Assembly: GCA_021414205.1 (NCBI GenBank)
Contig: JAIOOW010000003.1
Location: 64,048-128,047, forward strand
Source of the DNA: Candidatus Anderseniibacteriota bacterium
GTDB lineage: Bacteria > Patescibacteriota > Andersenbacteria > UBA10190
Direction: 5' to 3'
DNA: 64,000 nucleotides
Below are positions 1 to 64,000 of the stretch, piece after piece (the stretch's first letter is position 1; the number at the start of each line of letters is the position of its first letter). Both the position numbers and the translations under genes were made by a program. The notes under the pieces are model-generated. The model was not told the origin of the DNA. It did not search any database and saw only the letters and a program-made list of their open reading frames with translations.

Positions 1-685
1 TATCGATCATTAGCCCGCCGATAACTAAACTGAAATTCACGAGCAGTGCCGCGATTAACAGTTTTGGCAACAATTTCTGTACGGAAGTGCTGACAGATTC
101 GAGGCGTAGGGTGGTTGCGAAGGCGATGTATAGTAATGCCACGATGAATCCTAGGTTCGCAAGTCCTTGCACAAACGGCCAAGTTGCTTGTACGAGATTG
201 CTTGAAATGTATTGGCCCTGCCCAACCATCGTGATTACGAGGTTTCCTAGAAACTCTAGGATGAAGCTAGCGAGCCAATTAATCAAAGATAGAATGTATT
301 GGAAAAAGCTTATTAATACTCGCGCAAAGTCCGAAAGCGAAGAGTTCAAGTAGAGCTGAATGTCACCTATAACTTCTGCCGAGCAAGAATAGTAGTTGTT
401 TTTCGCCGTGGTTACGAGACCGCTTCCGTAAGAATATTGAATTATTAGCGGTAATTTTAGTCGATCCGAAGGGATGCTGACCGTATTATCCTTATATGGA
501 TCGAGCGATCCTAAGTATTTACACTGCCGTACGAGACTTGCTGTTGTTCCGGGGAGAAGGTTTGCGTCTATGGAAATCGTTGATAGTTTATTGAGCGAAA
601 CGCTCACATCTGCAGCGAGTGTTATCGAAGGCAGTGCCAATCCGAGGACAGCGATTATAAGATATGGTTTGAGGAAAAATCGCAT
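1..685 (-). CDS. partial hypothetical secreted/membrane protein (5' end in window, continues past window start)
   Basis: Open frame on minus strand from ATG at 685..683 to position 1 with no stop (about 228 aa). N-terminal signal-peptide-like MRFFLKPYLIIAVLGLALPSITLA, hydrophobic C-terminal segments. Start is 1 nt after the stop of the upstream 557-aa gene. Not in ORF track because it has no stop in the window. Confidence 0.4.
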   Translation of the reverse strand, partial: MRFFLKPYLIIAVLGLALPSITLAADVSVSLNKLSTISIDANLLPGTTASLVRQCKYLGSLDPYKDNTVSIPSDRLKLPLIIQYSYGSGLVTTAKNNYYSCSAEVIGDIQLYLNSSLSDFARVLISFFQYILSLINWLASFILEFLGNLVITMVGQGQYISSNLVQATWPFVQGLANLGFIVALLYIAFATTLRLESVSTSVQKLLPKLLIAALLVNFSLVIGGLMID

Positions 686-686
686 A

Positions 687-2360
687 TTATGGTGTAGGGG
701 TAGGACTACTTACGGGTTCTTTTCTTGCGATACAAGCTTCCGTTGTCGGGAAGAAGTAGCAGAAAAGGTCCGTATATACGCTGTTTACAACAGGACTCGC
801 AGTTGCGCCGTTTACAATTGTGCTTATCGACGTGCAAAATCCGCAAGTAACTTCCTGAGGGTTCGGATTCGGATCTTTTATGCCAAGCGCTTCTGCGAAC
901 TGGCCGGTACCTTGTTCTTTATATGGAGCGATTAAGCCCGTGGTAACGTTATTTGGGTTTGGTTGAGGCGTATCGTAATAGGTTTGATAGAGCTGCTGTA
1001 CTTGGGTTGAAATGCCTGCAACTTGGCCAGAGAGTTGATTGATTGAATTATCGCTTGGGAGTGGGCTAGTAGAGGCTCCAAGCACTTGGCCCGTTTGAGC
1101 GGTAACTGGCAGGTCGGGCTGCTGCCCCGGCGTTGTTATAGTTGACGTACCAGCAATCTTTTCGCCGATAACTTGATTAGGAAGCAGGTTCGCACCGGCA
1201 ACGATTTGTGCTGCAATTGCGCTCGATGGAGTAGTAAGGGTGCCATCCACTCCTCCTGTTGCGTTTTTGGTGAGAACGTATTGCCCGAGTGATGGAGTTT
1301 GTGCCCGGTTTTGTTGGAAGGCCAAGCCCTGATTGTATCCTTGTTGAGCTATATCCATCATGCCTGGCAATAGCGAATCTAGCCCCCTGATACTTCGAAT
1401 ATAGTCGTCAAAAGTCGCATCGCTTGGCAAGGACGCTTTTTTATTATTGCCTGTAAATTGAACTTTATTGAGAGCTCCTGGGTCAAGAATTTGCGCATAC
1501 TGAGATGCGATGACGTTACCTGCTGTTGTGTCTACGATAGTTTTTGCGTCTTGGTTCGCACTTACGTTATCTCGGAGTTGGGCAACGGTTTGGGAATTTG
1601 GCCGAATGAAGTTTAACCCCTCGGGTACTGTAACGTTTGCTGGGTTAAGTGCGTCTGCTGGGGCATTTGCGTCTGCTGGTTTTGTGTTCGTGAGTTTGTT
1701 TTTTAGCTCCTGTTCCTCAGTGAGCGTGGTGCCACCCGTAGGGTCTGAGGACAAAAGCGAGACCGCAGACAAGTTAGGCTGTTGCATGTATTGGTCTATG
1801 TTTGCGGGAAATGCTACTGATTGTTCTTGTGCTGGTCCAGGTTGATCGCTGCATCCTGCTCGTCCTAGGCTTGCTTCGCAGTATAGTCTCGCGAGCTCGC
1901 TAAGCTGTCTCCTGGTATCTGTTTCTCGTGCAAATTGCTGGTATAGATATGCTGTCCATAAGTCGTTACCCTCCAATGTAACGTTCCTGGTTACCACGCT
2001 CGGAAGGTTGGTGTGGGTCGATTGCTCCACTGGGTTTGGGGTTGAGTACGGGAGCGGACTTGGCGCACCATTGGCGATTGATTGAGCAGTCGCAGCATTG
2101 TTCCTATCTGTTACTAGTTGTGCCCTGCTATACGGTGATCCGGGAATTCCCGGCTCCACATAGTCTGCTTGGTTTAATGCAGCAAGGACGTTATAGAATA
2201 ATTGCTCCTGAGCTCTATCGGTATAAAATACGGCATGCGGATCGGCGTGAGTGGGCGTTGCAGAAGTCGTGAAAATGACTGCGAATGCAAGGAAAGAAAG
2301 CGCAAGGACTAATTTTCGATTCCAATAAAAAAAATGCAAAGGCATACGACTTGTATGCAC
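687..2360 (-). CDS. hypothetical secreted protein, T/S/N/Q/P-rich low-complexity
   Basis: 557-aa ORF with N-terminal signal peptide (LSFLAFAVIFTTSATPTHA), long low-complexity region, no recognisable catalytic motif. Confidence 0.5.
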   Translation of the reverse strand: MHTSRMPLHFFYWNRKLVLALSFLAFAVIFTTSATPTHADPHAVFYTDRAQEQLFYNVLAALNQADYVEPGIPGSPYSRAQLVTDRNNAATAQSIANGAPSPLPYSTPNPVEQSTHTNLPSVVTRNVTLEGNDLWTAYLYQQFARETDTRRQLSELARLYCEASLGRAGCSDQPGPAQEQSVAFPANIDQYMQQPNLSAVSLLSSDPTGGTTLTEEQELKNKLTNTKPADANAPADALNPANVTVPEGLNFIRPNSQTVAQLRDNVSANQDAKTIVDTTAGNVIASQYAQILDPGALNKVQFTGNNKKASLPSDATFDDYIRSIRGLDSLLPGMMDIAQQGYNQGLAFQQNRAQTPSLGQYVLTKNATGGVDGTLTTPSSAIAAQIVAGANLLPNQVIGEKIAGTSTITTPGQQPDLPVTAQTGQVLGASTSPLPSDNSINQLSGQVAGISTQVQQLYQTYYDTPQPNPNNVTTGLIAPYKEQGTGQFAEALGIKDPNPNPQEVTCGFCTSISTIVNGATASPVVNSVYTDLFCYFFPTTEACIARKEPVSSPTPTP

Positions 2361-2375
2361 GAAATTATAGCATGT

Positions 2376-3161
2376 TTACTGTAGATTGTATTTCTTTTCG
2401 AGTGCGCTTATCTGCGTTGCGATATCTGCGTATACGCCATCTAAATCAGAAACATTTTTTAGCCCAATTAAGCCACTGATTTGATCCGTTTTAAATGCCT
2501 GAATGAGTTTGATGTTTTGAATCAGCGAAATGGTTGCTTGGAGAAGTTTTGTTTGAAGCGGCGCTGCTTCTTGGGGCGTTGCGATCGCCTTAAATAGGTC
2601 GAAGTTTGATTGAACATTTGCGAGGATTGGAGCTAGCGCGTTTGCGTCAGTACCCCCTTCCTGGGCTTGGAATGCATTTACGATATCAGTACCGGTAACG
2701 GACTTAATCTTAGAATTTTGTGCCTGGGAAATGGAATCCAAATACGTTTTAATAGCTGCCTTCCCTGTTGCTGTTGATGTTTTAATGGTCCCAGGCTGCA
2801 ACGCTGGCAATAGCTGACCCTGATTTGCGCTTACGTATGTCGTGAGATTTTTTTGATCTAGTACCTGTGCCTGAGTGGCATCTTTCGGGAGTGTTGCAAC
2901 ATATTTTTTTGTCTCCGGGCCGATATTAGAGGCTGTGCTTTGCGCATATTTTTTCATTTGATCCAGTAATTCTGGGGATAGCGATTGCAAGGGGCTTGGC
3001 GATGGACTCGGAGAAATTTCTACAATTGGACTGGGAGATGCTTGCTGTATTGCCGTATGCGAAAAACCGAGCGTCGTCAGTTTCCATACACCAAGTGCTA
3101 TCACCGTGATAATCAGTACAGTGATAGTTGTCCGTATTCCTAATGCATTTACAGGTGTCAT
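2376..3161 (-). CDS. hypothetical membrane-anchored protein
   Basis: 261 aa with N-terminal TM helix (TITVLIITVIALGVW), SP-repeat linker (SPSPSPSP), Q/A/T-rich ectodomain. Overlaps the upstream gene by 4 nt. Confidence 0.5.
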   Translation of the reverse strand: MTPVNALGIRTTITVLIITVIALGVWKLTTLGFSHTAIQQASPSPIVEISPSPSPSPLQSLSPELLDQMKKYAQSTASNIGPETKKYVATLPKDATQAQVLDQKNLTTYVSANQGQLLPALQPGTIKTSTATGKAAIKTYLDSISQAQNSKIKSVTGTDIVNAFQAQEGGTDANALAPILANVQSNFDLFKAIATPQEAAPLQTKLLQATISLIQNIKLIQAFKTDQISGLIGLKNVSDLDGVYADIATQISALEKKYNLQ

Positions 3162-4147
3162 GGCGCTTGTGGATTTAGGAGTTGAGCTTTCATTTGCACT
3201 AGCTGCGGATAGTATTGTCTATCTATTGCATCGAGCTGGCGAATAGCTACCATTGCCTTTATTTGGTCATTAGAAAAATCCGCAATTTGCCTAAACGTAG
3301 CGGAGAGCAGTTGAGTATATGCGAGGAGTGTCTTGTCATATTGAAGTGCCGATTTTGGCACTGATGCTAAGCGGACTCTTGATTGAAATGCTTCTACTGC
3401 TTCCGCGAGCGTAGTGAATCCGTACGTGCTTCTGTATTGAAAAAAGTCATTGAGCGCAATGGTGAGGCGAGCTTTATCGGAAAGCGATTCAAGGTCGCCA
3501 GCCGTGGTCATGTACTGCGAAGTGTCTGCGGGGGTGTCTGGAGCAGATTTAATGACGGCGTCGTTGACTGGTGGCAGGCCTGTTTCGAGGGGTTGGTTTG
3601 CAATAAATTGGCTAAACGTAACCGGTGATTTGTCAGAGTCTTTTACCGCCGTTGCGTATGCCTGCGTAAGATTAACATTGTCGGCAATTTTTTTGACCGG
3701 CGTTGGAAAGAACGCGTCATTGGATGCTGTTTTGCCGGATGGTGTTGGAGTAGCTCCAATCGATGATCCCACTGTGCAATTTTCCAGTTTGTCGTTCGGC
3801 GCTGGTATGAGCGGGTTGTGGCAATTAGCCACTTCTTTCCCGTCGTTGTACCCGTCCTTGTCTGTGTCTGGGTTATTAGGGTTTGTTCCCCATAGCGATT
3901 CTTGTGCATTGGTAAGACCGTCCTTATCTGGGTCGCCTAGCGGGTCCACTGAAGTGGTTCCGCCTCCTGGGAGTGCCGTCTGGGAATTGGTATCAGGCGT
4001 TTGTGATGTATCTTGTTGTTTATTTAAGCTAGAGACAAAAAAGAGTCCGATTGCAATGAGGATGCTGAGAATAATGATGATAGTGATGACGATAACGACC
4101 CTCCGTGACATGTTGCGTATTATACCACGCCAGCGAGCAATACCCAC
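3158..4147 (-). CDS. hypothetical membrane protein with thrombospondin-type-3-like calcium-binding repeats
   Basis: 329 aa with N-terminal TM (VVIVITIIIILSILIAIGLFFV) and DPDKDGLTNAQE...NPDTDKDGYNDGKE (DxDxDG repeats). Confidence 0.5.
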   Translation of the reverse strand: MGIARWRGIIRNMSRRVVIVITIIIILSILIAIGLFFVSSLNKQQDTSQTPDTNSQTALPGGGTTSVDPLGDPDKDGLTNAQESLWGTNPNNPDTDKDGYNDGKEVANCHNPLIPAPNDKLENCTVGSSIGATPTPSGKTASNDAFFPTPVKKIADNVNLTQAYATAVKDSDKSPVTFSQFIANQPLETGLPPVNDAVIKSAPDTPADTSQYMTTAGDLESLSDKARLTIALNDFFQYRSTYGFTTLAEAVEAFQSRVRLASVPKSALQYDKTLLAYTQLLSATFRQIADFSNDQIKAMVAIRQLDAIDRQYYPQLVQMKAQLLNPQAP

Positions 4148-4980
4148 TGCTCAATTGTTAGGTTTTCAGGGCGCGTAGTAGGCAGCGCGTGTATATGATC
4201 TCCAATGGCAGCGATTTCTTGCTCTGTTTTTTGATATGCCCGCTTCAGCGTTGTTCCAATTTGTTTTCGTTTTGCTTGGAAAAATGGCTTTGCTTTTGCA
4301 ATAATTTCTTCTCGTTTTTCCTCGGGTAATCGGTCCGGATTCGGCGTAAGTAATACGAGCGATGACTGCACAGAAGGAGCCGGAATAAAACACGATGGCG
4401 GAACGCGAAGCAACAGTTGTGCGCTTCCCCATAACCCTAAAGAGAGTCCGAGTAAGCTCATGTTATTTTCTTCGGTAACAAGCCTATCGACCACCTCTTT
4501 TTGCATCAAAAATATTGCACGAGAAGGTGCTGATTGCATCTTTGTTAAGTGACGAATAATGAGTCCAGATAAGTTGTATGGAATGTTACCGACAAGTGAC
4601 CAGTACTGCCTCGTGGAAGCTTCGCCAGCTGACGAAGCGGAGGAGGGCCAACTCCATTCAATTTCCTTCAAATCGCCATGAATAAGTTCCAAATTCTGCA
4701 CAAGATTTTTAGGCAGGACAGTGGGAATGATGTGAATAAAATCATCATCTTTTTCAATGCCTCGAACGTGGTATCCGGACATGATGAGTCCCTGCGTAAG
4801 CGTCCCTACTCCGGGTCCGAGCTCTGTTATTTTTTTGGGTCCACCTTCGAGCGCGATGAGGACTGATTGAATAACTTCTTCGCAAATCAAAAAGTTTTGG
4901 CCAAGCGATTTATCCGCGCGAACTTTGTGGGATCCTAATACGCTTGTTAAGACGGACGGATCGGTGAGAGGTTTGAACAT
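4120..4980 (-). CDS. rsmA: 16S rRNA (adenine1518/1519-N6)-dimethyltransferase RsmA/KsgA
   Basis: LGQNFL motif, GPGVGTLT SAM-binding motif, NIPYN. Carries a roughly 15-aa insertion before the NIPYN motif. Confidence 0.85.
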   Translation of the reverse strand: MFKPLTDPSVLTSVLGSHKVRADKSLGQNFLICEEVIQSVLIALEGGPKKITELGPGVGTLTQGLIMSGYHVRGIEKDDDFIHIIPTVLPKNLVQNLELIHGDLKEIEWSWPSSASSAGEASTRQYWSLVGNIPYNLSGLIIRHLTKMQSAPSRAIFLMQKEVVDRLVTEENNMSLLGLSLGLWGSAQLLLRVPPSCFIPAPSVQSSLVLLTPNPDRLPEEKREEIIAKAKPFFQAKRKQIGTTLKRAYQKTEQEIAAIGDHIHALPTTRPENLTIEQWVLLAGVV

Positions 4981-5104
4981 GGTAAAGATATTGTAACCTA
5001 GTTTGTCATTCCGAGCTTGACCTAAGAACCCACGCTTGCCCGCCGAACTGGCGAGTCGTTGTCTAGATACCGACCCGGAGGCCGGGATGACGGTATCGTA
5101 ATTT

Positions 5105-7192
5105 TTATGCTGACTGCGTGCACGAATTTGCGGGGACGCTTTTTACGCCATGACCTTCAAATACGCATGTCAGATTATGTTGAGAAGTTCCGATAACTAC
5201 ACCTTTTCCGAACTGCGGATGATGAACATATGAGCCTGCTTGCGAAAGAACGAGTGTCGGCTCTTCGTGCAAAAAATCTGATACGTCAGAACCATGGGTA
5301 CTAAATGTGTTCTCGTTTGATTCTTGAAATGTTTGTTCTGCCTGAGGAAGTTGCTCAAGGAATCGAGATGGTGCCTGAGGGGTCATTTCCCCGCCGATAT
5401 ATCTGTATGCGCTGTATGTTACGGTCAATTTTTTGCGTGCGCGAGTCATTCCCACGTACAGTAATCGCCGCTCCTCTTCTATAGCAGGTTGCGATGAAAT
5501 GCTATTATTATGGGGTAATAAGCCCTCTTCGCATCCGATGATATATACAACGAGGAACTCCAGTCCTTTCGATGCGTGCATTGTCATGCAGGTTACTCGG
5601 TCTTGCTGATCCTCGAGCTTGTCGATGTCGGACAGTAGTGCGGTATCTTCCAAAAATTGCTCCGTGGTAGTGTATGCAGATGCAACGTTGAACAACTCTT
5701 GTATGTTCTCTTCTCGCTCTTTTCCATCGGGCAAATTAGTCAGTGTTTCCAAATATTTTGTATTAGTAACAAGAAATTCTAGAAGATCGGAAACTTTTTC
5801 AAACGTCTGTTCTCGAGCTTTTTGAAACGTTGAAATGATACTAGCTATGTCTGACCTGTCGCTCATGTATTCCAAATACGCCTGCAATGAGATGCCGTAT
5901 TCTTTCGCAGTGCTTTCCCAGCGATCAATTGTTTTAGGCCCCACTCGCTTCAATAGTGCATCTGCTACTCGCTCAAAATGAACGCGCGACGATGGGGAGA
6001 GGAAGAAGGATAAGATTGCTAACGCATCTTTGATTTCTTTTCTGTCATAAAATCGGAACCCTCCTACGATGGTGTATGGCACCCGATGAGTTAAAAATTG
6101 TTCTTCCATGAGGCGGGATTGTGCGTTTGTTCGGTATAATACGGCGCAATCCCTAAGTCTTCCGCCTTGTGCGACGTATTCCCTGATTCCTTTGCACACC
6201 CACTCGGCCTCTGCGCGATCGGAAGATAGCTGGAGTACGCGGATATCCTCACCCTCTTTTTCAGTTGTCCAAAGCGTTTTATGTTTCTGCTCGATGTTTT
6301 GAGCAATGACCGTATTGGCTGCATCTAGGATATTGGGAGTTGATCTATAGTTTTGTGTAAGCAAGATGGTTGTGCACCCGGGATAGCGCTGTTCAAATTG
6401 CATAATATGATCGACGCTGGCGCCTCTCCATGAATAGATTGCCTGGTAATCGTCTCCTACCACGCAGATATTGCGATCTTTTCCGAGCAGTAGCGATATT
6501 ATTTCGTCTTGAATTGCATTCGTATCCTGATATTCGTCGATAGAGAGAAACTTCCATCGAGCTTGGTACATATCGCGAACGGGCTGATTTTCTCGAAGGA
6601 TTCTCAAAGGTACGCGGAGCAGGTCATCGAAGTCGTAGGCATCGTGTTCTGCCAGCATTTGCTCATATTTCGGGAATACTTTTTGAATCATTTCCTCACG
6701 CGGATTCTGGGCAACGGGAAATACGGGAGTGTCTACGTATTCCTGCTTAATCTTAGAAATCATTCCCCGCACAGCGCTGGACCCCCACTCTTTTAGTGAG
6801 TAGTTTTCGTTTTTTAATATTCTGCGGACCAGTTTTTCTGAATCCTTTGAGTCTAAAATGGAAAATCCGCGAGATCTGGTATGGGCGTGAGCCTGCTCTC
6901 TAAGAATTTTTACTCCCATACTGTGGAATGTACTCACTGCCCGAGGCGTAAGCGTGGAAGAGCCGAGTAATTCTTGGATCCGATGCTTCATTTCCGCAGA
7001 TGCCTTGTTAGTGAATGTAACGGCCAGAATTTCTTCCGGTTTGGCAATGCCTTGCTGAATGAGATATGCGATGCGATGAGTCAGCGCTCGTGTCTTGCCG
7101 GAGCCTGCTCCTGCAAGTACGAGTACGGGGCCGTGTGTGGCAAGGACTACCTTCTGTTGATCGGGATTCAGGCCATCGAGCGGGGATTTCAT
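5105..7192 (-). CDS. uvrD: UvrD/PcrA/Rep-family ATP-dependent DNA helicase
   Basis: 695 aa with Walker A AGAGSGKT, DEYQDT motif and overall UvrD-like architecture. Confidence 0.9.
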   Translation of the reverse strand: MKSPLDGLNPDQQKVVLATHGPVLVLAGAGSGKTRALTHRIAYLIQQGIAKPEEILAVTFTNKASAEMKHRIQELLGSSTLTPRAVSTFHSMGVKILREQAHAHTRSRGFSILDSKDSEKLVRRILKNENYSLKEWGSSAVRGMISKIKQEYVDTPVFPVAQNPREEMIQKVFPKYEQMLAEHDAYDFDDLLRVPLRILRENQPVRDMYQARWKFLSIDEYQDTNAIQDEIISLLLGKDRNICVVGDDYQAIYSWRGASVDHIMQFEQRYPGCTTILLTQNYRSTPNILDAANTVIAQNIEQKHKTLWTTEKEGEDIRVLQLSSDRAEAEWVCKGIREYVAQGGRLRDCAVLYRTNAQSRLMEEQFLTHRVPYTIVGGFRFYDRKEIKDALAILSFFLSPSSRVHFERVADALLKRVGPKTIDRWESTAKEYGISLQAYLEYMSDRSDIASIISTFQKAREQTFEKVSDLLEFLVTNTKYLETLTNLPDGKEREENIQELFNVASAYTTTEQFLEDTALLSDIDKLEDQQDRVTCMTMHASKGLEFLVVYIIGCEEGLLPHNNSISSQPAIEEERRLLYVGMTRARKKLTVTYSAYRYIGGEMTPQAPSRFLEQLPQAEQTFQESNENTFSTHGSDVSDFLHEEPTLVLSQAGSYVHHPQFGKGVVIGTSQHNLTCVFEGHGVKSVPANSCTQSA

Positions 7193-7394
7193 CTGATATA
7201 TTGTGCGTGGAGGGCCATCTTATGTCAATGTTGACTGTTTCTGCGGATACCCTATACTTCCTAGTTATCAATACATACATGCGAAAAATAAAAACCTCAT
7301 TCTTAAGTGAGTAGGTATTTTACCAAAGCAACAACTAAGAAAAGGTCGCCTAGGCACCTTTTCTAAGAATTCAGAAGAAAAAATTAAAAGCTTC

Positions 7395-8564
7395 GTGTCG
7401 AACATACCAAAGAAATCGGCTGTTCACATGGCCTTCTTCGGTTTAATCGGTGCCATTGTGCTGCAGAGCCAGATTGTAGGTACTTCAGACGCAAGCTCCT
7501 TTCTTCATAAGTTTATTTCCGGAGATGAAGTGTCCGAAGGGCCGCTAAGTCCCACTGCATACGCACAGGGCACGTCCTTAAACGGGGCCGGAAGCAGATT
7601 ATCTTCTGTTGATGCAACGGACGCTAATTTTATTACATTCGACGATCCTGAAGTGCAATTTGCGCAAACACTTGAAGGAAATGCCGTTGTTGCTCCGATG
7701 CAGCCAGCTATTGATACTACTGACGGATCATCTACTGGCTCTACCGACGCATCAAGCGACAATTCTTCCAAATCTCAAAATACCCCCTCTGTACAAAAGC
7801 CATTTATTTATACTGTTGTAGACGGAGATACGATTGCGGGAATAGCTTCCAAATATAATATCAGCGCGAATACGATCCTTTCTGTAAACGGGCTCGGTTC
7901 AACTGACACAATTAAGTCTGGCGATCATTTGACGATTCTCCCAATAACTGGAGTCCTTCATACTGTAAAGAGTGGTGATACCGTCCTTAGTATTGCAAAT
8001 TCATATAATGCAAAGGCTACTGACATTGTTTCTGCGAACGGGCTCCAAGACAGCTCTAAGATAGCTCTTGGGCAGAAGCTGATTATTCCAAACGGTGATG
8101 CTCCGGTAGTGCAAGCTCCAAAGATCGTATCTGAGAATACGCAAACTGCCCGTGACTCAGGAGATGAGCCAACCCCGGCTCCTCAAAAAGAACAAGTAAA
8201 GACACCGAGCGGCTTTGGATGGCCCACTATTACCCATCATATTTCTCAATATTTTGGTCATGATGGGCATACCGGTATTGATATTGATAATCGATCAAAA
8301 CCACCCGTATTCGCGGCCCAAGACGGTACGGTTGAATTTGCTGGGTGGCTTGGTGCATACGGCAACTTGATTATTATCAATCATGGCAACGGATTAACGA
8401 CGTATTATGCTCACTTAACGAAGTTTTATGTGGCAAAGGGCGCAGCCGTAAAGAAAGGCGATGCAATCGCTAAGATGGGATCAACGGGGCATTCAACGGG
8501 ACCGCACGTACACTTCGAGGTTCGCAGATTCGGCGTGCCAATCAATCCTCTGGGGATGTATTAA
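7395..8564 (+). CDS. LysM-domain M23 family metallopeptidase (cell-wall hydrolase)
   Basis: Three LysM-like repeats (YTVVDGDTIAGIASKY, HTVKSGDTVLSIANSY). C-terminal M23 motifs HTGIDID and GSTGHSTGPHVHFEV. Confidence 0.85.
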   Translation: MSNIPKKSAVHMAFFGLIGAIVLQSQIVGTSDASSFLHKFISGDEVSEGPLSPTAYAQGTSLNGAGSRLSSVDATDANFITFDDPEVQFAQTLEGNAVVAPMQPAIDTTDGSSTGSTDASSDNSSKSQNTPSVQKPFIYTVVDGDTIAGIASKYNISANTILSVNGLGSTDTIKSGDHLTILPITGVLHTVKSGDTVLSIANSYNAKATDIVSANGLQDSSKIALGQKLIIPNGDAPVVQAPKIVSENTQTARDSGDEPTPAPQKEQVKTPSGFGWPTITHHISQYFGHDGHTGIDIDNRSKPPVFAAQDGTVEFAGWLGAYGNLIIINHGNGLTTYYAHLTKFYVAKGAAVKKGDAIAKMGSTGHSTGPHVHFEVRRFGVPINPLGMY

Positions 8565-8929
8565 TTGCTTCGGTGATAGTGGCGCTTCGGCCATAATAGG
8601 AGTGCTAAAGAGCCTCCTAGTAAGCCTACGTCGCGGATGATGACAGCATCTACTCCTTGCGTGGCTATAATTGCGATGAGGTGCCCTGCTGCGAAGAATG
8701 CAATCAATTTCGGCCATAACCTGAGGACGAGGAGTAATCCCATTGCCATATCGAATATCCCATTTGCTTTGAGTAGTGATGTGGTCGGGATATGGATTGG
8801 CAAATTAGTAGGGATGTAGCCTATCCAGGAGTCCGGATGACGAAGAATATCTACGCCGATCCAAAAAAATACAATGCCGAGGCTTGCGCTTAGTATCCAG
8901 TGCGACCAATTATATTTTCCGTAAGACAT
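8561..8929 (-). CDS. DoxX-family small membrane protein
   Basis: 122 aa with four predicted TM segments and DoxX-like topology. Weak call. Confidence 0.5.
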   Translation of the reverse strand: MSYGKYNWSHWILSASLGIVFFWIGVDILRHPDSWIGYIPTNLPIHIPTTSLLKANGIFDMAMGLLLVLRLWPKLIAFFAAGHLIAIIATQGVDAVIIRDVGLLGGSLALLLWPKRHYHRSN

Positions 8930-8945
8930 GCAATTAGTATAGCAG

Positions 8946-9016
8946 AGCGGGTAGCGGGAATCGAACCCGCATTCTCAGTTTGGAAAACTGGAATACTACC
9001 ATTGTACTATACCCGC
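8946..9016 (-). tRNA. tRNA-Gly (anticodon UCC)
   Basis: Reverse complement GCGGGTATAGTACAATGGTAGTATTCCAGTTTTCCAAACTG...GGTTCGATTCCCGCTACCCGCT: 7-bp acceptor stem, T-loop TTCGATT, anticodon loop TTTCCAA, discriminator U. CCA is not encoded. Confidence 0.8.
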
Positions 9017-9033
9017 ATAGTATTTAATTTTTG

Positions 9034-9104
9034 TCGGGGCGCTGGGAATTGAACCCAGTCTACATGGTCCCAAACCATGCGTACTGCCGGTATACGACGC
9101 CCCG
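9034..9104 (-). tRNA. tRNA-Pro (anticodon UGG)
   Basis: Reverse complement CGGGGCGTCGTATACCGGCAGTACGCATGGTTTGGGACCATG...GGTTCAATTCCCAGCGCCCCGA, anticodon loop TTTGGGA, acceptor stem complementary. Confidence 0.8.
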
Positions 9105-9109
9105 TGGCG

Positions 9110-9388
9110 TTACTTTACTGCCTCTTTGAGAGTTTTTCCAGGGCGGAATTTTGCAACTCGTACGGAGGGAATCTGCATCGGTTCGTTAGGGTTTCGAGGG
9201 TTTACTCCTCGACGTCCTTTTCGCTCTCGAACTTCGAAAATTCCGAATCCAGAAAGGTTGATCTTTTCGTCCTGAGAAAGCTTATCAATCATTGTTTCCA
9301 AGAATGCTGCAACTACCATTTCCACGTGCTTTCGAGGAAGCCGGGTTGCGTCAGAAACTTTATCGATAAGTGTTTGCTTGTTGATCAT
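9110..9388 (-). CDS. hup: HU-family DNA-binding protein
   Basis: 92 aa, MINKQTLIDKVS...GFGIFEVRERKGRRGVNPRNPNEPMQIPSVRVAKFRPGK, the canonical HU arm motif. Confidence 0.9.
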   Translation of the reverse strand: MINKQTLIDKVSDATRLPRKHVEMVVAAFLETMIDKLSQDEKINLSGFGIFEVRERKGRRGVNPRNPNEPMQIPSVRVAKFRPGKTLKEAVK

Positions 9389-9415
9389 AAGATATAAGGG
9401 CTACGTATAGCCACA

Positions 9416-10216
9416 CTAGGTATTCTGCAGGATCCTTCGAATTTGTGCAATACCAGTCGTTTTTCCGGTGGAGGGGTCGATATCGATGAGTACGGCATTT
9501 ATTTCCATTGCACCCGTTTCTGGGGGTTCCATTTTTGCGCGTAATTGTGTGAGGAATTGCTTGAGAGGGGCCTGTTTCCCCATGCCAATGATAGATTCGT
9601 ATGCGCCGTTCATCCCTGCATCGGTAATATATCCCGTTCCTTTTGGCAGTATCTGGGCGTCTGCTGTAGGGACGTGCGTGTGCGTGCCCCACATAGCAGA
9701 TATCTTTCCATCTGCGTGCCACCCCATCCCCCGTTTTTCGCTGGTGACTTCTGCATGAAAATCAAGAAGCTTAATTGCGCACCGCTTTACCTCGGGAATT
9801 TCAAGAATTTCATCTAATTTGTGGAAGGGATTGTCTGGCTGATTTTTGAAAAATACTTGGCCTTGCAGATTAATCACAGCAATTTCATATGCGCCAAGCT
9901 TTACGATTACATACCCTCGTCCTGGGGCGCCATCGGGGTAATTTGCGGGGCGAACAATGGGAATACGCGGATTGGTGAGTATGTCTACTCCTTGGCCGTT
10001 ATCCCACGCATGGTCGCCAGTTGTAAATGCAAGAACGTCCCAGCTGGTGAGTGCCTCATGCATCGTATCTGGGGAAATTCCTTTTCCATGTGCGATATTT
10101 TCTACGTTTACGATGACGGCATCAGGCGTAAATTCTTTGCGCAACTCCGGAAGCGCTTGTGAAATACCTTTTCTTCCAAGCGTTCCTACGACGTCTCCGA
10201 ATATTAAAAATTTCAT
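9416..10216 (-). CDS. YmdB-like metallophosphoesterase (TIGR00282 family)
   Basis: MKFLIFGDVVGTLGRKG N-terminus and GDHAWD metal-binding motifs. Confidence 0.8.
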   Translation of the reverse strand: MKFLIFGDVVGTLGRKGISQALPELRKEFTPDAVIVNVENIAHGKGISPDTMHEALTSWDVLAFTTGDHAWDNGQGVDILTNPRIPIVRPANYPDGAPGRGYVIVKLGAYEIAVINLQGQVFFKNQPDNPFHKLDEILEIPEVKRCAIKLLDFHAEVTSEKRGMGWHADGKISAMWGTHTHVPTADAQILPKGTGYITDAGMNGAYESIIGMGKQAPLKQFLTQLRAKMEPPETGAMEINAVLIDIDPSTGKTTGIAQIRRILQNT

Positions 10217-10225
10217 ATGTATTTG

Positions 10226-11230
10226 TTATGCTACGGCTTTTACGCGCCAGATGCCATCTTCTTGCACAATATGCCCCGTAATTTCAAATCCGGAAGCCAT
10301 TTTATGACCCCCTCCACCCAATCGTTTTGCTATCTTGCTTACATCTATTCCCTTTTGAGGTTCTGTTCGCAGGCTTCCTTTGATTTTTCCGGATTCGAAT
10401 TCTACTAACAGCATGGCGTATTTCGTCTGCGGGAGAGTATTGAGCATACTTACAACGCCCGATAAATCATCGAGTGTTGCGTTGCATTCCTGCAAGTCTT
10501 TGAGGGTTATTAATGAAATGCTGGCACCAGTTTTTTCGTTCACTAAAATGCGAGATAGTGCTCTTCCCCATATTTGCAGGCTTGGTAAGTCCTTCTTTTG
10601 GTATGTTTCGTGAGCGATATGCGATAATCGGGCGCCTTTTTTCATTAAGTACGATGCAATCTGGAGAATATCCGGAGTAACGCCGTCATGCATAAATGAT
10701 CCCGTGTCTGTAAAAATCCCCGTCAGCAAGCACGTGGCAATATCCTGTGTAATGGGAATATCTAATGCTAAAAAGAGGGGAAATAAGATATGCGCAGTGG
10801 CAGCCCCCTCGGCAACAATCAAATTAATAGCTGTTTGCTTGGGATTGTCATAGTGATGATCAATACTGATCACTCGGGGCCGTCCAAGCACTTCTTGTTC
10901 CAAGTGAGTTCTATAGAGCTGGGTGTAATCAAGTAAAATAACCGTATCGAAGTCGCTTATATTCGGCTTTGTTGTTGTAAGCGCATCAAACCCTGGTAAA
11001 AATTGGAAAAAATCAGGAGCTGGGTCCGGAATATATACTGTCGATTCTATTCCCTTTGATTTCAACGCAAAATGCACCGCAAGGCTGCTGCCTAGGGCGT
11101 CTCCATCTGGATGCTCGTGAGTACTAATAAGCACGCGAGAAGCCGTCTGCAGTGTTTCTGCGATCTGTTGGACGGTGTTGCTATGTGCTACTAGTAGATC
11201 ACTTGCTAGATTTTTCGTCGTTGATTTCAT
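10226..11230 (-). CDS. nrnA: DHH/DHHA1 phosphoesterase, NrnA-like oligoribonuclease/pAp phosphatase
   Basis: DHH motif STHEHPDGDALGS and DHHA1 GGGGH motif. The ORF-track start at 11257 overlaps rbfA by 58 nt, so the internal Met at about 11230 is used here (start uncertain). Confidence 0.75.
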   Translation of the reverse strand: MKSTTKNLASDLLVAHSNTVQQIAETLQTASRVLISTHEHPDGDALGSSLAVHFALKSKGIESTVYIPDPAPDFFQFLPGFDALTTTKPNISDFDTVILLDYTQLYRTHLEQEVLGRPRVISIDHHYDNPKQTAINLIVAEGAATAHILFPLFLALDIPITQDIATCLLTGIFTDTGSFMHDGVTPDILQIASYLMKKGARLSHIAHETYQKKDLPSLQIWGRALSRILVNEKTGASISLITLKDLQECNATLDDLSGVVSMLNTLPQTKYAMLLVEFESGKIKGSLRTEPQKGIDVSKIAKRLGGGGHKMASGFEITGHIVQEDGIWRVKAVA

Positions 11231-11552
11231 CCAGTTTCTTGTTAATAGTGTCTGCATAATCCAACCCCGTATCTTGGCGGAACGAAATTCTTGGAATCGG
11301 GTGTAAATGCATTGCGCGATTCATCTCTCCTTGAATATCGTACATTTGTTTTTTTAGCGCATCCAGCGTTTCTTGCGCGCGGCTTCCAGGATTGATGTAT
11401 AGATATATTCTCGAAAAGCGTAAATTGGGCGTCGTATCAACGCGCGAAATCGTTACGAGCACTCCCGATGGTATGTCTGCGCTCTCGGAAAGAATTTCTG
11501 AGACGGTGCGCAAAATGTGCTTATTCACTTTTAAGATTCGTTCGGATACCAT
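11199..11552 (-). CDS. rbfA: ribosome-binding factor A
   Basis: 117 aa, KHILRTVSEILSE...VTISRVDTTPNLRFSRIYL. Immediately downstream of infB as in the canonical operon. Confidence 0.85.
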   Translation of the reverse strand: MVSERILKVNKHILRTVSEILSESADIPSGVLVTISRVDTTPNLRFSRIYLYINPGSRAQETLDALKKQMYDIQGEMNRAMHLHPIPRISFRQDTGLDYADTINKKLDEINDEKSSK

Positions 11553-11565
11553 TTGTGTTCAGTTC

Positions 11566-13536
11566 CTATTTACTGACAACAGAGCCTTTTTTCACGCGAG
11601 TTTCTCGAAGGATCTCTAGCACGTCCCCTTCTTTCATCTTATCCCTGCTTTCAATGGTCATGCCGACTTGGTCGCCCAATTCTGCTTTTTGGAGCGGGCG
11701 CTTATCTTTTTGTAGCTCGACAATAACGCCAGTGCCGATGATTTCCGCAGCAGCATCTTTCTTTGTTTTGTCTTTTCGTTTGATAACGATTTTTGCATTT
11801 GCCTCCACGATTCCTTCCGCAACTTCTCCGCCGATAATTTTGCGCTTCGCCGTAGAGAAAAAGACTTTTAATACTTTGATGCGACCGATGTCCTCCGTAA
11901 CAATGTCCACCGGTAATCGCTGTTCGATTTCATTCCGTACATCTTCGGATAGCTGGTAAATAATCTTAAAAATACGAACAGGCACCTTTTCTTTATCTGC
12001 CAATTTTTGGCTCATGCCCGCTACTTGTACGTTGAATCCGTAAATAATGGCATTCCCCGCCCTGGCAGTTAACACGTCGGAGTCTGAAATAGCTCCTACT
12101 TCCGCCCGTACGATAGAAAGGCGTACTTCCTCAGGCACCATTGCCGTGATTGTCTGCTGAAGCGCCTCGAGGGACCCGTTAGAGTCTGCCTTAAGGACGA
12201 TTGCGAGCGTCTGGCGCGTGTCCCCATCGTCTGCTTTCGACATTTTCTTGAGCGGTGCTCGGCGTTGCCCTGCCTTTGAAACGGCTTCTCCCTGCTCCTC
12301 TACTACTTGGAGAATATCTCCTGCATGAGGAACGTCTTTTAATCCGATAATCGCAACAGGCATAGATGGCCCTGCTTTTTTAATCTGCTTTCCTTTGAAG
12401 TCCAGCATTTGGCGAACTTTTCCAATTGTTTTGCCGATAACTACATCGTCTCCGATTTGGAGTGTTCCTGTATGGATAATAATTGATGCAACGGGCCCCA
12501 CGCTCTTGTCGAGCTTGCTTTCAAGTACGGTGCCCAGAGCAGTTCGTGTTGGGTCTGCCTTTGGCTGCTCGATATCTGATGTAAGTAAAATCAACTCTAG
12601 TAACTCATCAATCCCCTGTTTTTTTAGTGCGGAAATGCCGATCATCACCGTCTTCCCTCCCCATTCTTCCGGAATCAAATCTAAGTCCCCTAGTTCTTTT
12701 TTCACTTTGTCGATGTTCGCTTCTGCGCGGTCGATCTTGTTAATTGCCACGATAATCGGCAAGCCTTCCTTTTTCGCATAGGCAACAGCGTCTTTTGTTT
12801 GAGGTTGCACTCCGTCGTCAGCAGCAACAACGAGCACTACAATGTCTGCGAGCGCAGCTCCGCGCTGGCGCATAAAATCGAACGTTTCGTGTCCGGGAGT
12901 ATCAATAAACGTAATAACTCGGCCGTTATGTTCTGTCTGGTAGCTGGAAATTGCCTGCGTAATACCACCCGCTTCCCCGCTTGCAACGTTTGCAGAGCGG
13001 ATCGTGTCGAGGAGAGTCGTTTTTCCGTGATCAACGTGTCCCATGATAGTCACAATAGGGGGGCGAGGCACCTGCTTTTCCGGTTCTTCTTTTTTCAGAA
13101 TCTCATTTAATTTTTCTACCGTAAGAACGTCTTTTTCCAGCTCTCCAACGCTTTCCGTTGTTTTGTAGCCGAGTTCCTGCGCAATAATTGCGGCAGTATC
13201 ATAATCCAAATCATCGTTAAGTGTTGCAAGGACTCCGTTTTTCAAGAGAGTTGCCAAAATATTTCCTACAGGAAGTTCCAATTTCTTTGATAAATCTTGT
13301 ACTCGGATAATAGATGGCAAATCGATCATCTTGCCTTTCAGCTGTGCTCGGCGTTCTTGTTCGTTCAAGTATCCGCGAATACGAGCAACTTCGGATTGGT
13401 CCAAATTCTTTTGCCCATCCGCTAGCCTGATTCCCACCTCTTTTAATAAAAACATTAATCGCCCCTCAGTAATTCTGAGTTCTTCGAGTACTTCAACAAT
13501 CTTTCGATTGTTTTTGGATGGGAATCGTCGTTTCAT
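11566..13536 (-). CDS. infB: translation initiation factor IF-2
   Basis: 656 aa with G-domain [18 protein letters not shown] and NKID motifs. Confidence 0.95.
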
Positions 13537-13585
13537 ATCAATGACTTACTATATCGGATATTCCCTTAAAAGTCCATTATTTGCC

Positions 13586-14116
13586 TTAGAAAGCCAGCTT
13601 TGTGTTCTTATGAGGAATGAGCGCAAGGATCACGGCTTGTTTATAGTATTCCATGCGTTCCAAAACGCCGTTTGTGAGCAATCCCGTAGCCCCGCTAGAA
13701 TGCTTGGAATTTTCACTGTCAAATACCTGGTCCATTGCGTGCCCCAGCTCAATTCCTGATTGAATCAGTGTTACAACTTCTTGTGGTAAGAAAAATACCC
13801 CTGCCTTTCCTTTTCCAACTACTCCTGTTCGAGAAATAACAACAATCCATGCAGACGCGGCCATCTTCCCATTAATTTCTTCGTTTCCGCCCTCTAATCC
13901 TACCGAATAATCTGCCGGAAGAGCCTCCATAGCGCGCTCTGCGCGATTTGTAGCACCTAACAGAGTATCTGCATCATTCATGGGCTGATCAGGGACGCCT
14001 GAGGCTACTGAAACGCCATGGATTTCAAATTGCTCATAAGGAAACATCGCCTCAAACCCCGCTTTCACGGCTGCGATCTTCGCTGGGTTTTCCGATCCGA
14101 CCGTAATTGTTTTCAT
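13586..14116 (-). CDS. inosine/xanthosine triphosphatase (YjjX family non-canonical NTPase)
   Basis: 176 aa, MKTITVGSENPAKIAAVKAGFEAMFP...SGVPDQP, co-linear with E. coli YjjX. Confidence 0.75.
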   Translation of the reverse strand: MKTITVGSENPAKIAAVKAGFEAMFPYEQFEIHGVSVASGVPDQPMNDADTLLGATNRAERAMEALPADYSVGLEGGNEEINGKMAASAWIVVISRTGVVGKGKAGVFFLPQEVVTLIQSGIELGHAMDQVFDSENSKHSSGATGLLTNGVLERMEYYKQAVILALIPHKNTKLAF

Positions 14117-14775
14117 AATGGTTCTACTAAGCGCTTGGTATATCCTTGAGCGATAAGTTCAGTGTACGCGTGAAGTATTTCCTCAGGAAGCTCCACGGGA
14201 ACGCAGAATCCTTTTGCTGGGTATGTTTGCAAGCGCTGTATTTCTCCAACCATAGTATCGATAATATCGTGTCGCGGAATTTCTTGAGTGGTATAGCTTT
14301 CAAGAGCGATAGTTGGAGCAGTTACCGTCGCTGCTACTTCCGGCATATGTTTTTTTAGAGTCGCAAGAGCGCGAACTTGCAGATACGGTGTCGTTACGAC
14401 GATGAATGATAGGGGTAATAATCCCTTTTCTTGCAAAAGCGTTTTTGTGAATCGAATATTTTCTCCTGTATTGGTCGACTTATTTTCTATGAGTATTGCT
14501 TCTTTAGGCACCCCCATGTTTAGTGCTTCGTCTGCAAACATTTCTGCTTCCGGTTTATCGAATACGCCCTGTGTGAGCCTGCCTTCATTGCCCGCAAAAA
14601 TGATCAACGGCGCATATCCTTGTAAGAACAATTCGGCGCCTCGTTGAGCCACGCGCAGGTCATTGCTCCCGAGCACTAAAATACAGTCCGATTTCGTTAC
14701 TGGAGCCTGATTATTATTAAAATCCCATATCAGTTGCGCCAGTTCTTCTGTGGTTGCCATGCTTTGATTATACAC
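14113..14775 (-). CDS. DUF218 (YdcF/ElyC/SanA-like) domain protein
   Basis: ILVLGSNDLRVAQRGAELFLQGYAPLIIFAG core. Overlaps the downstream gene by 4 nt. Confidence 0.7.
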   Translation of the reverse strand: MYNQSMATTEELAQLIWDFNNNQAPVTKSDCILVLGSNDLRVAQRGAELFLQGYAPLIIFAGNEGRLTQGVFDKPEAEMFADEALNMGVPKEAILIENKSTNTGENIRFTKTLLQEKGLLPLSFIVVTTPYLQVRALATLKKHMPEVAATVTAPTIALESYTTQEIPRHDIIDTMVGEIQRLQTYPAKGFCVPVELPEEILHAYTELIAQGYTKRLVEPL

Positions 14776-14799
14776 GCCCTTCCGCTAGTCTATAGAGAC

Positions 14800-14886
14800 G
14801 GAGAGGTGGCTGAGTGGCCGAAGGCGCTAGTTTCGAAAACTAGTGAGTGCGAAAGTGCTCCGTGGGTTCGAATCCCACCCTCTCCG
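14800..14886 (+). tRNA. tRNA-Ser (anticodon CGA), class II
   Basis: GGAGAGGTGGCTGAGTGGCCGAAGGCGCTAGTTTCGAAAACTAG + long variable arm + GGTTCGAATCCCACCCTCTCCG, anticodon loop TTCGAAA. Confidence 0.8.
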
Positions 14887-14888
14887 CT

Positions 14889-15416
14889 ATGAAATATATT
14901 GCACTACTTCGAGGAATTAACGTTGGTGGAAATTCATTGGTAAAAATGGCGGATTTGAAGCGCGAGATGGAAGAATTAGGATGCGCGAATGTAAAAACGG
15001 TCATTGCTAGCGGAAATGTGATGTTTGATTCGAAGTTAGGCGAGAAGAGTATTACAAAGAAGCTGGAAACGGGCTTATCTGCTGCGTTTAACATGAATAT
15101 TAAAGTCGTGGTGCGAACGATGGCGGAAGTGAAGCAGGTAATCGCTCATGCGCCGAAGAATTGGGAAAAAGGAGATGATATTCGTAAATATGTCGCATTC
15201 GTTCGTCTCCCCGCTAAGCCGGAAGACGTGATTGCCGAAATAAAGCTTAGAGAAGGTATCGATTCCGTAGATTCTTGGGATGGTGTGGTGTACATGACGA
15301 CCAAATTATCCGGGATTACTAAAAGCGGCTTCTCAAAACTTGCCGGCAAGAAAATCTACAAAGAAATTACGATCCGAAACTATACGACGGTAAAGAAGTT
15401 GGTTGATATTGCCTAA
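14889..15416 (+). CDS. DUF1697 family protein
   Basis: MKYIALLRGINVGGNSLVKMADLKREME is a typical DUF1697 N-terminus. The ORF-track start (14847) lies inside the tRNA-Ser gene, so the ATG at 14889 is used. Confidence 0.7.
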   Translation: MKYIALLRGINVGGNSLVKMADLKREMEELGCANVKTVIASGNVMFDSKLGEKSITKKLETGLSAAFNMNIKVVVRTMAEVKQVIAHAPKNWEKGDDIRKYVAFVRLPAKPEDVIAEIKLREGIDSVDSWDGVVYMTTKLSGITKSGFSKLAGKKIYKEITIRNYTTVKKLVDIA

Positions 15417-15451
15417 AACACCCCTTTGTGCTATGGTCGCAGTGGTTTTGA

Positions 15452-16000
15452 GTGCACATTTGGAAATATGGGAGGATGCAAATCATGCGTACGAGCATAC
15501 TTTGCCTAGGCGGAACGTTTGATAAAGTGTACGGAAGAGGGGCTAATGTGAGGGATTTTTCATTTCCTCGAGTCTCCGCTGCCACAAGTATGGCTAATCG
15601 GTTTGGCCTGTTGAATGTGGATGTTGTTTACGATGCTGATTCGGCCAAGGATAGTATGGATATGACCGACGCCGACAGGGCAAGGGTCGCGGAATGGTGT
15701 AAGAATGTTGATACCAAGGCATGTGTCGTCGTCCATGGGACAGATACGATGATTGAGACGGCGGAGGTGGTTGCGAAGCAAAAGCTGAATAAGGCGATCG
15801 TCATCACCGGTGCCAGCCAACCAGCTGCGATGCGCGATACCGATGCGGAATTCAACCTGGGCGGTGCCATTATCGCTTCGCAGATTTCTATTCCGGGCGT
15901 GTACATCGTCATGAATGGGAATTGCTTTAAGTGGTATGCGTGTCAGAAAAACCCCGCAACAGGATGGTTTGAAGCAAAAGGAACGCCAGATTCGGCCTAG
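15452..16000 (+). CDS. asparaginase N-terminal-domain protein (truncated type-I-asparaginase-like)
   Basis: 182 aa with LCLGGTFDK (threonine-nucleophile motif), VVVHGTDTM and ITGASQPA. The C-terminal asparaginase domain is missing and the ORF ends at a clean stop. Confidence 0.6.
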   Translation: MHIWKYGRMQIMRTSILCLGGTFDKVYGRGANVRDFSFPRVSAATSMANRFGLLNVDVVYDADSAKDSMDMTDADRARVAEWCKNVDTKACVVVHGTDTMIETAEVVAKQKLNKAIVITGASQPAAMRDTDAEFNLGGAIIASQISIPGVYIVMNGNCFKWYACQKNPATGWFEAKGTPDSA

Positions 16001-16047
16001 ATATTGTAGTTTCATCGCTCACGAGCATTCGTTGAGCGATTTTTATA

Positions 16048-16076
16048 TTGACAAATAGGCATAATACGGCTATATT
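16048..16076 (+). promoter_or_regulatory. sigma70-like promoter (TTGACA, 17 nt, TATATT)
   Basis: ttgaca at 16048-16053, 17-nt spacer, tatatt at 16071-16076, about 60 nt upstream of the zinc-ribbon gene. Confidence 0.45.
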
Positions 16077-16138
16077 TTACGGTTCTGAATGTTCTGACTG
16101 CTTTTTCAAACCCATACGTAGAAACGGAGGAGATTCCA

Positions 16139-16558
16139 ATGCCAGGAAAAATGTTTAATTGCCCGAAATGCAAAAAGGAAATATCGGTAAGTGCTGATAC
16201 CTGTAAGTATTGTGGAGAGACTTGGTTCTTTAAAGACGTGGTTGATGTCGATGATCCAATCGTAAAATGTGGATATTGTAATGGGTCTGGTAAGCAATAT
16301 GTTAGTGGCCATGAATATCACAAAACTGAAAATTGTAATTATTGTAAAGGCACTAGCACTAGAGAGCAGTTAACCAGGGTAAATCTGAAAACTGGCGAAA
16401 AAACAGGGTGGAAGTCAGCGGGAGATTCTTGCCCTCGACCTGCATCATGGGGTCCTCCGCCTGAAATATATATAAGCCCTTCTTCTTCCGGCTGTCTCGT
16501 GATTATTGGTGCATTTCTCACTCTCGCCTCCGCGCTTCTGATCGCAGTTCTGATCTGA
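16139..16558 (+). CDS. membrane-anchored double zinc-ribbon protein (DnaJ-like CxxCxGxG finger)
   Basis: 139 aa with four CxxC pairs (CPKC, CKYC, CGYCNGSG, CNYCKG) and a C-terminal TM helix LVIIGAFLTLASALLIAVLI. Confidence 0.5.
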   Translation: MPGKMFNCPKCKKEISVSADTCKYCGETWFFKDVVDVDDPIVKCGYCNGSGKQYVSGHEYHKTENCNYCKGTSTREQLTRVNLKTGEKTGWKSAGDSCPRPASWGPPPEIYISPSSSGCLVIIGAFLTLASALLIAVLI

Positions 16559-16646
16559 CGCCGAGGAATGCTCATTAAAACGACGAACTTTCGACCGCAT
16601 ATGTGTTTTGTCACGATGCGGTTTTTTTATTTCCAAATTTTACGTA

Positions 16647-16677
16647 ATAAAAAATCCCCTTATCGGGGATCTTTATT
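16647..16677. terminator. bidirectional rho-independent terminator (rRNA operon end on minus strand; zinc-ribbon gene on plus strand)
   Basis: aaaaATCCCCttatcGGGGATctttatt: 6-bp GC-rich stem with an A-run on one side and a T-run on the other. Confidence 0.55.
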
Positions 16678-16694
16678 GTGGATTGTATTCGGTT

Positions 16695-16812
16695 CAACGT
16701 ACGCGGCATCGGTCTACTCTTGCGAGAGTATTAATTCTCACTACCATCGACGCTGAAGAGCTTAACTGCTGTGTTCGGAATGGGAACAGGTGTTTCCCCT
16801 TCGCTTGAGACA
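16695..16812 (-). rRNA. rrf: 5S ribosomal RNA
   Basis: Reverse complement contains GGGGAAACACCTGTTCCCATTCCGAACACAGCAGTTAAGCTCTTCAGCGTCGATGGTAGTG (universal 5S core). Ends approximate. Confidence 0.7.
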
Positions 16813-17034
16813 CCGCGAACGCTGAACCGAATAGGTTCAAATTAGTATCATTGCTTGTTTTTCACCAAATAATAGAACGACCGTACATAGAGGGAAATAA
16901 TAATGCATTACTAGCCCTATGCTTTGCGTCTACATTCTGTGACATTGCCTTCCCTTTTACTAGACATAATAACTTATGTTTTGTTTGCGAGGAGCATGAA
17001 TCGTTATAACTCACGAGAAGTGAGATAAGCACGT

Positions 17035-20095
<3,061 letters not shown>

Positions 20096-20531
20096 ATGAC
20101 ACATGCACATATCTCACCTCTTGTCACAGTTTGGATTCGCATTGCTTAGAGCTAGTAATACATAATTACTTTCGCTCTATATTGTGATCGTTCGTATTAT
20201 TGGTTACTTCCGAAAAGATATCGATCTAATCGGGTTGCAATGATACTAATTTGAATTGTGAATGATCTGGCGTTTCAGAATATTATTGCAATCAACCCAC
20301 AGACAAAAAATACGTAATTCAGATATTTCTCATTCTCTGGATTGATTTTTGTCTAGAGGAACCGGAAAGATCGGGTTCGTAGATGATTTATGTAGTATAT
20401 GTGGATAAAAAACCCTGTCAAGGGGTGTTTGGGGAGAAATAAGCAAAAGACGGCCCACCTGGAGGTACCGTCTTGTTGCGTCTCTTGTAGACATGTGCTT
20501 TTGTGTTCCGCCAGGGGCGGAATCTCATGTC

Positions 20532-21242
20532 TTATAATCTCTTTCTGCCTGCAATATCGTGCTCTGCCTTTGCGAGCCACTTTGCTGCGAGGTCTTTACC
20601 TCCCAACCCGAATGCAAGGCCTCCTGCGATGGCTACCATCGCGAAGAATGCGGTAAGGATTGTTTGGATAAGCTGACTAGCTATCTGAAGTTGCAATAAT
20701 GCTGCAAAGAGGGCAAACACGAGGATTGACCACTTGCTGATTGCTGCAATTGCTCCACCACTGGTGAAGCCAGCAGCTTCAACTGCTGCGAGAACTGTAC
20801 GATATACAAAGTTCGCAAGAACTACGGAAATCACGAGGATTAGCGCAGCAATTACTACGTTTGGAATGTAATACAGAACTGATGTTAAGAATTCAGATAC
20901 CTGCACTAAACCGAGGATATCGGTTGCTGCAAGAAGCGAAACAATGATGAGGAACCACTTAAAGATTTCTCCAACAAGGTGCGCAATATCTAATCTTAAC
21001 CCTGCTTGTTCTACAGCTCGCTTTAATCCGCGCAATGACTCAAAGGCGGCATTAATTCGAACTAATACAAGTAATTTTTCGATCAATCGGCCTACTGCTA
21101 CTGCAATTGCCCATCCAACGAGGAATACGACGATAGCTGCGATCACGCTTGGAACGAAGCTGATAAATTGTACCCACAGGTCAGCAAGGGAATTTGTAAC
21201 GGCACCAGTCCAGACTGATAAGAAAGAATTGTACGTTGCCAT
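20532..21242 (-). CDS. hypothetical polytopic membrane protein (conserved-TM-helix repeat-like), located inside the 16S-23S spacer
   Basis: 236 aa with repeated hydrophobic helices and a good RBS (AAGGAGGTG) before the ATG. Confidence 0.55.
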   Translation of the reverse strand: MATYNSFLSVWTGAVTNSLADLWVQFISFVPSVIAAIVVFLVGWAIAVAVGRLIEKLLVLVRINAAFESLRGLKRAVEQAGLRLDIAHLVGEIFKWFLIIVSLLAATDILGLVQVSEFLTSVLYYIPNVVIAALILVISVVLANFVYRTVLAAVEAAGFTSGGAIAAISKWSILVFALFAALLQLQIASQLIQTILTAFFAMVAIAGGLAFGLGGKDLAAKWLAKAEHDIAGRKRL

Positions 21243-21354
21243 ATGTTCGACACCTCCTTTCTATTGGGGATTATGAAGGATAATCTGTATTGAGCGTATC
21301 GTTCTGACGAATATAAGTCAAAGGGCTGTTTGTGTAATTTGTCAGTGGCTTGTG

Positions 21355-21427
21355 TGGACCCCAGCGGATTCGAACCGCTCACCTCCTCGGTGCAAGCGAG
21401 GCGCTCTACCAAATGAGCTAGGGGCCC
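21355..21427 (-). tRNA. tRNA-Ala (anticodon UGC)
   Basis: Reverse complement GGGCCCCTAGCTCATTTGGTAGAGCGCCTCGCTTGCACCGAGGAGGTGAGCGGTTCGAATCCGCTGGGGTCCA. Has the G3:U70 pair, anticodon loop CTTGCAC, and CCA is not encoded. Confidence 0.85.
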
Positions 21428-21474
21428 TTTTATCTATGCATAGTATTAAAGCGGTTTATATCCCGCTTTGCAAG

Positions 21475-21726
21475 TTATTTCTGCCCGTTTGGCAAGAATT
21501 GGCCGATTGTAAGGTAGAAGAATGCTTGGAAGATGCCGAACGCAACGAGGAATCCGAGGAACAATAAAATAACTCCTGCTAGCTTCCAGTGTTCGAGGCT
21601 CGATCCTTTTAGCCCAAACATTGCGCCTATATCTCCCCAGTTCTCATCCCACCACGCTGTCTTCCAGACCATGGAAAATCCGGCTGCCATCATGATTGCT
21701 CCGAGAAAGAAAAGTAGGAAACTCAT
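21475..21726 (-). CDS. hypothetical small 2-TM membrane protein (in rRNA spacer)
   Basis: 83 aa with two hydrophobic helices and the WWDENWGD loop. Confidence 0.4.
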   Translation of the reverse strand: MSFLLFFLGAIMMAAGFSMVWKTAWWDENWGDIGAMFGLKGSSLEHWKLAGVILLFLGFLVAFGIFQAFFYLTIGQFLPNGQK

Positions 21727-21744
21727 ACGAATATTGTATCACAA

Positions 21745-23217
21745 TTATACGTGGTATTTTCGTTTTATTTCTTCCTCCTGCTTTTTTTCCGCATCTTCTA
21801 TTGCGGATTCTCCCAGTTTTTTAAGTTCTTCAGGGGTTTTTTCTTGTAGTAGTTTTGCTTGTTCTAGTAAATACTGTTTATCGTTTTTCTTAGGGTCTTC
21901 TAATACTTCTGCTAACAGTGCGTGGAGGATACCGCCGATCATCGGCCCGGGCCGAAGGCCGAGCTCGTGAATTAAGTCGTTCCCGGTAACGGCTAATTGG
22001 CCTACGGAAATAGGTTCTTTGCTGGCTTGTTCGACCATAAACTGCAAATGCCGCAGGCGATATGGCTCTGCTTTCGGCACCCCGGAACCTTTTCTCTCTG
22101 CGATGCGAAGCTTAATTAAGTCATCAAAATTGTCTTTGCCCACTCTGCGAAGCAGTCTCCGTGCTCCTGCCGGCGTTACTTTGCCCACATCATAGAAGAA
22201 CATATGGTGGCGAATGAGATGTGTCACCGTTTTTGTCAGATCTTTTGGAAATTTTAATCGATCCATGAGTAACTCTGTCATGCGAGCGCCTACGATATCG
22301 TGTCCGTAAAACGTATAGTCGCCGTTTGCGAATCGCCTGGTTCGAGGTTTCCCGATGTCATGAAAGAGTGCCGCGATGCGAACGTGCATGGAGTAGTTAA
22401 ATTCCACGGCAAATTGCAGTGATTTTATGGAGTGTTCAAATACGGTGTACACGTGGTGCTTGTTTTGGGTGATCCCCACGCCCTCCTCCAGCTCGGGCAA
22501 TATCATCGCCAACAGCCCCGTTTTCTGGAGCAGGTTCATGGCAGGTTCAGGGCTGGGGCTCATAATAATTTTTATAAATTCATCGCGGATTCGTTCGTGC
22601 GACACCGCTTCAATTGCTGGTGCATATTCCGTTATTGCGCGTAGGGTATATTCCTCAATTTCAAATCCTAGCTGGGCAGAGAAGCGAATTGCGCGCATTA
22701 AGCGAAGCGCATCTTCTGCGAATCGTTCGCTGGGGTTTCCAACTGCGCGGATAACTTGAGTATGCAAATCCTTTAATCCGCCGAAGGGGTCGATGATCGT
22801 CATGCCGTCCATACTGACCGTATCGTTGTGCGGCGAAGCGTCTGTTATTGGCGCAAGTGCCATTGCGTTAATCGTAAAATCTCGACGTGCCAAATCCTCG
22901 CGAATACTTTTAGTGAACGTCACGGAGTCAGGGTGGCGCTGGTCGTTATAGTCCGCGTCGATGCGGTATGTAGTAACTTCAATTTCTTGTATTTTTTCAG
23001 ATCCAGTCCGAACTGTTACTGTTCCAAACGTATTTGTATAAAACGAATTGGGAAAAACTATCTGGATTTCTTCTGGGTTTGCAGAGGTGGTTACATCCCA
23101 ATCTTTTGGTTCTTTACCCAGTAACAAATCTCGCACGCATCCGCCCACGGTATACGCTTCAAATCCAGCTGCATTCAGCTTAGTAATAACGTCTTGTACT
23201 TCAGAAGGAAGTTGCAT
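21745..23217 (-). CDS. cca: CCA-adding enzyme (tRNA nucleotidyltransferase) with C-terminal HD domain
   Basis: GGCVRDLLLGKEPKDWDVTT polymerase-beta head motif and HD motif HDIGKP. 490 aa. Confidence 0.85.
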   Translation of the reverse strand: MQLPSEVQDVITKLNAAGFEAYTVGGCVRDLLLGKEPKDWDVTTSANPEEIQIVFPNSFYTNTFGTVTVRTGSEKIQEIEVTTYRIDADYNDQRHPDSVTFTKSIREDLARRDFTINAMALAPITDASPHNDTVSMDGMTIIDPFGGLKDLHTQVIRAVGNPSERFAEDALRLMRAIRFSAQLGFEIEEYTLRAITEYAPAIEAVSHERIRDEFIKIIMSPSPEPAMNLLQKTGLLAMILPELEEGVGITQNKHHVYTVFEHSIKSLQFAVEFNYSMHVRIAALFHDIGKPRTRRFANGDYTFYGHDIVGARMTELLMDRLKFPKDLTKTVTHLIRHHMFFYDVGKVTPAGARRLLRRVGKDNFDDLIKLRIAERKGSGVPKAEPYRLRHLQFMVEQASKEPISVGQLAVTGNDLIHELGLRPGPMIGGILHALLAEVLEDPKKNDKQYLLEQAKLLQEKTPEELKKLGESAIEDAEKKQEEEIKRKYHV

Positions 23218-23245
23218 CGGTATCAGTATAACATTGTTGTATGAG

Positions 23246-23322
23246 TGGTGCGCGTGCCAAGACTCGAACTTGGGACCTCTACATTATCAGTGTAGCGCTC
23301 TAACCGGCTGAGCTACACGCGC
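23246..23322 (-). tRNA. tRNA-Ile (anticodon GAU), 3' CCA encoded
   Basis: Reverse complement GCGCGTGTAGCTCAGCCGGTTAGAGCGCTACACTGATAATGTAGAGGTCCCAAGTTCGAGTCTTGGCACGCGCACCA, anticodon loop CTGATAA. Confidence 0.85.
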
Positions 23323-23607
23323 GTAACATATAGTAAACAGTATTAGGGTGTTTTTTACAAGAAAAAACAGCCCAATATGAGCCGTTTTCTCTAGCAGTTT
23401 CTCTGCGAAACTTAGCGCGATTGTAAAGGTTTACCGTTTTTTCATACCGCATGTGTTAAAGGGAAGGTATGATTTCCGCTTATTCTCAAATGAATTTTGA
23501 CTCGTTCCTCTAAAAATGTAATGAAACACTGATAGATTACAAGCCTCGACATCTAGGCGCTTTCGTGATGGCCGTAGCCATCGGTTGAAAGGCGTTGTAT
23601 CCCTAGA

Positions 23608-25108
<1,501 letters not shown>

Positions 25109-25124
25109 TATTGACTTAAGAATC

Positions 25125-25150
25125 CGGGGGGATTCTTAAGTAGGCTTATT
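25125..25150 (-). other. perfect 11-bp-stem hairpin in the rRNA leader, 17 nt upstream of the 16S 5' end
   Basis: CTTAAGAATCC-gggg-GGATTCTTAAG. Probable leader or processing structure. Confidence 0.4.
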
Positions 25151-25267
25151 CTTTACAATCGCGCAAAATTGCGCAGATTCATCCATGTCAAATTCCGCAA
25201 TTTGCATGGTCTAGATTGGAAAAGTTCGGTCAATCAATCAAAAAAGACTGATACAGTCGTATAAAGC

Positions 25268-25295
25268 AGTATAGCTGGGTAAAAAGAGATGTCAA
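25268..25295 (-). promoter_or_regulatory. candidate rRNA operon promoter (TTGACA, 16 nt, TATACT on minus strand)
   Basis: Reverse complement reads gTTGACAtctctttttacccagcTATACTgc. It abuts the stop codon of the upstream DUF212 gene. Confidence 0.4.
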
Positions 25296-25757
25296 CTATT
25301 TTAAGACCAATAGCAGTACTATTGTAAGTACTACCCCAATAAGTGCCCCTACAATGGCTTCAATGGGCTTATGCCCGAGCTGTTTTTCCAGAGGAGGAAA
25401 CGCTTGCTGCTCCTCTTTCGGAAGCAGTGAAATAAGCCGTACTAGCGCTTGTCCGTGACGGCCCAAAAAGATCCTCATTCGGAGGGCGTCGTCGAGGATA
25501 ATAATGGCAAGGACCACTGCAACGGCAAATACGGGGCTTGTGATGCCGGCTGTATACCCTACGAGAGTAACCATGGAAAAAGCGAATGCGCTGTGGGCTG
25601 ATGGCATGCCTCCGTAGTGAGGAAGGTGGCGAACGGAGTCATTCATTTCAGATTTCCAAGAACGATTAAAAAATCGTTTAGAGAACTGGGTAGCGAGGCC
25701 AACGAGGAGCGGAATGAGGAAATAGGGAGTTGTCATAGGGTGGTGTTTTTTCTCCAC
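25296..25757 (-). CDS. divergent PAP2 / DUF212 (acid-phosphatase/vanadium-haloperoxidase-related) membrane protein
   Basis: GGMPSAHSAFAFSMV signature. Confidence 0.75.
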   Translation of the reverse strand: MEKKHHPMTTPYFLIPLLVGLATQFSKRFFNRSWKSEMNDSVRHLPHYGGMPSAHSAFAFSMVTLVGYTAGITSPVFAVAVVLAIIILDDALRMRIFLGRHGQALVRLISLLPKEEQQAFPPLEKQLGHKPIEAIVGALIGVVLTIVLLLVLK

Positions 25758-26395
25758 GCCGCAATATCGGCGTGATTCCCTGATAGTAATACATCTGGGA
25801 CTTTCCAGGAATTGTACAGTTCCGGCTTTGTATATTGAGGAGCTTCTATAACACCCTCGGTACTATGCGATTCTTCCGCAAGAGATGCAGGATTACCAAG
25901 TACGCCAGGCAATAATCGGGCAACTGCTTCCGTAATAATAAGCGCTCCAAGCTCTCCGCCCGCAAGGACATATGGCCCTACGGACAATTCTCCATCTGCC
26001 AAATAATCTGCAACGCGCTGGTCGATGCCCTCGTATCTGCCACAAATAAGGATGAGGTGATCGAGGCGAGAATATTCAGTAGCTTTTTGTTGCGTGAATT
26101 GCTGGCCCCGTGCGGACAATACAAAAATTTTTCGTGAACTACTTTTGTGCTCAGATTCAATAGCCATCAGCGCTTTATGGATCGGCTCAATCTTCATGAC
26201 CATGCCAGCGCCTCCTCCATAAGGGGTATCGTCTACGGTTTTGTGCATGTCTTCAGTAAAATCTCGAATATTCCAGATATGAAAATCAATATGGTTTTCC
26301 TTTACTGCACGGCCCAAAATACTGGTACTTGCGTACGGCTGAAACACTTCCGGAAATAGAGTGAGAATATCTACTCGCATATGGCTAGTATACAC
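25733..26395 (-). CDS. trmD: tRNA (guanine37-N1)-methyltransferase
   Basis: MRVDILTLFPEVF N-terminus, GGELGALII motif, 220 aa. Confidence 0.9.
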   Translation of the reverse strand: MYTSHMRVDILTLFPEVFQPYASTSILGRAVKENHIDFHIWNIRDFTEDMHKTVDDTPYGGGAGMVMKIEPIHKALMAIESEHKSSSRKIFVLSARGQQFTQQKATEYSRLDHLILICGRYEGIDQRVADYLADGELSVGPYVLAGGELGALIITEAVARLLPGVLGNPASLAEESHSTEGVIEAPQYTKPELYNSWKVPDVLLSGNHADIAAWRKNTTL

Positions 26396-26440
26396 GAAAC
26401 CCGCCTGGATGGCGGGTTTGGAGTGACTTTTTTATATTGA

Positions 26441-26839
26441 TTACAAGTCTAAATCGTCGATTGCTTGTTCAACTGACTGCGCAGGCATTTCAGCTGCTGG
26501 GGCTTCAGAAGCCATTTCCGGAGCTGCCCCTTCCATTGCTGGGCGAGTTGGTCGGCTGGATCCTTCTGGTTCGTTGATCTTCAAGTTAACTCGAGCGTTG
26601 TTTCGAGCTCCGATCACGCGAAGAAGCGTTCGAATAGACTTTGCTGTAGCGCCTTGTCGCCCGATAATTTGTCCCATATCTTCTGGGTTTACATTCAGGG
26701 TGATAAGTACACCCATTTCATCAATCGTTCGGTCAAGCTTTACATCATCTGGGTGGTCTACAATAGATTTAACTACGTATTCCACAAACTCTACATCATG
26801 AGACTGTCGATCGTTTTCCATAGGAATTGTTATGAACAC
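26441..26839 (-). CDS. KH-domain RNA-binding protein (YlqC/UPF0109-like)
   Basis: GQIIGRQGATAKSIRTLL KH core. Sits between rpsP and trmD as in the conserved operon. A/E/P-rich acidic tail. Confidence 0.7.
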   Translation of the reverse strand: MFITIPMENDRQSHDVEFVEYVVKSIVDHPDDVKLDRTIDEMGVLITLNVNPEDMGQIIGRQGATAKSIRTLLRVIGARNNARVNLKINEPEGSSRPTRPAMEGAAPEMASEAPAAEMPAQSVEQAIDDLDL

Positions 26840-26889
26840 ATTACTTATTAATGCTTATATGGTAGCAAAAAGCGACCTATAAGTCAACT

Positions 26890-27192
26890 TTAGCTCGCCG
26901 TTGCTTCTTCTTTTACTTCCTGCTTTGGCTTAGGCGTAAAGAGGGCTTTTTTCTCTCCAGTGATAACTTTATTTGTGATAAGGAGGTTGTATACGGTATC
27001 TGACGGCTGTACTCCCTTGTTCATCCACGCCTTTACCGCATCTGCGTCAACGCTAAATAGGCTAGTATGCGGGTTATACGATCCGATATCTTCGATGAAT
27101 CGCCCTTTGATTGGGGCGTGTCCATCAGCAACAACAACGCGGTATGTGGCATATCCGCGCTTTCCTCGTCGTTGTAATCGAATTCGTAACAT
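26890..27192 (-). CDS. rpsP: 30S ribosomal protein S16 (with C-terminal extension)
   Basis: MLRIRLQRRGKRGYATYRVVVADGHAPIKGRFIEDIGSYNPHT. Start set at the MLRIRL Met; the ORF-track start is 12 codons upstream. Confidence 0.85.
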   Translation of the reverse strand: MLRIRLQRRGKRGYATYRVVVADGHAPIKGRFIEDIGSYNPHTSLFSVDADAVKAWMNKGVQPSDTVYNLLITNKVITGEKKALFTPKPKQEVKEEATAS

Positions 27193-27224
27193 AGGTGTTA
27201 TCCTACAGCGAGCCTCTTTACTCG

Positions 27225-29360
27225 TCAAGCAGGATCTTCTACGTAATCCATGATCTTCACGGAATACACGGTTGAGACCCCGTTTTTGTGCATCGTGACG
27301 CCGTACAGAAGGTCGGATTGAGACATCGTCTCCCTGTTATGGCTAATAACGATGCTTTGGGTGGTGTGGGAGTGTTCTCGGAGTAGTCGAGCAAAGCGAT
27401 GGGAGTTTGCTTCATCAAGTGCTGCATCTACCTCGTCTAATACGATAAATGGGGGGTGTTGAGCGTCGAGGATGGCAAATAAGAGCGCAATAGATGTAAG
27501 GGCTCGCTCTCCTCCCGATAAAAGCGTGATGTGGCGAGCGCGCTTTCCCGGAGGAATAACAGAAATCTCCACTCCCTGGGCGTTCGATTCGAGCGTTGCG
27601 GATCCGCCACCAAATAGGTGGGTAAAGTATTCTGAAAATTTTGCAGTAATCTCTGAAAACTTCTGGTCGAATGTTTTTTGCATTGTTGCCAGTACGTCAT
27701 CAATGCCTTCTTGAATGCGCTGCATCGTTTGCTGTACGTCTTCTAGTTGTATTTGCAGAGCGTCGTGTCGTTCTCTGGTTTCCGTATGCTCTTTTGCAAC
27801 AAGCTCGTCGCGCTCGCCAATAGTTGCGATTTTTGAGGATAATGACCTGAGCTGGCTTTCGCTTGGGTGTTCTTTGTCGGTATATGGCGTATTTTTTATA
27901 AACGTGAGCGTTTCCATTCCGCATTCTCGAGAAATTTCGCGTTCCAATTCTTTGAGTGTCCGTATTTTCTCATCGATGCGAGCATGGGAAGATGCGCCTG
28001 CTCGCTCTGCTAATAATTCTGCCTGGCGAGCATGCTCTGGGTCTGTGTGCGAATGTGCTTGTTGAGATTCTTTTGGAAGAGTGCGTATTTTTTCTTCAAT
28101 GTTCTTGATAGTTGCATCAGAAGGTTTCTCAATAATGGGTAATTTTTGTAAACGCCGAGCTTGTTCTTCTTCTACTGCGGATAATTTTGCAAAAAGAATT
28201 TCCGGAGAATCTTCAGAGGCGTGCTTCGGTGTTGTTTGCAGGCTCGCAGTAATCGAGTGTAATAATCGCTTCGCAACGGGTTTTGGCGGAATAATATCGT
28301 GCATAATCTGATCCAGGAAATCTTTGCAGGCAAGGAGTGTGGCCCGAATATCTTGTGCTGGCATTGATGTGCTCGATGCGGATAGTGCTCCTTCGAGTCG
28401 CTTCTTTTGCGTAGTAATGCGTGCAAGGGATGTTGTAAGTTCCGCTTTTTCTTCCTCGTTCCTCTTCCATTGTTGAAATGTCAGCGCATACGTAGCCCGT
28501 TCGGATGCAAGTTCGTGCATGAGGGCTTCTTTTGGATGTTTGCGGCCAGCGTTTTCTAGGGCATATTGTTCTGCCTGTATTCTTACTTCTCGCGCCTTGG
28601 CAATATCTTGTTCTATCTTGCTATGTTCTGCGTTGTGCCCAGCAAGTTCTTGCGCTCCTGCTTGCCATGCATGGTGATAGTAGGATTTCTGCATTGTCTG
28701 AAATTTCTGAAGATACGTATCTCGCTCGTCATATCTATCCATTTGGCGTTGTAGTAGGCTGAGTCGCGGAGCTAATTCTTCGAGAATAGTTGTGACTTCT
28801 TGCGCATGCGCCTGACTCTTTTTTAATTTCTGTTGAGACTGGGCAATTTTAATTTGCAGGGATTTAATTCCCGTAGCCTCATTAAAAAGCTCCCTTCTGC
28901 CTTCCGGGTTTGCGGTCAGGTACTGATCGATCATGCCTTGCGAGATGACCGTATAGCTTTTCGCCCCAATTCCTGCTTCGGCTAGCATCTGCTGTAAATC
29001 AATTAGCCGAACCGGCTCCTTATTGATTGCATATTCGCTTTCACCATCGGCCGTGAGTGTTCTGGAAACGCTGATTTCTCCTGCATGGATGGGAAATCTA
29101 CCTGATTCATTATCAAACGTAAGAGTGACGCGCGCGTAGGATGCATGCTTTGCAGTACCGGAATACAATACGTCGGCGCGTTCTTTTCCGCGCAGCGCTT
29201 TCATGGATTGTTCTCCGAGTACCCAGCGAATTGCTTCCGCAACGTTTGATTTTCCGCTTCCATTCGGGCCGATAACACCTGTTACTCCCGGTCCAAATGC
29301 GAGGTCGGTAGTATTCGCGAAAGATTTGAAGCCTTGAATGGAAAGAGAGATGAGGCGCAT
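27225..29360 (-). CDS. smc: SMC-family chromosome segregation ATPase (short, 711 aa)
   Basis: N-terminus MRLISLSIQGFKSF...GPNGSGKSNVAEAIRWVLGEQS. C-terminus has LSGGERALTSIALLFAI (ABC signature) and FIVLDEVDAALD (Walker B), with a long coiled-coil middle. Lies in the rnc-smc context. Confidence 0.75.
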   Translation of the reverse strand: MRLISLSIQGFKSFANTTDLAFGPGVTGVIGPNGSGKSNVAEAIRWVLGEQSMKALRGKERADVLYSGTAKHASYARVTLTFDNESGRFPIHAGEISVSRTLTADGESEYAINKEPVRLIDLQQMLAEAGIGAKSYTVISQGMIDQYLTANPEGRRELFNEATGIKSLQIKIAQSQQKLKKSQAHAQEVTTILEELAPRLSLLQRQMDRYDERDTYLQKFQTMQKSYYHHAWQAGAQELAGHNAEHSKIEQDIAKAREVRIQAEQYALENAGRKHPKEALMHELASERATYALTFQQWKRNEEEKAELTTSLARITTQKKRLEGALSASSTSMPAQDIRATLLACKDFLDQIMHDIIPPKPVAKRLLHSITASLQTTPKHASEDSPEILFAKLSAVEEEQARRLQKLPIIEKPSDATIKNIEEKIRTLPKESQQAHSHTDPEHARQAELLAERAGASSHARIDEKIRTLKELEREISRECGMETLTFIKNTPYTDKEHPSESQLRSLSSKIATIGERDELVAKEHTETRERHDALQIQLEDVQQTMQRIQEGIDDVLATMQKTFDQKFSEITAKFSEYFTHLFGGGSATLESNAQGVEISVIPPGKRARHITLLSGGERALTSIALLFAILDAQHPPFIVLDEVDAALDEANSHRFARLLREHSHTTQSIVISHNRETMSQSDLLYGVTMHKNGVSTVYSVKIMDYVEDPA

Positions 29361-29366
29361 CGGGTA

Positions 29367-30074
29367 TTATTTTTCCAGATCTTTTTCGAGAGCGGCAAGC
29401 GCGTTCTTTGCGGCTTCCTGTTGCGCTTCTTGTTTGCTGCTTCCGGAGCCTTCCCCTAATTGCTTGTCGTGCAGAAATACTCCGATGACAAATTCTTTTT
29501 CATGATCTAATCCGGATTCTTTTAATACTTTATATATAGGCGTAACCCTAAATCGATCCTGGGCTAGTTCTTGAAACTTGCTTTTCGTATCTATGTATAA
29601 TCCTTTTTCCACAACTTCTGGCAATTTTTCAATAAAAAACGCGGAGATAACTTTTTTCGCTGCGTCATATCCTTGATCCCTGTAAATTGCGCCGATCACT
29701 GCTTCAACAGCATTGGCTAAAATATATTGGCGTGCTTTTCCAGTATCTTTCTTTTCTCCTCGAGATAGTAATAAATACGGTTCAATGCCCATCTCTAGTG
29801 CAATCTTGGAAAGCATTTCTCCGCGAACGATTGCTGAGCGCAAATTCGTGAGTTCCCCTTCGGGTAATGGATAGTTTTGATATAAGTGGTCCGTCACAAC
29901 TAATTCCAATACAGCATCTCCTAAGAATTCCAGCCGTTCGTTATGATCCAGTTCAAAGTCTGGGTTTTCGTTGAGGTAGGATCTGTGAGTAAGTGCTGTT
30001 AATAGCGTTTTATCATCTGAAAAAGAGACACCCAGCTTTTCCTGGAGATCGGTGAGGTTTGGTAGTTCTTCCAT
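29367..30074 (-). CDS. rnc: ribonuclease III
   Basis: ERLEFLGDAVLELVV signature and a C-terminal dsRBD. Confidence 0.9.
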   Translation of the reverse strand: MEELPNLTDLQEKLGVSFSDDKTLLTALTHRSYLNENPDFELDHNERLEFLGDAVLELVVTDHLYQNYPLPEGELTNLRSAIVRGEMLSKIALEMGIEPYLLLSRGEKKDTGKARQYILANAVEAVIGAIYRDQGYDAAKKVISAFFIEKLPEVVEKGLYIDTKSKFQELAQDRFRVTPIYKVLKESGLDHEKEFVIGVFLHDKQLGEGSGSSKQEAQQEAAKNALAALEKDLEK

Positions 30075-30076
30075 AG

Positions 30077-30514
30077 CTATGCAGGTTTTTGAGATTCTTC
30101 AATGTTTTTATAAATAGTTCCGAGTACTCCGTTTACGAATTTGCCGCTCGATGGCCCTCCGAATGTTTTAGCAAGCTCGATTGCTTCGTTGATCGCAACC
30201 TTTGGTGGTACGTCTGGGGCATTTGCCAGTGTAAGTTCGAATATTCCTATGCGTAATACGTTCCTATCTACGGTTGTAAGCTGATCTAGTGGCCAATCAG
30301 GGGCAGACTTTTCTATAAGAGCGTTAATTTCCGCCATGTTGTCGCGAACTCCGTAGATGAGCGAGAAGATAAAGTCGGTGTCGTCTAATCCGGGGGCAAA
30401 TTCTTCAATATTGTGAGCAGCTATGGGCTTGAGTGTTTCGGGTGTTTGAGCACGCATATCCCATTCAAACAATGTTTGGAGTGCTATTGACCTGCTTAAA
30501 TGACGATTAGCCAT
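30077..30514 (-). CDS. nusB: transcription antitermination factor NusB
   Basis: 145 aa, [15 protein letters not shown]-terminus, typical NusB length. Confidence 0.8.
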
Positions 30515-30566
30515 AGAGTGTACTACATTGTTTATACCCTATTTTATAGGGTGCGACAAGAAAATA

Positions 30567-30800
30567 TTACGCGCCTGTTTTTCGAGCCTTGTCTTTTCGC
30601 TTCTCTTCCATTTTTTCAGCCTTTTTCGTCACTGCAATTACTGTTCGGCCTCGGTATGTTCCGCATGTTGGGCAGGCTTTGTGAGACAAAGCAGGGGATT
30701 TGCATGAAGGGCACAGAGAAAGACCCATGCTTTTTCTGCCATGGTGGCTTCGTCGCATTCCTTTCTTCGAGCTTGGTGTTCGCTTCTTTGGTACTGCCAT
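30567..30800 (-). CDS. rpmF: 50S ribosomal protein L32
   Basis: MAVPKKRTPSSKKGMRRSH plus a CxxC...CxxC zinc ribbon. Confidence 0.8.
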   Translation of the reverse strand: MAVPKKRTPSSKKGMRRSHHGRKSMGLSLCPSCKSPALSHKACPTCGTYRGRTVIAVTKKAEKMEEKRKDKARKTGA

Positions 30801-30817
30801 AGTGTTTCAAGGGTAGA

Positions 30818-31468
30818 TTATACGGAAGATTTTGTCAAAAGTCGTGCTATGGGTGCGTAGCTTCTTCGATGATGGGTCGTGGGGCCATGCATCTGCAGGG
30901 CATCCATATGAGCCTTTGCTCCATACCCTTTATGGGACGCAAAGCCGTACTGCGGGTGTGTGTTATCCAGGTCTTTCATGATCCTATCTCGAGTTACTTT
31001 TGCCAGAATGCTCCCCGCTGCAATTGAATACGAAAGTTGATCACCCTTCACTACTGACAGAGAGAAAATACTCGGATGGACGGTGTCACTTGTACCATCG
31101 ATTAAGAGCATGTCTGGTCGCGTAACCAGGTTTTCGATTGCCCGGCGCATAGCCAAGTGGGATGCATTTCGAATATTAAGGCTGTCTATTTCCTCTACGC
31201 TTGCTTGGCCTATAGCATAGGAATCTGCCAGTTCTTGTATGAAAACGAACGCTTTTTCGCGCTGTTGTTCTGATAGTAATTTACTGTCCCGAATAGGGAT
31301 TTTTTTCTGATGCTCTAAAATCTTTTCTAACGCTGAATCGGAAAACATCACGGCTCCCGCAACAACCGGACCAGCCAGTGCCCCCATCCCGGCCTCGTCT
31401 ATGCCAGCAATATGGGCAACGCCTTGTGACCAGTATTCATGTTCGATAAAAAAAGTTGGAGTCTTCAT
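30818..31468 (-). CDS. rnhB: ribonuclease HII
   Basis: AGIDEAGMGALAGPVVAGAV catalytic motif. Start moved to an internal Met because the ORF-track start overlaps tRNA-Arg. Confidence 0.85.
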   Translation of the reverse strand: MKTPTFFIEHEYWSQGVAHIAGIDEAGMGALAGPVVAGAVMFSDSALEKILEHQKKIPIRDSKLLSEQQREKAFVFIQELADSYAIGQASVEEIDSLNIRNASHLAMRRAIENLVTRPDMLLIDGTSDTVHPSIFSLSVVKGDQLSYSIAAGSILAKVTRDRIMKDLDNTHPQYGFASHKGYGAKAHMDALQMHGPTTHHRRSYAPIARLLTKSSV

Positions 31469-31471
31469 GGG

Positions 31472-31543
31472 TGCCCTCGAAAGGAATCGAACCTCCATCT
31501 CGCCCTTAGGACGGGCTTGCTCTATCCATTGAGCTACAAGGGC
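31472..31543 (-). tRNA. tRNA-Arg (anticodon CCU)
   Basis: Reverse complement GCCCTTGTAGCTCAATGGATAGAGCAAGCCCGTCCTAAGGGCGAGATGGAGGTTCGATTCCTTTCGAGGGCA, anticodon loop GTCCTAA. The stem has one A:G mismatch. Confidence 0.7.
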
Positions 31544-31562
31544 GTGTATCCATCATAAAGAC

Positions 31563-33494
31563 TTGCGCTACCCGCGTCCACACGGCACTATTTCACGCAT
31601 AGCCTTATTTACTATTACGTGTATGAAATTATCTTTAGACAGCAAAAATATTGGAATCGGTATCTTGGTGGTAATCGGACTTTTTTTATTGATCGGCCTA
31701 TTTGCCCGCCCGCTCGATAACAGAAAAGACGTCAGTTTGTCGCAGATTGTAGAAGAGATTGGGAAAAACAATGTATCTAATATTGTTGTGGATCAAAATG
31801 ATATTATCGTCACGCTAAAAGATGATGCATCGAAGAAACTGGTTGCTCAAAAAGAGAGCGATGCATCAGTGACTGATACGTTTAAAAATCTCGGAGTGGC
31901 AGATAGTACGCTTCAGAAGATCGATTTAACGGTGAAAAAGCCTTCTGGGTTTGCTTTTTGGACTGCAACGCTTGCACCGGTAGTATTGCCATTCATCTTA
32001 TTGGCGTTTTTCTTGTGGTTTATGATGCGAAGCGCACAAAACATGGGCAATCGCGCAATGACATTCGGGCAATCGCAAAAAGGACCCGTTGAGCAAGCTG
32101 GTAGGAAAAAAACGACGTTTAAGCAGGTTGCAGGCAACGAAGAGGCGAAGCAGGAATTGGTTGAAATTGTTGAGTTTTTAAAGCATCCGAAGAAGTTTCA
32201 GGAAATCGGAGCTCGTATTCCAAAAGGAGTTCTTCTTATTGGGGCTCCTGGAACTGGGAAAACGCTGATGGCGCGAGCCGTCGCAGGCGAGGCTGGCGTC
32301 CCCTTCTTTAGCATCTCAGGTTCTGAATTCGTGGAAATGTTCGTTGGAGTAGGAGCTTCTCGAGTGCGAGACTTATTCGCGAAAGTGAAAAAGAATGCCC
32401 CTGCTATTTTGTTTATCGATGAAATGGATGCGGTTGGCCGTCATCGAGGAGCGGGCTTGGGTGGTGGACACGATGAGCGCGAGCAAACGTTGAACCAAAT
32501 CCTCGTTGAAATGGACGGATTTGAGCAAACGGATAATGTGATCGTGCTTGCTGCAACCAATCGCCCAGACGTGCTAGATCCAGCTCTGCTTCGCCCGGGA
32601 CGCTTTGATCGTCAGGTAACAATGGAATTGCCGGATATCAAGGAACGCGAAGCTATTTTGAAGATTCATGCAGAAAAAGTTCCTATGGAAGCGGATGTGG
32701 ATTTGAGAAACATTGGAGAACGCACGCCGGGATTTTCTGGCGCTGACTTAGCAAACCTTATTAACGAAGCTGCAATTTTCGCTGCTCGCGAGAACGTAAA
32801 GAAAGTGGCTCAGCGACATATTGAAGAAAGTATCGAAAAAGTTATTCTAGGACCAGAACGACGAAGCAAGGTGTATTCGAAGCAGGAAAAAGAACTTACG
32901 GCGTATCATGAAGCAGGGCACGCAGTTGTGGCGTACTACACTCCGGATTCTGACCCGGTTCGCAAAATCTCTATTATCTCTCGAGGATCTGCGGGCGGAT
33001 ATACGCTTAAGCTCCCCGAGCAAGACAAGCGACTGCACACCAAGACTGGATTCTTAAGCGAACTTGCGACGCTAATGGGTGGGTACACGGCAGAATTGTA
33101 CAAGTATAAAGAGCTTACAACTGGTGCGAGTAACGACTTAATGAAAGCCACTAAATTAGCTCGCAGAATCGTGATGCAGTTTGGAATGTCGAAATTAGGT
33201 CCTGTTACGTTCGGCCAAGAGGATCACCAGGTGTTCTTAGGGAAGGATTTCTCTGAAGGGCGCGATTATTCTGAAAAAACAGCATCGATGATTGATGATG
33301 AAGTATCTGAAATCTTAAAAGATGCGCAAAAGCGCGCTGAGCAAATTATTACGGAGCATGCAGATAAAATTGAGCTCATATCTCAACGCTTAATTGAAAA
33401 AGAAACGATGGGTCAAAAAGAATTCGCCGATCTCATGGGTGGCGCTGATCCAGACGTTGTAAAAGAAGACACTGAAATCAAGCCTGCGATATAA
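31563..33494 (+). CDS. ftsH: ATP-dependent zinc metalloprotease FtsH
   Basis: Walker [12 protein letters not shown] motif, HEAGHA zinc motif. True start may be the Met at about 31623. Confidence 0.95.
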
Positions 33495-33505
33495 ACGAAA
33501 TACGG

Positions 33506-33577
33506 TGCGCACGAGAAGGATCGAACTTCTGGCCCCCACAATGTCAATGTGATGCTCTACCACTGAGCTACGCGCGC
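33506..33577 (-). tRNA. tRNA-Val (anticodon GAC)
   Basis: Reverse complement GCGCGCGTAGCTCAGTGGTAGAGCATCACATTGACATTGTGGGGGCCAGAAGTTCGATCCTTCTCGTGCGCA, anticodon loop TTGACAT. Confidence 0.8.
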
Positions 33578-33628
33578 GATATTCGGACTATAGCCAAATA
33601 TGCTGTGCTGTGCAATAAATAGTGGTAC

Positions 33629-33701
33629 GGGCCCGTAGCTCAGTGGTTAGAGCGGTACTCTTATAAGGTACATGTCGGAGGTTCGATCCCTCCCGGGCCT
33701 A
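33629..33701 (+). tRNA. tRNA-Ile (anticodon UAU)
   Basis: GGGCCCGTAGCTCAGTGGTTAGAGCGGTACTCTTATAAGGTACATGTCGGAGGTTCGATCCCTCCCGGGCCTA. Anticodon stem GTACT/GGTAC, loop CTTATAA. Confidence 0.7.
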
Positions 33702-33733
33702 CTCGAAGTATTTAAGTCGCGTTCGGATACTTT

Positions 33734-34495
33734 TTAGGTATTATTAGGGATTAAGATTTCTTTGCAAAAGAAATCCCCAAATGGAGTTATGTAAACTTCC
33801 GGCAATTCACGAATTTTTGAGTCTGAGGGCGTAATTCCATATTGAGAGTTTTGATCTGCTTCACGCATAGTCTGAATAATTTTTGTTGCAGGTTCCCTGA
33901 TTACTACAAGTCCATAGTTACCAAGTGCATATAGTTTTGTGAGCCAGGCTCTCTGCTTTTCCTGATCTCGAATTTGATCGATGAATTTTGGTTTATATGG
34001 AATTTGGTTACCAAATCCTTTTTTATACCAAGCTCTGATAGTATCTTCTTGCTTCGCTAGGTCCAGTAAAAGTGTCGCTTCGTCTGTATTAATTTGATCT
34101 AAAACTGTAAGAAATCTTGAATGCCAATCCTCGCGTATTCTAAATTCCGGATCAATAGAATTACCCATAGCATTGAGTATCATTTGTCGTTTTTGTTTTG
34201 AGTTTTCGCGTAAATATTTTTCAATCAAATTCCACACCAGTACCCGCATTGATTCGCTCTCTGATAACATTTTTGTCAGCCTATCGCCATTCTGCTTTAA
34301 ATATTGATCTAATTCTTTTGCTCGATTGCCACTTAAAGCACTGCGAATAGCTATTCCTGTAAATAAGATATTTGCCAAAGCAGTTTGCTGTGTGAGATCA
34401 GGAACCATTACGCCGAGAAATGAAGTAAGTGCTGGTAGCATCTGCTTTGTGATTTCCAGGGCATTTTTCTTATCCCTTTCTGCGCTATTGTTCAT
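33734..34495 (-). CDS. hypothetical protein (alpha-helical, no recognisable domain), last gene of the toxin-antitoxin-linked four-gene cluster
   Basis: 253-aa ORF, AT-rich, 32 nt downstream of the preceding gene. Confidence 0.5.
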   Translation of the reverse strand: MNNSAERDKKNALEITKQMLPALTSFLGVMVPDLTQQTALANILFTGIAIRSALSGNRAKELDQYLKQNGDRLTKMLSESESMRVLVWNLIEKYLRENSKQKRQMILNAMGNSIDPEFRIREDWHSRFLTVLDQINTDEATLLLDLAKQEDTIRAWYKKGFGNQIPYKPKFIDQIRDQEKQRAWLTKLYALGNYGLVVIREPATKIIQTMREADQNSQYGITPSDSKIRELPEVYITPFGDFFCKEILIPNNT

Positions 34496-34527
34496 TTTTC
34501 CTTTGACAAGTTATTACCTAATATTTT

Positions 34528-34977
34528 TTAGTTATGAATTTTAATTGATGTTTCGAACGGAATCTCGGTTAGGGTTTTATATTTTTCCATGTCATGGCTT
34601 TTTAGCTTGATACGAAAGACGTAGTCACTACTTACTTTGTTAACTGCTAAGCCATTAATCTTAAATCGTGCACGCAACCTTTTCATTCCCTTGGGCATTT
34701 TTACTTCTTGCTTAAAACTATTCAGTACCTGCCCTTTTGAGTCGCAAAATTCTATTATATTATCACCGGATGTATTTTTTAGAGGATCCGTGTTCTCGAA
34801 AAAGCTTACAATCTCAAAGTTAATAGGAATATTGATTCTTTCTGGTTCGGGTAATTGGGGATTCTCTATTTTTATTTCTATATCAATTCGTTCAAGAATA
34901 TCAAATAGGGTGATGTTGTTAGTATCGCTATCTATTACTGACTTCTGACAAAGAACTGACCAAATGTGTTTAATCAT
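34528..34977 (-). CDS. hypothetical protein (beta-rich, no recognisable domain)
   Basis: 149-aa ORF starting 2 nt after the antitoxin stop. Confidence 0.5.
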   Translation of the reverse strand: MIKHIWSVLCQKSVIDSDTNNITLFDILERIDIEIKIENPQLPEPERINIPINFEIVSFFENTDPLKNTSGDNIIEFCDSKGQVLNSFKQEVKMPKGMKRLRARFKINGLAVNKVSSDYVFRIKLKSHDMEKYKTLTEIPFETSIKIHN

Positions 34978-34979
34978 AT

Positions 34980-35408
34980 TTACAAAGAAGCTATTTTAAA
35001 TGATTGAGTATTTTCTGCTCTTTTTTTAAAAAACAATCTAAGAGAGGTATTAGGAATGTTTCTTTCCGTTTCTGCAACTATTGCTATTGCCTCATTAATT
35101 ACTGAGGAGCCACGAGAGCTAATGCTTAATGTTCTTCTTTCTGTTTCAAGAAAGGAGAAGCGAGGAGGAATTAGGGTTGTGCTTAGCGCTAACGCTATTC
35201 TCTCTAGAAATCTTAGGGTTGGTAAAGAAGCTCCGTTTTCAATTCGTGCAATGCTGGGTTGTTTAGTTCCCGTTCTCTTTGCTAGTTCTGTCTGAGTGAG
35301 TCCTTTTGCAATGCGAGCTTCGATTATGAGTCGAGCAATATCTTCAGAAAGATCGATATTTGAGGGGGTATTTCCTAATAATTGTTTTTTTAGTAATGAT
35401 AGTTTCAT
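34980..35408 (-). CDS. higA: XRE-family HTH transcriptional regulator, HigA-like antitoxin
   Basis: IIEARIAKGLTQTELAKRTGTKQPSIARIENG (HTH_3). Immediately downstream of the Gp49-like toxin gene. Confidence 0.7.
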   Translation of the reverse strand: MKLSLLKKQLLGNTPSNIDLSEDIARLIIEARIAKGLTQTELAKRTGTKQPSIARIENGASLPTLRFLERIALALSTTLIPPRFSFLETERRTLSISSRGSSVINEAIAIVAETERNIPNTSLRLFFKKRAENTQSFKIASL

Positions 35409-35413
35409 ATAAA

Positions 35414-35761
35414 TTATTTAAAGTATATTGTTTTATATCGTTTTTCCGCTTTTTTGAGTTCTTTTGGTGGAATTCCTCGAGTTTTTTTCATAAAGCCGTG
35501 GAGTATGTGATAAGTATTGACGGCGTCCTTGGTGAAGAAGAATCGGTAGGAACATTTATTTTTAATATATCTAATGTAGAAAAGTGCTTTATGGGGTTTA
35601 ATCTTTTCCACCACTCTGGACTGCAAGTGTTGCGCCAGGCCCCTACTGTCGATTTGTTCAAAGAGCCAGAAGAATCGCTCTTGCGCCTCTCTTGGTTGCT
35701 TCTCAAGGAAAAGTCGTACGTCGCTTTTCCCAGAAGCGTGTTTCCAGAAACGTATATCCAT
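35414..35761 (-). CDS. higB: phage Gp49-like / HigB-like type II toxin (RelE/ParE superfamily)
   Basis: MDIRFWKHASGKSDVRLFL...YRFFFTKDAVNTYHILHGFMKKTRGIPPKELKKAEKR is the characteristic Gp49/DUF891 pattern. The toxin-first gene order is typical of HigBA. Confidence 0.75.
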   Translation of the reverse strand: MDIRFWKHASGKSDVRLFLEKQPREAQERFFWLFEQIDSRGLAQHLQSRVVEKIKPHKALFYIRYIKNKCSYRFFFTKDAVNTYHILHGFMKKTRGIPPKELKKAEKRYKTIYFK

Positions 35762-35780
35762 TCCCTTGTCTTCATGAGTA

Positions 35781-35806
35781 AATATATAACATATATGTTA
35801 TATATT
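35781..35806. promoter_or_regulatory. 26-bp perfect palindrome (candidate operator/promoter of the toxin-antitoxin operon)
   Basis: AATATATAACATATATGTTATATATT, 20 nt upstream of the higB start. Contains TATA-like -10 candidates. Confidence 0.45.
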
Positions 35807-35863
35807 AACAGCTGTTTTTGGTATGTCAACAGGATTATTCTTCCATCTCAATCAGATTGTTAC

Positions 35864-37108
35864 TTATTCAAACCTCAACGCCTCGATCGGATCTTTTGCA
35901 GCAGCTTTACGTGCGGGATACAGGCCGAAAATGAGCCCGATGGCTGTAGATACCCCAACACCCAGTACGATCGCTCCTAGGGGCAATGTAAACGGCCAGG
36001 CGAGGGCAAAATATGTTTGCGCCACAAAGCTGACTAATGCGGAAATCGTAATTGCGATCAGTGTGCCTAATAATCCCCCGGCGAACGTGAGGATAATAGC
36101 TTCAATCATGAATTGCATGAGAATATTTTTATTTGTTGCACCCAGCGCTTTGCGCAGCCCGATTTCTTGGGTGCGTTCCGTTACTGAAACGAGCATAATA
36201 TTCATAATTCCAATTCCGCCGACCATAAGAGAGATGGATGCGATGGCTACGAGAAATATTGTCAGTACTTGGGTAACCGTACTCACAGTGGCAACAATTG
36301 TTTTTTGCGTAACAACGAAAAAGTCGTCCTTGGTTGGATCGGTAATATTGTGTGATTCTCTTAGTGTTGCAGTAATGTCTGCCGCCACCTGGTCTACGTT
36401 TGCTTCTGGTTTTGCGCGCAAGAAAATTTCGTGGAAATAATCTATTCCAAGCAGTGTTTTTTGCGCAGTACTGTATGGAATCAGTCCGATATCATCCACA
36501 TTGAACGCAGTTACTTGTCCTTTTGCGGGCAATATTCCTACTACTTGCAGCTTTTGTCCGTGAACAGTCACGAATTGCCCGAGCGCATCAGAATCTCCGA
36601 ACAATTCTTGTTTTACTTTGCTGCCGATGACGATTACTTTTGCGTAGCTCTTCACATCGTCTTGCGTGAAAAATGATCCTTGCTCCGGATATACATTAAA
36701 TACCTCGCCCAACGCATTCGGAGTCCAGCCTAGCACGGTTGCGTGGTACACGGAGTTTTGATATCCGATAGCCCCGGGGACCAGCACGGCTGGGTCGGCT
36801 GCCTGCAAATCAGGAACGTTGATTGGTTTTAACAGTGCATCGATATCTTTTTGTTTAAGAGAATCAGTAAGTAGTGTTTCTGCTGCATCGCTTGGCTGGG
36901 TCGGCTGCCTGCCTGGGCGTAAAATAATGGTATTCGATCCGATGCTTTGTACTTGGCTTAAAATTAAATTCTGCGCGCCCTGGCCGAGCGATATCACTAG
37001 CACAATTGCCATAACGCCGATCACAATACCGAGAATGGTAAGGAGTGACCGTGCCCAGTTTGCTCGCAGGGCTCGAACGGATGTCTTAATTGTTGAAGGG
37101 AGATTCAT
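35864..37108 (-). CDS. ABC transporter permease, MacB/FtsX family
   Basis: N-terminal TM, large periplasmic MacB_PCD-like domain, C-terminal FtsX four-TM bundle. 414 aa. Confidence 0.85.
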   Translation of the reverse strand: MNLPSTIKTSVRALRANWARSLLTILGIVIGVMAIVLVISLGQGAQNLILSQVQSIGSNTIILRPGRQPTQPSDAAETLLTDSLKQKDIDALLKPINVPDLQAADPAVLVPGAIGYQNSVYHATVLGWTPNALGEVFNVYPEQGSFFTQDDVKSYAKVIVIGSKVKQELFGDSDALGQFVTVHGQKLQVVGILPAKGQVTAFNVDDIGLIPYSTAQKTLLGIDYFHEIFLRAKPEANVDQVAADITATLRESHNITDPTKDDFFVVTQKTIVATVSTVTQVLTIFLVAIASISLMVGGIGIMNIMLVSVTERTQEIGLRKALGATNKNILMQFMIEAIILTFAGGLLGTLIAITISALVSFVAQTYFALAWPFTLPLGAIVLGVGVSTAIGLIFGLYPARKAAAKDPIEALRFE

Positions 37109-37812
37109 TTTGCGTAGTGGGTGTGAGGAGCCGTTACGTTTTTATCGCTGGAAATAAGTCCGTCTGTGATCGTAATAATGCGATTCGCATAATCAGCAGC
37201 GGCAGTTTCGTGCGTAATGACGATAATCGTCTTTCCTTGATGATGAAGCTTCTCAATAGTATTCATTACCGTAGCCCCCGTTTTTGAATCGAGATTCCCA
37301 GTTGGCTCGTCTGCAAAAATAACTTTTGGATCGTTAACCAGTGCGCGGGCGATTGCAACGCGCTGACGCTCCCCTCCAGATAGTTGGCTGGGGAGATGGT
37401 CGAGTCGATGCGATAGCTCTACATGCTCAAGTGCGATCTTTGCTTTTTGCGCATATTCTTTTTTAGGTACATCAGAGTAATACAGCGGCAGCATGACGTT
37501 TTCTAATACCGTAGTTCGTTTCAATAAATGGAATGCTTGGAATACGAAGCCGATATATTTATTTCGAATTCGAGCGCGGGCAGGGTCATCGAGCATGGAT
37601 GTATCCTGGGAATTAAAAAGATACGAACCGGTTGTTTGCCTGTCTAATAAGCCTAGAATATGAAGAAGAGTAGATTTGCCAGAACCGGAAGGTCCCATAA
37701 TAGACACGAATTCTCCTTCTTGAATGGAAAATGAAATTCCGTGAAGTACGGGCGTGAGCGTTCCTTCGCTTTCGTAACTCTTCGTAATATTCTCGAGCTG
37801 AATAAGCGCCAT
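37105..37812 (-). CDS. ABC transporter ATP-binding protein (MacB/LolD-type)
   Basis: Walker A GPSGSGKST, signature LSGGERQRVAIARAL, Walker B IFADEPTGNLD. Confidence 0.9.
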   Translation of the reverse strand: MALIQLENITKSYESEGTLTPVLHGISFSIQEGEFVSIMGPSGSGKSTLLHILGLLDRQTTGSYLFNSQDTSMLDDPARARIRNKYIGFVFQAFHLLKRTTVLENVMLPLYYSDVPKKEYAQKAKIALEHVELSHRLDHLPSQLSGGERQRVAIARALVNDPKVIFADEPTGNLDSKTGATVMNTIEKLHHQGKTIIVITHETAAADYANRIITITDGLISSDKNVTAPHTHYAK

Positions 37813-37815
37813 GGC

Positions 37816-39087
37816 TTACGGGGTTACAAGTACGTCCCCTTCGTGTACGCCGGAAGTGATTTCTTCTAATCCATCGCTCCCAAGCAATCCTGTTGCGACC
37901 TCAACCTCGCTCGTTTGCTTTGGTCCTGTTTGCTTGGTGACATATGTTTTTCCGGACTTTGTAATAATGGCCCGTCGCGGTACGGCGATAACATGATCCT
38001 TTTTGTCTACGTGAACAATGACGTTTGCTGTAATTCCGGATCGAAGCGCCGAGTTCTGAGAAGTAAGTGCGACGATAATATGAAACGTAGGCACTCCTTG
38101 GATTTGTTTCGCTGCAGGATAGATTTGCGACACGATGGCGCCCAACGCTTCCTGAGAAGCTAATGCATCGAAGCTTACGGATGCAGGAAGATTTTGTGAA
38201 ATGGTAAGGGCATCTGTTTCCGGAACATCCGCACTGATTTGCAGGTCGTTTGTTTGCGCGACTGTTACAACTGCGCTCCCTGCTGCCGCAAATTCTCCAA
38301 TGTCGAAATTCTTCTGAGTCACAACTCCGCTAAATGGTGCTCTGAGTATGCTTTTTGCTGCGTTGATTTGAGAAATTTTTGTAAGGGCATCTAATGATGA
38401 TAATCCGGCTGTATCTTGAGACGCTTGTTGCGTACTGATGTACTGCGCATAGGCAGAGGCTACCGCATGCTTTGCGGTATCGTTGGACGTCTTCACGCTT
38501 GCTTGTGCACTGGCAAGAGCTTTTTGTGCAGCATTATATGCCGTTTGGTTAGCCACTACTCCTGTCTGTACTGCAAGAGTGGCGTAGTCTTGGCTTTGAG
38601 TCTCGGATTGCTTTTGAGCATACACATTGCTTGATTGCTGAAGAGCAGCATTCGCGTCTCTGACTGCCTGCTTTTTTGCATCAAGCGATTTCGCATTTTC
38701 TGCATTCGTATCTTGTTGCGTTTGCAAGGCGTTTTGCCAGGCCGTATATGCAACAGAAGCTGCGCTCGCCTTGTCTGCCTGAGCTTTTGCAATTTGAAGC
38801 GATGCGCTTTCAGGATCAAGGCTTGCAATAATCTGGCCCTTTTGAACGGTATCTCCTACCTTCACGAAGATATTTTTAATACTCCCAGATACTTCGAATG
38901 CCATATTTGCCGACTGAACGGATTCGGTATTCCCGGTAAATGAAATATCCTTTACCACTGTTTGGTAGGATGCCGTGATTGTTTTTACCGGTTTAGCCCC
39001 CACTCCTGCCTGAATACGCCATCCGATAAATCCAATAATAATCAGAAGAATCGCCGTCGGAATACCTATTTTTACCCATGTTTTCAT
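37816..39087 (-). CDS. efflux transporter periplasmic adaptor (HlyD/MacA family)
   Basis: N-terminal TM, long coiled-coil (A/Q-rich) hairpin, C-terminal beta-barrel. Confidence 0.8.
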   Translation of the reverse strand: MKTWVKIGIPTAILLIIIGFIGWRIQAGVGAKPVKTITASYQTVVKDISFTGNTESVQSANMAFEVSGSIKNIFVKVGDTVQKGQIIASLDPESASLQIAKAQADKASAASVAYTAWQNALQTQQDTNAENAKSLDAKKQAVRDANAALQQSSNVYAQKQSETQSQDYATLAVQTGVVANQTAYNAAQKALASAQASVKTSNDTAKHAVASAYAQYISTQQASQDTAGLSSLDALTKISQINAAKSILRAPFSGVVTQKNFDIGEFAAAGSAVVTVAQTNDLQISADVPETDALTISQNLPASVSFDALASQEALGAIVSQIYPAAKQIQGVPTFHIIVALTSQNSALRSGITANVIVHVDKKDHVIAVPRRAIITKSGKTYVTKQTGPKQTSEVEVATGLLGSDGLEEITSGVHEGDVLVTP

Positions 39088-39143
39088 CTGTTAAATTGTA
39101 ACACCAATTCGCTTTTTTGGCTTAAATATGCATAAATAGGCGT

Positions 39144-40091
39144 ATGGTACAGGCGCATATAATCAAAGAACAGCAAGCTGGGCAACGCCTGGATGTTTTT
39201 TGCACGGGCATTTTGACGGGAATGTCTCGCTCCGCAATCCAGCGCCTTATTAAAGAACAGCAGATTTTGATTAATGGTCTGGAAACAAGGGCGAAGGTTA
39301 TTTTGAAAGCTGGGGATAAAGTTGAATTCAGCCTCCCAGAGGCCCAGGAGCCTGTAGAAGAGGAGAGGAAAGACATTCGCCTGCATGTTCTCTACGAAGA
39401 TCGAGATGTTGTTGTAGTAGATAAGCCAGCCGGTATTGCGGTGCATCATGGAGTTGGCCTTACAGCTGGTACAGTGGCGGATTGGTTTGCTGAGCATTAT
39501 CCAGAAGCGAAAAACGTTGGCGAGAAAGAAGGTAGGGCGGGTATAATTCATCGATTAGATAAAGATACGAGCGGAGTGTTGATTTTGGCGAAAAATGATC
39601 AGGCATTGGAAAAACTCAAGAAGCAATTTTACGAGAGGAAAGCAAAAAAAGAATATATTGCGCTCGTATTTGAGGTTCCTGGAGGCAAAGAAGGTCGTAT
39701 TACCAAATCAATAGGCCGAAGTAGGAGGAATCCTATGCGCCGAGCAGTAGACGAAAACGGCAAAGAGTCCGCAACGGAATGGAAAATCGAACGTCGGTTC
39801 GGAGAAAAATTTGCATTGCTCAGAGTATTTCCGTTTACTGGCAGAACGCATCAGATCAGGGTTCATTTGCATCACCTTGGATATCCTATTGTTGGAGACC
39901 ATCTGTATACATTTAAAAGGCAAAAACCGCCCATTGGTGTAAAGCGACAACTATTGCATGCTGAAAAATTAACTATTATGTTGCCAAACGAGAAGATAAA
40001 GACATTTGTTGCGCCTCTTGCTGATGACTTTGCCCAAGTAGTGAATATGCTATCTGAAATGAAATGGCCGAAGAAAGTAATAAAACAATAA
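39144..40091 (+). CDS. rluD: RluA-family 23S rRNA pseudouridine synthase (RluD-like, S4 domain)
   Basis: HRLDKDTSGVLILAKN catalytic motif with an N-terminal S4-like domain. Confidence 0.85.
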   Translation: MVQAHIIKEQQAGQRLDVFCTGILTGMSRSAIQRLIKEQQILINGLETRAKVILKAGDKVEFSLPEAQEPVEEERKDIRLHVLYEDRDVVVVDKPAGIAVHHGVGLTAGTVADWFAEHYPEAKNVGEKEGRAGIIHRLDKDTSGVLILAKNDQALEKLKKQFYERKAKKEYIALVFEVPGGKEGRITKSIGRSRRNPMRRAVDENGKESATEWKIERRFGEKFALLRVFPFTGRTHQIRVHLHHLGYPIVGDHLYTFKRQKPPIGVKRQLLHAEKLTIMLPNEKIKTFVAPLADDFAQVVNMLSEMKWPKKVIKQ

Positions 40092-40309
40092 ATTTAGAAG
40101 GATTCAGTCGTATTGAGCGGGACGATCGCCTTTTGGATGTGTTCCCAAAAGAATCGATTGAAAAAGGCATTGAGCTATGGGAAAAATGGACCGATACGGA
40201 AGTGGAAATAATTCGTATTCATGATACTCAAAACATCACGAAGTACGTATTTTTGCGCGAGCGCATAGAGAACGCCTTACGAGGAAATATCATATTGTCT
40301 CTAGAGTAG
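40064..40309 (+). CDS. hypothetical small protein (81 aa)
   Basis: ORF only. Overlaps the rluD 3' end by 28 nt and ends 1 nt before tRNA-Leu. May not be real. Confidence 0.25.
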   Translation: MAEESNKTINLEGFSRIERDDRLLDVFPKESIEKGIELWEKWTDTEVEIIRIHDTQNITKYVFLRERIENALRGNIILSLE

Positions 40310-40392
40310 TGCCCGAGGCGGGACTCGAACCCGCAAGCCATTGCTGGCAAAGGATTTTAAGTCCTTCGCGTATACCATTCCGCCACCCGGGC
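40310..40392 (-). tRNA. tRNA-Leu (anticodon UAA), class II
   Basis: Reverse complement GCCCGGGTGGCGGAATGGTATACGCGAAGGACTTAAAATCCTT + long variable arm + GGTTCGAGTCCCGCCTCGGGCA. Confidence 0.8.
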
Positions 40393-40409
40393 ATATATTC
40401 AATTGTACG

Positions 40410-40481
40410 AGGCCATGACCGGAATCGAACCGGTGTATAAGGGTTTTGCAGACCCATGCCTTACCACTTGGCGACATGGCC
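40410..40481 (-). tRNA. tRNA-Cys (anticodon GCA)
   Basis: Reverse complement GGCCATGTCGCCAAGTGGTAAGGCATGGGTCTGCAAAACCC...GGTTCGATTCCGGTCATGGCCT. Confidence 0.8.
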
Positions 40482-40532
40482 GTATACATGTTCTACCAAA
40501 CAAATACCCGCTTGTATAGCGGGTATTGGGGG

Positions 40533-41000
40533 TTATTCTGCCGTTTCTTCTGGTACTGCTTCAGCTTTTGCTGCTTTTGCAGACTCTTCTTCTGCTTTAT
40601 CGGATGCTTCTTTTGCTAATCGCTTTTTATCAGATTCTTCTTTTACGTGGCGTTGCATTGCAAGTTCGTCCTCCTTTACGCGGCGTCGACCTTCTTGGCG
40701 AAGGTAGTTTAATTGCGCTCGGCGAACCTTCTGGCGCTTTACGATTTCGATATTGGTAATAAGCGGGCTGTACAGTGGGAATACGCGTTCAACGGCGAAT
40801 TTACCTGTTTCTCGGCGAACGGTAAATGACGTAGACGGGCCGCTCCCTTTGATTCCAAGAACAGTTCCTTCAAATGCCTGAATTCGAGTCTTGTCTCCTT
40901 CAACCACCTTTGTGCCAATGCGAACAATGTCGCCAGCGCGTAGAATGGGGCGATCAACACCCTCGATTTGCTTCAATTCAAATAAACGTAATGCATCCAT
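40533..41000 (-). CDS. rplS: 50S ribosomal protein L19 (with about 40-aa K/E/A-rich C-terminal extension)
   Basis: RAGDIVRIGTKVVEGDKTRIQAFEGTVLGIKGSG...FAVERVFPLYSPLI. Confidence 0.9.
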   Translation of the reverse strand: MDALRLFELKQIEGVDRPILRAGDIVRIGTKVVEGDKTRIQAFEGTVLGIKGSGPSTSFTVRRETGKFAVERVFPLYSPLITNIEIVKRQKVRRAQLNYLRQEGRRRVKEDELAMQRHVKEESDKKRLAKEASDKAEEESAKAAKAEAVPEETAE

Positions 41001-41047
41001 AGATAGGGGGTATTATTACGGATCCCCTAATAAAAGTCAATTATTCT

Positions 41048-41527
41048 TCAAAGGGATTCGATTTTTGCGTATACTTGCCGCACCCCGAATGCCTGTGCTT
41101 GTTCAAGGGTGGGCATCCAAATATCCAGTATCATCACATGGTCATATCTGTTGTTCATCCTGTCCTCTACGGTGTATAGGTCAGATCCAATGCGAATTTT
41201 TGTACCTATTGGCAAGATGTTTGTTGCGATAATCCCTTGATGGGCCGTTGTTCCGCTGGCAGTAATAAAGGGTGATGCGTCCGTGAGGTTTGCGTCTGAA
41301 GTGTAGGCAGTAGCCCATATATGTAATGTCAGGCCATTACGGAGAGGAGTGATTTCTTGAAGGTCTGACGCATTGGAAATAACTCGTTCAAATATGAGGT
41401 CCTGGGTTGAAAGCTGAGAGCTAAATGCTAATGCAGGGCCAGGGTATGCCAGCTCAGTTACGAGTACGAGGACGGGGATGAATTGCAATACTTGAACAAC
41501 AATAGTGTTTATGTTTGTGTGTTTCAT
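41048..41527 (-). CDS. secreted 3D-domain (MltA-like) protein
   Basis: Signal peptide followed by a C-terminal HVMILDIWMPTLEQAQAFG 3D-domain-like motif. Confidence 0.55.
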   Translation of the reverse strand: MKHTNINTIVVQVLQFIPVLVLVTELAYPGPALAFSSQLSTQDLIFERVISNASDLQEITPLRNGLTLHIWATAYTSDANLTDASPFITASGTTAHQGIIATNILPIGTKIRIGSDLYTVEDRMNNRYDHVMILDIWMPTLEQAQAFGVRQVYAKIESL

Positions 41528-41569
41528 TTATTATGTTCATAATAGCATAAAAATATGTTTCAGTCAAAA

Positions 41570-41600
41570 TAAAACACCCCGCTTAACGCGGGGTGTTTTA
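41570..41600. terminator. rho-independent terminator (bidirectional; serves the RlpA-like gene on the minus strand)
   Basis: aaaACACCCCGCttaacGCGGGGTGTtttat: 9-bp GC-rich stem with flanking A and T runs. Confidence 0.7.
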
Positions 41601-41616
41601 TGCATTTATGTTGTTG

Positions 41617-42234
41617 TTATAATACTTCGATTCGAACTTTTCCAAGACCGCCGTTCATTCCAATTGCAGTCTTTGTTCCGATCGTAAGGTCTGCTACTCG
41701 GTTACCGTACTTGTCTTGGTAGAATCCGCCAGTGTCCGTAATTCGAACCACAACAGATTTTCCATTTGCAAGGTTGGTAACTCGTGCTTGGTACCCAACG
41801 AGATTGCTCTTATCGGCACCGATCGCCATTGTTAAAGCGTTGTCATCTAGCTGCTCTCCATTTGCCATTACGAATAATGGGTTACATCCAAGGCACCCTG
41901 CTTTACTGTAGTAGCTTGCCATACCCTCCATTACAAGGTTTGATCCAGATTTGAATTGTGGTTTTGCCACAGGCTTTACCGTCTTTACTTCCCAAGTTCC
42001 GGCATCGGTAACGGGAGATCCGGAAGACATAACTGTTCCAGACATGTACCCGTATGATAATTCTGGAGTTTTATCTGGGATAGAAATAACGGGGGTGATT
42101 TCGGCAGGAAGACTGAATGCAAGCGCATTGTGAGTCGTGAACGTAGCAATGATCGCAATTGCGATAGTCTTTATTGCTGTATTAAGAGTGGTGTTTGTAA
42201 GGTTTTTGTGTCTCAATGTTGCGAATGAACGCAT
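41617..42234 (-). CDS. RlpA-like double-psi beta-barrel (DPBB) lytic transglycosylase family protein
   Basis: Signal peptide, then MASYYSKAGCLGCNPLFVMANGEQLDDNALTMAIG...VVVRITDTGGF (RlpA/DPBB_1 pattern). Confidence 0.65.
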   Translation of the reverse strand: MRSFATLRHKNLTNTTLNTAIKTIAIAIIATFTTHNALAFSLPAEITPVISIPDKTPELSYGYMSGTVMSSGSPVTDAGTWEVKTVKPVAKPQFKSGSNLVMEGMASYYSKAGCLGCNPLFVMANGEQLDDNALTMAIGADKSNLVGYQARVTNLANGKSVVVRITDTGGFYQDKYGNRVADLTIGTKTAIGMNGGLGKVRIEVL

Positions 42235-42293
42235 AGAAGAGACTTATGGGTAAACCTCACGCTTTTCGTGGGATTGGCCGAAATCAGGCCAAC

Positions 42294-42324
42294 AAAAAAG
42301 CCTAATAGAATGAATCTATTAGGC
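42294..42324 (-). terminator. rho-independent terminator of the four-tRNA operon
   Basis: On the minus strand, a GCCTAATAGA-ttcat-TCTATTAGGC hairpin followed by TTTTTT (plus strand has aaaaaaGCCTAATAGAatgaaTCTATTAGGC). Confidence 0.6.
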
Positions 42325-42410
42325 CAACGGAGCACTATAGCACAACCACGAAAAATGTCAAGCAATATATGCTCGATTTCGTCAAATATAGGTAATTTAT
42401 GGCTTTATTG

Positions 42411-42482
42411 AGCGGGTAACGGGAGTCGAACCCGTGTCTCCTGATTGGCAACCAGGTGTAATAGCCACTATACGATACCCGC
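42411..42482 (-). tRNA. tRNA-Gly (anticodon GCC)
   Basis: Reverse complement GCGGGTATCGTATAGTGGCTATTACACCTGGTTGCCAATCAGGAGACACGGGTTCGACTCCCGTTACCCGCT. Confidence 0.8.
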
Positions 42483-42494
42483 GTATCTACTATG

Positions 42495-42566
42495 TGCCGC
42501 GGGACAGAATCGAACTGTCGACGCCAGCCTCTTCAGGGCTGCGCTCTACCACTGAGCTACCGCGGC
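42495..42566 (-). tRNA. tRNA-Phe (anticodon GAA)
   Basis: Reverse complement GCCGCGGTAGCTCAGTGGTAGAGCGCAGCCCTGAAGAGGCTGGCGTCGACAGTTCGATTCTGTCCCGCGGCA. Confidence 0.8.
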
Positions 42567-42581
42567 ATGTATACAATTGTG

Positions 42582-42653
42582 TGGGCGATGAGGGATTCGA
42601 ACCCCCGACCTTTTCGGTGTAAACGAATTGCTCTACCACTGAGCTAATCGCCC
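42582..42653 (-). tRNA. tRNA-Val (anticodon UAC)
   Basis: Reverse complement GGGCGATTAGCTCAGTGGTAGAGCAATTCGTTTACACCGAAAAGGTCGGGGGTTCGAATCCCTCATCGCCCA. Confidence 0.8.
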
Positions 42654-42669
42654 TTGTATAAGTATACAG

Positions 42670-42753
42670 TGCTCAGAACAGGACTTGAACCTGCACGGGA
42701 TTGCTCCCATAGCCACCTCAAGGCTACGCGTATACCAATTCCGCCATCTGAGC
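42670..42753 (-). tRNA. tRNA-Leu (anticodon GAG), class II
   Basis: Reverse complement GCTCAGATGGCGGAATTGGTATACGCGTAGCCTTGAGGTGGCTA + long variable arm + GGTTCAAGTCCTGTTCTGAGCA. Confidence 0.8.
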
Positions 42754-42793
42754 GTATAGCTAGAATAGGGGTTTTTTGCGTTGTAGGCAAGTA

Positions 42794-43381
42794 TTATCCT
42801 TCTTTCTTTATCAATTCAATTATTTTGGGGATTTTTGCAAAATCTGCGTAGAGGATAGGGCGTAGGTTTCCGGAGTACATTGCTGCTGCGGGATGATAGA
42901 GCGGTACGATAATGCGGCCGTTTTTTCTCTTTGGTTGTCCATGTATTTCGGAAATTGAAAATCCTTTGCCAAGCATAAAGTCCATTGAAAATCGCCCGAG
43001 TGTGATTACTATGCTTGGATCGATAATATCCAGCTGGCCCTGCAGCCATGGGCTATATGCTGCAATTTCTGCAGGAAGAGGATCACGATTATCGGGTGGG
43101 CGATGCTTGATAACGTTGGCGATAAAAATGTCTTCTCGCTTTAGGCCGATAGATCCTAATAAGTCATTTAATAGTTTCCCCGATGCTCCTACGAATGGCT
43201 TACCAAGCTCATTTTCTTTTTTCCCAGGCGCTTCTCCAATAATAACGATGTCCGCATCAGGGTTGCCGTCCCCGGGCACCGCTTGGATTGCTGTTTTGTA
43301 TAAGTCGGAAGCCTGCATGACGACGGGCAGCTCTTGCTCGGTTAATACTTTGAGCGCCTCCGCCTTTTCCTCGCGTGTCAT
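42794..43381 (-). CDS. uracil-DNA glycosylase, family 4
   Basis: VIIGEAPGKKENELGKPFVGASGKLL motif. Confidence 0.85.
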   Translation of the reverse strand: MTREEKAEALKVLTEQELPVVMQASDLYKTAIQAVPGDGNPDADIVIIGEAPGKKENELGKPFVGASGKLLNDLLGSIGLKREDIFIANVIKHRPPDNRDPLPAEIAAYSPWLQGQLDIIDPSIVITLGRFSMDFMLGKGFSISEIHGQPKRKNGRIIVPLYHPAAAMYSGNLRPILYADFAKIPKIIELIKKEG

Positions 43382-44241
43382 ACACGATGCTTTTTTAAGA
43401 AATCTAAATCCTGTTGGATAAATTCGTCGTGTTGCGTTTCCAGAATAAAGTTTATATGCGCAGTGTCGGGGTGCTTCATGAATGCAGCGAGCCCTGGTGC
43501 CCCGATTTCTCCCATGCCGATATGTTCATGACGGTCCTTATGAGCGTTTAATTCTGTTTTGGAATCGTTAAAATGTACAAGCTTAAGTTGCTTCTTGCCT
43601 AATACGGTATCAAATTGCTTCATAGTTTCTGTAATAGCTTCTTCAGTGCGGATATCGTAGTTCGATGCAAACATATGGCACGTATCCAGGCACACGTGGA
43701 CATCGTCGCGCCCAATGCCTTCTAGCAATACGGCTAATTCTTCAAATGAATCGCCAAGCACTGCGCCTGCGCCCGCACTGATCTCAAGCAAAAGCTTTGT
43801 GGTCATTTCCTCATCTGTATCAAATATTTGTTTTAAGCCTTCGATTGCGTGCGCAATGGCTTCTTTTGGTACGTCGGACGATTTTTTATCCGTAACAAAG
43901 TCTTTTGCGCTACCCAAATGCGTTACCACATATTTCACTCCAAGCTGTGTGCCTCGCAAAAGCTCCTCGCGTACGGCATTAATCGATCCGTGCCAGATCT
44001 TATTATTTTTTGATGCAAAGTTTATATAGTATGGCGTATGGATGTAACTTTCCATGCCATATTCTTTTGATCGCTTTTTAAATAAGTCCGCTTGTTCATC
44101 CGTAATCACGGGTGCCCCGCCTCCCCTAGGGCTTCGGGAGAAGAATTGGAAGCATTCTGCGCCCATCGCCTTAGCATTCTCGGGTGCATTAGAAAGCCCA
44201 CCCGCCGCAGATACGTGTAAACCGATTTTTTGATTACTCAT
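43378..44241 (-). CDS. nfo: endonuclease IV (apurinic/apyrimidinic endonuclease)
   Basis: GLHVSAAGG N-terminus, TIM-barrel Nfo motifs (HxxYxxN, HDxKxE), 287 aa. Confidence 0.9.
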   Translation of the reverse strand: MSNQKIGLHVSAAGGLSNAPENAKAMGAECFQFFSRSPRGGGAPVITDEQADLFKKRSKEYGMESYIHTPYYINFASKNNKIWHGSINAVREELLRGTQLGVKYVVTHLGSAKDFVTDKKSSDVPKEAIAHAIEGLKQIFDTDEEMTTKLLLEISAGAGAVLGDSFEELAVLLEGIGRDDVHVCLDTCHMFASNYDIRTEEAITETMKQFDTVLGKKQLKLVHFNDSKTELNAHKDRHEHIGMGEIGAPGLAAFMKHPDTAHINFILETQHDEFIQQDLDFLKKHRV

Positions 44242-44253
44242 AAGAGTATTGTA

Positions 44254-45744
44254 CTACCGTGCCAGCGCGTCCGCACGAATTTCGCGAATAACGTTTACTT
44301 TTACGTCTCCTGGGTATGTTAATTCCTGTTCAATTTGCTTTGCGATGTCTTGGGCTAGTTTAATTGCTTGTAAGTCATCAATTTTCTTTGGTTCTACGAA
44401 TACGCGCACTTCGCGCCCTGCGTAAATTGCATAGGCTTTATTGACGCCTTCATAGCTGGTTGCAATTTGTTCCAAGTTTTCCATGCGCTTTACATATTCT
44501 TCTACGTTTTCTTTCCGTGCACCCGGGCGTGCAGCGGAGATTGCATCTGCAACCTGAACGATGATCGCCTCGCGCGTATCGAACGGATAATCTTCGTGAT
44601 GCGCTGCGGCAGCTTTAATGATTGCTTCGCTGATATTGAATTTGCGCATGATCTTCTCCCCGATCTCTACGTGATTGCCTTCTACTTCGTGATCAATTGC
44701 TTTTCCGATGTCATGCAGTAGCGTAGCCTTCTTTGCAATTTCTACATCTGCGCCAAGTTCTTCTGCGAGCATGATAGCAATACGAGCTGCTTCCCAGCTG
44801 TGCTTTAAAATATTTTGTCGGTAGCTGGTTCGATATTTCATTCGGCCTACCAAGTGCACTAACTGCGGAGGAAAATCGAGAATTCCTAAATCAAATAATG
44901 CAGCTTCTCCGGACTCTCGAATGTCGTCGTTAATCTTCTTCTTTGCTTCTTCTACAACCTCTTCAATGCGCCCAGGATGTACGCGCCCGTCTTTCATAAG
45001 CGCCTCAATTGCTCGCTTTGCAACTTGTCTGCGTACAGGGGAAAAGCCAGACACCATGATAGTATTCCCTTCGTCGATAACAATTTCGCATCCGGTAACG
45101 CGCTCAAGGTGCTGAATGTTGCGCCCCTCTTTTCCGATGATTCTTCCAATCATAGACGCATCAGGAACGTCTACGTGCGAGGTGGAATTTTCTGCAACGT
45201 GGCTACTCGCATAGCGCTGAATAACAAGCGATAAAATATTGTGAGCCTTTTCTTCCAACTGATGCTCCCCTTCCTGTTCCATTTTTCGAACACGGCGAAC
45301 AATTTCCTCTTTCGTTCTATCTTCTGCAATTTTTAAAACATTTTGTTCGGCTTGCTGAGAGGTAAGTCCAGATATTTCAACTAATCGTTTCTGTTCCTCA
45401 TCTCGCAATGTTTCATACTGCTGTTTCTCGGACTCTAATTCAGATTTTAAATCTTGAATTTCTTGTTCCTTTTTTTCGATATCGTTTAATTTCAAATCTA
45501 GTTTTGTTTCACGCTCTGATATTCTTTTTTCTAATTCGATAATCTGTTGTTTTCGTTGATCTAATTCTTTTTCTGATTCTTCTTTTAAACTTTGAATTTT
45601 TTCTTTTGCTGATAGCAATTTTTCTTGAATTTTAGAATCAATACGCGTGCTGTTTTTCTTGCCGAGGGCAAGATGGAGGGCGTATCCAATACCAATTCCA
45701 ACTGCAGCAGCCAGCAAGGCTGGTGCCAAGGTCGCTACGTCCAT
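44254..45744 (-). CDS. rny: ribonuclease Y
   Basis: N-terminal TM, coiled-coil, KH domain (GRIIGKEGRNIQ) and HD domain (HDIGK). Confidence 0.9.
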   Translation of the reverse strand: MDVATLAPALLAAAVGIGIGYALHLALGKKNSTRIDSKIQEKLLSAKEKIQSLKEESEKELDQRKQQIIELEKRISERETKLDLKLNDIEKKEQEIQDLKSELESEKQQYETLRDEEQKRLVEISGLTSQQAEQNVLKIAEDRTKEEIVRRVRKMEQEGEHQLEEKAHNILSLVIQRYASSHVAENSTSHVDVPDASMIGRIIGKEGRNIQHLERVTGCEIVIDEGNTIMVSGFSPVRRQVAKRAIEALMKDGRVHPGRIEEVVEEAKKKINDDIRESGEAALFDLGILDFPPQLVHLVGRMKYRTSYRQNILKHSWEAARIAIMLAEELGADVEIAKKATLLHDIGKAIDHEVEGNHVEIGEKIMRKFNISEAIIKAAAAHHEDYPFDTREAIIVQVADAISAARPGARKENVEEYVKRMENLEQIATSYEGVNKAYAIYAGREVRVFVEPKKIDDLQAIKLAQDIAKQIEQELTYPGDVKVNVIREIRADALAR

Positions 45745-45786
45745 AGATTGTAAAGTGAATAGTAAGCTGTAAGAGGGGATGCCCGT

Positions 45787-46371
45787 TTACGCCTTGGTGA
45801 TAATCTTGTCGATAAGGCCGTATTCTTTGGCTTCCTCTGAGGACATATAGTAGTCTCTGTCCGTATCTTTTTCCACTTTTTTGAAATCCTGTCCGGTATG
45901 GTGAGCTAGTACATGATTAAGCTTGTCTTTTGTCTTGAGAATGTGACGAGCAGTAATTTCAATGTCAGATGCTTGCCCCTCAGCTCCGCCTAGGACTTGG
46001 TGAATCATCACTTCTGCATTCGGAAGCGCAAAACGCTTGCCAGGAGCTCCTGCAGCAAGTAATACTGCACCCATACTAGCCGCAATACCCATGCAAATGG
46101 TTGAAACATCTGGTTGAATAAACTGCATCGTATCGTACATCGCCATACCAGCTGTAACTTGGCCCCCTGGAGAGTTGATATACAACTTGATATCTTTCTT
46201 CGGATCTTCGTGTTCTAAGAAGATGAGCTGAGCAATAACCAGGTTTGCAACATCTTCATCGATTGCGCCAGCAAGAAAAATAATGCGTTCTTTTAATAAC
46301 CGCGAATAAATATCAAAAGCCCTCTCTCCGAATTGTGATTTTTCGAGAACTGTTGGAACTAAATAGCTCAT
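45787..46371 (-). CDS. clpP: ATP-dependent Clp protease proteolytic subunit
   Basis: [12 protein letters not shown], active-site [11 protein letters not shown] and catalytic His in MIHQ. Start set at MSYLVPTV. Confidence 0.9.
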
Positions 46372-46429
46372 AAAATAGGTAATAAGATATAAATGCAAAT
46401 ACTTCTACTTGCAAGTATACCCTAAGAAA

Positions 46430-47716
46430 CTATTTTCCTGCGAGGGATCCTAAGAGCTCCAGTGTCTTTTTATTTTTAAGTACGCTTTCTACGTAATCTT
46501 GCAGTTCATGCGGGTCAACTTCGTCGTGTGCGTGCTCTGCTGATGCAAAGTGGGCGAGTTGTTTGTTTGCTTCCTCGGTGATTTCTTCTTGTGTAAGGGT
46601 AACATCATGTTTCTTTGCAAACTCGCGAAGCGCCAAGCCAATCTTTACATGTTTTTCAGCAGATTCTTTCATGGAATCGCGCATTTTTTGGAGAGAAGAT
46701 TCGTGTTCGAGCATATATTCTTCCAGAGTTTTTTGCTGATATGCAAGCATGCGGGCAAACTCTTCCATGCGTCGATCGATTTCATGTTCAATGAGTGATT
46801 GCGGAATGATTCCGAACGTAGATTTTTCAGACAACTGCTCTGCAAGTTCTCCTAGGTATCGTTCCAATTCTTTGGCGGTGTCTTCTTCAAGAATATTTTT
46901 CTTGAGCTGGTCTTTTAATTCCTGAAGTGTTTTAAATGATCCAACGCTTTCTGCGAATACATCGTCAAGCTGAGGAATAACTCTTTCTTGAACAGTGTGT
47001 ACGTGGGCATGCACTTCCGCTTTTTTGCCGGCAATTTCTTTCTTACTGTAATCTTTGGGGAATGTAACGGTGAACGTTTTATCTTCTCCGGCACTTGCTC
47101 CGAGCAATGCTTCTTCGAATCCAGGAATGAATCGTCCTTCGCCAAGCGTAATCGGATGATTCTTGCTTTCTCCGCCTTCAATAACGCTTCCGTCGATCAT
47201 TACTTTGAAGTCGATTGTTACAAGATCTTCTTTTTTAGCAGCACGTTGCACATCTTGAAGCGTACTTCGCATGCGAGCAATGCGCTTAAGTTCTTGCTCA
47301 ACTTGATCATCGGTAACGGTTATTTCTTTTTTCTTTGCTTTGAGTGTCGATGGTTCTGCAAGTTTAATTGCAGGAATAACTTCAACGACAGCAGTGAAGT
47401 GTAGCGGTTCATCGAATCCGATTTTGTGAACAGAGATTGCAGGGCGATTTACTGCCTGGACATCTTTTTCAACTGCAGCGTGTGCAAAGAAATAGGGCAG
47501 CGCATCGTTCATTGCATCTTGAAGAATATGATCTCTGCCAATTTGTTCCAGCGCCATTTCTTTTGGAGCCTTTCCGGGTCGAAATCCTTTAATATGTACG
47601 TCTTTAGATAATGTTGCGATTGTTCTGTCGATAAACGGCTTAAAGTCTGTCGCAGAAACAATAACGTCCATTTCGATTTCCGCAGTGTCTTTGCGGGGAG
47701 TAATAGTGATTTCCAT
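46430..47716 (-). CDS. tig: trigger factor
   Basis: 428 aa with N-terminal ribosome-binding domain, FKBP PPIase core (GFRPGKAP) and C-terminal domain. Confidence 0.85.
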   Translation of the reverse strand: MEITITPRKDTAEIEMDVIVSATDFKPFIDRTIATLSKDVHIKGFRPGKAPKEMALEQIGRDHILQDAMNDALPYFFAHAAVEKDVQAVNRPAISVHKIGFDEPLHFTAVVEVIPAIKLAEPSTLKAKKKEITVTDDQVEQELKRIARMRSTLQDVQRAAKKEDLVTIDFKVMIDGSVIEGGESKNHPITLGEGRFIPGFEEALLGASAGEDKTFTVTFPKDYSKKEIAGKKAEVHAHVHTVQERVIPQLDDVFAESVGSFKTLQELKDQLKKNILEEDTAKELERYLGELAEQLSEKSTFGIIPQSLIEHEIDRRMEEFARMLAYQQKTLEEYMLEHESSLQKMRDSMKESAEKHVKIGLALREFAKKHDVTLTQEEITEEANKQLAHFASAEHAHDEVDPHELQDYVESVLKNKKTLELLGSLAGK

Positions 47717-47718
47717 AA

Positions 47719-48954
47719 TTATGCTTGTGGTTCAGATTCTGTTGATTCTTCTGTCGCTGGCGCTTCAACCGCTGCTTCTATCGGAGCTGCCTCAGTTTCT
47801 GCTGTTGGTTCTTCACCCGCTTTCACAATGTCGATTCTCCAACCAGTCAACTTTGCCGCAAGGCGAACGTTCTGTCCGCGTTTTCCGATTGCAAGGCTGA
47901 GCTGATCTTCTTCAACGTGTGCGATTGCTCGCTTTTCTTCCTCAAAAATATCAACTGCAATAATGCGAGCAGGGGATAATGCGAATCCGATGAATCGAGC
48001 AATGTCGTCATCCCATTGAATAACGTCGATCTTTTCTCCGGATAGTTCAGCAATAATTGTTTGGATGCGAGTACCTCGCTGTCCGATACATGCTCCGACT
48101 GGGTCTACGCCCTCTTCTGTTGCAAGAACGGCAACCTTGGATCGCTCCCCGGCTTCGCGAGCAATTGCTTTGATTTCAACAGTGCCTGCGAATACTTCCG
48201 GAACCTCCATTTCAAATAACCTTCGCAACATTCCTGGGTGGCTTCGAGATAGTAAGATCTCTGGCCCTCGGCTCGTAAGCGCAACCTTAACTACGTATAC
48301 GCGAATACGCTGATTTACTCGGTAGCGTTCCCCGCGAACTTGTTCGCTTGGAAAGAGCACGCCTGTTGTGCGTCCAATATCGATAAATACCGTTTCGCCC
48401 TCAATGCGCTGAACGATTCCAGAGATGATCTCGCCTTCTTTGTCTTGGAATTCGTCGAACGTAGCTTCTCGCTCAGCTTCGCGAATGCGTTGAATAATAA
48501 CTTGCTTTGCGGTTTGTGCAGCAACTCGTCCGTAGTGCGGGTCTTGCGGAGTTACCTCTTCTACATACTCTTTCCCGATCTCTGCTGCCTTGTCCGTTTC
48601 TTTTGCTTGCTCGAGTGTTAACTGCGCAGCAGGATTTTCGACGCCCTCAGCGCCTTCTGCTAATTCCATGACCGTCATTACCTTAAAGATACGAGCAGTA
48701 CCATCCTCTTCGTTGAATTCAGCTCGAATATCCTGTCCGCGTTCCCCGAAGTCTTTTCGGTATGCTGCGGCAAGGGCTTGTTCGATAGTATCTAGTACCT
48801 TTTCTTTGCTAATTCCTTTTTCTGCAACGATTTGGTCGATTGCTAGGCTGAAGGATGGTGTATCACTGCTCATAATAAGTTGTATAGTATTAAGTTTTAA
48901 TAACGAGAATTCCGCGGGGCTCACCGCGGAATCTGATGTATTTATGTATATCAC
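47719..48954 (-). CDS. nusA: transcription termination/antitermination factor NusA
   Basis: S1 domain plus tandem KH domains ([27 protein letters not shown]). Confidence 0.9.
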
Positions 48955-49322
48955 TAGATGCTCATCGTGTCAAAAGCGTCCTGTATGTGGGTTATCTCAG
49001 GGTCTTTGTAAGGAATAAACTCGATAGATACAACATCAAAGCGCGCGTCGCCCCAATAATTCTCTTTTACCTGATACATGCGAGCTGTTTTAATCAGCTT
49101 TTGTTGTTTTTGCCAGAACACCGTTTCAAGGCCCTGTCCGAATGTTGTTGATGCGCGAGCGCGCACTTCTACAAACACTCGCGTCTGCTTATCATTAAAT
49201 ATCAAATCAATTTCCCCAGTCTTCCAACTCCAATTGGAAGTTATAAATGTATAGCCAAGCTTGATCAGGTATTCTTTAGCAACTCGCTCGCCCTCAGCTC
49301 CTATTTGTTGCGTACTCCCCAT
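48954..49322 (-). CDS. YraN/UPF0102 family endonuclease
   Basis: GAEGERVAKEYL...GEIDLIF...VFVEVRAR pattern. Confidence 0.7.
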   Translation of the reverse strand: MGSTQQIGAEGERVAKEYLIKLGYTFITSNWSWKTGEIDLIFNDKQTRVFVEVRARASTTFGQGLETVFWQKQQKLIKTARMYQVKENYWGDARFDVVSIEFIPYKDPEITHIQDAFDTMSI

Positions 49323-50181
49323 ATTTCAACAACACATTTGATCCGCTCGATTCAAATAATCGAATTAATCGTTGCTCGTCTAAACTATTGAGTTCGGAAA
49401 AAATAGTAGTGTGCGGCAAGATACTTAAAACTTCAGCATCGCTCATTGATCGAATATCCAAACCGGTAACGCATGAATCGGGCGATGATCGCATTCCCGC
49501 CGCATGTGCTACTGCTATGCATGTATACAGATTGTCACTCGAAAATATTTTAACTGATGAAATATTTTTCTGTGCAATTTCTTGATGAATAGAATCAATG
49601 CCTTCGCGCATGTGTAACGGAATACTGAATGCACCGAGCCACTGAAATTGGTTCATAGAATTTTTATGAATTGCTGATTCGTATTGTTCTCGACGAGCTA
49701 TCGCAATAACCTTATTTCTTTTTCTCATGATGCTCTCAAGATTTTTTTGTAGTGCAAATTTTTCCGCACTTGGCATATAGGTGACATGCAATACATCGGC
49801 AGGGCTGCCGGAGATAAGTAAAATATTTTCACCTTGCGTGCGGTGTGTTACTAATTGAGCTTCTAAAGAAGTGTTGTGAATATGTTGCAGCGCATCTAAA
49901 AATTTCCAGTATCTCAAAATAGATTCGTGATCTTTATGTTTTTCTTTTTTATCTTTATGCATATGAGCAAGCGCGACGAGCGACAATTCTTCCTGTTCAT
50001 TTTTAGGATCTTCTGCGAGGTCGTACGTTGTACCATCTGCGTATATAATATTTTGAATCCGCAAGTCTGGTTGCGTATAGATGTCCGTATAGTCTGTGCA
50101 CAATATAGTTGTATCACTCACGACATTAGTATACACGAGAGAGTATGATCGTGCATGATGCAAGCCAAGCAAGTGCTCCAA
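49294..50181 (-). CDS. hypothetical protein
   Basis: 295-aa ORF with no confident domain; faint resemblance to a nucleotide-binding or hydrolase fold. Confidence 0.4.
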   Translation of the reverse strand: MEHLLGLHHARSYSLVYTNVVSDTTILCTDYTDIYTQPDLRIQNIIYADGTTYDLAEDPKNEQEELSLVALAHMHKDKKEKHKDHESILRYWKFLDALQHIHNTSLEAQLVTHRTQGENILLISGSPADVLHVTYMPSAEKFALQKNLESIMRKRNKVIAIARREQYESAIHKNSMNQFQWLGAFSIPLHMREGIDSIHQEIAQKNISSVKIFSSDNLYTCIAVAHAAGMRSSPDSCVTGLDIRSMSDAEVLSILPHTTIFSELNSLDEQRLIRLFESSGSNVLLKYGEYATNRS

Positions 50182-51286
50182 TTTGAGTTACAAAATAATG
50201 ATCAAAAAATAATGCGGGCAGTATAGTGAACAATATCCATGCATTATGTTTGTAGATAAAATATATGATTGTCAGAAAGATTATCGCAGCTAAAAATATC
50301 CCGAACTCCATGACCAGAAAAATAGGAACAGAATGTACTGGAGCAATATCCCACGCAAAATGCGGTATCGAATTTGATTCCAGTTGGGCACTGAGCGCCT
50401 TCTCGTAATTTCCCAATCCCAATCCCCGAATCAGCGTTCTTGGTGTAGCCATATCTTTTGCCCAGATTAATCCTTCTAATCGATCATGGGCCGCAACGTC
50501 GCGAGAGTCAGTAGATCGTCCTACTAAGAGTGGTGAAAAAAGAGCAATCAAGATGAGCATACTTAGAATGATTATTCTTTTCTTTTCTCTAAGGGCTATA
50601 TATATGCCGATAAGAATTGCAGATAGGATTGCCGTTCTGGAAAAAGTCGCGAGCAGCCCAATGTAAAGCGATGCAAATAGCGAATAGGTGAATAGTTTTG
50701 TTTTTATCGTAACCCTGGTTAGCAGTAGTATTGCTACCGCTAGTACGCCGCCCAAGATATTGGCATGAGCGAAAGGACCGTATGATCTTATAAACTTTTG
50801 ATCGTGGATATAAAACGATGCAACACCCGAGGTATTTATATTCAGTACAGATTCGCCAATTTTTATAAGTCCCAGATCGTGTTGCAGTATGAATTGTGCA
50901 GCTCCCCATTGTGCATACAGCGATGTGCAGGCTATGTATGTAAGCGCGATATATATAGCTTGTTTTTTTGCACTACTACTAATTGTCGCCGTGATCAGGA
51001 GCAGAGTTAAAAACGAATATACTAATGCGACGGATGAAATTCTATGAAGCCCAATCAATGCGCTTAGAGTAATAAGACTCGTAGATCCTAGAAAAAAATA
51101 CACATATTTTTGCTGAACACGTTTATAGTTCAGTCCAAAAAATATAATCAGAGCACCAAAAATAATTACCAACCAGCTCCACGTGCTACGGGTAAGGCTT
51201 GAATCGTCAATTGAAGCGCGTACAAGAGGTAGTACTGACAGGATGACTACAAGAATGCTGTTGGTGATAGACGCTCGCTTGGTCAT
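50126..51286 (-). CDS. O-antigen ligase (Wzy/WaaL/RfaL-like) family polytopic membrane protein
   Basis: At least 10 TM segments with an ATFSRTAILSAILIGIYIAL core. Confidence 0.6.
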   Translation of the reverse strand: MTKRASITNSILVVILSVLPLVRASIDDSSLTRSTWSWLVIIFGALIIFFGLNYKRVQQKYVYFFLGSTSLITLSALIGLHRISSVALVYSFLTLLLITATISSSAKKQAIYIALTYIACTSLYAQWGAAQFILQHDLGLIKIGESVLNINTSGVASFYIHDQKFIRSYGPFAHANILGGVLAVAILLLTRVTIKTKLFTYSLFASLYIGLLATFSRTAILSAILIGIYIALREKKRIIILSMLILIALFSPLLVGRSTDSRDVAAHDRLEGLIWAKDMATPRTLIRGLGLGNYEKALSAQLESNSIPHFAWDIAPVHSVPIFLVMEFGIFLAAIIFLTIIYFIYKHNAWILFTILPALFFDHYFVTQIGALAWLASCTIILSRVY

Positions 51287-51315
51287 GATCGTATCGTATC
51301 ATGACTGCCTGAACA

Positions 51316-52503
51316 CTATTTCTTTTTTTCTTTTTTGGATTTTTTTGGCGCTGGGAGCTCTTCTTCTTTGAGGCTCAACCCAAGGCGATGCTCTTTTGGT
51401 TCAAGAGAAATAATAGTGAATTCCATCGTGTCTCCAACATGCAGATGCGCGGTAGGATCTTTTTGAATATCCAAAGGCAATTCAGATACGTGTACGAGGC
51501 CGTGAATATCTTTATCTAGCTGCACAAATCCTCCGAATGGCGTAACTTTTAGGATTTTCCCTTTTACCTTGTCATTCACATTGTATTTTTCAGCAGCTTT
51601 AAGCCAAGGGTCTTGCTGGAGTTGCTTGATTGAAAGAGATATGCGGAGTCCATTGTCGATTCCGATTACCTTTGCGTGTACTTTTTCTCCAACGCTCAAG
51701 ATATCCGCCGGATTATCAATTCTCTGCCATGCGATTTCAGAAATATGTACGAGACCTTCAAGCTCCTGACCTTTTTCTTCAAACTTTACGAATGCTCCGA
51801 AGTCAACGATACCGCTTACAACACCTTCTACTGTTTTTCCCTGTCCTAGATTATCTAGAGTAGTGCTCATTTCGTCGCTTACTGCAGCTTTTTCTGAAAC
51901 GATAAGCTTCTCATTTTCTTGGTCAATCGTAATGGCTTTAATCTTGAACATTTGTCCGACGTAGCTTTGGAGACGTTCCTGGATCTTTGACTTATCCCCA
52001 CCTTCAACTCGTGGATAGTGATCTGGTGCAAGCTGTGAGACAGGTAAAAAGCCGGTAACGCCGTTCACTCGTACAATAAGGCCACCCTTATTTGCATCAA
52101 TAATCTCGCTTTCGAAAGCAACGTCATCGTCAAGTTTTCGTCGGAGCTCTTCCCAGCTGCGTTCTCGAGTAGCTGTTCTAAGAGATAATTCAATATATCC
52201 TTCTTCGTTATCGAGTGCCTGAATAGTAGCTTGGACAGTATCTCCGATTTTTGAACGCTTGAATGTATCGATATCATCGAACAATTCTTTGCCATATATA
52301 ACTCCTACTCCGAATCTTCCAATATCAACGTAGAGCGCATTGCTTGTTTTCTCTAGAATTGATCCGGTAAGAACCTCTCCTACTACGGGTACATGAGCCA
52401 AGTCGTCGTGTTTCCCTAGTAATTCTTCCATGTTGATTTGCTTCGTTCCAGGTGTTGCGGTTTTCATGCCCCGTATCATGACATATGCAATATAAATGGT
52501 CAA
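51316..52503 (-). CDS. rpsA: 30S ribosomal protein S1 (four S1 domains, K-rich tail)
   Basis: Repeated S1 OB-fold motifs (GxV...G.FV...GLVH.SE). Start is probably an internal Met. Confidence 0.8.
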   Translation of the reverse strand: MTIYIAYVMIRGMKTATPGTKQINMEELLGKHDDLAHVPVVGEVLTGSILEKTSNALYVDIGRFGVGVIYGKELFDDIDTFKRSKIGDTVQATIQALDNEEGYIELSLRTATRERSWEELRRKLDDDVAFESEIIDANKGGLIVRVNGVTGFLPVSQLAPDHYPRVEGGDKSKIQERLQSYVGQMFKIKAITIDQENEKLIVSEKAAVSDEMSTTLDNLGQGKTVEGVVSGIVDFGAFVKFEEKGQELEGLVHISEIAWQRIDNPADILSVGEKVHAKVIGIDNGLRISLSIKQLQQDPWLKAAEKYNVNDKVKGKILKVTPFGGFVQLDKDIHGLVHVSELPLDIQKDPTAHLHVGDTMEFTIISLEPKEHRLGLSLKEEELPAPKKSKKEKKK

Positions 52504-52561
52504 TAAGAGTTTTTAGATTGCTTGCCAGCCCTTCAAAATCCAAGTATTCTTTATTCCATCT

Positions 52562-53191
52562 ATGCAGATCTCATGGCACGGCCAATACACAGTTAAAGTC
52601 GTTACAAAAGAGGTTACTCTTATTCTTGATCCGTATTCTCCGGCAGTTGGATTGCCTCCTTTTCGTGCAAAAGGCGACATTGTTTCCCTTACAAATCCAG
52701 CAGACGAAACTATGAGCCAGATTAGTGGCGTTCAAGGAGAACCGCTTGTTATTAGTACTCCTGGGGAATATTCCGTCAAAGGGCTTACGCTACACTCTCT
52801 TGGCTGGGCGCCAGAAGGCGGAGTTGAGCGGAACGTACAGAGATGGGTTATAGAGGATATGGTTGTGTTGCATATAGGGGCGTTGAACCGGGAATTTGAG
52901 GAAAAAGAGCTTCAGGAGCTAGAGCGAACCGATGTAGACGTATTGCTTATCCCTATTGGAGGAGGTTCCGGTCTCAATACAAAGCAGGCTCTTAAGATGG
53001 TAGCAACGCTAGAGCCGCGAGTGGTTATCCCTATTCACTACAAGCTCCCTGGTCTTAAGGAAGAATTGGAGGACGTAAAGACATTTGCTACGGAAATGGG
53101 CGCAGACGCTGCTGTGGCGGAAAAGAAAATTATATTAAAGAAGGGCAAGCTTCCTCAAGATGATGTTTTAACTGCTATTCTTGTCCCCTAG
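52562..53191 (+). CDS. MBL-fold metal-dependent hydrolase (UPF0173-like)
   Basis: ILDPYSP...DVLLIPIGGG...VVIPIHYK. Confidence 0.7.
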   Translation: MQISWHGQYTVKVVTKEVTLILDPYSPAVGLPPFRAKGDIVSLTNPADETMSQISGVQGEPLVISTPGEYSVKGLTLHSLGWAPEGGVERNVQRWVIEDMVVLHIGALNREFEEKELQELERTDVDVLLIPIGGGSGLNTKQALKMVATLEPRVVIPIHYKLPGLKEELEDVKTFATEMGADAAVAEKKIILKKGKLPQDDVLTAILVP

Positions 53192-53197
53192 TGTTGT

Positions 53198-53359
53198 ATG
53201 AAGAATTTTATTGAAAAAAAGATACGAGACATCCAGCAGCAACCGGACAATGTACGCGCTCGGACTGTCCTTATATTTACCGTTTGCGCTACTATTGTAG
53301 TAGTGTTGATGTGGGTAGCGTTATTATTACCAGCACAGCTCCGCATAGCAGTTCACTAA
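53198..53359 (+). CDS. candidate small single-TM protein (53 aa) upstream of gyrA
   Basis: ATG 6 nt after the preceding stop. MKNFIEKKIRDIQQQPDNVRARTVLIFTVCATIVVVLMWVALLLPAQLRIAVH. Not in the ORF track because it is under 60 aa. Confidence 0.3.
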   Translation: MKNFIEKKIRDIQQQPDNVRARTVLIFTVCATIVVVLMWVALLLPAQLRIAVH

Positions 53360-53371
53360 TTGTAGACACGT

Positions 53372-55858
53372 ATGGCAAACGAAGAAGAACAAGTAAATAA
53401 TGTTGGAAAGCTCGTCGGGCAAGAATTGTCGTCTGAAATCCAGAAGAGTTACCTAGATTACGCAATGAGCGTCATCGTTTCTCGCGCCTTGCCTGATGTT
53501 CGCGACGGCATGAAACCTGTTGCGCGCCGTATTTTGTACTCTATGTGGCGCCAGAATTTGCGTTCATCTGCTAAATTCCGTAAATCCGCAAACGTAGTTG
53601 GAGACGTAATGGCAAAGTACCATCCTCATGGAGACTCTTCTATTTACGACGCATTGGCGCGCTTGGTTCAGGACTTCTCATTGAGATACCCGCTTATTGA
53701 CGGACAAGGAAACTGGGGAAATATCGATGGAGACTCCCCTGCGGCAATGCGATATACCGAAGCTCGATTAATGAAAATCTCTGATGAGATGCTTTCTGAT
53801 ATTGCGAAAGAAACAGTTGATTTTATAGATAACTATGACGGATCAAAGAAGGAACCTACGGTGTTGCCAAGCTTATTCCCGCAATTTTTAGTTAACGGAA
53901 CGGTAGGTATTGCCGTTGGTATGGCAACGAACGTGCCGCCACATAATATCAAAGAAGTGTGCCAGGCAGCCATTCACTTGATTGATACGCCAGATGCAAC
54001 AATCAGCGATTTGATGAAATACGTTCAAGGGCCAGACTTTCCTACCGGTGCTGCTATTTATAATAAGCAAGATATTCTCCAGGCGTACGCAACTGGTCGC
54101 GGAGGAATTGTTACACGCGCCATCGCAGATATCGAAGAAGGTAAGAATGGGTCGTTCAAAATTATTGTTCACGAAATTCCATACCTCGTAAACAAGTCTC
54201 AGCTCATTACCAAGATAGCTGACAACGTAAAGGCAGATAGGATTCAAGGTATTCGCGACTTGCGAGATGAATCTGATAAAGACGGTATTCGTATTGTTGT
54301 GGAACTTAAGCGTGACGCATATCCGAAGAAGGTGTTGAATCAATTGTTTGCAACAACTGATTTGCAGAAGACATTCCACGTAAACATGCTTGCGCTCGTT
54401 GATGGCGGAAAGCAGCCAAAGGTTCTTACCCTCAAGGACGCTATTCTCGAGCACATTAGTCATCGTAAAGTTGTTATTACTCGAAGAACGCAATTTGATT
54501 TAGATCGCGCAAAAGAACGAGAACATATATTAGAGGGCTTAAAGAAGGCGCTCGATCATATTGATGAGGTTATTTCTATTATTCGCAAGAGTAAGACGCG
54601 TGAAACAGCGCACGTGAATCTTATTAAAGCATTTAAGTTTTCCGATGCTCAAGCTACTGCAATCCTTGAAATGCGCTTATCTGCTCTGGCTGGCCTTGAA
54701 CGGCAGAAGGTAGAAGACGAATTGCGAGAAAAGAGGGCGTTGATTAAAGAATTGGAAGGAATTTTGAAAGATCCTAAAAAGGTTGCTGCTCTCGTGAAGG
54801 CTGACTACGAAGGCGTTATTAAGCAGTACGGAGACGATCGAAGGACTCGAGTTATTCCAGGGGCTGTGGGTGACTTCTCTCAAGAGGATTTGGTTCCCGA
54901 CGACCCTACTGTTGTTACCATCACTCGTGGTGGATATATTAAGCGTTTGGCGACGAGCACCTATCAAGTGCAGCGACGTGGCGGGAAGGGCGTGAAGGGG
55001 ATGACGACTAAAGAGGAGGATGTTGTAGATATCTTCTTGGCAACAACTACTCATAAACAGCTTCTATTCTTTACCAACCAGGGTCGAGTATTTTCTACGA
55101 ATGCATACGAAATTCCGGAAACAGCGCGAGCTGCTAAAGGGCAAGCGCTTCAGAATTTCTTGGAATTATCTCCAAATGAAAAAGTAACTGCAGTGCAAGA
55201 GGTTCCTGATGCAGAAGAGCCAGGCGAATACTTGGTGATGGTTACGCGCGCGGGGGTAATTAAAAAGACTTCTCGAGAAGATTTCTTGAATATTAGGCGT
55301 ACGGGGCTCAAGGCGATTACGTTGAATAATGATGATGCCCTCGAGTGGGTTGGGGTATCATCGGGTGCTGATAATATCATGATTGTTACTACGGACGGTC
55401 AGGCGATTTTATTCCCAGAAAAAGATATTCGAGCAATGGGCCGCACCGCTGCCGGCGTTCGCGGAATCAAATTAAAGAAAGGTGACGAAGTGGTTGCGAT
55501 GCACGTCATTCATTCTGCAAATGATGCAAAGGAAATTCTTGTAATGACTCGTGAAGGGTTCGGAAAGCGTACTCCCGTATCGCAATATCGAATTCAGAAA
55601 CGCGGAGGAATGGGTATTAAGACTGCCCAAGTTACTGCAAAGACGGGAAAAATTATTAAGGCAGTAGTAGTAGATTCCGATAGCGTTGATACGACTGATA
55701 TATTAGTAATATCTGAACGTGGACAGGTGATTCGAGTGTCTGTGGCATCGGTAAGTCAGCAGGGGCGTTCAACACAAGGCGTTCGATTAATGCGACCATC
55801 CGATAAGAGTGGAAAAATTGCAACATTTACTATTTGGCGAGAAGTACAAGAGGCATAG
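53372..55858 (+). CDS. gyrA: DNA gyrase subunit A
   Basis: [21 protein letters not shown], active-site Tyr region [11 protein letters not shown]-terminal beta-pinwheel repeats. 828 aa. Confidence 0.95.
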
Positions 55859-55881
55859 TTGTGATATACTAGAGGGGATAT

Positions 55882-56424
55882 ATGGCTCAACGAAATCCCT
55901 TCATTCGTCCTGATACGTTTTGGCACGCCTTAATGCTTCGTGCGAATCAATCTGTTGTGCATTTAGGCTGCGGTGCGGGGTTTTATATTATTCCCGCTGC
56001 ACGAATTGTGGGGAAAAAGGGCAGGGCGATCGGAGTAGATATATTGCCAGACATGCTTGCGGAAGTTGAAAACAAAGCTCAGCAATTCGGGCTAGGCGAT
56101 ATCGTCAAAACATTTCGATCAAATATCGAGAATACTCCAGGAAGTCCGATCGATGAGCATTCTATGGACTGGGTATTAATTGCTAATATCCTGCATCAGT
56201 CTGATCCGCAAAAAGTATTCCAAGAAGCTCGCCGCATCGTGGGTGCTAATGGGCACGTCGCAGTTGTTGGGTGGGCAACGTCCGCAACTCCCTTAGGGCC
56301 CCCGAGCGAAAAGCGCATTTCCGAGGACGATGTTAAGCGAGTCGCTGAAGAAAACGGCCTTACGTTAGTAAAAGAGTTTGCGCCTAGCCCCTATCATTAT
56401 GGGCTGGTTTTAGCGCCTGCGTAA
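55882..56424 (+). CDS. class I SAM-dependent methyltransferase
   Basis: VVHLGCGAGFY motif I, 180 aa. Confidence 0.75.
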   Translation: MAQRNPFIRPDTFWHALMLRANQSVVHLGCGAGFYIIPAARIVGKKGRAIGVDILPDMLAEVENKAQQFGLGDIVKTFRSNIENTPGSPIDEHSMDWVLIANILHQSDPQKVFQEARRIVGANGHVAVVGWATSATPLGPPSEKRISEDDVKRVAEENGLTLVKEFAPSPYHYGLVLAPA

Positions 56425-56431
56425 TACGGAT

Positions 56432-57718
56432 ATGACGTCACGGATACCACTATTTTTACTTGTTGTTATAAGCGCGCTTGCTCTCGCTGGCTTTGGTTGC
56501 CGCGCACCTGCGCCTGTAAAAACCACCACTACTACCAGCCTTGTTGTGTGGGGGTTGTGGGAAGATAGCTCTACGATGGACCCTATTTTGCGAGCATTCA
56601 AAGACCAAACCGGAATCGCTGTAGAGTATAAAAAAATTGCAGATATTGGCACGTATGAAAAAACTTTACTAGAGGCTTTAGCTTCAGGGAGGGGTCCTGA
56701 TGTGTTTGTGATTAACAATGCATGGGTAGATGTTCACAAAGATATTTTGAGCCCTGCTCCGCTGGCTGTTATTAACCCGGCGCAGTTGCAGAGCGAGTTT
56801 GTCGATGTAGTTACAAAAGATGTTGTGCGAGGCGGATATATTTATGCTCTTCCTACATCAGTTGATACATTGGCGTTATTTGTGAATACGAATATTTTTA
56901 ATGCAAACGGCATTGCTCAAATGCCGACGACGTGGACAGAATTTCAGAACGACGTATCCAAGATCACGAAAGTTTCTCGATTGGGCGTTATTGATCAGAG
57001 CGGGGCCGCCATCGGTACGGGCAGTAACGTCAATCGTGCCCCGGACATTCTACAGCTCTTAATGATGCAGAGCGGCTTGCCGATTTTAGATACTTCGCAC
57101 GGAGATAAGAGGATCGATATTGCGAATGCGCAAGGAGAGCGATCGCTTACGTTCTATACCGACTTCGCAAACAAATCTAAGCAAGTATACACATGGGATT
57201 CCACGCAAGATTATTCCATAGATGCGTTTTCGGAAGGGAAGACGGCAATGATGCTCAATTATTCCTATCAAATCCCAACAGTGCGTGCGAAAAATCCTCG
57301 ATTGCAGTTTGCAATTGCGCCTGTGCCCCAAGTCGGAACAGATCCTAATATCGTACAAGCTACTTTTGCAAGCTATTGGCCGTTTGCAGTATCTGCAAAC
57401 TCCAAAGCTCCTGGCGCAGCATGGCAATTTGTGCGATTCCTCACATCGCAACAAAACGCTGACACTGTGAATAAGTCGGAAGCTATTCCGCCTGCACGCA
57501 GGGATTCTATCGCGCAATATAGTACTGATCCTATTATGGGAGTATTTGCACAACAATCGCTCAAAGCAGTTTCTTGGCCGCGCTTTGATATATCAGCCAC
57601 GGATGCTATATTTACAAGTATGATTGATAGCGTTGCAACTGGTGGGGCTTCAGTATCCGATGTATTAAAGACGGCGCAAGATCAACTTCAGCGAATAATT
57701 GCAGGCAATGGAAACTAG
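56432..57718 (+). CDS. ABC transporter substrate-binding lipoprotein (family 1 extracellular solute-binding protein)
   Basis: Lipobox LALAGFGC and a sugar-type SBP fold. No ABC permease or ATPase genes adjacent. Confidence 0.75.
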   Translation: MTSRIPLFLLVVISALALAGFGCRAPAPVKTTTTTSLVVWGLWEDSSTMDPILRAFKDQTGIAVEYKKIADIGTYEKTLLEALASGRGPDVFVINNAWVDVHKDILSPAPLAVINPAQLQSEFVDVVTKDVVRGGYIYALPTSVDTLALFVNTNIFNANGIAQMPTTWTEFQNDVSKITKVSRLGVIDQSGAAIGTGSNVNRAPDILQLLMMQSGLPILDTSHGDKRIDIANAQGERSLTFYTDFANKSKQVYTWDSTQDYSIDAFSEGKTAMMLNYSYQIPTVRAKNPRLQFAIAPVPQVGTDPNIVQATFASYWPFAVSANSKAPGAAWQFVRFLTSQQNADTVNKSEAIPPARRDSIAQYSTDPIMGVFAQQSLKAVSWPRFDISATDAIFTSMIDSVATGGASVSDVLKTAQDQLQRIIAGNGN

Positions 57719-58136
57719 GTTTAAAAAAATTATTTCAAGTATTTTAATACTAGGGTTATTTTTCGCGATTGCCCCTCATATTACTTTTGCGCAAGGTGTC
57801 GGACAGAGCTCGAGCGGAATCACAAATCCTCTTGGCGGTGGTGCTGACCAGACAATAACTTCTGTGCTTACTGGCATTATTAAATGGATGCTTGGCTTGG
57901 TCGGGTTTCTTGCACTCATTGCGCTTATTATTGCCGGTGGCAGAATGATTATTGATTTCGGCAACGAAGAACAGGTTCGAAAGGCGAAAATGACCATTAC
58001 GTGGGCAGTAATAGGGTTGCTCGTTGTAATCCTTTCATACGCAATTGTTAATATTGTGAGCACACAGATATTAGGAGCTGGAGGAAGTTCGTCGGGGTCG
58101 GGAGGAAGTAGCGTTAATCCTCCTCCGGGAACGTGA
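57708..58136 (+). CDS. TrbC/VirB2-like (type IV secretion system pilin-like) small membrane protein, paralog 1
   Basis: Signal peptide, AQG, then a C-terminal two-helix hairpin LIALIIAGGRMIIDFGNEEQVRKAKMTITWAVIGLLVVILSYAIVNIV, then a G/S-rich tail. Confidence 0.55.
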   Translation: METRFKKIISSILILGLFFAIAPHITFAQGVGQSSSGITNPLGGGADQTITSVLTGIIKWMLGLVGFLALIALIIAGGRMIIDFGNEEQVRKAKMTITWAVIGLLVVILSYAIVNIVSTQILGAGGSSSGSGGSSVNPPPGT

Positions 58137-58137
58137 T

Positions 58138-58527
58138 ATGAAATATCTATTACCAGTAATTGTATTGGCCGTTTTTGTGTTTGGAGTGTCGTGCGCCCCA
58201 GTAAGAGCACAGAGTGGCGGTGATCCGCAAGGCTTCAATGCCGGGCTTGATAGCGTTAAGCAAATTGCAGGACAGAACGGTCTCAATAATAAACAGCAAA
58301 CTACAAAGGAGATTTTGCAAACAATCGTCGCGTGGCTTACGTCTTTACTGGCAACAGTTGCTCTTATTTCGCTTGTATATGGCGGATACCTATACATATC
58401 TTCTCAAGGAGACGAGGGGAATGTATCTAAGGGAAAGGCGATTCTTTTGTATTCGATTATCGGCCTCATTATTGTTGGATTGGCAGGCGTTATCGTCAAC
58501 GTTGTCATTAGTGTTGCAACTCAATAA
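58138..58527 (+). CDS. TrbC/VirB2-like pilin-like small membrane protein, paralog 2
   Basis: Signal peptide plus LISLVYGGYLYISSQGDEGNVSKGKAILLYSIIGLIIVGLAGVIVNVV. Start is 2 nt after the stop of paralog 1. Confidence 0.55.
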   Translation: MKYLLPVIVLAVFVFGVSCAPVRAQSGGDPQGFNAGLDSVKQIAGQNGLNNKQQTTKEILQTIVAWLTSLLATVALISLVYGGYLYISSQGDEGNVSKGKAILLYSIIGLIIVGLAGVIVNVVISVATQ

Positions 58528-58529
58528 CT

Positions 58530-58928
58530 ATGTCTAAATTTACAAAAGCAGCTACATTCGTTATCGCAGTTACATCTCTGTCGCTGTTTGTATTTCCAGT
58601 TGCTGCGCAGATTACAAAAATTTCTGGTTCCGACTGTTCTCAGCTTGGTATTCAATGTACAGGAAGCGAAACTTCCACGACGCTTGTTCAGCGCATCACC
58701 ACAATTGTTAATGCGCTATTAGTTCTTGTAGGGATTATTGCTTCAATTTATCTGGTGCTTGGCGGAATTCGCTATGTAATGTCGCAAGGGGATGAGCATG
58801 AGGCAGAACAAGCAAAGCTCACGATGCTGTACGCAGTTATTGGAATTATTCTAATTGGATTATCTGCCGCGATTGTTAATTTTCTTATCTATATTGCTGG
58901 CGGTCAAGGTGGAGCAACGGGCCCATAA
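58530..58928 (+). CDS. TrbC/VirB2-like pilin-like small membrane protein, paralog 3
   Basis: Signal peptide plus IYLVLGGIRYVMSQGDEHEAEQAKLTMLYAVIGIILIGLSAAIVNFL. Confidence 0.55.
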   Translation: MSKFTKAATFVIAVTSLSLFVFPVAAQITKISGSDCSQLGIQCTGSETSTTLVQRITTIVNALLVLVGIIASIYLVLGGIRYVMSQGDEHEAEQAKLTMLYAVIGIILIGLSAAIVNFLIYIAGGQGGATGP

Positions 58929-58999
58929 AATAGTTTGTTGATTATTTTTGTGGTATATTTTGGATATAAAATATTGAACATGAAGGAGGTGAGTCGTAT

Positions 59000-59350
59000 A
59001 TGAACATCAAATCAATCGTTCGCGTTACAACAGGCGCAGTTGCGCTTGCAGTTTCACCTCTTATTGCGTTCGCACAGGGGTTGCAACCAGCAATTCCATT
59101 CGCGAATACGGCTCGAGGAGGTCTCATCCCCGCGATCCTAACAATCGTTAACGGATTACTCGTTATTTCCGGTATCGTAGCTTCTATCTACTTAGTGTTA
59201 GGTGGGGTTCGATACATCATGTCCCAAGGAGAAGAAGGGGAAACAGAGAAAGCGAAGAATACGATTCTGTATGCAATCATCGGTCTTATCGTTATTGCTC
59301 TATCAGCAGCTATCGTAAACTTTATTATCGGCACTGTCGCAGTAGCGTAA
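59000..59350 (+). CDS. TrbC/VirB2-like pilin-like small membrane protein, paralog 4
   Basis: Own RBS AAGGAGGTG. Signal peptide plus IYLVLGGVRYIMSQGEEGETEKAKNTILYAIIGLIVIALSAAIVNFI. Confidence 0.55.
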   Translation: MNIKSIVRVTTGAVALAVSPLIAFAQGLQPAIPFANTARGGLIPAILTIVNGLLVISGIVASIYLVLGGVRYIMSQGEEGETEKAKNTILYAIIGLIVIALSAAIVNFIIGTVAVA

Positions 59351-59364
59351 GCAATGTTAATCGC

Positions 59365-59398
59365 AAAAACACCCCACCATATTGGCGGGGTGTTTTTT
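59365..59398 (+). terminator. rho-independent terminator after pilin-like paralog 4
   Basis: ACACCCCaccatattggcGGGGTGT followed by TTTTTT. Confidence 0.7.
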
Positions 59399-59418
59399 AT
59401 TAGTGATATACTGCATAT

Positions 59419-59637
59419 ATGATTAGCAATTCAGGATTCATCGTTGCAAGTAATATCGTATACGTTTTGATTGTTGTATTTTTTATATACCGAATGCTTC
59501 GCGCAGCGTCTGTGTATAATTGGAATCCCGGTAGAACAGCTGTGCAGCAAAAGCAAAAGATGAAAATTTTAATAGGTCTTATCGTTATCGCCGTAGTCGG
59601 AATAATTGCCGCAATTACAAACATTCTGTTTGGGTAA
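59419..59637 (+). CDS. hypothetical small 2-TM protein (72 aa), possible degenerate fifth member of the pilin-like array
   Basis: Two hydrophobic helices and KILIGLIVIAVVGIIAAITNIL resembling the paralog C-termini. Confidence 0.35.
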   Translation: MISNSGFIVASNIVYVLIVVFFIYRMLRAASVYNWNPGRTAVQQKQKMKILIGLIVIAVVGIIAAITNILFG

Positions 59638-59672
59638 AAAAATAAGCCCACAAGTTTTTTATACTTGTGGGC
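59634..59672 (-). terminator. rho-independent terminator of the 382-aa membrane-protein gene
   Basis: GCCCACAAG-loop-CTTGTGGGC with an A-run on the plus strand (T-run on the minus strand). Confidence 0.65.
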
Positions 59673-59699
59673 TCGTTCGAGTTGAAAGAGCGACTATAT

Positions 59700-60848
59700 T
59701 CATCTTGCTGTGTAGTCAATGTCATAGATCACTTCGATCATGACTTCCCCCTCAGGAACGTTGGGGGGCTGGATCCGCAAGAATAGATCCTCCTCGTAGC
59801 TTGGAACAGAGTATGTTCCGTACAGGTTTGCTGGTCTCGATACAACGGTCTCTTCCTGAAGAACGTCTCGAAACTTGTTGTTTTCCACCACCCCGATCAT
59901 TACCTGTCCAGGCTTTTGTTGGACGAGGTCATCTGATAGAGTGATGCCGTTCATGTCGGCGTAGCGGATGTAGACCTGCCACAGAGGCGAGTCTGCTCCA
60001 TTGCCGACTTGTACGGTTCCCCAATCGTACCCGTAACACTCCTGAGGATTTTGCGGGTTGCGCGTCAATACCCGTTTCGCCGTGGCGATTCGGATATGGT
60101 TTGGCAGCGGGAACACTTCTGCTATCACGCGGTTTGATACGCCTCGATAGCCTAAAGTTTTCACGCCCCAAATTCGAATTGCGTCTCCTCCTGTTACCGA
60201 GCCCGTGTTGTATAGCGGGATCGTTTCCTCGTGAGCTAAGTGGTGAGGAGTAGGCTCGCTTGCCTGTGAGAACAACCTCACCTCTCCTCCGCTCCAATAC
60301 CCCGGACATGTGTACTTAATTCGGGATCCTCCCAAAAAAGCAAGGTTAATGCCCAGATACCGAGGCCGTCCATCTAAGGGAACCTCAACATCTACTTTCG
60401 CAGGGATGATTTTCCATCCATGTTTTCGCGGACCTTCCACGAAAAACTTGTACCGGTCTCCGTTCTCGTTTCGTCGAGCAACAGCTGGTGCCAACTGTTT
60501 TTTCGGTGCGGAGGCAGGTGCGTGAGCATTCTGCCAAAGTTTTGTGTTGGCATAAGTAACTTGCACAACTCCTAGGTATATCCATGGAAAAACCAAGGAT
60601 AAGACCCACAAGCATAGCGCCCACCAAGCAACTGTGTATATCGGAGCCTTTTTTAAAGGCTCGACAAGTGTCTTGTTGAGCAATTCTTTCCACCAGCTTG
60701 TTGCAGGAGCAGCAGTAGGCGTACCTGCAGGTGGTGTAGCGGGTGCAGGCTTTCTGTGTCCTGCTTTGCCTGATTGAGCTCGCGTCCAGATCGCAAAGCT
60801 TACGAACAAGATTGCTAGCACGGTTAACGTAATTGCAATTGGCGCCAT
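59700..60848 (-). CDS. hypothetical membrane protein (N-terminal TM, Pro/Ala-rich linker, second TM, beta-rich C-terminal domain), partner of the SPFH gene
   Basis: 382-aa ORF, 26 nt downstream of the SPFH gene on the same strand. Local GC is above the window average. Confidence 0.5.
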   Translation of the reverse strand: MAPIAITLTVLAILFVSFAIWTRAQSGKAGHRKPAPATPPAGTPTAAPATSWWKELLNKTLVEPLKKAPIYTVAWWALCLWVLSLVFPWIYLGVVQVTYANTKLWQNAHAPASAPKKQLAPAVARRNENGDRYKFFVEGPRKHGWKIIPAKVDVEVPLDGRPRYLGINLAFLGGSRIKYTCPGYWSGGEVRLFSQASEPTPHHLAHEETIPLYNTGSVTGGDAIRIWGVKTLGYRGVSNRVIAEVFPLPNHIRIATAKRVLTRNPQNPQECYGYDWGTVQVGNGADSPLWQVYIRYADMNGITLSDDLVQQKPGQVMIGVVENNKFRDVLQEETVVSRPANLYGTYSVPSYEEDLFLRIQPPNVPEGEVMIEVIYDIDYTAR

Positions 60849-60874
60849 CTAGACCGTCTCCTTTGGTTCGGTTG

Positions 60875-62077
60875 TTATTTTGAACCTTTTAATAATTTCG
60901 ATGCAAGGGAGCCTACAACATCTCCTCCTGCCGTTAGAATTGTTCCTTGAGGCAATTTTTGAAGTGTCTCGGCAGCGATCGCATATCGGCCTGCTGGTGT
61001 TCCTGCCTGAGCAGCTAGCTCTTTAGCAAAGGCAGCTTGCCCTTGCCCGATAAGCTCTAATGCCTCCCTCTCTCCCTCTGCATCGGCAATTCTTGCTTTT
61101 GCAAGCAATTTTGCCTTTGCTTCAGCAGACATCGCCTTTGCAACTTCGGGGTCAGCAGGAAATACGAGCTTCACGTTGAAGTCAAAGAGGGTAAGGGCGG
61201 GGCCGATGTCGGCCCGCACAAAATCCTCGATGTGTCTCCTGTCAGTAGTCTTTTTTGACTCTTCTTCAAGCTTCTCCCAGAGAGTTTTTTTGTCACGAAC
61301 ACCATTTACAAAGGTAAATTGGAGTAATCCGGCTTCTTCGAAGATGGTCCCTACGAGATTAAGCATTAAGCGCACTTCAATAATAGGGTCATTGTCGAGC
61401 GCTTGTTTCTGGGTAACTGTTGGAAGTGTTCGGTTTGCAGCTTCGCTCACTGCCGGTTCCAACTCCTCAGAGAAGATGTGTGCAATACAAGGAACGTCAT
61501 ACGGCTTGTATTCTGGCGCGCCCGTTGTGGTATTGAAGCGTTCCAAATATTGAACCTCGTGCGGAACTGCCAGGTCTTTGCGATACCCCCCCGGCCCTCG
61601 ATGAAGCGGAATCTTTGTGAAAAGCATTTGCATGCCTTTCGGATTGTCGCTCATTGCAGACGTGATTTCCAGATAAATGGAATTTGGTGCCGAGGGGTAA
61701 TTCTCGTCAGCAAGCGTATTTGCTTGGGTCGTCGTGAATGGTGATGTGAATTGCGTGGTGGGTAAGTAGACAGCTTGATTTAGTGGGTAGGGGAAAACCC
61801 ACGCAATTCCTGAGTCGAATAACCCCGCTCTTCCTTTGCCGAGTCTTGAATAGCATGCATATGCATCCCCCAAATACACGATAACGATAATTCGATCTAT
61901 TCGTGTTGTGTGGAGCGCCAAAATTACAAACTCGCCAATTGCGATCGCAGACATGAAAATATGCCATGCTACGATAGCTGATGGGTCGAAAATGAATAAT
62001 TCCGGTACGAACACCCATGCAAGCACGAATAATGTAATCAAGGCTACGTTCATCACGAAGTGGACTGCTTTCATCAT
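60875..62077 (-). CDS. SPFH/band-7 (flotillin/stomatin-like) domain membrane protein
   Basis: N-terminal TM helices, central SPFH-like region, C-terminal AEAKAKLLAKARIADAEGEREALELIGQGQAAFAKELA coiled-coil typical of band-7 proteins. Confidence 0.6.
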   Translation of the reverse strand: MMKAVHFVMNVALITLFVLAWVFVPELFIFDPSAIVAWHIFMSAIAIGEFVILALHTTRIDRIIVIVYLGDAYACYSRLGKGRAGLFDSGIAWVFPYPLNQAVYLPTTQFTSPFTTTQANTLADENYPSAPNSIYLEITSAMSDNPKGMQMLFTKIPLHRGPGGYRKDLAVPHEVQYLERFNTTTGAPEYKPYDVPCIAHIFSEELEPAVSEAANRTLPTVTQKQALDNDPIIEVRLMLNLVGTIFEEAGLLQFTFVNGVRDKKTLWEKLEEESKKTTDRRHIEDFVRADIGPALTLFDFNVKLVFPADPEVAKAMSAEAKAKLLAKARIADAEGEREALELIGQGQAAFAKELAAQAGTPAGRYAIAAETLQKLPQGTILTAGGDVVGSLASKLLKGSK

Positions 62078-62175
62078 GTATTCCTTTTTTAAGGGGCTTG
62101 TAATCAGCCGAAATAATCATCCAACACTAGTGGTATATATACACTATAAATATGAAATTGTCAAACTTATTATAG

Positions 62176-62257
62176 TGCGGATGAGAGGACTCGAACCTCC
62201 ACGGGTTTCCCCACATGGTCCTAAGCCATGCGCGTATGCCAATTCCGCCACATCCGC
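62176..62257 (-). tRNA. tRNA-Leu (anticodon UAG), class II
   Basis: Reverse complement GCGGATGTGGCGGAATTGGCATACGCGCATGGCTTAGGACCATG + variable arm + GGTTCGAGTCCTCTCATCCGCA. Confidence 0.8.
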
Positions 62258-62297
62258 TGATCGCTCGCTTCTGCGAGGATTCACCTATACTACAAGG

Positions 62298-63320
62298 TTA
62301 GTGCGCGGTTTGGAAGGCTTTTTTTGAGATTATTGAATCAAAAGGCACGTATTTTATCGTTTTTCGCATATATACATGCTCGTATTCGAGCCCAGTCTTT
62401 TCCCAGGTAAAATGATGCGTTGCTCGTAGGGAAGGGCTGTATTTTGGAATGAGCGCATTTTTAACTGATTTCTGCATTAAATCGCTTAGGTGAGCCGTAT
62501 CGTCTATATGATAGTAAAACCCTGCTGTGCCCAGTATTTCTTCGATATACGGGCTTGTGGTGGCTATAACGACGCGATTTGCGTCCATTGCCTGAAGTAA
62601 AAGTGGCGAAAATGATGGGTCATCAATTATGACGAATCCTGCCGTTCTTACGATAGATTGAGCCCCTCGGCTGGTCATCGGGAGGGCGAATGGGGTGACG
62701 AATGGATAGTCTTTGAGTAGCTTTTTAAACTCTTTTGATGGGCTTTCGCAAAAAACAACCAATTTTTTCTTCGATTTTACAGCCTTATAGAGCTTTGCAA
62801 TGCTTGAAATAGTATCAATGGAGTTGCTCAAAATAACGCCAAATTGGTTGTTTCTCAGGCTGTACTGTCGAGGTTGAATATCGTTTAAAATTGGCTTAGT
62901 ATAGCCGTCTGGTATATATAATGACTTAATTCCGTAGATTGCAAGGAGTTGATACTGCAATGTTCTTGTCGGAGCCACTATGCGATCAAATAATTTGGTG
63001 AGAAATTGTAAATAAACTTGAAAAAGTTTTGTTTGAAAATGCGAAGAGAAGGTCGGCAGGGAGGATAGTGTCCAGGTCATAGTTGTCTGATTTGGCACCA
63101 TGAATTGTAAGAAATTGAGCAACATTGCCCCTTGAAACGTATGAACATGAATAGTGTTCGTTTTTGTGAACGGAATACTGAGAATTGCTAAAATATTCTT
63201 TATAAAGCCATTATATTGGTCTGATACTATGTGCCCGTTTTGGGATGTTTGGGCTATAAGCGCGTTCATACGATTTTTTTCTTGCTGCTGCTGTGGGTTG
63301 CCGATGAATAAAATTTTCAT
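62298..63320 (-). CDS. putative glycosyltransferase (GT4-like)
   Basis: MKILFIGNP N-terminus and a Rossmann-like C-terminal half. Weak call. Confidence 0.45.
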   Translation of the reverse strand: MKILFIGNPQQQQEKNRMNALIAQTSQNGHIVSDQYNGFIKNILAILSIPFTKTNTIHVHTFQGAMLLNFLQFMVPNQTTMTWTLSSLPTFSSHFQTKLFQVYLQFLTKLFDRIVAPTRTLQYQLLAIYGIKSLYIPDGYTKPILNDIQPRQYSLRNNQFGVILSNSIDTISSIAKLYKAVKSKKKLVVFCESPSKEFKKLLKDYPFVTPFALPMTSRGAQSIVRTAGFVIIDDPSFSPLLLQAMDANRVVIATTSPYIEEILGTAGFYYHIDDTAHLSDLMQKSVKNALIPKYSPSLRATHHFTWEKTGLEYEHVYMRKTIKYVPFDSIISKKAFQTAH

Positions 63321-63350
63321 AACTAGCGACTATATCATGAGTAAATATAT

Positions 63351-63380
63351 TTGACAAGTACGGTATTTTCTGTTTATAAT
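63351..63380 (+). promoter_or_regulatory. near-consensus sigma70 promoter (TTGACA, 18 nt, TATAAT)
   Basis: ttgaca at 63351-56, tataat at 63375-80, followed by RBS AAAAGGAGG at about 63430 and the GTG-start ORF. Confidence 0.5.
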
Positions 63381-63444
63381 TCGGGGTTCGGAATTGGGAA
63401 TGATGTTTCAACAATCTGTATTACAGACGAAAAGGAGGCCCATG

Positions 63445-64000
63445 TGGCTAACAAGCTGACGGTCGAAGAGGTGCAGGAGAGGTTTATTCGGTGGGGGGAA
63501 GCGGGTGTGCAGGATGCTACTCTCCGGAAAGAATTCGCCAACGTTCCAAGCGAGGAGCTGCAGGCGATTCTGGAAGCTGGAATGCTAGGCGATGATCACT
63601 GGCTCCGACAGGAGGATGATCAGTGGTTCTTGGTGGACTTTGTGGGTACGAGCCGCACGTGTGCGCTTCGAATCGCACAGACACTGATCGCCAACAAGCT
63701 GCTGCCGGTAAATCAGAAGCCGAAGGTGGAGGATCTGGACAACTTTACCACAGAGGAGTTGTGGAGGCTTGTCGATCTGTATGAATTTACGATCGCGTGT
63801 TTCATGGATGCGATGCATCAAGATCCCAGCCACGAAGTCAACAGGCCATATCGCGAGCTGAAGAAGCGGTTCGACGCGCTGGAAAGCAATAACGCAAAGC
63901 TGCTCCAGGAAAAGCAGCAGGCGGTGGCCGATCTTGGCAAAGCGAATGGCGAGGTCGCAAAGCTGAAAGACGATCTGGCGAAGAAGCCGGTAGTCGCAGC
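63445..64000 (+). CDS. partial hypothetical protein (3' end beyond window) with atypically high GC and CTG/GAG-biased codons
   Basis: Open frame from GTG at 63445 to the window end (over 185 aa): VANKLTVEEVQERFIRWGEAG...coiled-coil KLLQEKQQAVADLGKANGEVAKLKDDLAKK. RBS aaaaggagg sits 6 nt upstream. Not in the ORF track because there is no stop or ATG. Confidence 0.5.

Follow-up and report, generated by a model that had tools for sequence, protein, structure and literature searches.

How is a ribosomal RNA locus transcribed when protein-coding genes lie between its 16S and 23S genes? In the window, that is, the whole 64-kb stretch of DNA analysed here, from a Candidatus Andersenbacteria genome (Patescibacteria/CPR), the minus strand carries, in order, the 16S gene, tRNA-Ile(GAU) with an encoded CCA, cca, an 83-aa 2-TM ORF, tRNA-Ala(UGC), the gene of a 236-aa membrane protein, 23S and 5S. 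An earlier note on this DNA had proposed that all of these could form one transcript, with the CCA-adding enzyme being made from the rRNA precursor, and had suggested checking the assembly across 20.0-23.7 kb, comparing synteny in related genomes and searching the spacer for internal promoters and terminators. Its gene layout was borne out, since Rfam, ARAGORN and the ORFs recovered the order from 16S to 5S:

23607..25112, minus strand: 16S rRNA (Rfam, 1423 bits, full length)
23246..23322, minus strand: tRNA-Ile(GAU), with encoded CCA (Rfam and ARAGORN)
21745..23217, minus strand: cca, 490 aa, class II tRNA nucleotidyltransferase carrying an HD domain (ORF and Pfam)
21475..21726, minus strand: p83, 83 aa, two hydrophobic segments, without family (ORF, conserved)
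21354..21427, minus strand: tRNA-Ala(UGC), without encoded CCA (Rfam and ARAGORN)
20532..21242, minus strand: tm236, polytopic membrane protein of 236 aa whose conserved TM-helix repeats are of MscS type (ORF and Pfam)
17035..20099, minus strand: 23S rRNA (Rfam)
16701..16817, minus strand: 5S rRNA (Rfam)

On the Rfam coordinates, the gap between 16S and 23S is 3507 nt in the window, and it ranges from 2.7 to 7.0 kb among the relatives. An Rfam search of positions 20000-23700 at a permissive E-value returned nothing beyond the two tRNAs, the rRNA ends and one sub-threshold match, with no riboswitch or known leader RNA; that match, to Plastid-ycf2 antisense to tRNA-Ile (34 bits against a cut-off of 65.7), was rejected as an artefact. 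The comparison of synteny showed, by direct observation, that the gene order is shared by all 11 independent Candidatus Andersenbacteria assemblies examined (the window and ten further), at identities of 63-96% for cca and 83-99.6% for 16S. The spacer holds one extra gene in L085 and two opposite-strand genes in L083, tRNA-Ala is inverted onto the opposite strand in L086, and several relatives have extra genes and terminators inserted within the block from tRNA-Ile to tm236. This is a warning for annotation: the rRNA "spacers" of Andersenbacteria hold real genes, and linkage of 16S and 23S is not to be assumed in binning or in ITS-based designs. We consider it probable that this is the sole rRNA locus of the genome, and that in it genes settled between the parts of an ancestral 16S-tRNAIle-tRNAAla-23S-5S operon and so divided it into separate transcription units ("unlinked" rRNA genes). 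The sequence signals indicate several such units, not one giant precursor.

The first of these would hold the 16S gene, around which the following features were located:

25268..25295, minus strand: P16S, promoter-like TTGACA-16-TATACT 5' of 16S (hexamers conserved in 6/6 relatives covering the region)
25213..25227, minus strand: boxA-like element of the 16S leader, GAACTTTTCCAATCT (conserved block in the alignment of relatives)
25151..25178, minus strand: 5' strand of the 16S processing stem (pairs with 23428-23402)
23402..23428, minus strand: 3' strand of the 16S processing stem (pairs with 25151..25178)
23359..23388, minus strand: T1, intrinsic-terminator-like hairpin and U-run after the 16S unit (folding, region z = -4.0)

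The element GAACTTTTCCAATCT bears what we take to be a resemblance to the boxA of E. coli, and the window also carries genes for NusB (30514-30077) and RNase III (30074-29367). T1 lies directly 3' of the 3' strand of the processing stem. A hairpin with a U-run is present between 16S and tRNA-Ile in all 11 loci, at +182..+243 past 16S in ten of them and just before tRNA-Ile in the eleventh, with stem sequences that differ between loci and are non-homologous. The energy of the 16S leader/trailer duplex was no better than that of cross-controls, and the 16S stem therefore rests on its 27-bp helix, on shuffle controls and on L086, where the stem is kept and formed by a different sequence. Transcription is predicted to start near 25261, and would pass through the leader with its boxA-like element, the 16S gene and a trailer that supplies the 3' strand of the 16S stem, before ending at T1.

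At the other end of the locus, the 23S and 5S genes would form a unit of their own, delimited as follows:

20437..20472, minus strand: T2, intrinsic-terminator-like hairpin and U-run after tm236 (folding, z = -4.05)
20394..20421, minus strand: P23S, promoter-like TTGACA-16-TATACT about 295 nt 5' of 23S (hexamers as in P16S)
20100..20388, minus strand: 23S leader, containing a boxA-like element (20267-20253) and the 23S stem's 5' strand (conserved blocks in the alignment of relatives)
16646..16674, minus strand: T3, terminator after 5S (terminator scan and folding)

A hairpin and U-run equivalent to T2 occur 50-90 nt past the tm236 stop in 10 of the 11 loci, and P23S is conserved within divergent flanks in all ten loci compared (L086 has TATAGT). 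The TTGACA-16-TATACT pattern occurs three times over the 64 kb, where 0.04 occurrences would be expected, and 16S and 23S are each preceded by one of these sites. P23S stands upstream of the entire 5' strand of the 23S processing stem, and leader positions 114-288 pair with the entire 23S-5S spacer at -115 kcal/mol, compared with -51 to -60 for cross-controls. From a predicted start near 20387, the transcript of P23S would run through the 289-nt leader with its boxA-like element, 23S, the spacer that pairs with the leader, and 5S, to end at T3. The promoter-like sequence 5' of 16S (25295-25268) and the terminator 3' of 5S (16674-16646) had already been named in the earlier note and were both found again; the search of the spacer added P23S, T1 and T2, all of which it had missed. 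The built-in terminator scan had missed T1 and T2 as well, probably since their stems run into A/U tracts, and both were found by folding and by a custom hairpin and U-run scan; the latter is lenient, with 1-12 matches per spacer that include coding-region and opposite-strand ones, and only positions recurring across loci were used. The presence and conservation of these signals were observed, and from them we infer promoter and terminator action. Independent transcription of 16S and 23S is accordingly a prediction drawn from T1, T2, P23S and the self-contained stems.

Between T1 and T2, a middle unit is left without an internal terminator, and here a promoter-like box stands before every gene:

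23332..23360, minus strand: P-Ile, TTGTAA-17-TTTACT, ending 9 nt before the 5' end of tRNA-Ile (TTGCAA/TTGTAA and TTTACT/TTTAAT conserved in relatives)
23225..23233, minus strand: Pcca, TGtTATACT, an extended -10 box 7 nt 5' of the cca start codon, without SD
21733..21741, minus strand: Pp83, extended -10 box TGaTACAAT, 6 nt before the p83 ATG (equivalents in 9 relatives)
21445..21473, minus strand: P-Ala, TTGCAA-17-TTTAAT 5' of tRNA-Ala (hexamers conserved, intervening spacer varies)
21293..21321, minus strand: Ptm236, TTGACT-17-TACGCT (hexamers conserved, alignment of 12 loci)
21251..21281, minus strand: tm236 5' UTR, conserved anti-SD-like ATCCTTCA 5' of an invariant SD, GAAAGGAGGTG (alignment)

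The cca product is of the nucleotidyltransferase type. Its Pfam domains are a PolyA_pol head, PolyA_pol_RNAbd, HD and tRNA_NucTran2_2 (PF01743 at 2e-36, PF12627 at 6e-21), and its best solved relatives are the CCA-adding enzymes of Planococcus (E = 7e-56) and Geobacillus (E = 9e-52). Alignment with the Planococcus structure, 6ibp, showed a class II CCA-adding head with an undeleted, full-length flexible loop and with GGxVRDxxLG..D.D, RRDFTINA and EDALRxxRAIRF, which we take to be nucleotidyltransferase motifs A-D. Against the equivalog models, the protein scored 284.8 bits with NF009814 (cut-off 290) and 290.2 with TIGR02692 (cut-off 438.8), the A-adding and PcnB models scoring far below these two. 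There are 15 tRNAs in the window, among which tRNA-Ile(GAU) was confirmed as the only one ending in an encoded CCA; the earlier count of 13 out of 14 without it was right in that all but one lack CCA, the real figure being 14 out of 15. CCA-adding activity must therefore exist somewhere in the cell, and the note was justified in reasoning that cca matters in such a genome. The encoded CCA of tRNA-Ile was also considered as a conserved signal, and was rejected because only 3 of the 11 loci carry it (the window, L002 and L004).

The boxes before cca and p83, at 7 and 6 nt from an ATG that has no SD, suggest leaderless mRNAs for both genes, which we infer from this spacing, with primary transcription starts predicted at the ATG codons themselves (23217 and 21726). 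No -35 element accompanies Pcca or Pp83, both candidate promoters consisting of the extended -10 box. A box matching TATAAT in at least 5 of 6 positions lies 6-7 nt 5' of the cca ATG in 10 of the 11 Andersenbacteria loci, and an SD-like string precedes cca in one of them; for p83, the equivalent boxes of some relatives overlap the cca stop codon. Over the whole window, a -10 box followed after 6-7 nt by ATG opens an ORF of at least 60 aa in 11 of 18 occurrences, against a background of 23%. By contrast with cca and p83, tm236 keeps its invariant SD, and a terminator stands immediately 5' of Ptm236 in loci with extra inserted genes. The tm236 protein matches Pfam MS_channel_1st_1 (PF05552, E = 7e-18), has at least four hydrophobic segments and scored 73.5 bits with NF033912, under the cut-off of 100; p83 has no Pfam or NCBIfam match and is present in all Andersenbacteria loci (43-99% identity) and absent from 74 other Patescibacteria loci. 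The middle unit would then be read from P-Ile into tRNA-Ile, from Pcca and Pp83 as leaderless cca and p83 mRNAs, from P-Ala into tRNA-Ala, and from Ptm236 through the SD-containing 5' UTR and tm236 to T2. As a separate observation, a peak suggesting near-leaderless tRNA transcription appeared in the window and not in the relatives, and gives such transcription weak support.

The strongest alternative concerns this middle unit, in which tRNA-Ile, cca, p83, tRNA-Ala and tm236 might be largely co-transcribed from P-Ile, with a substantial share of the cca mRNA being released from a tRNA-containing precursor by tRNA-processing nucleases and the internal boxes being only supplementary. It deserves real weight, even if on balance we doubt it, and it does not conflict with the account preferred for the rRNA genes. 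In compact loci there is no terminator from tRNA-Ile to tm236, so that tRNA-cca co-transcripts are possible. Moreover, cca abuts tRNA genes in other Patescibacteria: in 10 loci, 5-12 nt separate the end of tRNA-Arg from the cca ATG and there is no -10 box in any of them, so that co-transcription seems obligatory in those loci, and tRNA-Pro begins 2-12 nt past the cca stop in about 15. Against it, 10 of the 11 Andersenbacteria loci retain a -10 box at the exact leaderless distance from cca, which implies that an independent start has been selected for, and several relatives have extra genes and terminators within the block. With separate starts as the preferred reading, the CCA-adding enzyme would probably come from its own leaderless mRNA, perhaps also by read-through from the tRNA-Ile promoter.

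A weaker form of the link between cca and tRNA genes survives: across Patescibacteria cca stays beside tRNA genes, and certain lineages seem to require that it be co-transcribed with them; no rRNA was found within 8 kb of cca in the 74 loci from other Patescibacteria. This clade-wide link implies, in some Patescibacteria, a tRNA-punctuated, leaderless cca mRNA. It is tentatively proposed, as a rather unlikely extension, that the neighbourhood is a selected trait of Patescibacteria and not an accident of synteny, with a Paceibacteria-type promoter-tRNAArg-cca-tRNAPro-tRNAAla operon, and that Andersenbacteria re-created the coupling with the rRNA-spacer tRNAs, splitting the rRNA operon. If true, in the Paceibacteria-type loci, with gaps of 2-12 nt, the nucleases that process tRNA 3' and 5' ends would cut the ends of the cca mRNA, giving a leaderless mRNA and a bacterial, mitochondrial-like tRNA punctuation; and, since CCA is encoded by almost no tRNA gene here, the arrangement would also couple production of the CCA-adding enzyme to transcription of tRNAs.

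A single long precursor from P16S to the terminator past 5S, from which the cca, p83 and tm236 mRNAs and both tRNAs would be excised, is improbable. All features do lie on one strand in the canonical 16S-tRNAIle-tRNAAla-23S-5S order, and the boxA-like elements in both rRNA leaders, together with the nearby NusB gene, mean that antitermination-modified polymerase from P16S could partly pass T1 and T2. Nevertheless, the conservation of T1 (11/11), T2 (10/11) and P23S (10/10), the promoter box before each gene, the inverted tRNA-Ala of L086, the opposite-strand genes of L083 and the 16S and 23S processing stems, each self-contained in its own unit, leave the proposal of one transcript unsupported; the CCA-adding enzyme is probably not cut out of an rRNA precursor. 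An assembly artefact, i.e. a chimeric join or collapsed repeat, can be practically dismissed even though metagenome assemblies classically break or misjoin at rRNA genes and the contigs of many cca homologs are very short, because a Logan contig assembled independently from SRR15633504 matches 23303-19750 (tRNA-Ile to 23S) at 100% identity and ten further assemblies from different studies, four with contigs of 64-699 kb spanning 16S through 5S, have the identical order.

Translation-related genes are found among tRNA genes elsewhere, as in the thrU-tyrU-glyT-thrT-tufB operon of E. coli and in mitochondria, where tRNAs punctuate the transcript. The likeness to cca is limited in that the window gene is preceded, 7 nt from its ATG, by a -10 box of its own, inside a 28-nt gap to tRNA-Ile, and punctuation is therefore not required there; a tRNA so close to the ORF that no promoter would fit between them was found in the 10 other Patescibacteria loci and not in the window. 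With the E. coli-type rrn operon the locus shares gene order, the tRNA-Ile(GAU)/tRNA-Ala(UGC) spacer, boxA-like elements both in the leader and 5' of 23S, and long stems of leader and trailer that would suit RNase III, but it departs from a canonical single precursor in its 3.5-kb spacer with three protein genes, two conserved terminator-like sites, one past 16S and one 5' of 23S, and a complete second promoter, TTGACA-16-TATACT, before 23S. A literature search, limited in reach, returned nothing on cca in an rRNA spacer, leaderless genes of Patescibacteria or rRNA operons of Andersenbacteria, which is weak evidence of novelty.

In Borrelia burgdorferi, tRNA-Ala and tRNA-Ile lie in the few kb that separate 16S from 23S-5S, and RT-PCR revealed three separate transcripts, 16S-tRNAAla, tRNAIle and 23S-5S (Bugrysheva et al. 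2011, PMC3037291). A split of this type is predicted here, whereas it was demonstrated there, and the two loci differ in tRNA order, intervening genes and the duplicated 23S-5S of Borrelia. Unlinked rRNA genes, with a gap above 1500 bp, have been reported as common in Patescibacteria (Brewer et al., bioRxiv 10.1101/705046). By that distance criterion (3507 nt here), and in being phylogenetically conserved within the clade, the locus is a new case of this already known class. It differs from the class in that the genes remain close (3.5-7 kb), on one strand and in canonical order, with the spacer tRNAs at ancestral positions and the intervening set of cca, p83 and tm236 itself conserved. It offers a clade-wide view, at sequence resolution, of how a compact CPR genome would have dismantled the canonical rRNA operon while keeping its gene order, by adding terminators past 16S and 5' of 23S, a second promoter for rRNA that has its own boxA-like leader, and a tightly packed promoter for each inserted gene.

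The earlier note's account of the genes between 16S and 23S proved accurate when Rfam, ARAGORN, and ORF and domain searches were applied, the RNA genes being placed as follows:

25112-23607, minus strand: 16S rRNA (Rfam)
23322-23246, minus strand: tRNA-Ile(GAU), between 16S and 23S (ARAGORN)
21427-21354, minus strand: tRNA-Ala(UGC), between 16S and 23S (ARAGORN)
20099-17035, minus strand: 23S rRNA (Rfam)
16817-16701, minus strand: 5S rRNA (Rfam)

The remaining 16S-23S gap is occupied by three minus-strand ORFs of 490, 83 and 236 amino acids, namely cca, encoding the CCA-adding enzyme, p83 and tm236. The join across the spacer is genuine, a Logan contig (SRR15633504) being 100% identical to positions 23303-19750 of the window. 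Moreover, the order 16S/tRNA-Ile/cca/p83/tRNA-Ala/tm236/23S/5S is kept in all ten further Andersenbacteria loci (L002-L007 from GTDB genomes; L082-L086 from JGI, NCBI and ENA contigs), although identity falls from 96% to 63% for cca and from 99.6% to 83% for 16S. Flanking synteny in this group comprises RNase HII, NusB, RNase III, SMC, S16, KH, TrmD and DUF212 on the upstream side, and IF2 and RbfA on the downstream side. The spacer join is real and old. The nearest cca homologs are annotated as Candidatus Andersenbacteria or Patescibacteria, and rRNA was found within 8 kb of cca in none of 74 more distant Patescibacteria loci (cca at most 55% identical), so that the placing of cca in the spacer is specific to Andersenbacteria.

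The proposal that the whole region from 16S to 5S forms a single transcript is not supported, since the promoter predicted before 23S (P23S) and the terminators predicted after 16S (T1) and tm236 (T2) are conserved and the processing stems are self-contained. All three signals had been overlooked in the earlier note, which had suggested a search of the spacer for internal promoters and terminators. The two best sites of the promoter scan share the hexamers TTGACA-16-TATACT, one lying before 16S (P16S, 25295-25268) and the other about 295 nt upstream of 23S (P23S, 20421-20394), while matches to TTGACA-N16-18-TATAMT number 3 in the 64 kb against 0.04 expected; the only one besides these two is TTGACA-18-TATAAT at 63351-63380 on the plus strand. 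P23S is kept in 10/10 relatives, whereas the sequence 5' of it cannot be aligned, as one would expect if P23S is a functional promoter. The predicted terminators are:

23388-23359, minus strand: T1, hairpin and U-run about 220 nt after 16S
20472-20437, minus strand: T2, hairpin and U-run after the tm236 stop codon, directly upstream of P23S (z = -4.05)

Equivalents of T2 are present in 10 of the 11 loci (the window and its relatives), and those of T1 lie at +182..+243 after 16S in 10 of 11, the one in L006 standing just before tRNA-Ile. The T1 stems are non-homologous between loci (AAAACGGCTCA.., AAGCGGCGTG.., AACCCGGG.., GGCCGCCC..), so it is the structure that is kept and not the sequence. 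At several junctions, in all relatives, the terminator U-run merges into the -35 box of the promoter that follows (e.g. ...GGGCTGTTTTTTCTTGTAA), as seen in the window at 23388-23332 and 20472-20394 and also upstream of tm236 in L005, L006 and L085.

The 16S processing stem is a 27-bp helix between the leader (25178-25151) and the trailer (23428-23402), with T1 directly 3' of its 3' strand, and in L086 the same stem is built from different sequence. The 5' strand of the 23S stem lies wholly 3' of P23S, its partner being the entire 23S-5S spacer, at -115 kcal/mol compared with -51 to -60 for cross-controls. In addition, alignment of the relatives revealed a conserved block in both rRNA leaders that resembles the E. 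coli boxA. With its own processing stem, predicted promoter and leader, each rRNA unit is therefore self-contained. A split operon of at least three predicted transcription units is, in our judgement, the probable organisation of the locus.

The relatives also differ within the spacer. L086 has its tRNA-Ala inverted (sequence verified), in L083 methyltransferase and epimerase genes on the opposite strand separate tRNA-Ala from tm236, and L085 has an additional phosphoribosyltransferase gene. A further 500-700 nt are found between 16S and tRNA-Ile in L002, L005, L006 and L083; in L002 (+238..+700 after 16S), L005 and L083 it is bounded by T1 and, at its end, by a second terminator. Such inversions, opposite-strand genes and insertions would not be tolerated if the region had to form a single rRNA precursor. 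The extra stretch of L083 contains small ORFs of 50 and 96 aa. As regards the rRNA genes, insertions in which are described as a trait of CPR bacteria, large ones occur in the 23S of L007 (2716-7622) and L085 (14010-18289), in the 16S of L084 (7351-9632), and in the 23S of L005, L083 and L086, some relatives' insertions holding LAGLIDADG ORFs; in the window the 16S is without insertion and the 23S exceeds the Rfam model by only about 140 nt.

Within the spacer, cca follows an extended -10 box, TGtTATACT, ending 7 nt before its ATG. Among the 11 Andersenbacteria loci, at least 5/6 of TATAAT is matched 6-7 nt before the cca ATG in 10, and a Shine-Dalgarno (SD)-like string occurs in 1 only, a combination that predicts a leaderless mRNA, transcribed from an extended -10 promoter. 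The arrangement of p83 is the same (TGaTACAAT, 6 nt, ATG), its -10 box overlapping the cca stop codon in some relatives. Both genes would thus be leaderless genes inside a split rRNA operon, as predicted from sequence. Unlike them, tm236 has an SD, GAAAGGAGGTG, that does not vary between loci, and its TTGACT-17-TACGCT box is conserved as well; tRNA-Ile and tRNA-Ala each stand behind conserved promoter-like boxes (TTGCAA/TTGTAA-17-TTTACT/TTTAAT). A scan for hairpins with U-runs found no recurrent terminator between tRNA-Ile and tm236 in the compact loci; therefore, the block may also yield overlapping read-through transcripts. In the 5' UTR of tm236 (21281-21251, minus strand) a conserved string resembling the 16S anti-SD, ATCCTTCA, lies about 15 nt upstream of the SD, and is found at equivalent positions in 11 relatives. 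A hairpin between the two could sequester the SD; both of its strands are invariant and hence offer no covariation by which to judge the pairing.

Leaderless mRNAs appear to be common in this genome, judging from the window: of the 18 places where an ATG follows a -10 box at a distance of 6-7 nt, 11 open an ORF of 60 aa or longer, compared with a background of 23%. TGnTATAAT-like boxes at this distance from an ATG that has no SD belong to many genes, seen at minus-strand starts 4111, 8929, 14760, 26380 (trmD), 39087 and 44241 and at plus-strand start 59419.

The 490-aa product contains PolyA_pol head, RNA-binding, HD and tRNA_NucTran2_2 domains. Its head aligns to the CCA-adding enzymes of Planococcus (E = 7e-56) and Geobacillus (E = 9e-52), and the alignment shows an undeleted flexible loop together with the catalytic and templating motifs. 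The NCBIfam equivalog scores are below the cut-offs (284.8 vs 290 and 290.2 vs 438.8), and PcnB and A-adding models score far lower than CCA-adding ones, the best reading being that of a bona fide CCA-adding enzyme. The 83-aa protein has two hydrophobic segments and no family, while the 236-aa one is a polytopic membrane protein with MscS-type conserved-TM-helix repeats. The earlier count of 14 tRNAs has to be raised to 15, tRNA-Ile(GAU) remaining the only one with an encoded CCA. Since 14 of these 15 genes are without CCA, it is reasonable to expect cca to be essential in this genome. The CCA of tRNA-Ile was rejected as a conserved feature of the locus: it is encoded in the window, L002 and L004, is absent in the other eight of the 11 loci, and so needs no special explanation.

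As for the window tRNAs in general, AC precedes the mature 5' end (-2/-1) in 7/15, and -10-like hexamers lie 7-9 nt before it in 8/15, even within tight clusters (e.g. 42753-42410, with 11-15-nt spacers); the relatives' tRNAs have no such 7-9 nt peak. At most, the pattern in the window hints that tRNA transcripts may start nearly leaderless. A tRNA-Ile with anticodon UAU (33629-33702, plus strand) is divergent from tRNA-Val(GAC) (33577-33504) across a 51-nt gap; a UAU tRNA-Ile is uncommon in bacteria, the usual one being a CAU tRNA modified by TilS.

Among the other Patescibacteria (74 loci), cca lies in the midst of tRNA genes. A tRNA, nearly always tRNA-Arg, lies within 300 nt upstream in 44/68, and a same-strand tRNA-Pro (27 CGG, 2 GGG) within 300 nt downstream in 29/69, often starting 2-12 nt after the cca stop. 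If the upstream tRNA is far away or divergently oriented, a -10 box stands 5-9 nt before the ATG in 29/62 loci and an SD in 0/62. Ten loci (L012, L019, L022, L027, L034, L038, L039, L052, L062 and L071, with cca at about 8001 in most) have a same-strand tRNA-Arg ending 5-12 nt before the ATG, with neither a -10 box (0/10) nor an SD before cca, so that co-transcription of cca with the tRNA seems unavoidable; promoter-like boxes (-35/-10 or extended -10) precede tRNA-Arg in most of them. Processing of the tRNA 3' end would create a near-leaderless 5' end, giving what looks like a tRNA-punctuated cca mRNA. In these loci tRNA-Pro(CGG) often follows 2-5 nt after the cca stop, and then tRNA-Ala(CGC). 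The idea that cca is expressed from tRNA precursors may consequently hold across the phylum; in the window, though, cca has its own predicted start.

The worth of the finding lies mainly in this cca-tRNA linkage and in a cleanly testable transcription map. In the literature searched, no paper was found that refers to cca in an rRNA spacer or treats the rRNA operons of Andersenbacteria. Unlinked rRNA genes have been defined by a 16S-23S gap of more than 1500 bp, and Patescibacteria/CPR are listed among the clades where they occur commonly and as a phylogenetically conserved trait (bioRxiv 10.1101/705046); by this definition the rRNA genes of the window are unlinked. The closest experimentally studied analogue is Borrelia burgdorferi, whose 16S-tRNAAla, tRNAIle and 23S-5S are transcribed separately, as three RNAs (PMC3037291), the separation being shown there and predicted from sequence here.

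What the first reader, a model, noticed from the sequence alone, without database searches (positions are those of the whole stretch)
33702..35863. AT-rich island at a tRNA hotspot: HigB(Gp49)-HigA module fused in one operon with two unknown genes (candidate defence or abortive-infection cassette)
The island lies between tRNA-Ile(UAU)/tRNA-Val(GAC) and the MacAB efflux operon. GC drops to about 28-30% against about 45% for the window. Four minus-strand genes are packed with 2-32-nt gaps: a Gp49-like/HigB-like toxin (115 aa), an XRE-HTH antitoxin (142 aa), a 149-aa beta-rich protein and a 253-aa helical protein, the last two with no recognisable domains. A 26-bp perfect palindrome sits in the promoter region. 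The low GC, the tRNA-adjacent position and the phage-derived toxin all suggest horizontal acquisition. Fusion of the two unknown genes with the toxin-antitoxin pair resembles TA-regulated phage-defence cassettes.
Basis: partly seen in the sequence, partly recalled or inferred. Interest (0 to 1): 0.7.

Follow-up and report, generated by a model that had tools for sequence, protein, structure and literature searches.

The report
Three-gene toxin-antitoxin module with new partner
A low-GC islet beside two tRNA genes in a Candidatus Andersenbacteria genome carries a HigB/HigA-type toxin-antitoxin pair whose third gene (DUF6941, a small beta-sandwich protein) turns out to be a recurrent, undescribed third partner of at least three different toxin-antitoxin families, laid out like the known toxin-antitoxin-chaperone systems but with a different fold; the fourth gene is a separate, weakly Abi-alpha-like neighbour.

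Summary
Four tightly packed minus-strand genes lie between tRNA-Ile(UAU) and a MacB operon, and a perfect 26-bp palindrome overlaps the -10 box. The GC drop is to 36%, not 28-30%.

The reading as a four-gene cassette is only partly right. Genes 1-3 form a conserved three-gene module. In 72 of 72 related loci with enough upstream DNA, a DUF6941 gene directly follows a small gene on the same strand, and 40 of 73 such junctions have overlapping stop and start codons. The upstream pair varies: Gp49+HTH (37 loci), DUF6883+DUF4926 (11) and DUF4258-like+DUF2283 (8). All three antitoxin types carry a 35-70-aa C-terminal tail that ends hydrophobic and uncharged.

This is the logic of toxin-antitoxin-chaperone (TAC) systems. 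However, the third protein is an all-beta Ig-like sandwich, not SecB.

Gene 4 occurs in no other such locus. It scores below the Pfam threshold for Abi_alpha and has a winged-helix-like C-terminus.

My best reading is a TAC-like tripartite toxin-antitoxin module plus an independent accessory gene. The gene association is shown. Binding of the antitoxin tail by DUF6941 is inferred, and one result argues against tail and DUF6941 travelling together. No paper in the searched library mentions DUF6941.

The parts
35802..35829 (-). Promoter-like site: -35 TTGACA (35829-35824), 16-nt spacer, TG-extended -10 TAATAT (35807-35802)
   Evidence: 10 of 12 hexamer matches, the best site in the region. The total number of sites in the region is not above the shuffle expectation, so position and context carry the argument.
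35781..35806 (.). Perfect 26-bp palindrome AATATATAACATATATGTTATATATT. Candidate operator for the HTH antitoxin; overlaps the -10 box.
   Evidence: (I7). Related Gp49 loci have palindromes with half-site TATAAC(A)/TATACC 15-50 nt upstream of the toxin start. Arms of 9 nt or more occur in 11 of 34 loci against 1.6% of shuffled upstream regions.
35414..35761 (-). Gene 1: toxin, 115 aa, Gp49/HigB-like (RelE/ParE-type BECR fold family)
   Evidence: Pfam Gp49 PF05973 E 1.1e-12, 48.3 bits against cut-off 23.9, covering profile positions 2-90 of 90. phrog_2523 E 4e-13. According to PMC11980606, the family includes M. tuberculosis HigB1 and consists of ribosome-dependent mRNases with toxin-then-antitoxin gene order.
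34980..35408 (-). Gene 2: antitoxin and presumed autorepressor, 142 aa. XRE-type HTH at residues 28-78.
   Evidence: HTH_3 E 6e-14. The closest solved relative with a toxin-antitoxin name is S. pneumoniae HigA 6af3_B (97 aa, E 6e-6). The alignment ends 9 residues before that chain's end, whereas this protein continues for 62 more residues.
34983..35174 (-). C-terminal extension of the antitoxin (residues 79-142). It is rich in Ser, Thr, Asn and Lys and ends ...QSFKIASL. Candidate docking or degron tail, analogous to ChAD.
   Evidence: Antitoxins followed by DUF6941 have a median of 50 (HTH), 54 (DUF4926) and 38 (DUF2283) residues after the domain. Pfam boundaries are 4-60 of 128 aa and 12-56 of 113 aa. 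HTH proteins in the same loci that are not followed by DUF6941 have 0-5 residues after the domain. The last residue is L/I/V/M/A/F in 72%, against 43% of toxins and 15% of DUF6941 proteins (Fisher p = 4e-9).
34528..34977 (-). Gene 3: 149-aa DUF6941-family protein, an all-beta (9 strands) Ig-like sandwich. Conserved third component of the module.
33734..34495 (-). Gene 4: 253-aa helical protein, a borderline Abi_alpha (DUF4393) match with a winged-helix-like C-terminal part. A locus-specific neighbour, not part of the conserved module.
33629..33702 (+). tRNA-Ile(UAU), converging on gene 4 (31 nt away); one boundary of the islet
   Evidence: ARAGORN; Rfam tRNA 69.6 bits.
33504..33577 (-). tRNA-Val(GAC), flanking

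Best explanation
The islet encodes a tripartite toxin-antitoxin module plus one unrelated accessory gene.

Gene 1 is a Gp49/HigB-type toxin that would cleave mRNA on the ribosome. Gene 2 is its antitoxin. Its XRE-type HTH domain would bind the 26-bp palindrome over the -10 box and shut off the operon. Its 64-residue C-terminal tail is probably disordered and ends in an uncharged hydrophobic C-terminus.

Gene 3 (DUF6941) is a cytoplasmic beta-sandwich protein made in step with the antitoxin. I propose that it holds the antitoxin's tail and thereby controls whether the antitoxin stays soluble and safe from proteases. SecB-like chaperones do this for the ChAD tail in TAC systems. On that model, anything that removes DUF6941 from the tail frees the toxin and stops translation. 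A competing phage protein or stress could do so.

Gene 4 is a separate gene that may be co-transcribed. It is distantly Abi-alpha-like and its mechanism is unknown.

Shown:
- the family assignments of genes 1 and 2;
- the promoter and palindrome;
- the fold of gene 3;
- the strict, tightly spaced linkage of DUF6941 to three antitoxin families;
- the tails and their C-terminal bias.

Inferred:
- toxin activity;
- repression by the antitoxin;
- any contact between DUF6941 and the tail;
- the direction of the effect (stabilising);
- any role in phage defence.
For: - Gene 1 matches Gp49 and gene 2 matches HTH_3, in toxin-then-antitoxin order.
- The palindrome overlaps the -10 box. Homologous loci share the half-site.
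- The same Gp49 -> HTH -> DUF6941 order was first seen in five independent CPR contexts.
- Among 79 distinct DUF6941 genes, every one of the 72 loci with at least 400 nt of upstream DNA has a same-strand gene ending -35 to +45 nt from the DUF6941 start. 40 of 73 junctions overlap by 1, 4 or 8 nt.
- The upstream gene is HTH_3 in 42, DUF4926 in 15 and DUF2283 in 10 of 74.
- The gene before that is Gp49 in 34 and DUF6883 in 11. One is DUF4258 and one is ParE.
- DUF6883/DUF4926 and DUF4258 are described as BECR RNase toxin/immunity sets.
- DUF6941 proteins 85% and 77% identical serve different toxin-antitoxin families, so the partner gene is exchanged between modules.
- Tails of 35-70 aa occur in all three antitoxin families but not in HTH proteins that lack a downstream DUF6941 or in solved HigA.
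- The C-terminus is hydrophobic and uncharged in all three classes.
- TAC systems have the same architecture: toxin-antitoxin-chaperone order, a variable C-terminal ChAD, one chaperone family serving several antitoxin families, and antiphage sensing.
- The toxin of the M. tuberculosis TAC is itself a Gp49-family member.
Against: - No physical or modelled contact between DUF6941 and the tail could be obtained.
- DUF6941 is not SecB-like and no chaperone activity is known for this fold family.
- The tails of the three classes are not detectably homologous.
- Cross-class tail similarity tracks DUF6941 similarity only weakly (rho 0.11; 2 of 500 permutations reach it).
- In the closest cross-class pair, DNA identity is 83-100% inside the DUF6941 gene and falls to background exactly at its start codon. 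The tails are 29% identical. Tail and partner were therefore not transferred together, unlike what specific ChAD-chaperone pairs would predict.
- The control set of antitoxins without DUF6941 is small (4-5 proteins).
- The C-terminal regular-expression motif was chosen after looking at the data. The positional counts were not.
- One locus (L102) has DUF6941 after polyamine genes rather than a toxin-antitoxin pair.
Confidence: 0.55

Rival explanations
1. DUF6941 is a destabiliser rather than a guardian. It would act as an adaptor that recognises the hydrophobic, degron-like C-terminus of the antitoxin and hands it to a protease (FtsH, Clp or Lon), setting antitoxin turnover. This resembles SspB acting on ssrA-tagged proteins.
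For: Antitoxin C-termini are non-polar and uncharged. They resemble the ends of the tmRNA tags found next to some of these modules (...PAYALVA...PAYAIA). Near-identical DUF6941 proteins work beside very different tails, which fits recognition of a generic C-terminal feature. That non-polar C-termini act as degradation signals is established knowledge, not tested here.
Against: A module that encodes its own antitoxin destabiliser in fixed stoichiometry (overlapping stop and start codons) would be constantly self-toxic unless it were regulated. No protease-binding motif or flexible tail is seen on DUF6941, whose model is compact with pLDDT 90.7. No data separate this from the guardian model.
Confidence: 0.15
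2. One reading: the four genes form one TA-regulated defence cassette. The 149-aa and 253-aa proteins are the effectors, and HigBA acts as regulator or trigger.
For: All four genes share a strand with gaps of 2-32 nt and no predicted terminator between them. Gene 4 has a borderline Abi_alpha match, and Abi-alpha is an experimentally shown single-gene abortive-infection protein. In a Shapirobacteria relative the triad is followed by a BsaWI-type restriction-modification pair.
Against: No gene-4 relative was detected in the other 78 distinct triad loci. Its relatives elsewhere sit in non-TA contexts. Downstream genes of the triad are heterogeneous, about half are convergent, and most are housekeeping. 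Gene 3 has no enzymatic or membrane features and tracks the antitoxin, not a variable effector slot.
Confidence: 0.1
3. DUF6941 is a passenger with no functional tie to the toxin-antitoxin pair. It could be a small selfish or stress gene that inserts preferentially at the 3' end of TA operons. The antitoxin tails would then be unrelated low-complexity extensions common in CPR proteins.
For: The recombination break lies exactly at the DUF6941 start codon. The tails lack detectable homology. The L102 exception exists. The fold is generic.
Against: The gene sits immediately after an antitoxin-type gene in 68 of 74 cases across three unrelated families. 55% of the stop and start codons overlap, which argues for coupled translation. 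Tails are absent from neighbouring HTH proteins without DUF6941. The C-terminal bias is specific to the antitoxin position. Several polar residues (H4, C10, N20, E29, R100, R102, Y119) are kept under protein-level selection while their codons vary.
Confidence: 0.12

Closest known systems
TAC (toxin-antitoxin-chaperone) systems: M. tuberculosis HigB1-HigA1-SecB(TA) (Rv1955-57) and E. coli HigBAC and CmdTAC
   Same: Three genes in the order toxin, antitoxin, third protein. The toxin is of the Gp49 family, like HigB1. The antitoxin is an HTH protein with a C-terminal extension of variable sequence and aromatic or hydrophobic character. One third-protein family serves several unrelated antitoxin families: HigA, MqsA and HicB in TAC, and HTH, DUF4926 and DUF2283 here.
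   Different: The third protein is a 9-strand Ig-like beta-sandwich (DUF6941), not the alpha/beta SecB fold. The partner toxin-antitoxin families differ except for HigBA. Almost all hosts are CPR/Patescibacteria. Chaperone activity, tail binding and phage sensing are untested. In one close pair the third gene was exchanged without the tail, whereas ChAD-SecB pairs are reported to be specific.
Two-component HigBA (Gp49/HigB with XRE-HTH HigA), e.g. S. pneumoniae HigBA (PDB 6AF3)
   Same: Toxin and antitoxin families, toxin-first order, and a palindromic operator at the promoter.
   Different: The antitoxin here is 142 aa against 97 aa, with a 62-residue extension beyond the aligned region, and a third gene follows 2 nt after it.
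Abi-alpha (EF2833 of E. faecalis V583 prophage 6; Pfam Abi_alpha/DUF4393)
   Same: Gene 4 has a similar size (253 aa against 272 aa), is helical, and aligns to positions 30-194 of the 196-position profile at E 7.8e-6.
   Different: The score is below the Pfam cut-off. Only 4 of 35 family members touch the profile. The gene is not on a prophage. No viral structural match was found. The phenotype is untested.
Other three-part TA systems (omega-epsilon-zeta, PaaR-PaaA-ParE, PasABC, HipBST), named from general knowledge
   Same: A third gene modulates a toxin-antitoxin pair.
   Different: In those systems the third part is a DNA-binding regulator, a split antitoxin or a small helper protein specific to one family. 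Here the antitoxin already carries the HTH, and the third gene is shared across families. These systems were not tested here.

Membership tests
Type II toxin-antitoxin, HigBA (Gp49/HTH) type | Toxin with Gp49/RelE-ParE-type domain | tested here: met
   PF05973 E 1.1e-12, 48.3 bits against cut-off 23.9, full-length profile match.
Type II toxin-antitoxin, HigBA (Gp49/HTH) type | Adjacent XRE-type HTH antitoxin, toxin gene first, tight spacing | tested here: met
   HTH_3 E 6e-14. The toxin gene lies upstream with a 5-nt gap. HigA 6af3_B is the closest solved relative with a toxin-antitoxin name.
Type II toxin-antitoxin, HigBA (Gp49/HTH) type | Palindromic operator in the promoter, bound by the antitoxin | tested here: inconclusive
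   A perfect 26-bp palindrome lies over the -10 box, and the half-site recurs in homologous loci. Binding itself is not testable here.
Type II toxin-antitoxin, HigBA (Gp49/HTH) type | Toxin arrests growth and antitoxin neutralises it | not testable with these tools
   Needs expression assays.
TAC (toxin-antitoxin-chaperone) | Three co-oriented genes: toxin, antitoxin, third protein | tested here: met
   Window and about 79 distinct related loci.
TAC (toxin-antitoxin-chaperone) | Antitoxin carries a C-terminal extension (ChAD) absent from two-component relatives | tested here: met
   Median 38-54 residues after the domain in three families, against 0-5 in HTH proteins not followed by DUF6941 and 9 in HigA 6af3_B. 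The control set is small.
TAC (toxin-antitoxin-chaperone) | Third protein is a SecB homologue | tested here: not met
TAC (toxin-antitoxin-chaperone) | Third protein binds the extension and prevents aggregation or degradation of the antitoxin | not testable with these tools
No multimer tool is available.
TAC (toxin-antitoxin-chaperone) | Same third-protein family associated with several antitoxin families | tested here: met
   HTH_3 42, DUF4926 15, DUF2283 10. The classes are interleaved in the DUF6941 tree, with cross-class pairs 85% and 77% identical.
Pfam DUF6941 (PF22091) | Score above the gathering cut-off (27 bits) | tested here: inconclusive
   The window protein itself gives no hit. Its homologues P0007, P0008 and P0010 score 29.7-34.8 bits and match the window protein at E 1e-17 to 1e-21.
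Pfam Abi_alpha (PF14337, DUF4393) | Score above the gathering cut-off (29 bits) | tested here: not met
   26.5 bits, E 7.8e-6 with model version .13. The database's precomputed annotation with version .14 and NCBI's name do list it. Only 4 of 35 relatives hit at E <= 0.1.
Pfam Abi_alpha (PF14337, DUF4393) | Abortive-infection phenotype (premature lysis) as for EF2833 | not testable with these tools
   The phenotype is described in PMC6356687.
tRNA-associated genomic island | Deviant composition next to a tRNA gene | tested here: met
   36.1% against 45.3% GC, the lowest window in 64 kb, 31 nt from tRNA-Ile.
tRNA-associated genomic island | Integrase and flanking direct repeats (att) derived from the tRNA end | tested here: not met
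   There is no integrase ORF among the four genes. No flanking direct repeat of 9 nt or more and no approximate copy of a tRNA end was found.
tRNA-associated genomic island | Absent from close relatives at the same locus | not tested
Exact look-up of the MacB protein found no other contig.

The most novel reading that the evidence does not exclude
DUF6941 defines a second, structurally unrelated class of 'third partner' for toxin-antitoxin systems. It would be an Ig-like beta-sandwich that grips the hydrophobic C-terminal tails of at least three antitoxin families (HigA-type HTH, DUF4926, DUF2283). In CPR/Patescibacteria it would play the guardian and sensor role that SecB-like chaperones play in TAC systems. 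This would make it a convergent solution to 'chaperone addiction' and possibly a phage sensor.
Probability: 0.4. Interest if true: 0.75.

Novelty: new variant of a known kind. Interest (0 to 1): 0.66.

Why it matters
Tripartite toxin-antitoxin-chaperone systems are so far tied to one chaperone fold, SecB. Recent work shows that the chaperone is the phage sensor of an abortive-infection switch. A second, unrelated partner family laid out the same way would show that guarding the antitoxin through a C-terminal tail has evolved more than once.

It would also assign a role to an uncharacterised Pfam family that no paper in the searched library mentions. It would point to a defence or stress switch in CPR bacteria, whose immune repertoire is poorly known. 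The module has three small genes, so it is directly testable in E. coli.

Tried and rejected
- SecB-like chaperone hypothesis for gene 3: rejected on fold.
- Foldseek against AFDB50: the library was not available.
- Unifying the antitoxin tails with iterative profile searches against shuffled decoys: each seed recovered only close relatives, with no cross-class motif.
- 'Tail plus DUF6941 move together': not supported, because identity breaks at the DUF6941 start codon.
- DNA- or RNA-level constraint on the conserved 5' end of the DUF6941 gene: rejected, because synonymous codons vary.
- att repeats or tRNA-end duplicates at the islet borders: none found.
- Viral origin of DUF6941: no relative in 2.9 million viral contigs.
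- Viral or solved structural relatives of gene 4: none significant apart from a generic winged-helix resemblance.
- PADLOC models for genes 3 and 4: no hits.
- Functional link to FtsH, which is adjacent in the window and in L001, L007 and L080: this is better explained by the tmRNA-smpB-ftsH cluster and tRNA genes acting as insertion sites.
- Looking for near-identical strains lacking the islet through the MacB protein: nothing on record.
Full report
**Observation**

The window comes from a Candidatus Andersenbacteria (CPR/Patescibacteria) metagenome-assembled genome, on a 436-kb contig. Four minus-strand ORFs of 115, 142, 149 and 253 aa lie at 35414-35761, 34980-35408, 34528-34977 and 33734-34495. 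The gaps between them are 5, 2 and 32 nt.

On one side the genes are bounded by tRNA-Ile(UAU) at 33629-33702 and tRNA-Val(GAC) at 33504-33577. On the other side lies a MacB_PCD/FtsX permease, an ABC ATPase and a HlyD adaptor operon. FtsH lies beyond the tRNAs.

GC of 33703-35863 is 36.1%, against 45.3% for the window. This is the lowest of all 2161-nt windows, 4.2 SD below the mean.

The 26-bp perfect palindrome is real, at 35781-35806. It overlaps a TG-extended -10 box (TAATAT) placed 16 nt after a perfect TTGACA. No terminator-like site separates the four genes. No Rfam family other than the tRNAs is present.

**Genes 1 and 2**

Gene 1 is a full-length Gp49 (PF05973) match at E 1.1e-12. Gene 2 carries an XRE-type HTH (HTH_3, E 6e-14) at residues 28-78.

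According to PMC11980606, the Gp49 family consists of ribosome-dependent mRNases with toxin-then-antitoxin gene order. It includes M. tuberculosis HigB1.

The closest solved relative of gene 2 with a toxin-antitoxin name is S. pneumoniae HigA (6af3_B, 97 aa). That alignment ends 9 residues before the chain's end, whereas the window protein runs on for 62 more residues.

In 34 related loci the region upstream of the toxin gene is enriched in palindromes. Arms of 9 nt or more occur in 32% of loci against 1.6% of shuffled regions. Many share the half-site TATAAC(A) or TATACC with the window's palindrome. This supports an operator for the antitoxin. Binding itself is inferred.

**Gene 3 is the main result**

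The 149-aa protein has no Pfam hit of its own. Its homologues (33-47% identical) include three that pass the cut-off of DUF6941 (PF22091). No paper in the searched library mentions that family.

Genomic context was first seen in five independent CPR contigs, which all show Gp49 -> HTH -> DUF6941 in the same order. Scans of one genome per species and of metagenomes added 96 loci. A scan of viral contigs added none.

After removing duplicates there are 79 distinct DUF6941 genes. In all 72 loci with at least 400 nt of upstream DNA, a same-strand ORF ends between -35 and +45 nt of the DUF6941 start. In 40 of 73 cases the stop and start codons overlap by 1, 4 or 8 nt.

Pfam scans of these neighbours gave the following.
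- The gene directly upstream is HTH_3 in 42, DUF4926 in 15 and DUF2283 in 10 of 74.
- The gene before that is Gp49 in 34 and DUF6883 in 11. One is DUF4258 and one is ParE.

A local profile classification gives the pairings Gp49+HTH (37), DUF6883+DUF4926 (11) and DUF4258-like+DUF2283 (8). Only one of the DUF2283 partners is recognised by Pfam as DUF4258. The others are tied to it by the local profile only.

A recent preprint describes DUF6883 as a BECR RNase with DUF4926 as its downstream immunity partner. It places DUF4258 in the same superfamily.

DUF6941 is therefore the third gene of at least three unrelated BECR-toxin/antitoxin pairs. In a tree of the DUF6941 proteins the three classes are interleaved. 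Proteins 85% identical (L055, L064) and 77% identical (L023, L063) sit behind different toxin-antitoxin families.

**Antitoxin tails**

All three antitoxin types that precede DUF6941 are longer than their fold domain.
- Median residues after the domain: 50 for HTH, 54 for DUF4926 and 38 for DUF2283.
- Pfam boundaries: DUF4926 covers residues 4-60 of 128 aa, and DUF2283 covers 12-56 of 113 aa.
- HTH proteins in the same contigs that are not followed by DUF6941 have 0-5 residues after the domain. That control set is only 4-5 proteins.

The tails are polar but end in an uncharged hydrophobic C-terminus.
- The last residue is L/I/V/M/A/F in 72%, against 43% of the toxins and 15% of the DUF6941 proteins (Fisher p = 4e-9).
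- No charged residue occurs in the last four positions in 74%, against 34% and 23%.
- Aromatic residues are enriched at positions -6 and -4.

The window's antitoxin ends ...QSFKIASL.

**What argues against a simple tail-partner model**

- The tails of the three classes cannot be joined by profile searches.
- Cross-class tail similarity correlates only weakly with DUF6941 similarity (rho 0.11; 2 of 500 permutations reach it).
- In the L055/L064 pair, DNA identity is 83-100% within the DUF6941 gene and drops to background exactly at its start codon. The tails are 29% identical. The partner gene was therefore swapped without the tail.

If DUF6941 binds tails, it must read a loose pattern rather than a specific sequence.

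The invariant N-terminal strand (MIKHIWSVLC) is conserved at the protein level and not at the codon level.

**Comparison with known systems**

The architecture matches TAC systems on several counts.
- Toxin, antitoxin and third gene lie in that order.
- The antitoxin has a C-terminal 'chaperone addiction' extension of variable sequence with an aromatic pattern.
- One chaperone family is attached to HigA, MqsA and HicB antitoxins.
- In E. coli HigBAC the chaperone doubles as the phage sensor.

The toxin of the M. tuberculosis TAC is a Gp49-family protein, like gene 1.

The defining feature that fails is the identity of the third protein: DUF6941 is not SecB. I therefore file this as a TAC-like tripartite module with a new partner, not as a TAC member.

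**Gene 4**

The 253-aa protein scores 26.5 bits against Abi_alpha (cut-off 29, E 7.8e-6, profile positions 30-194 of 196). NCBI calls it DUF4393.

Abi-alpha (EF2833) is a single prophage gene that causes premature lysis of phage-infected E. faecalis.

A full HMMER scan of 1.84 billion representative proteins found only six distant relatives. A profile search found 35, all from CPR bacteria and all 214-285 aa long. Only 4 of the 35 touch Abi_alpha at E <= 0.1.

No relative of gene 4 occurs in any other triad locus. Two relatives examined elsewhere lie in non-TA contexts.

The gene downstream of the triad is generally variable. About half are convergent, and most are housekeeping genes such as FtsZ, PGI and L10. 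A BsaWI-type restriction enzyme occurs twice, and Fic, PD-(D/E)XK and NYN domains occur once each.

Gene 4 is thus a locus-specific neighbour. It is possibly co-transcribed and possibly a defence gene.

**Acquisition**

Evidence that the islet was acquired:
- low GC;
- direct adjacency to a tRNA gene;
- the scatter of the triad across unrelated contexts;
- placement of several relatives next to tmRNA (L001, L007, L088) or tRNA genes (L019, L092, L098).

Evidence that is missing:
- there is no integrase, flanking repeat or tRNA-end copy;
- absence from close relatives could not be tested.

**Verdict**

DUF6941 is a recurrent, exchangeable third partner of BECR-type toxin-antitoxin pairs with tailed antitoxins, found almost entirely in CPR bacteria. 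The association is shown. The mechanism (guarding the tail, as in TAC) is an inference that I hold at about 40-55%.

Noticed in passing
window 33629-33702: A tRNA-Ile with anticodon UAU. From general knowledge, most bacteria read AUA with a lysidine-modified CAU tRNA, so a UAU isoacceptor is uncommon and may say something about AUA decoding in this lineage.
   Followed up: no
L001 5688-6096, L007 5754-6158, L088 3664-4072: In Yonathbacteria-type loci the triad ends 200-300 nt from a tmRNA gene, followed by smpB and ftsH. The tmRNA tags end ...PAYALVA or ...PAYAIA, similar in character to the hydrophobic ends of the antitoxin tails (for example ...AVGQIAV and ...ATAQAIL in the same loci).
   Followed up: partly
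window 31563-33494; L001, L007, L080: ftsH lies within a few genes of the triad in the window and in three other distinct loci. This is probably a by-product of insertion next to tRNA or tmRNA genes rather than a functional link.
   Followed up: partly
L102 877-1329 and upstream: One DUF6941 homologue follows an S-adenosylmethionine decarboxylase and a BpsA-like polyamine synthase gene instead of a toxin-antitoxin pair. It is the only clear exception to the rule.
   Followed up: no
L009/L011 1624-3091; L014 4572-5273: In a Shapirobacteria-type locus the triad is followed on the same strand by a BsaWI-like restriction endonuclease. In L009-L012 an N6/N4 methyltransferase follows that (not checked in L014).
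   Followed up: partly
L014, L015, L018: Three genome records labelled 'uncultured Gammaproteobacteria' carry triads. In L014 the DUF6941 N-terminus differs at one of its first 25 residues from that of a Shapirobacteria contig (L011). The taxonomic labels of these bins may be wrong, or the module moved recently.
   Followed up: no
L110 4001-4741: A relative of gene 4 (P0014, CPR2) sits inside a same-strand run of HD phosphohydrolase, PTPS and NUDIX genes. This context does not look like defence.
   Followed up: no
window about 49050-51660: A second stretch where 2161-nt windows fall just below 40% GC. It was not examined.
   Followed up: no
window 34528-34977 (residue 117): The window's DUF6941 protein has Ser where 99% of 78 family members have Gly (position 117), and Thr where 94% have Ser (position 23).
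   Followed up: no
window 33734-34495 (residues 20-53): The N-terminal part of gene 4 and its relatives contains two moderately hydrophobic helices that are modelled with low confidence (pLDDT 50-64). They could be membrane-associated. Abi-alpha has been discussed in connection with lysis timing.
   Followed up: no

What the first reader, a model, noticed from the sequence alone, without database searches (positions are those of the whole stretch)
57708..59637. Tandem array of four (possibly five) paralogous small membrane proteins resembling TrbC/VirB2-type pilins, with no other secretion-system genes
Four consecutive genes encode 116-145-aa proteins with a cleavable signal peptide and a conserved C-terminal hairpin (consensus roughly LVLGG-RYIMSQGDE-x5-KAK-x3-LYAIIGLII-x-LSAAIVNF). 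The first three are translationally coupled with 2-3-nt gaps. The fourth has its own RBS and terminator. A fifth 72-aa 2-TM ORF follows. This architecture (signal peptide plus two hydrophobic helices around a short charged loop) is that of the pilin subunits of conjugative type IV secretion systems, yet no VirB4, VirB6 or VirD4 gene is in the window. The array follows an orphan ABC substrate-binding lipoprotein. Divergent paralogs would fit a surface filament or host-interaction role in a reduced-genome organism, or antigenic variation.
Basis: partly seen in the sequence, partly recalled or inferred. Interest (0 to 1): 0.65.

Follow-up and report, generated by a model that had tools for sequence, protein, structure and literature searches.

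The report
Patescibacterial secretion-pilin gene array
Four neighbouring genes in this ultra-small (Candidatus Andersenbacteria) bacterium encode divergent copies of the pilin-like subunit of the type IV secretion system, a kind of gene array already described for this bacterial group in 2025, and the start of the secretion machinery's own operon lies at the far left edge of the same window.

Summary
Four co-oriented genes (57708-59350) encode 116-142-aa proteins, each with an AxA|Q signal-peptide site and a two-helix hydrophobic hairpin. All four pass Pfam PF18895 (T4SS_pilin), and all are under purifying selection. A conserved 72-aa leaderless two-helix ORF follows and may be a fifth, degenerate paralogue.

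The organism is a Candidatus Andersenbacteria (Patescibacteria/CPR). Such VirB2-like pilin arrays are already published: 441 arrays of 2-11 genes (PMC12102498), and one array is essential in Southlakia epibionticum. This is therefore a new member of a known kind.

The "no secretion genes" part is a window effect. The left edge (4147 to 1, minus strand) is syntenic with a relative's operon that continues into PrgI/VirB3-like, TraC-like, VirB4 and another pilin gene.

Two additions from this work:
- The array belongs to a widely conserved gyrA-methyltransferase-sugar-binding-lipoprotein-pilin block. In 58 of 59 informative metagenomic loci with this binding-protein orthologue, pilin genes follow downstream.
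- The last pilin is far more conserved than the first two.

Antigenic variation and holin readings are not supported. Homology to canonical VirB2 and structural matches to solved pilins were not significant.

The parts
57708..58136 (+). pilin paralogue 1 (142 aa). Its ATG overlaps the end of the substrate-binding-protein gene by 11 nt. It has a Gly/Ser-rich PPPGT tail. With paralogue 2 it is the fastest-evolving copy.
   Evidence: PF18895 40.7 bits, PF04956 E 5.6e-5. NF045849 43.2 bits against a cut-off of 40. Orthologue identity 62-81%, dN/dS 0.11-0.17.
58138..58527 (+). pilin paralogue 2 (129 aa). It starts 1 nt after the stop of gene 1 and has no Shine-Dalgarno sequence, so translational coupling is likely. 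It has the longest variable mature N-terminus.
   Evidence: PF18895 47.6 bits. Sequence. Orthologue identity 57-95%.
58530..58928 (+). pilin paralogue 3 (132 aa). It starts 2 nt after gene 2. Its mature N-terminus carries a conserved Cys pair, DCxxLGIxC.
   Evidence: PF18895 53.6 bits. 34 homologues, all PF18895. Alignment A2. AF2 helices 49-84 and 89-123.
59000..59350 (+). pilin paralogue 4 (116 aa). It has its own strong ribosome-binding site and is the most conserved copy, so it is the candidate major subunit.
   Evidence: PF18895 48.6 bits. GGAGGTGA lies upstream. 93-100% identical in four relatives for which the comparison was reliable, dN/dS 0-0.08. AF2 model of the mature form: helices 17-51 and 54-90, pLDDT 76.
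59365..59397 (+). intrinsic terminator after paralogue 4
   Evidence: Inverted repeat of 15 nt, 93% complementary. Fold -20.9 kcal/mol, z -4.2, followed by a T run.
59419..59637 (+). 72-aa two-helix ORF without a signal peptide. It is conserved and may be a leaderless, degenerate fifth paralogue.
   Evidence: Found in all Andersenbacteria loci examined. dN/dS 0.03-0.10. It aligns in register to pilin HMM positions 64-123, with hhalign probability 81%. An 18/20-nt match links it to helix 2 of paralogue 4. It has no Pfam family.
59644..59674 (.). bidirectional terminator between the 72-aa ORF and the convergent 382-aa gene
   Evidence: -19.2 kcal/mol, z -5.4.
56432..57718 (+). sugar-type ABC substrate-binding lipoprotein (SBP_bac_1, 428 aa). 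No permease or ATPase gene is adjacent. It is the conserved 5' partner of the pilin array.
   Evidence: PF01547 109.9 bits. The closest solved relatives bind maltose or oligosaccharides. The leader ends in a lipobox-like AGFGC. Pilin genes lie downstream in 58 of 59 informative orthologue loci.
55882..56424 (+). class I SAM methyltransferase, 7 nt upstream of the substrate-binding-protein gene. It is part of the conserved gyrA-methyltransferase-binding-protein-pilin block. A functional link to the pilins is not shown.
   Evidence: It sits directly upstream in 75 of 80 metagenomic loci.
2..685 (-). 5' part (228 codons) of a polytopic membrane protein cut off by the window edge. It has a signal peptide, an extracellular segment and three helices. 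It is a VirB6-like candidate of the T4SS operon.
   Evidence: The family has about 650 aa and 3823 hits. One member has a weak TrbL/VirB6 hit, E 1.3e-3. It is 47% identical to the 666-aa gene that lies four genes before VirB4 in L104.
687..4147 (-). three membrane-anchored or secreted proteins without an assigned family (557, 261 and 329 aa; the last carries TSP3 repeats), between ksgA and the VirB6-like gene. They form the proximal part of the T4SS operon as judged by synteny.
   Evidence: They are 56-71% identical to, and collinear with, L104 genes 3535-6932.

Best explanation
Identity. The four genes encode paralogous VirB2-like pilin subunits (Pfam PF18895) of the Patescibacteria-type, monoderm-derived type IV secretion system. 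The 72-aa ORF that follows may be a leaderless fifth relative.

Proposed mechanism:
1. Shown: the genes are transcribed with, and partly translationally coupled to, an upstream sugar-binding lipoprotein gene. This rests on the operon anatomy.
2. Inferred from sequence: each precursor is exported by Sec and cut by signal peptidase I after a conserved AxA motif. This leaves a 90-115-aa membrane hairpin of helix, short Gly/acidic/Lys loop and helix, with a variable N-terminal segment and a variable C-terminal tail facing outward.
3. Inferred from the family and the literature: the VirB4-powered machine extracts these hairpins from the membrane and assembles them into a pilus or a wall-spanning conduit at the contact with a host cell. 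The operon for that machine begins at the left edge of this window and continues beyond it.
4. Inferred: the strongly conserved fourth gene, with its own ribosome-binding site and terminator, is the likely major subunit. The faster-evolving genes 1-3 would be minor or specificity-determining subunits.

The array is a vertically inherited chromosomal block (gyrA-methyltransferase-binding protein-pilins). It is not a mobile element.
For: Family and fold:
- All four proteins exceed the PF18895 gathering score. There are weaker hits to TrbC/VirB2, CagC, DUF4134 and DUF6112 and to the Mycoplasma ICE pilin-like family NF045849.
- Leader, AxA|Q site and two hydrophobic helices are present in each. 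AF2 gives a helical hairpin.

Real, maintained genes:
- dN/dS is 0-0.17 in all genes, with a conservation gradient pil4 > pil3 > pil1/pil2.
- Arrays of 3, 4 or 6 copies sit at the same chromosomal place across Andersenbacteria.

Link to VirB4:
- In relative L104, the operon collinear with window 7192-1 continues into a PrgI-like gene, a TraC-like gene, VirB4 (PDB 4AG5 E 1.5e-44) and a 231-aa protein that matches my pilin HMM at E 1.5e-20.
- L014 has VirB4 about 5 kb from its pilin pair.
- L018 has a VirD4-like ATPase next to its pilins.

Literature:
- 441 VirB2-like arrays of 2-11 genes are reported in Patescibacteria, averaging 25% identity, with the pilin gene near virB4 in only 1135 of 1948 assemblies (PMC12102498).
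- VirB4 is listed as present in the Andersenbacteria genome that holds syntenic locus L010.
- The pilin array is essential in S. epibionticum (PMC10633639; PMC12857230).
Against: - VirB4 itself is not in the window, and I could not fetch the DNA to the left of it. The link in this genome therefore rests on synteny.
- No significant sequence or profile similarity to solved or canonical pilins was found: PDB profile search and hhalign against Agrobacterium VirB2, probability 1%.
- Foldseek returns only generic helical hairpins, so the fold is compatible but not diagnostic.
- Signal-peptide cleavage was judged by rule, not by a trained predictor.
- No pilus has been seen for any Patescibacteria T4SS.
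- The near-universal coupling to a substrate-binding protein is not explained by a simple pilus model.
Confidence: 0.75

Rival explanations
1. The hairpin proteins work with the co-transcribed sugar-binding lipoprotein rather than with the T4SS. They would oligomerise in the membrane as the anchoring or channel part of a solute-capture or uptake device that replaces the missing ABC permease.
For: - The binding-protein orthologue is followed by pilin-family genes in 58 of 59 informative loci, 49 of them within 100 bp and often with overlapping stop and start codons.
- No permease or ATPase gene is adjacent.
- No VirB4-like ATPase lies within 6 kb downstream in those loci.
- Hits to canonical pilins are not significant.
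Against: - The same protein family is encoded next to VirB4 or VirD4-like ATPases in L104, L014 and L018 and in 1135 assemblies in the literature.
- gyrA and a methyltransferase are equally conserved upstream. Conserved synteny alone therefore does not prove a functional link.
- No known transporter is built from such subunits.
Confidence: 0.12
2. The array is an antigenic- or phase-variation system. Silent and expressed pilin copies would exchange by recombination to vary the cell surface.
For: - It is a tandem array of divergent paralogues (35-50% identity).
- Precedent is cited for Bartonella and Anaplasma VirB2 arrays.
- Copy number varies between 3 and 6 among relatives.
Against: - No repeat longer than 23 nt links the copies, and there are no inverted repeats or invertase sites.
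- Every copy has its own leader and an intact frame.
- One-to-one orthologues stay in fixed order across relatives.
- dN/dS is 0-0.17, and gene 4 is almost invariant.
- The xerC-like integrase seen in relatives lies about 8 kb away, next to rpsO, and looks like a housekeeping gene.
Confidence: 0.03
3. The genes encode another kind of small membrane protein, such as holins, bacteriocin-immunity proteins or type IV (PilA-like) pilins, and only resemble T4SS pilins by composition.
For: - Hydrophobic two-helix proteins attract spurious matches.
- Fold searches hit only generic hairpins.
Against: - No holin or other annotated PHROG family and no PADLOC family matches.
- The PF18895 matches cover the whole 71-position model at E 1e-10 to 1e-14.
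- There is no class III (G|FTLxE) prepilin leader in the sequences.
- No lysin, toxin or prophage genes are nearby.
- The array sits in a conserved housekeeping context.
Confidence: 0.03

Closest known systems
VirB2-like pilin arrays of the Patescibacteria T4SS (Quinonero-Coronel et al. 2025, PMC12102498; essential six-gene array in Southlakia epibionticum ML1, Wang et al. 2023, PMC10633639)
   Same: - Same Pfam family (PF18895) and same phylum.
- Tandem, sequence-divergent but structurally uniform paralogues (35-50% identity here, against a published mean of 25% and maximum of 54%).
- Sec-type leaders.
- A genome lineage with an MPF-FATA-like VirB4.
   Different: - Here the array is about 57 kb from the T4SS operon rather than inside it.
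- It is fused into an operon with a sugar-binding lipoprotein, in a gyrA-methyltransferase-binding protein-pilin block that the paper's text does not mention.
- The class is Andersenbacteria. [quoted passage not shown]
Canonical conjugative pilins TrbC/VirB2/TraA of diderm T4SS (PF04956; Agrobacterium VirB2)
   Same: - Small precursor with a long cleavable leader.
- Two hydrophobic helices around a short loop.
- Sub-threshold PF04956 hits that cover the whole model.
   Different: - Scores are below the family threshold, and the profile comparison with VirB2 is not significant.
- The genes are not next to virB3/virB4.
- The host is a monoderm.
- No VirB5, TraF or TraX partners are seen.
- The mature N-terminal regions are much longer and variable.
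Mbov_0395 / MMCAP2_0565 pilin-like conjugal transfer protein of Mycoplasma ICEs (NCBIfam NF045849)
   Same: Gene 1 passes the curated cut-off (43.2 bits against 40) and genes 2-4 score 28-37 bits. Both belong to wall-poor or monoderm lineages whose VirB4 is of the MPF-FATA type.
   Different: The Mycoplasma protein is a single gene inside a mobile ICE. Here there is a chromosomal multi-copy array with no relaxase or transposase.
Tandem VirB2 paralogues of Bartonella and Anaplasma effector T4SS
   Same: Several divergent VirB2 copies in tandem, in a host-dependent bacterium with a reduced genome.
   Different: Those arrays are proposed to serve immune evasion in animals. Here there is no sign of diversifying selection or recombination, and the presumed host is another microbe.

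Membership tests
PF18895 T4SS_pilin (Patescibacteria/monoderm VirB2-like pilins) | Profile-HMM score above the curated gathering threshold over the whole model | tested here: met
   40.7, 47.6, 53.6 and 48.6 bits against 26.6. Model positions 2-71 (genes 1-3) or 9-71 (gene 4) of 71 are covered. Precomputed Pfam on the identical contig agrees.
PF18895 T4SS_pilin (Patescibacteria/monoderm VirB2-like pilins) | Cleavable Sec leader followed by two membrane helices joined by a short loop | tested here: met
   Hydropathy peaks and AxA|Q sites in all four. The cleavage motif FPVAAQI is nearly invariant in 30 orthologues. AF2 hairpins. Cleavage itself is predicted, not shown.
PF18895 T4SS_pilin (Patescibacteria/monoderm VirB2-like pilins) | Encoded in a genome that has the VirB4-based T4SS | tested here: inconclusive
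   VirB4 is not in the window. However, window 7192-1 is collinear with a relative's operon that continues into PrgI-like, TraC-like and VirB4 genes plus a pilin gene. Table S1 of PMC12102498 lists VirB4 in the genome that holds syntenic locus L010. The DNA to the left of the window could not be fetched.
PF18895 T4SS_pilin (Patescibacteria/monoderm VirB2-like pilins) | Occurs as tandem arrays of divergent paralogues | tested here: met
   Four copies at 35-50% pairwise identity. Relatives have 3-7 copies.
PF04956 TrbC/VirB2 (canonical conjugative pilins) | Profile-HMM score above the gathering threshold, or significant profile similarity to VirB2 | tested here: not met
   Best score 23.7 bits against 27.9 (gene 1), E 0.002 for gene 3, and none for genes 2 and 4. 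hhalign of alignment A2 against Agrobacterium VirB2: probability 1.2%, E 0.046. No PDB pilin by profile search.
PF04956 TrbC/VirB2 (canonical conjugative pilins) | Fold match to solved T4SS pilins (TraA, VirB2) | tested here: inconclusive
PF04956 TrbC/VirB2 (canonical conjugative pilins) | Assembly into an extracellular pilus by the T4SS; N-terminal modification or cyclisation | not testable with these tools
   This needs EM, mass spectrometry or genetics.
NCBIfam NF045849 Mbov_0395 pilin-like conjugal transfer protein | Score above the curated cut-off (40 bits) | tested here: inconclusive
   Gene 1 scores 43.2 bits and passes. Genes 2-4 score 28.4, 36.5 and 37.5 bits and fall below. There is no ICE context here.
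Holins / phage small membrane proteins | Match to a holin family and a lysis-gene context | tested here: not met
   PHROGs gives no holin family. There is only one unknown-function hit, E 1.5e-4, for gene 1. No lysin or prophage genes are nearby.
Type IV (PilA-like) pilins | Short class III leader ending G|(F/M)xxxE, cleaved by a prepilin peptidase | tested here: not met
   The leaders are 24-28 aa long, of the Sec type and end in AxA. No G-F-T-L-x-E motif is present (sequences).
ABC importer substrate-binding protein (SBP_bac_1) - the upstream gene | SBP fold family, with cognate permease and ATPase genes in the same operon | tested here: inconclusive
   The family criterion is met (PF01547 109.9 bits; sugar-binding relatives in the PDB). 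No permease or ATPase gene is adjacent, here or in relatives. Whether partners exist elsewhere in the genome is unknown.

The most novel reading that the evidence does not exclude
The pilin arrays linked to the substrate-binding protein are a distinct, ancient module of Parcubacteria-type Patescibacteria. In it, a membrane-anchored sugar-binding lipoprotein would work physically with the T4SS pilin filament or conduit. It could act as the host-glycan receptor of the pilus, or as the capture step of a T4SS-dependent import route for host-derived carbohydrates. Either role would give the essential but functionally unexplained Patescibacteria T4SS a concrete substrate-side partner.
Probability: 0.2. 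Interest if true: 0.7.

Novelty: new member of a known kind. Interest (0 to 1): 0.35.

Why it matters
Patescibacteria make up a large share of bacterial diversity. They live attached to other microbes, and in the one species tested they cannot grow without their type IV secretion system and its pilin array. What that system transports is unknown.

This locus adds little to the existence of such arrays, which is already published. It does show three things:
- In Andersenbacteria, and in many other lineages sampled from metagenomes, the main pilin array is separated from the machine's operon.
- The array is almost always co-transcribed with a sugar-type substrate-binding lipoprotein.
- The array combines one nearly invariant subunit with several fast-evolving ones.

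This gives testable hypotheses about major and minor subunits and about a possible link between the secretion system and carbohydrate recognition or uptake at the host interface.

Tried and rejected
- Sequence or profile search of the PDB with the pilin alignment gave nothing relevant.
- hhalign against Agrobacterium VirB2 (fetched) was in register but not significant. The same holds for the VirB6-like family against VirB6 and against the PDB.
- tblastn of gene 1 against 72,556 plasmids found no match.
- PHROGs and PADLOC scans for holin or defence readings were negative.
- One large homologue search used a putative ATPase from L018. It proved to be a VirD4-type coupling protein of Gracilibacteria/Peregrinibacteria and listed no Andersenbacteria.
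- Exact-sequence look-ups of three left-edge window proteins, meant to fetch the DNA beyond position 1, were not on record. Two look-ups of VirB6-like homologues landed on 2.4-kb contigs.
- Table S3 of PMC12102498 is truncated in the held copy, so the T4SS parts lists for the Andersenbacteria genomes could not be read.
- Antigenic variation was rejected: no repeats and purifying selection.
- The minus-strand ORFs that overlap the array (for example 57776-58210) were treated as shadow frames, because all conservation and HMM signal lies on the + strand.
- The dN value for gene 4 against L010 is an artefact of a guessed start coordinate and was ignored.

Full report
**1. What is in the sequence**

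The region 57708-59637 holds four co-oriented ORFs on the + strand.
- Gene 1: 57708-58136, 142 aa from the ATG that gene callers use; 145 aa from TTG 57699.
- Gene 2: 58138-58527, 129 aa.
- Gene 3: 58530-58928, 132 aa.
- Gene 4: 59000-59350, 116 aa.

Gene 1 overlaps the stop of the upstream gene by 11 nt. Genes 1/2 and 2/3 are 1 and 2 nt apart, with no Shine-Dalgarno sequence. Gene 4 follows after 71 nt and has GGAGGTGA upstream. A hairpin with a T run closes the unit (59365-59397; -20.9 kcal/mol, z -4.2). A 72-aa ORF (59419-59637) follows, and then a bidirectional terminator.

Each of the four proteins has three features:
- a basic and hydrophobic leader ending TFA|Q, VRA|Q, VAA|Q or AFA|Q;
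- a variable segment of roughly 20-40 residues;
- two hydrophobic helices joined by a conserved loop, consensus GG-RYI-SQGDE-x5-KAK.

Paralogues are 35-50% identical. They share no DNA repeat longer than 23 nt.

**2. Are the genes real**

Orthologues of every gene occur in the same order in related contigs. Nei-Gojobori dN/dS against them is 0.0-0.17 for all four genes, for the 72-aa ORF and for the upstream gene.

Conservation is uneven. Gene 4 is 93-100% identical in four relatives for which the comparison was reliable. Gene 3 is 74-98% identical across the five relatives compared. Genes 1 and 2 drop to 57-81% in most of them.

**3. Family**

All four proteins pass the Pfam gathering threshold of PF18895 T4SS_pilin, at 40.7-53.6 bits against 26.6. 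They have sub-threshold hits to TrbC/VirB2 (E 5.6e-5 for gene 1, covering model positions 6-96 of 98), CagC, DUF4134 and DUF6112. Gene 1 also passes the curated cut-off of NCBIfam NF045849, the Mycoplasma ICE 'pilin-like conjugal transfer protein', and genes 2-4 fall just below it.

AlphaFold models give a leader helix plus a helical hairpin. For gene 3, pLDDT is 70 with helices at 49-84 and 89-123. For mature gene 4, pLDDT is 76 with helices at 17-51 and 54-90.

- Foldseek against the PDB finds only generic hairpins.
- A profile search of PDB sequences finds nothing.
- hhalign against Agrobacterium VirB2 aligns in register, but with 1% probability.

So membership of PF18895 is established. 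Homology to canonical diderm VirB2 is plausible but not shown here. Holin and defence libraries give nothing. The leaders are not of the type IV prepilin kind.

**4. Organism and literature**

Named homologues are from Candidatus Andersenbacteria. The window also carries an rRNA operon, 15 tRNA genes and housekeeping genes.

Quinonero-Coronel et al. 2025 (PMC12102498) searched 3,035 Patescibacteria genomes with PF18895 and PF04956, among other profiles. They report:
- VirB2-like pilins in 1,948 VirB4-containing assemblies, near virB4 in 1,135 of them;
- 441 arrays of 2-11 pilin genes, with a mean identity of 25% and a maximum of 54%.

Wang et al. 2023 (PMC10633639) and a 2025 review (PMC12857230) describe the essential six-pilin array of Southlakia epibionticum. 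The kind of feature is therefore known, and this locus is a further example.

**5. Is it really an orphan**

No ORF in the window matches VirB4, VirD4 or other named T4SS families. The left edge, however, holds a tightly packed minus-strand operon:
- ksgA (4980-4120);
- three membrane-anchored or secreted proteins without an assigned family (4147-687), the 329-aa one carrying TSP3 repeats;
- an ORF that runs off the window (685-1), with a signal peptide and three helices.

That partial ORF belongs to a large family of polytopic proteins of about 650 aa (3,823 hits). One member has a weak full-length TrbL/VirB6 match, E 1.3e-3. Profile comparisons with VirB6 were not significant.

A relative's contig (L104) is collinear with window 7192-1:
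- UvrD, 84% identity;
- KsgA, 70%;
- the three proteins without an assigned family, 71%, 64% and 56%;
- the polytopic protein, 47%.

L104 then continues with a 238-aa gene, a PrgI/VirB3-like gene, a TraC-like gene and a 608-aa VirB4 (PDB 4AG5 E 1.5e-44, TrwK 5e-10). A 167-aa gene follows, and then a 231-aa protein that matches my pilin HMM at E 1.5e-20.

The paper also notes that ksgA is often near virB4. It lists VirB4 as present in the Andersenbacteria genome that holds syntenic locus L010.

The 'no secretion system' impression is thus a window effect. The T4SS operon starts about 53 kb from the array, and VirB4 should lie a few kb beyond position 1. This last step is an inference from synteny, because I could not fetch that DNA.

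**6. The conserved context**

The upstream gene (56432-57718) is an SBP_bac_1 protein with a lipobox-like leader. Its closest solved relatives bind maltose or oligosaccharides. No permease or ATPase gene is adjacent, here or in relatives.

In all Andersenbacteria loci the order is gyrA, methyltransferase, binding protein, then 3-6 pilin genes, then the 72-aa ORF. The binding protein also precedes pilin arrays in a Colwellbacteria genome and in two unclassified genomes.

A scan of JGI metagenomes with the binding-protein alignment returned 80 loci at 37-83% identity.
- Of the 59 loci with at least 600 bp downstream, 58 have pilin-HMM hits downstream on the same strand. In 49 of them the first hit lies within 100 bp, often with overlapping stop and start codons. 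Arrays hold 1-7 genes, some with large N-terminal extensions.
- gyrA lies upstream in 56 loci, and the methyltransferase lies directly upstream in 75.
- No large Walker-A ATPase lies within 6 kb downstream. The neighbours there are cell-envelope genes.

Neither the text of PMC12102498 nor a library search mentions this link. Because gyrA is conserved alongside, synteny alone does not prove that the binding protein and the pilins work together. The recurrent start/stop overlap does suggest co-expression.

**7. The fifth ORF**

The 72-aa ORF is conserved and under purifying selection, and it has two hydrophobic helices but no leader. It aligns in register with the pilin hairpin, at hhalign probability 81% with low HMM bit scores. 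It shares an 18/20-nt stretch with helix 2 of gene 4.

It is plausibly a leaderless derivative of a pilin. The evidence is weak, because hydrophobic helices align easily.

**8. Mechanism and rivals**

*Best explanation (0.75).* These are Sec-exported, signal-peptidase-cleaved VirB2-like subunits. The VirB4-driven T4SS assembles them into a pilus or wall-spanning conduit at the host contact. Gene 4 would be the major subunit, and genes 1-3 would be variable minor or specificity subunits.
- Shown: family membership, protein architecture, purifying selection, operon anatomy, and linkage of the family to VirB4 in relatives.
- Inferred: signal-peptide cleavage, polymerisation and the division of roles among the copies.

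*Rivals.*
- A T4SS-independent membrane module serving the binding protein (0.12).
- Antigenic variation (0.03). It is contradicted by the lack of repeats and by stable orthology.
- Another small-membrane-protein family, such as holins (0.03).

**9. Verdict**

The pilin interpretation is supported at the level of PF18895. The 'orphan' aspect is not supported. The feature is a new member of a known kind.

The modest added interest lies in three points:
- the conserved coupling to a sugar-binding lipoprotein;
- the unequal conservation of the paralogues;
- the hit to the Mycoplasma ICE pilin-like family, which bears on the published suggestion that monoderm MPF-FATA systems lack VirB2 homologues.

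Noticed in passing
window 53372-59637; loci L012, L013, L017, L019-L101: The block gyrA-methyltransferase-sugar-binding lipoprotein-pilin array is conserved far beyond Andersenbacteria. In 58 of 59 informative metagenomic loci with the binding-protein orthologue (37-83% identity), pilin genes lie directly downstream. No VirB4-like ATPase is within 6 kb. The T4SS paper's text does not mention this.
   Followed up: yes
window 1-4980 (minus strand); L104 2683-13858: A ksgA-linked operon of proteins without an assigned family ends in a truncated polytopic membrane protein at the window edge. It is collinear with a relative's operon that continues into PrgI-like, TraC-like and VirB4 genes and a pilin gene. 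The three proteins (329 aa with TSP3 repeats, 261 aa and 557 aa) may be uncharacterised T4SS components.
   Followed up: partly
window 59419-59637: A conserved 72-aa two-helix ORF without a signal peptide. It aligns weakly but in register with the pilin hairpin and shares 18/20 nt with helix 2 of gene 4.
   Followed up: partly
window 58632-58658 (gene 3 residues 35-43); alignment A2: Orthologues of gene 3 keep a Cys pair (DCxxLGIxC) in the exposed mature N-terminus. This suggests a disulfide-bonded loop that is specific to this paralogue.
   Followed up: no
window 57708-58136: Gene 1 passes the curated cut-off of NCBIfam NF045849, the pilin-like protein of Mycoplasma ICEs. That would mean some monoderm MPF-FATA elements do carry a VirB2-like protein, contrary to the assumption discussed in PMC12102498.
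   Followed up: no
L026, L029, L030, L054, L058, L061, L071, L076, L090 and others: Many binding-protein-linked arrays include proteins of 200-1200 aa that match the pilin HMM. They may be pilin hairpins fused to large extra domains.
   Followed up: no
window 59700-62077 (minus strand): Two convergent genes (382 aa and 400 aa, each with two N-terminal hydrophobic helices) follow the array in all Andersenbacteria loci, but they diverge quickly. The 400-aa protein has a faint SPFH/stomatin similarity (Pfam E 0.0025; PDB E 0.5). No family is assigned.
   Followed up: partly
window 16701-25112 (minus strand): The rRNA operon has protein genes inside the 16S-23S spacer: a CCA-adding enzyme at 21745-23217 and a small protein with mechanosensitive-channel helices at 20532-21242. 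These sit between tRNA-Ile and tRNA-Ala. The 23S match spans 3065 nt against a 2925-position model, so it may contain an insertion.
   Followed up: no
window 33504-35800: A low-GC islet (0.37 against about 0.45) lies beside tRNA-Val and a tRNA-Ile with the unusual anticodon TAT. It carries an Abi_alpha-like gene, a 149-aa ORF with no family and an HTH regulator. It may be a small integrated defence or mobile remnant.
   Followed up: no
L018 6831-11161: In a Peregrinibacteria genome, a VirD4-type coupling-protein ATPase is divergently adjacent to two large pilin-family genes. The family of this ATPase is widespread in Gracilibacteria.
   Followed up: partly
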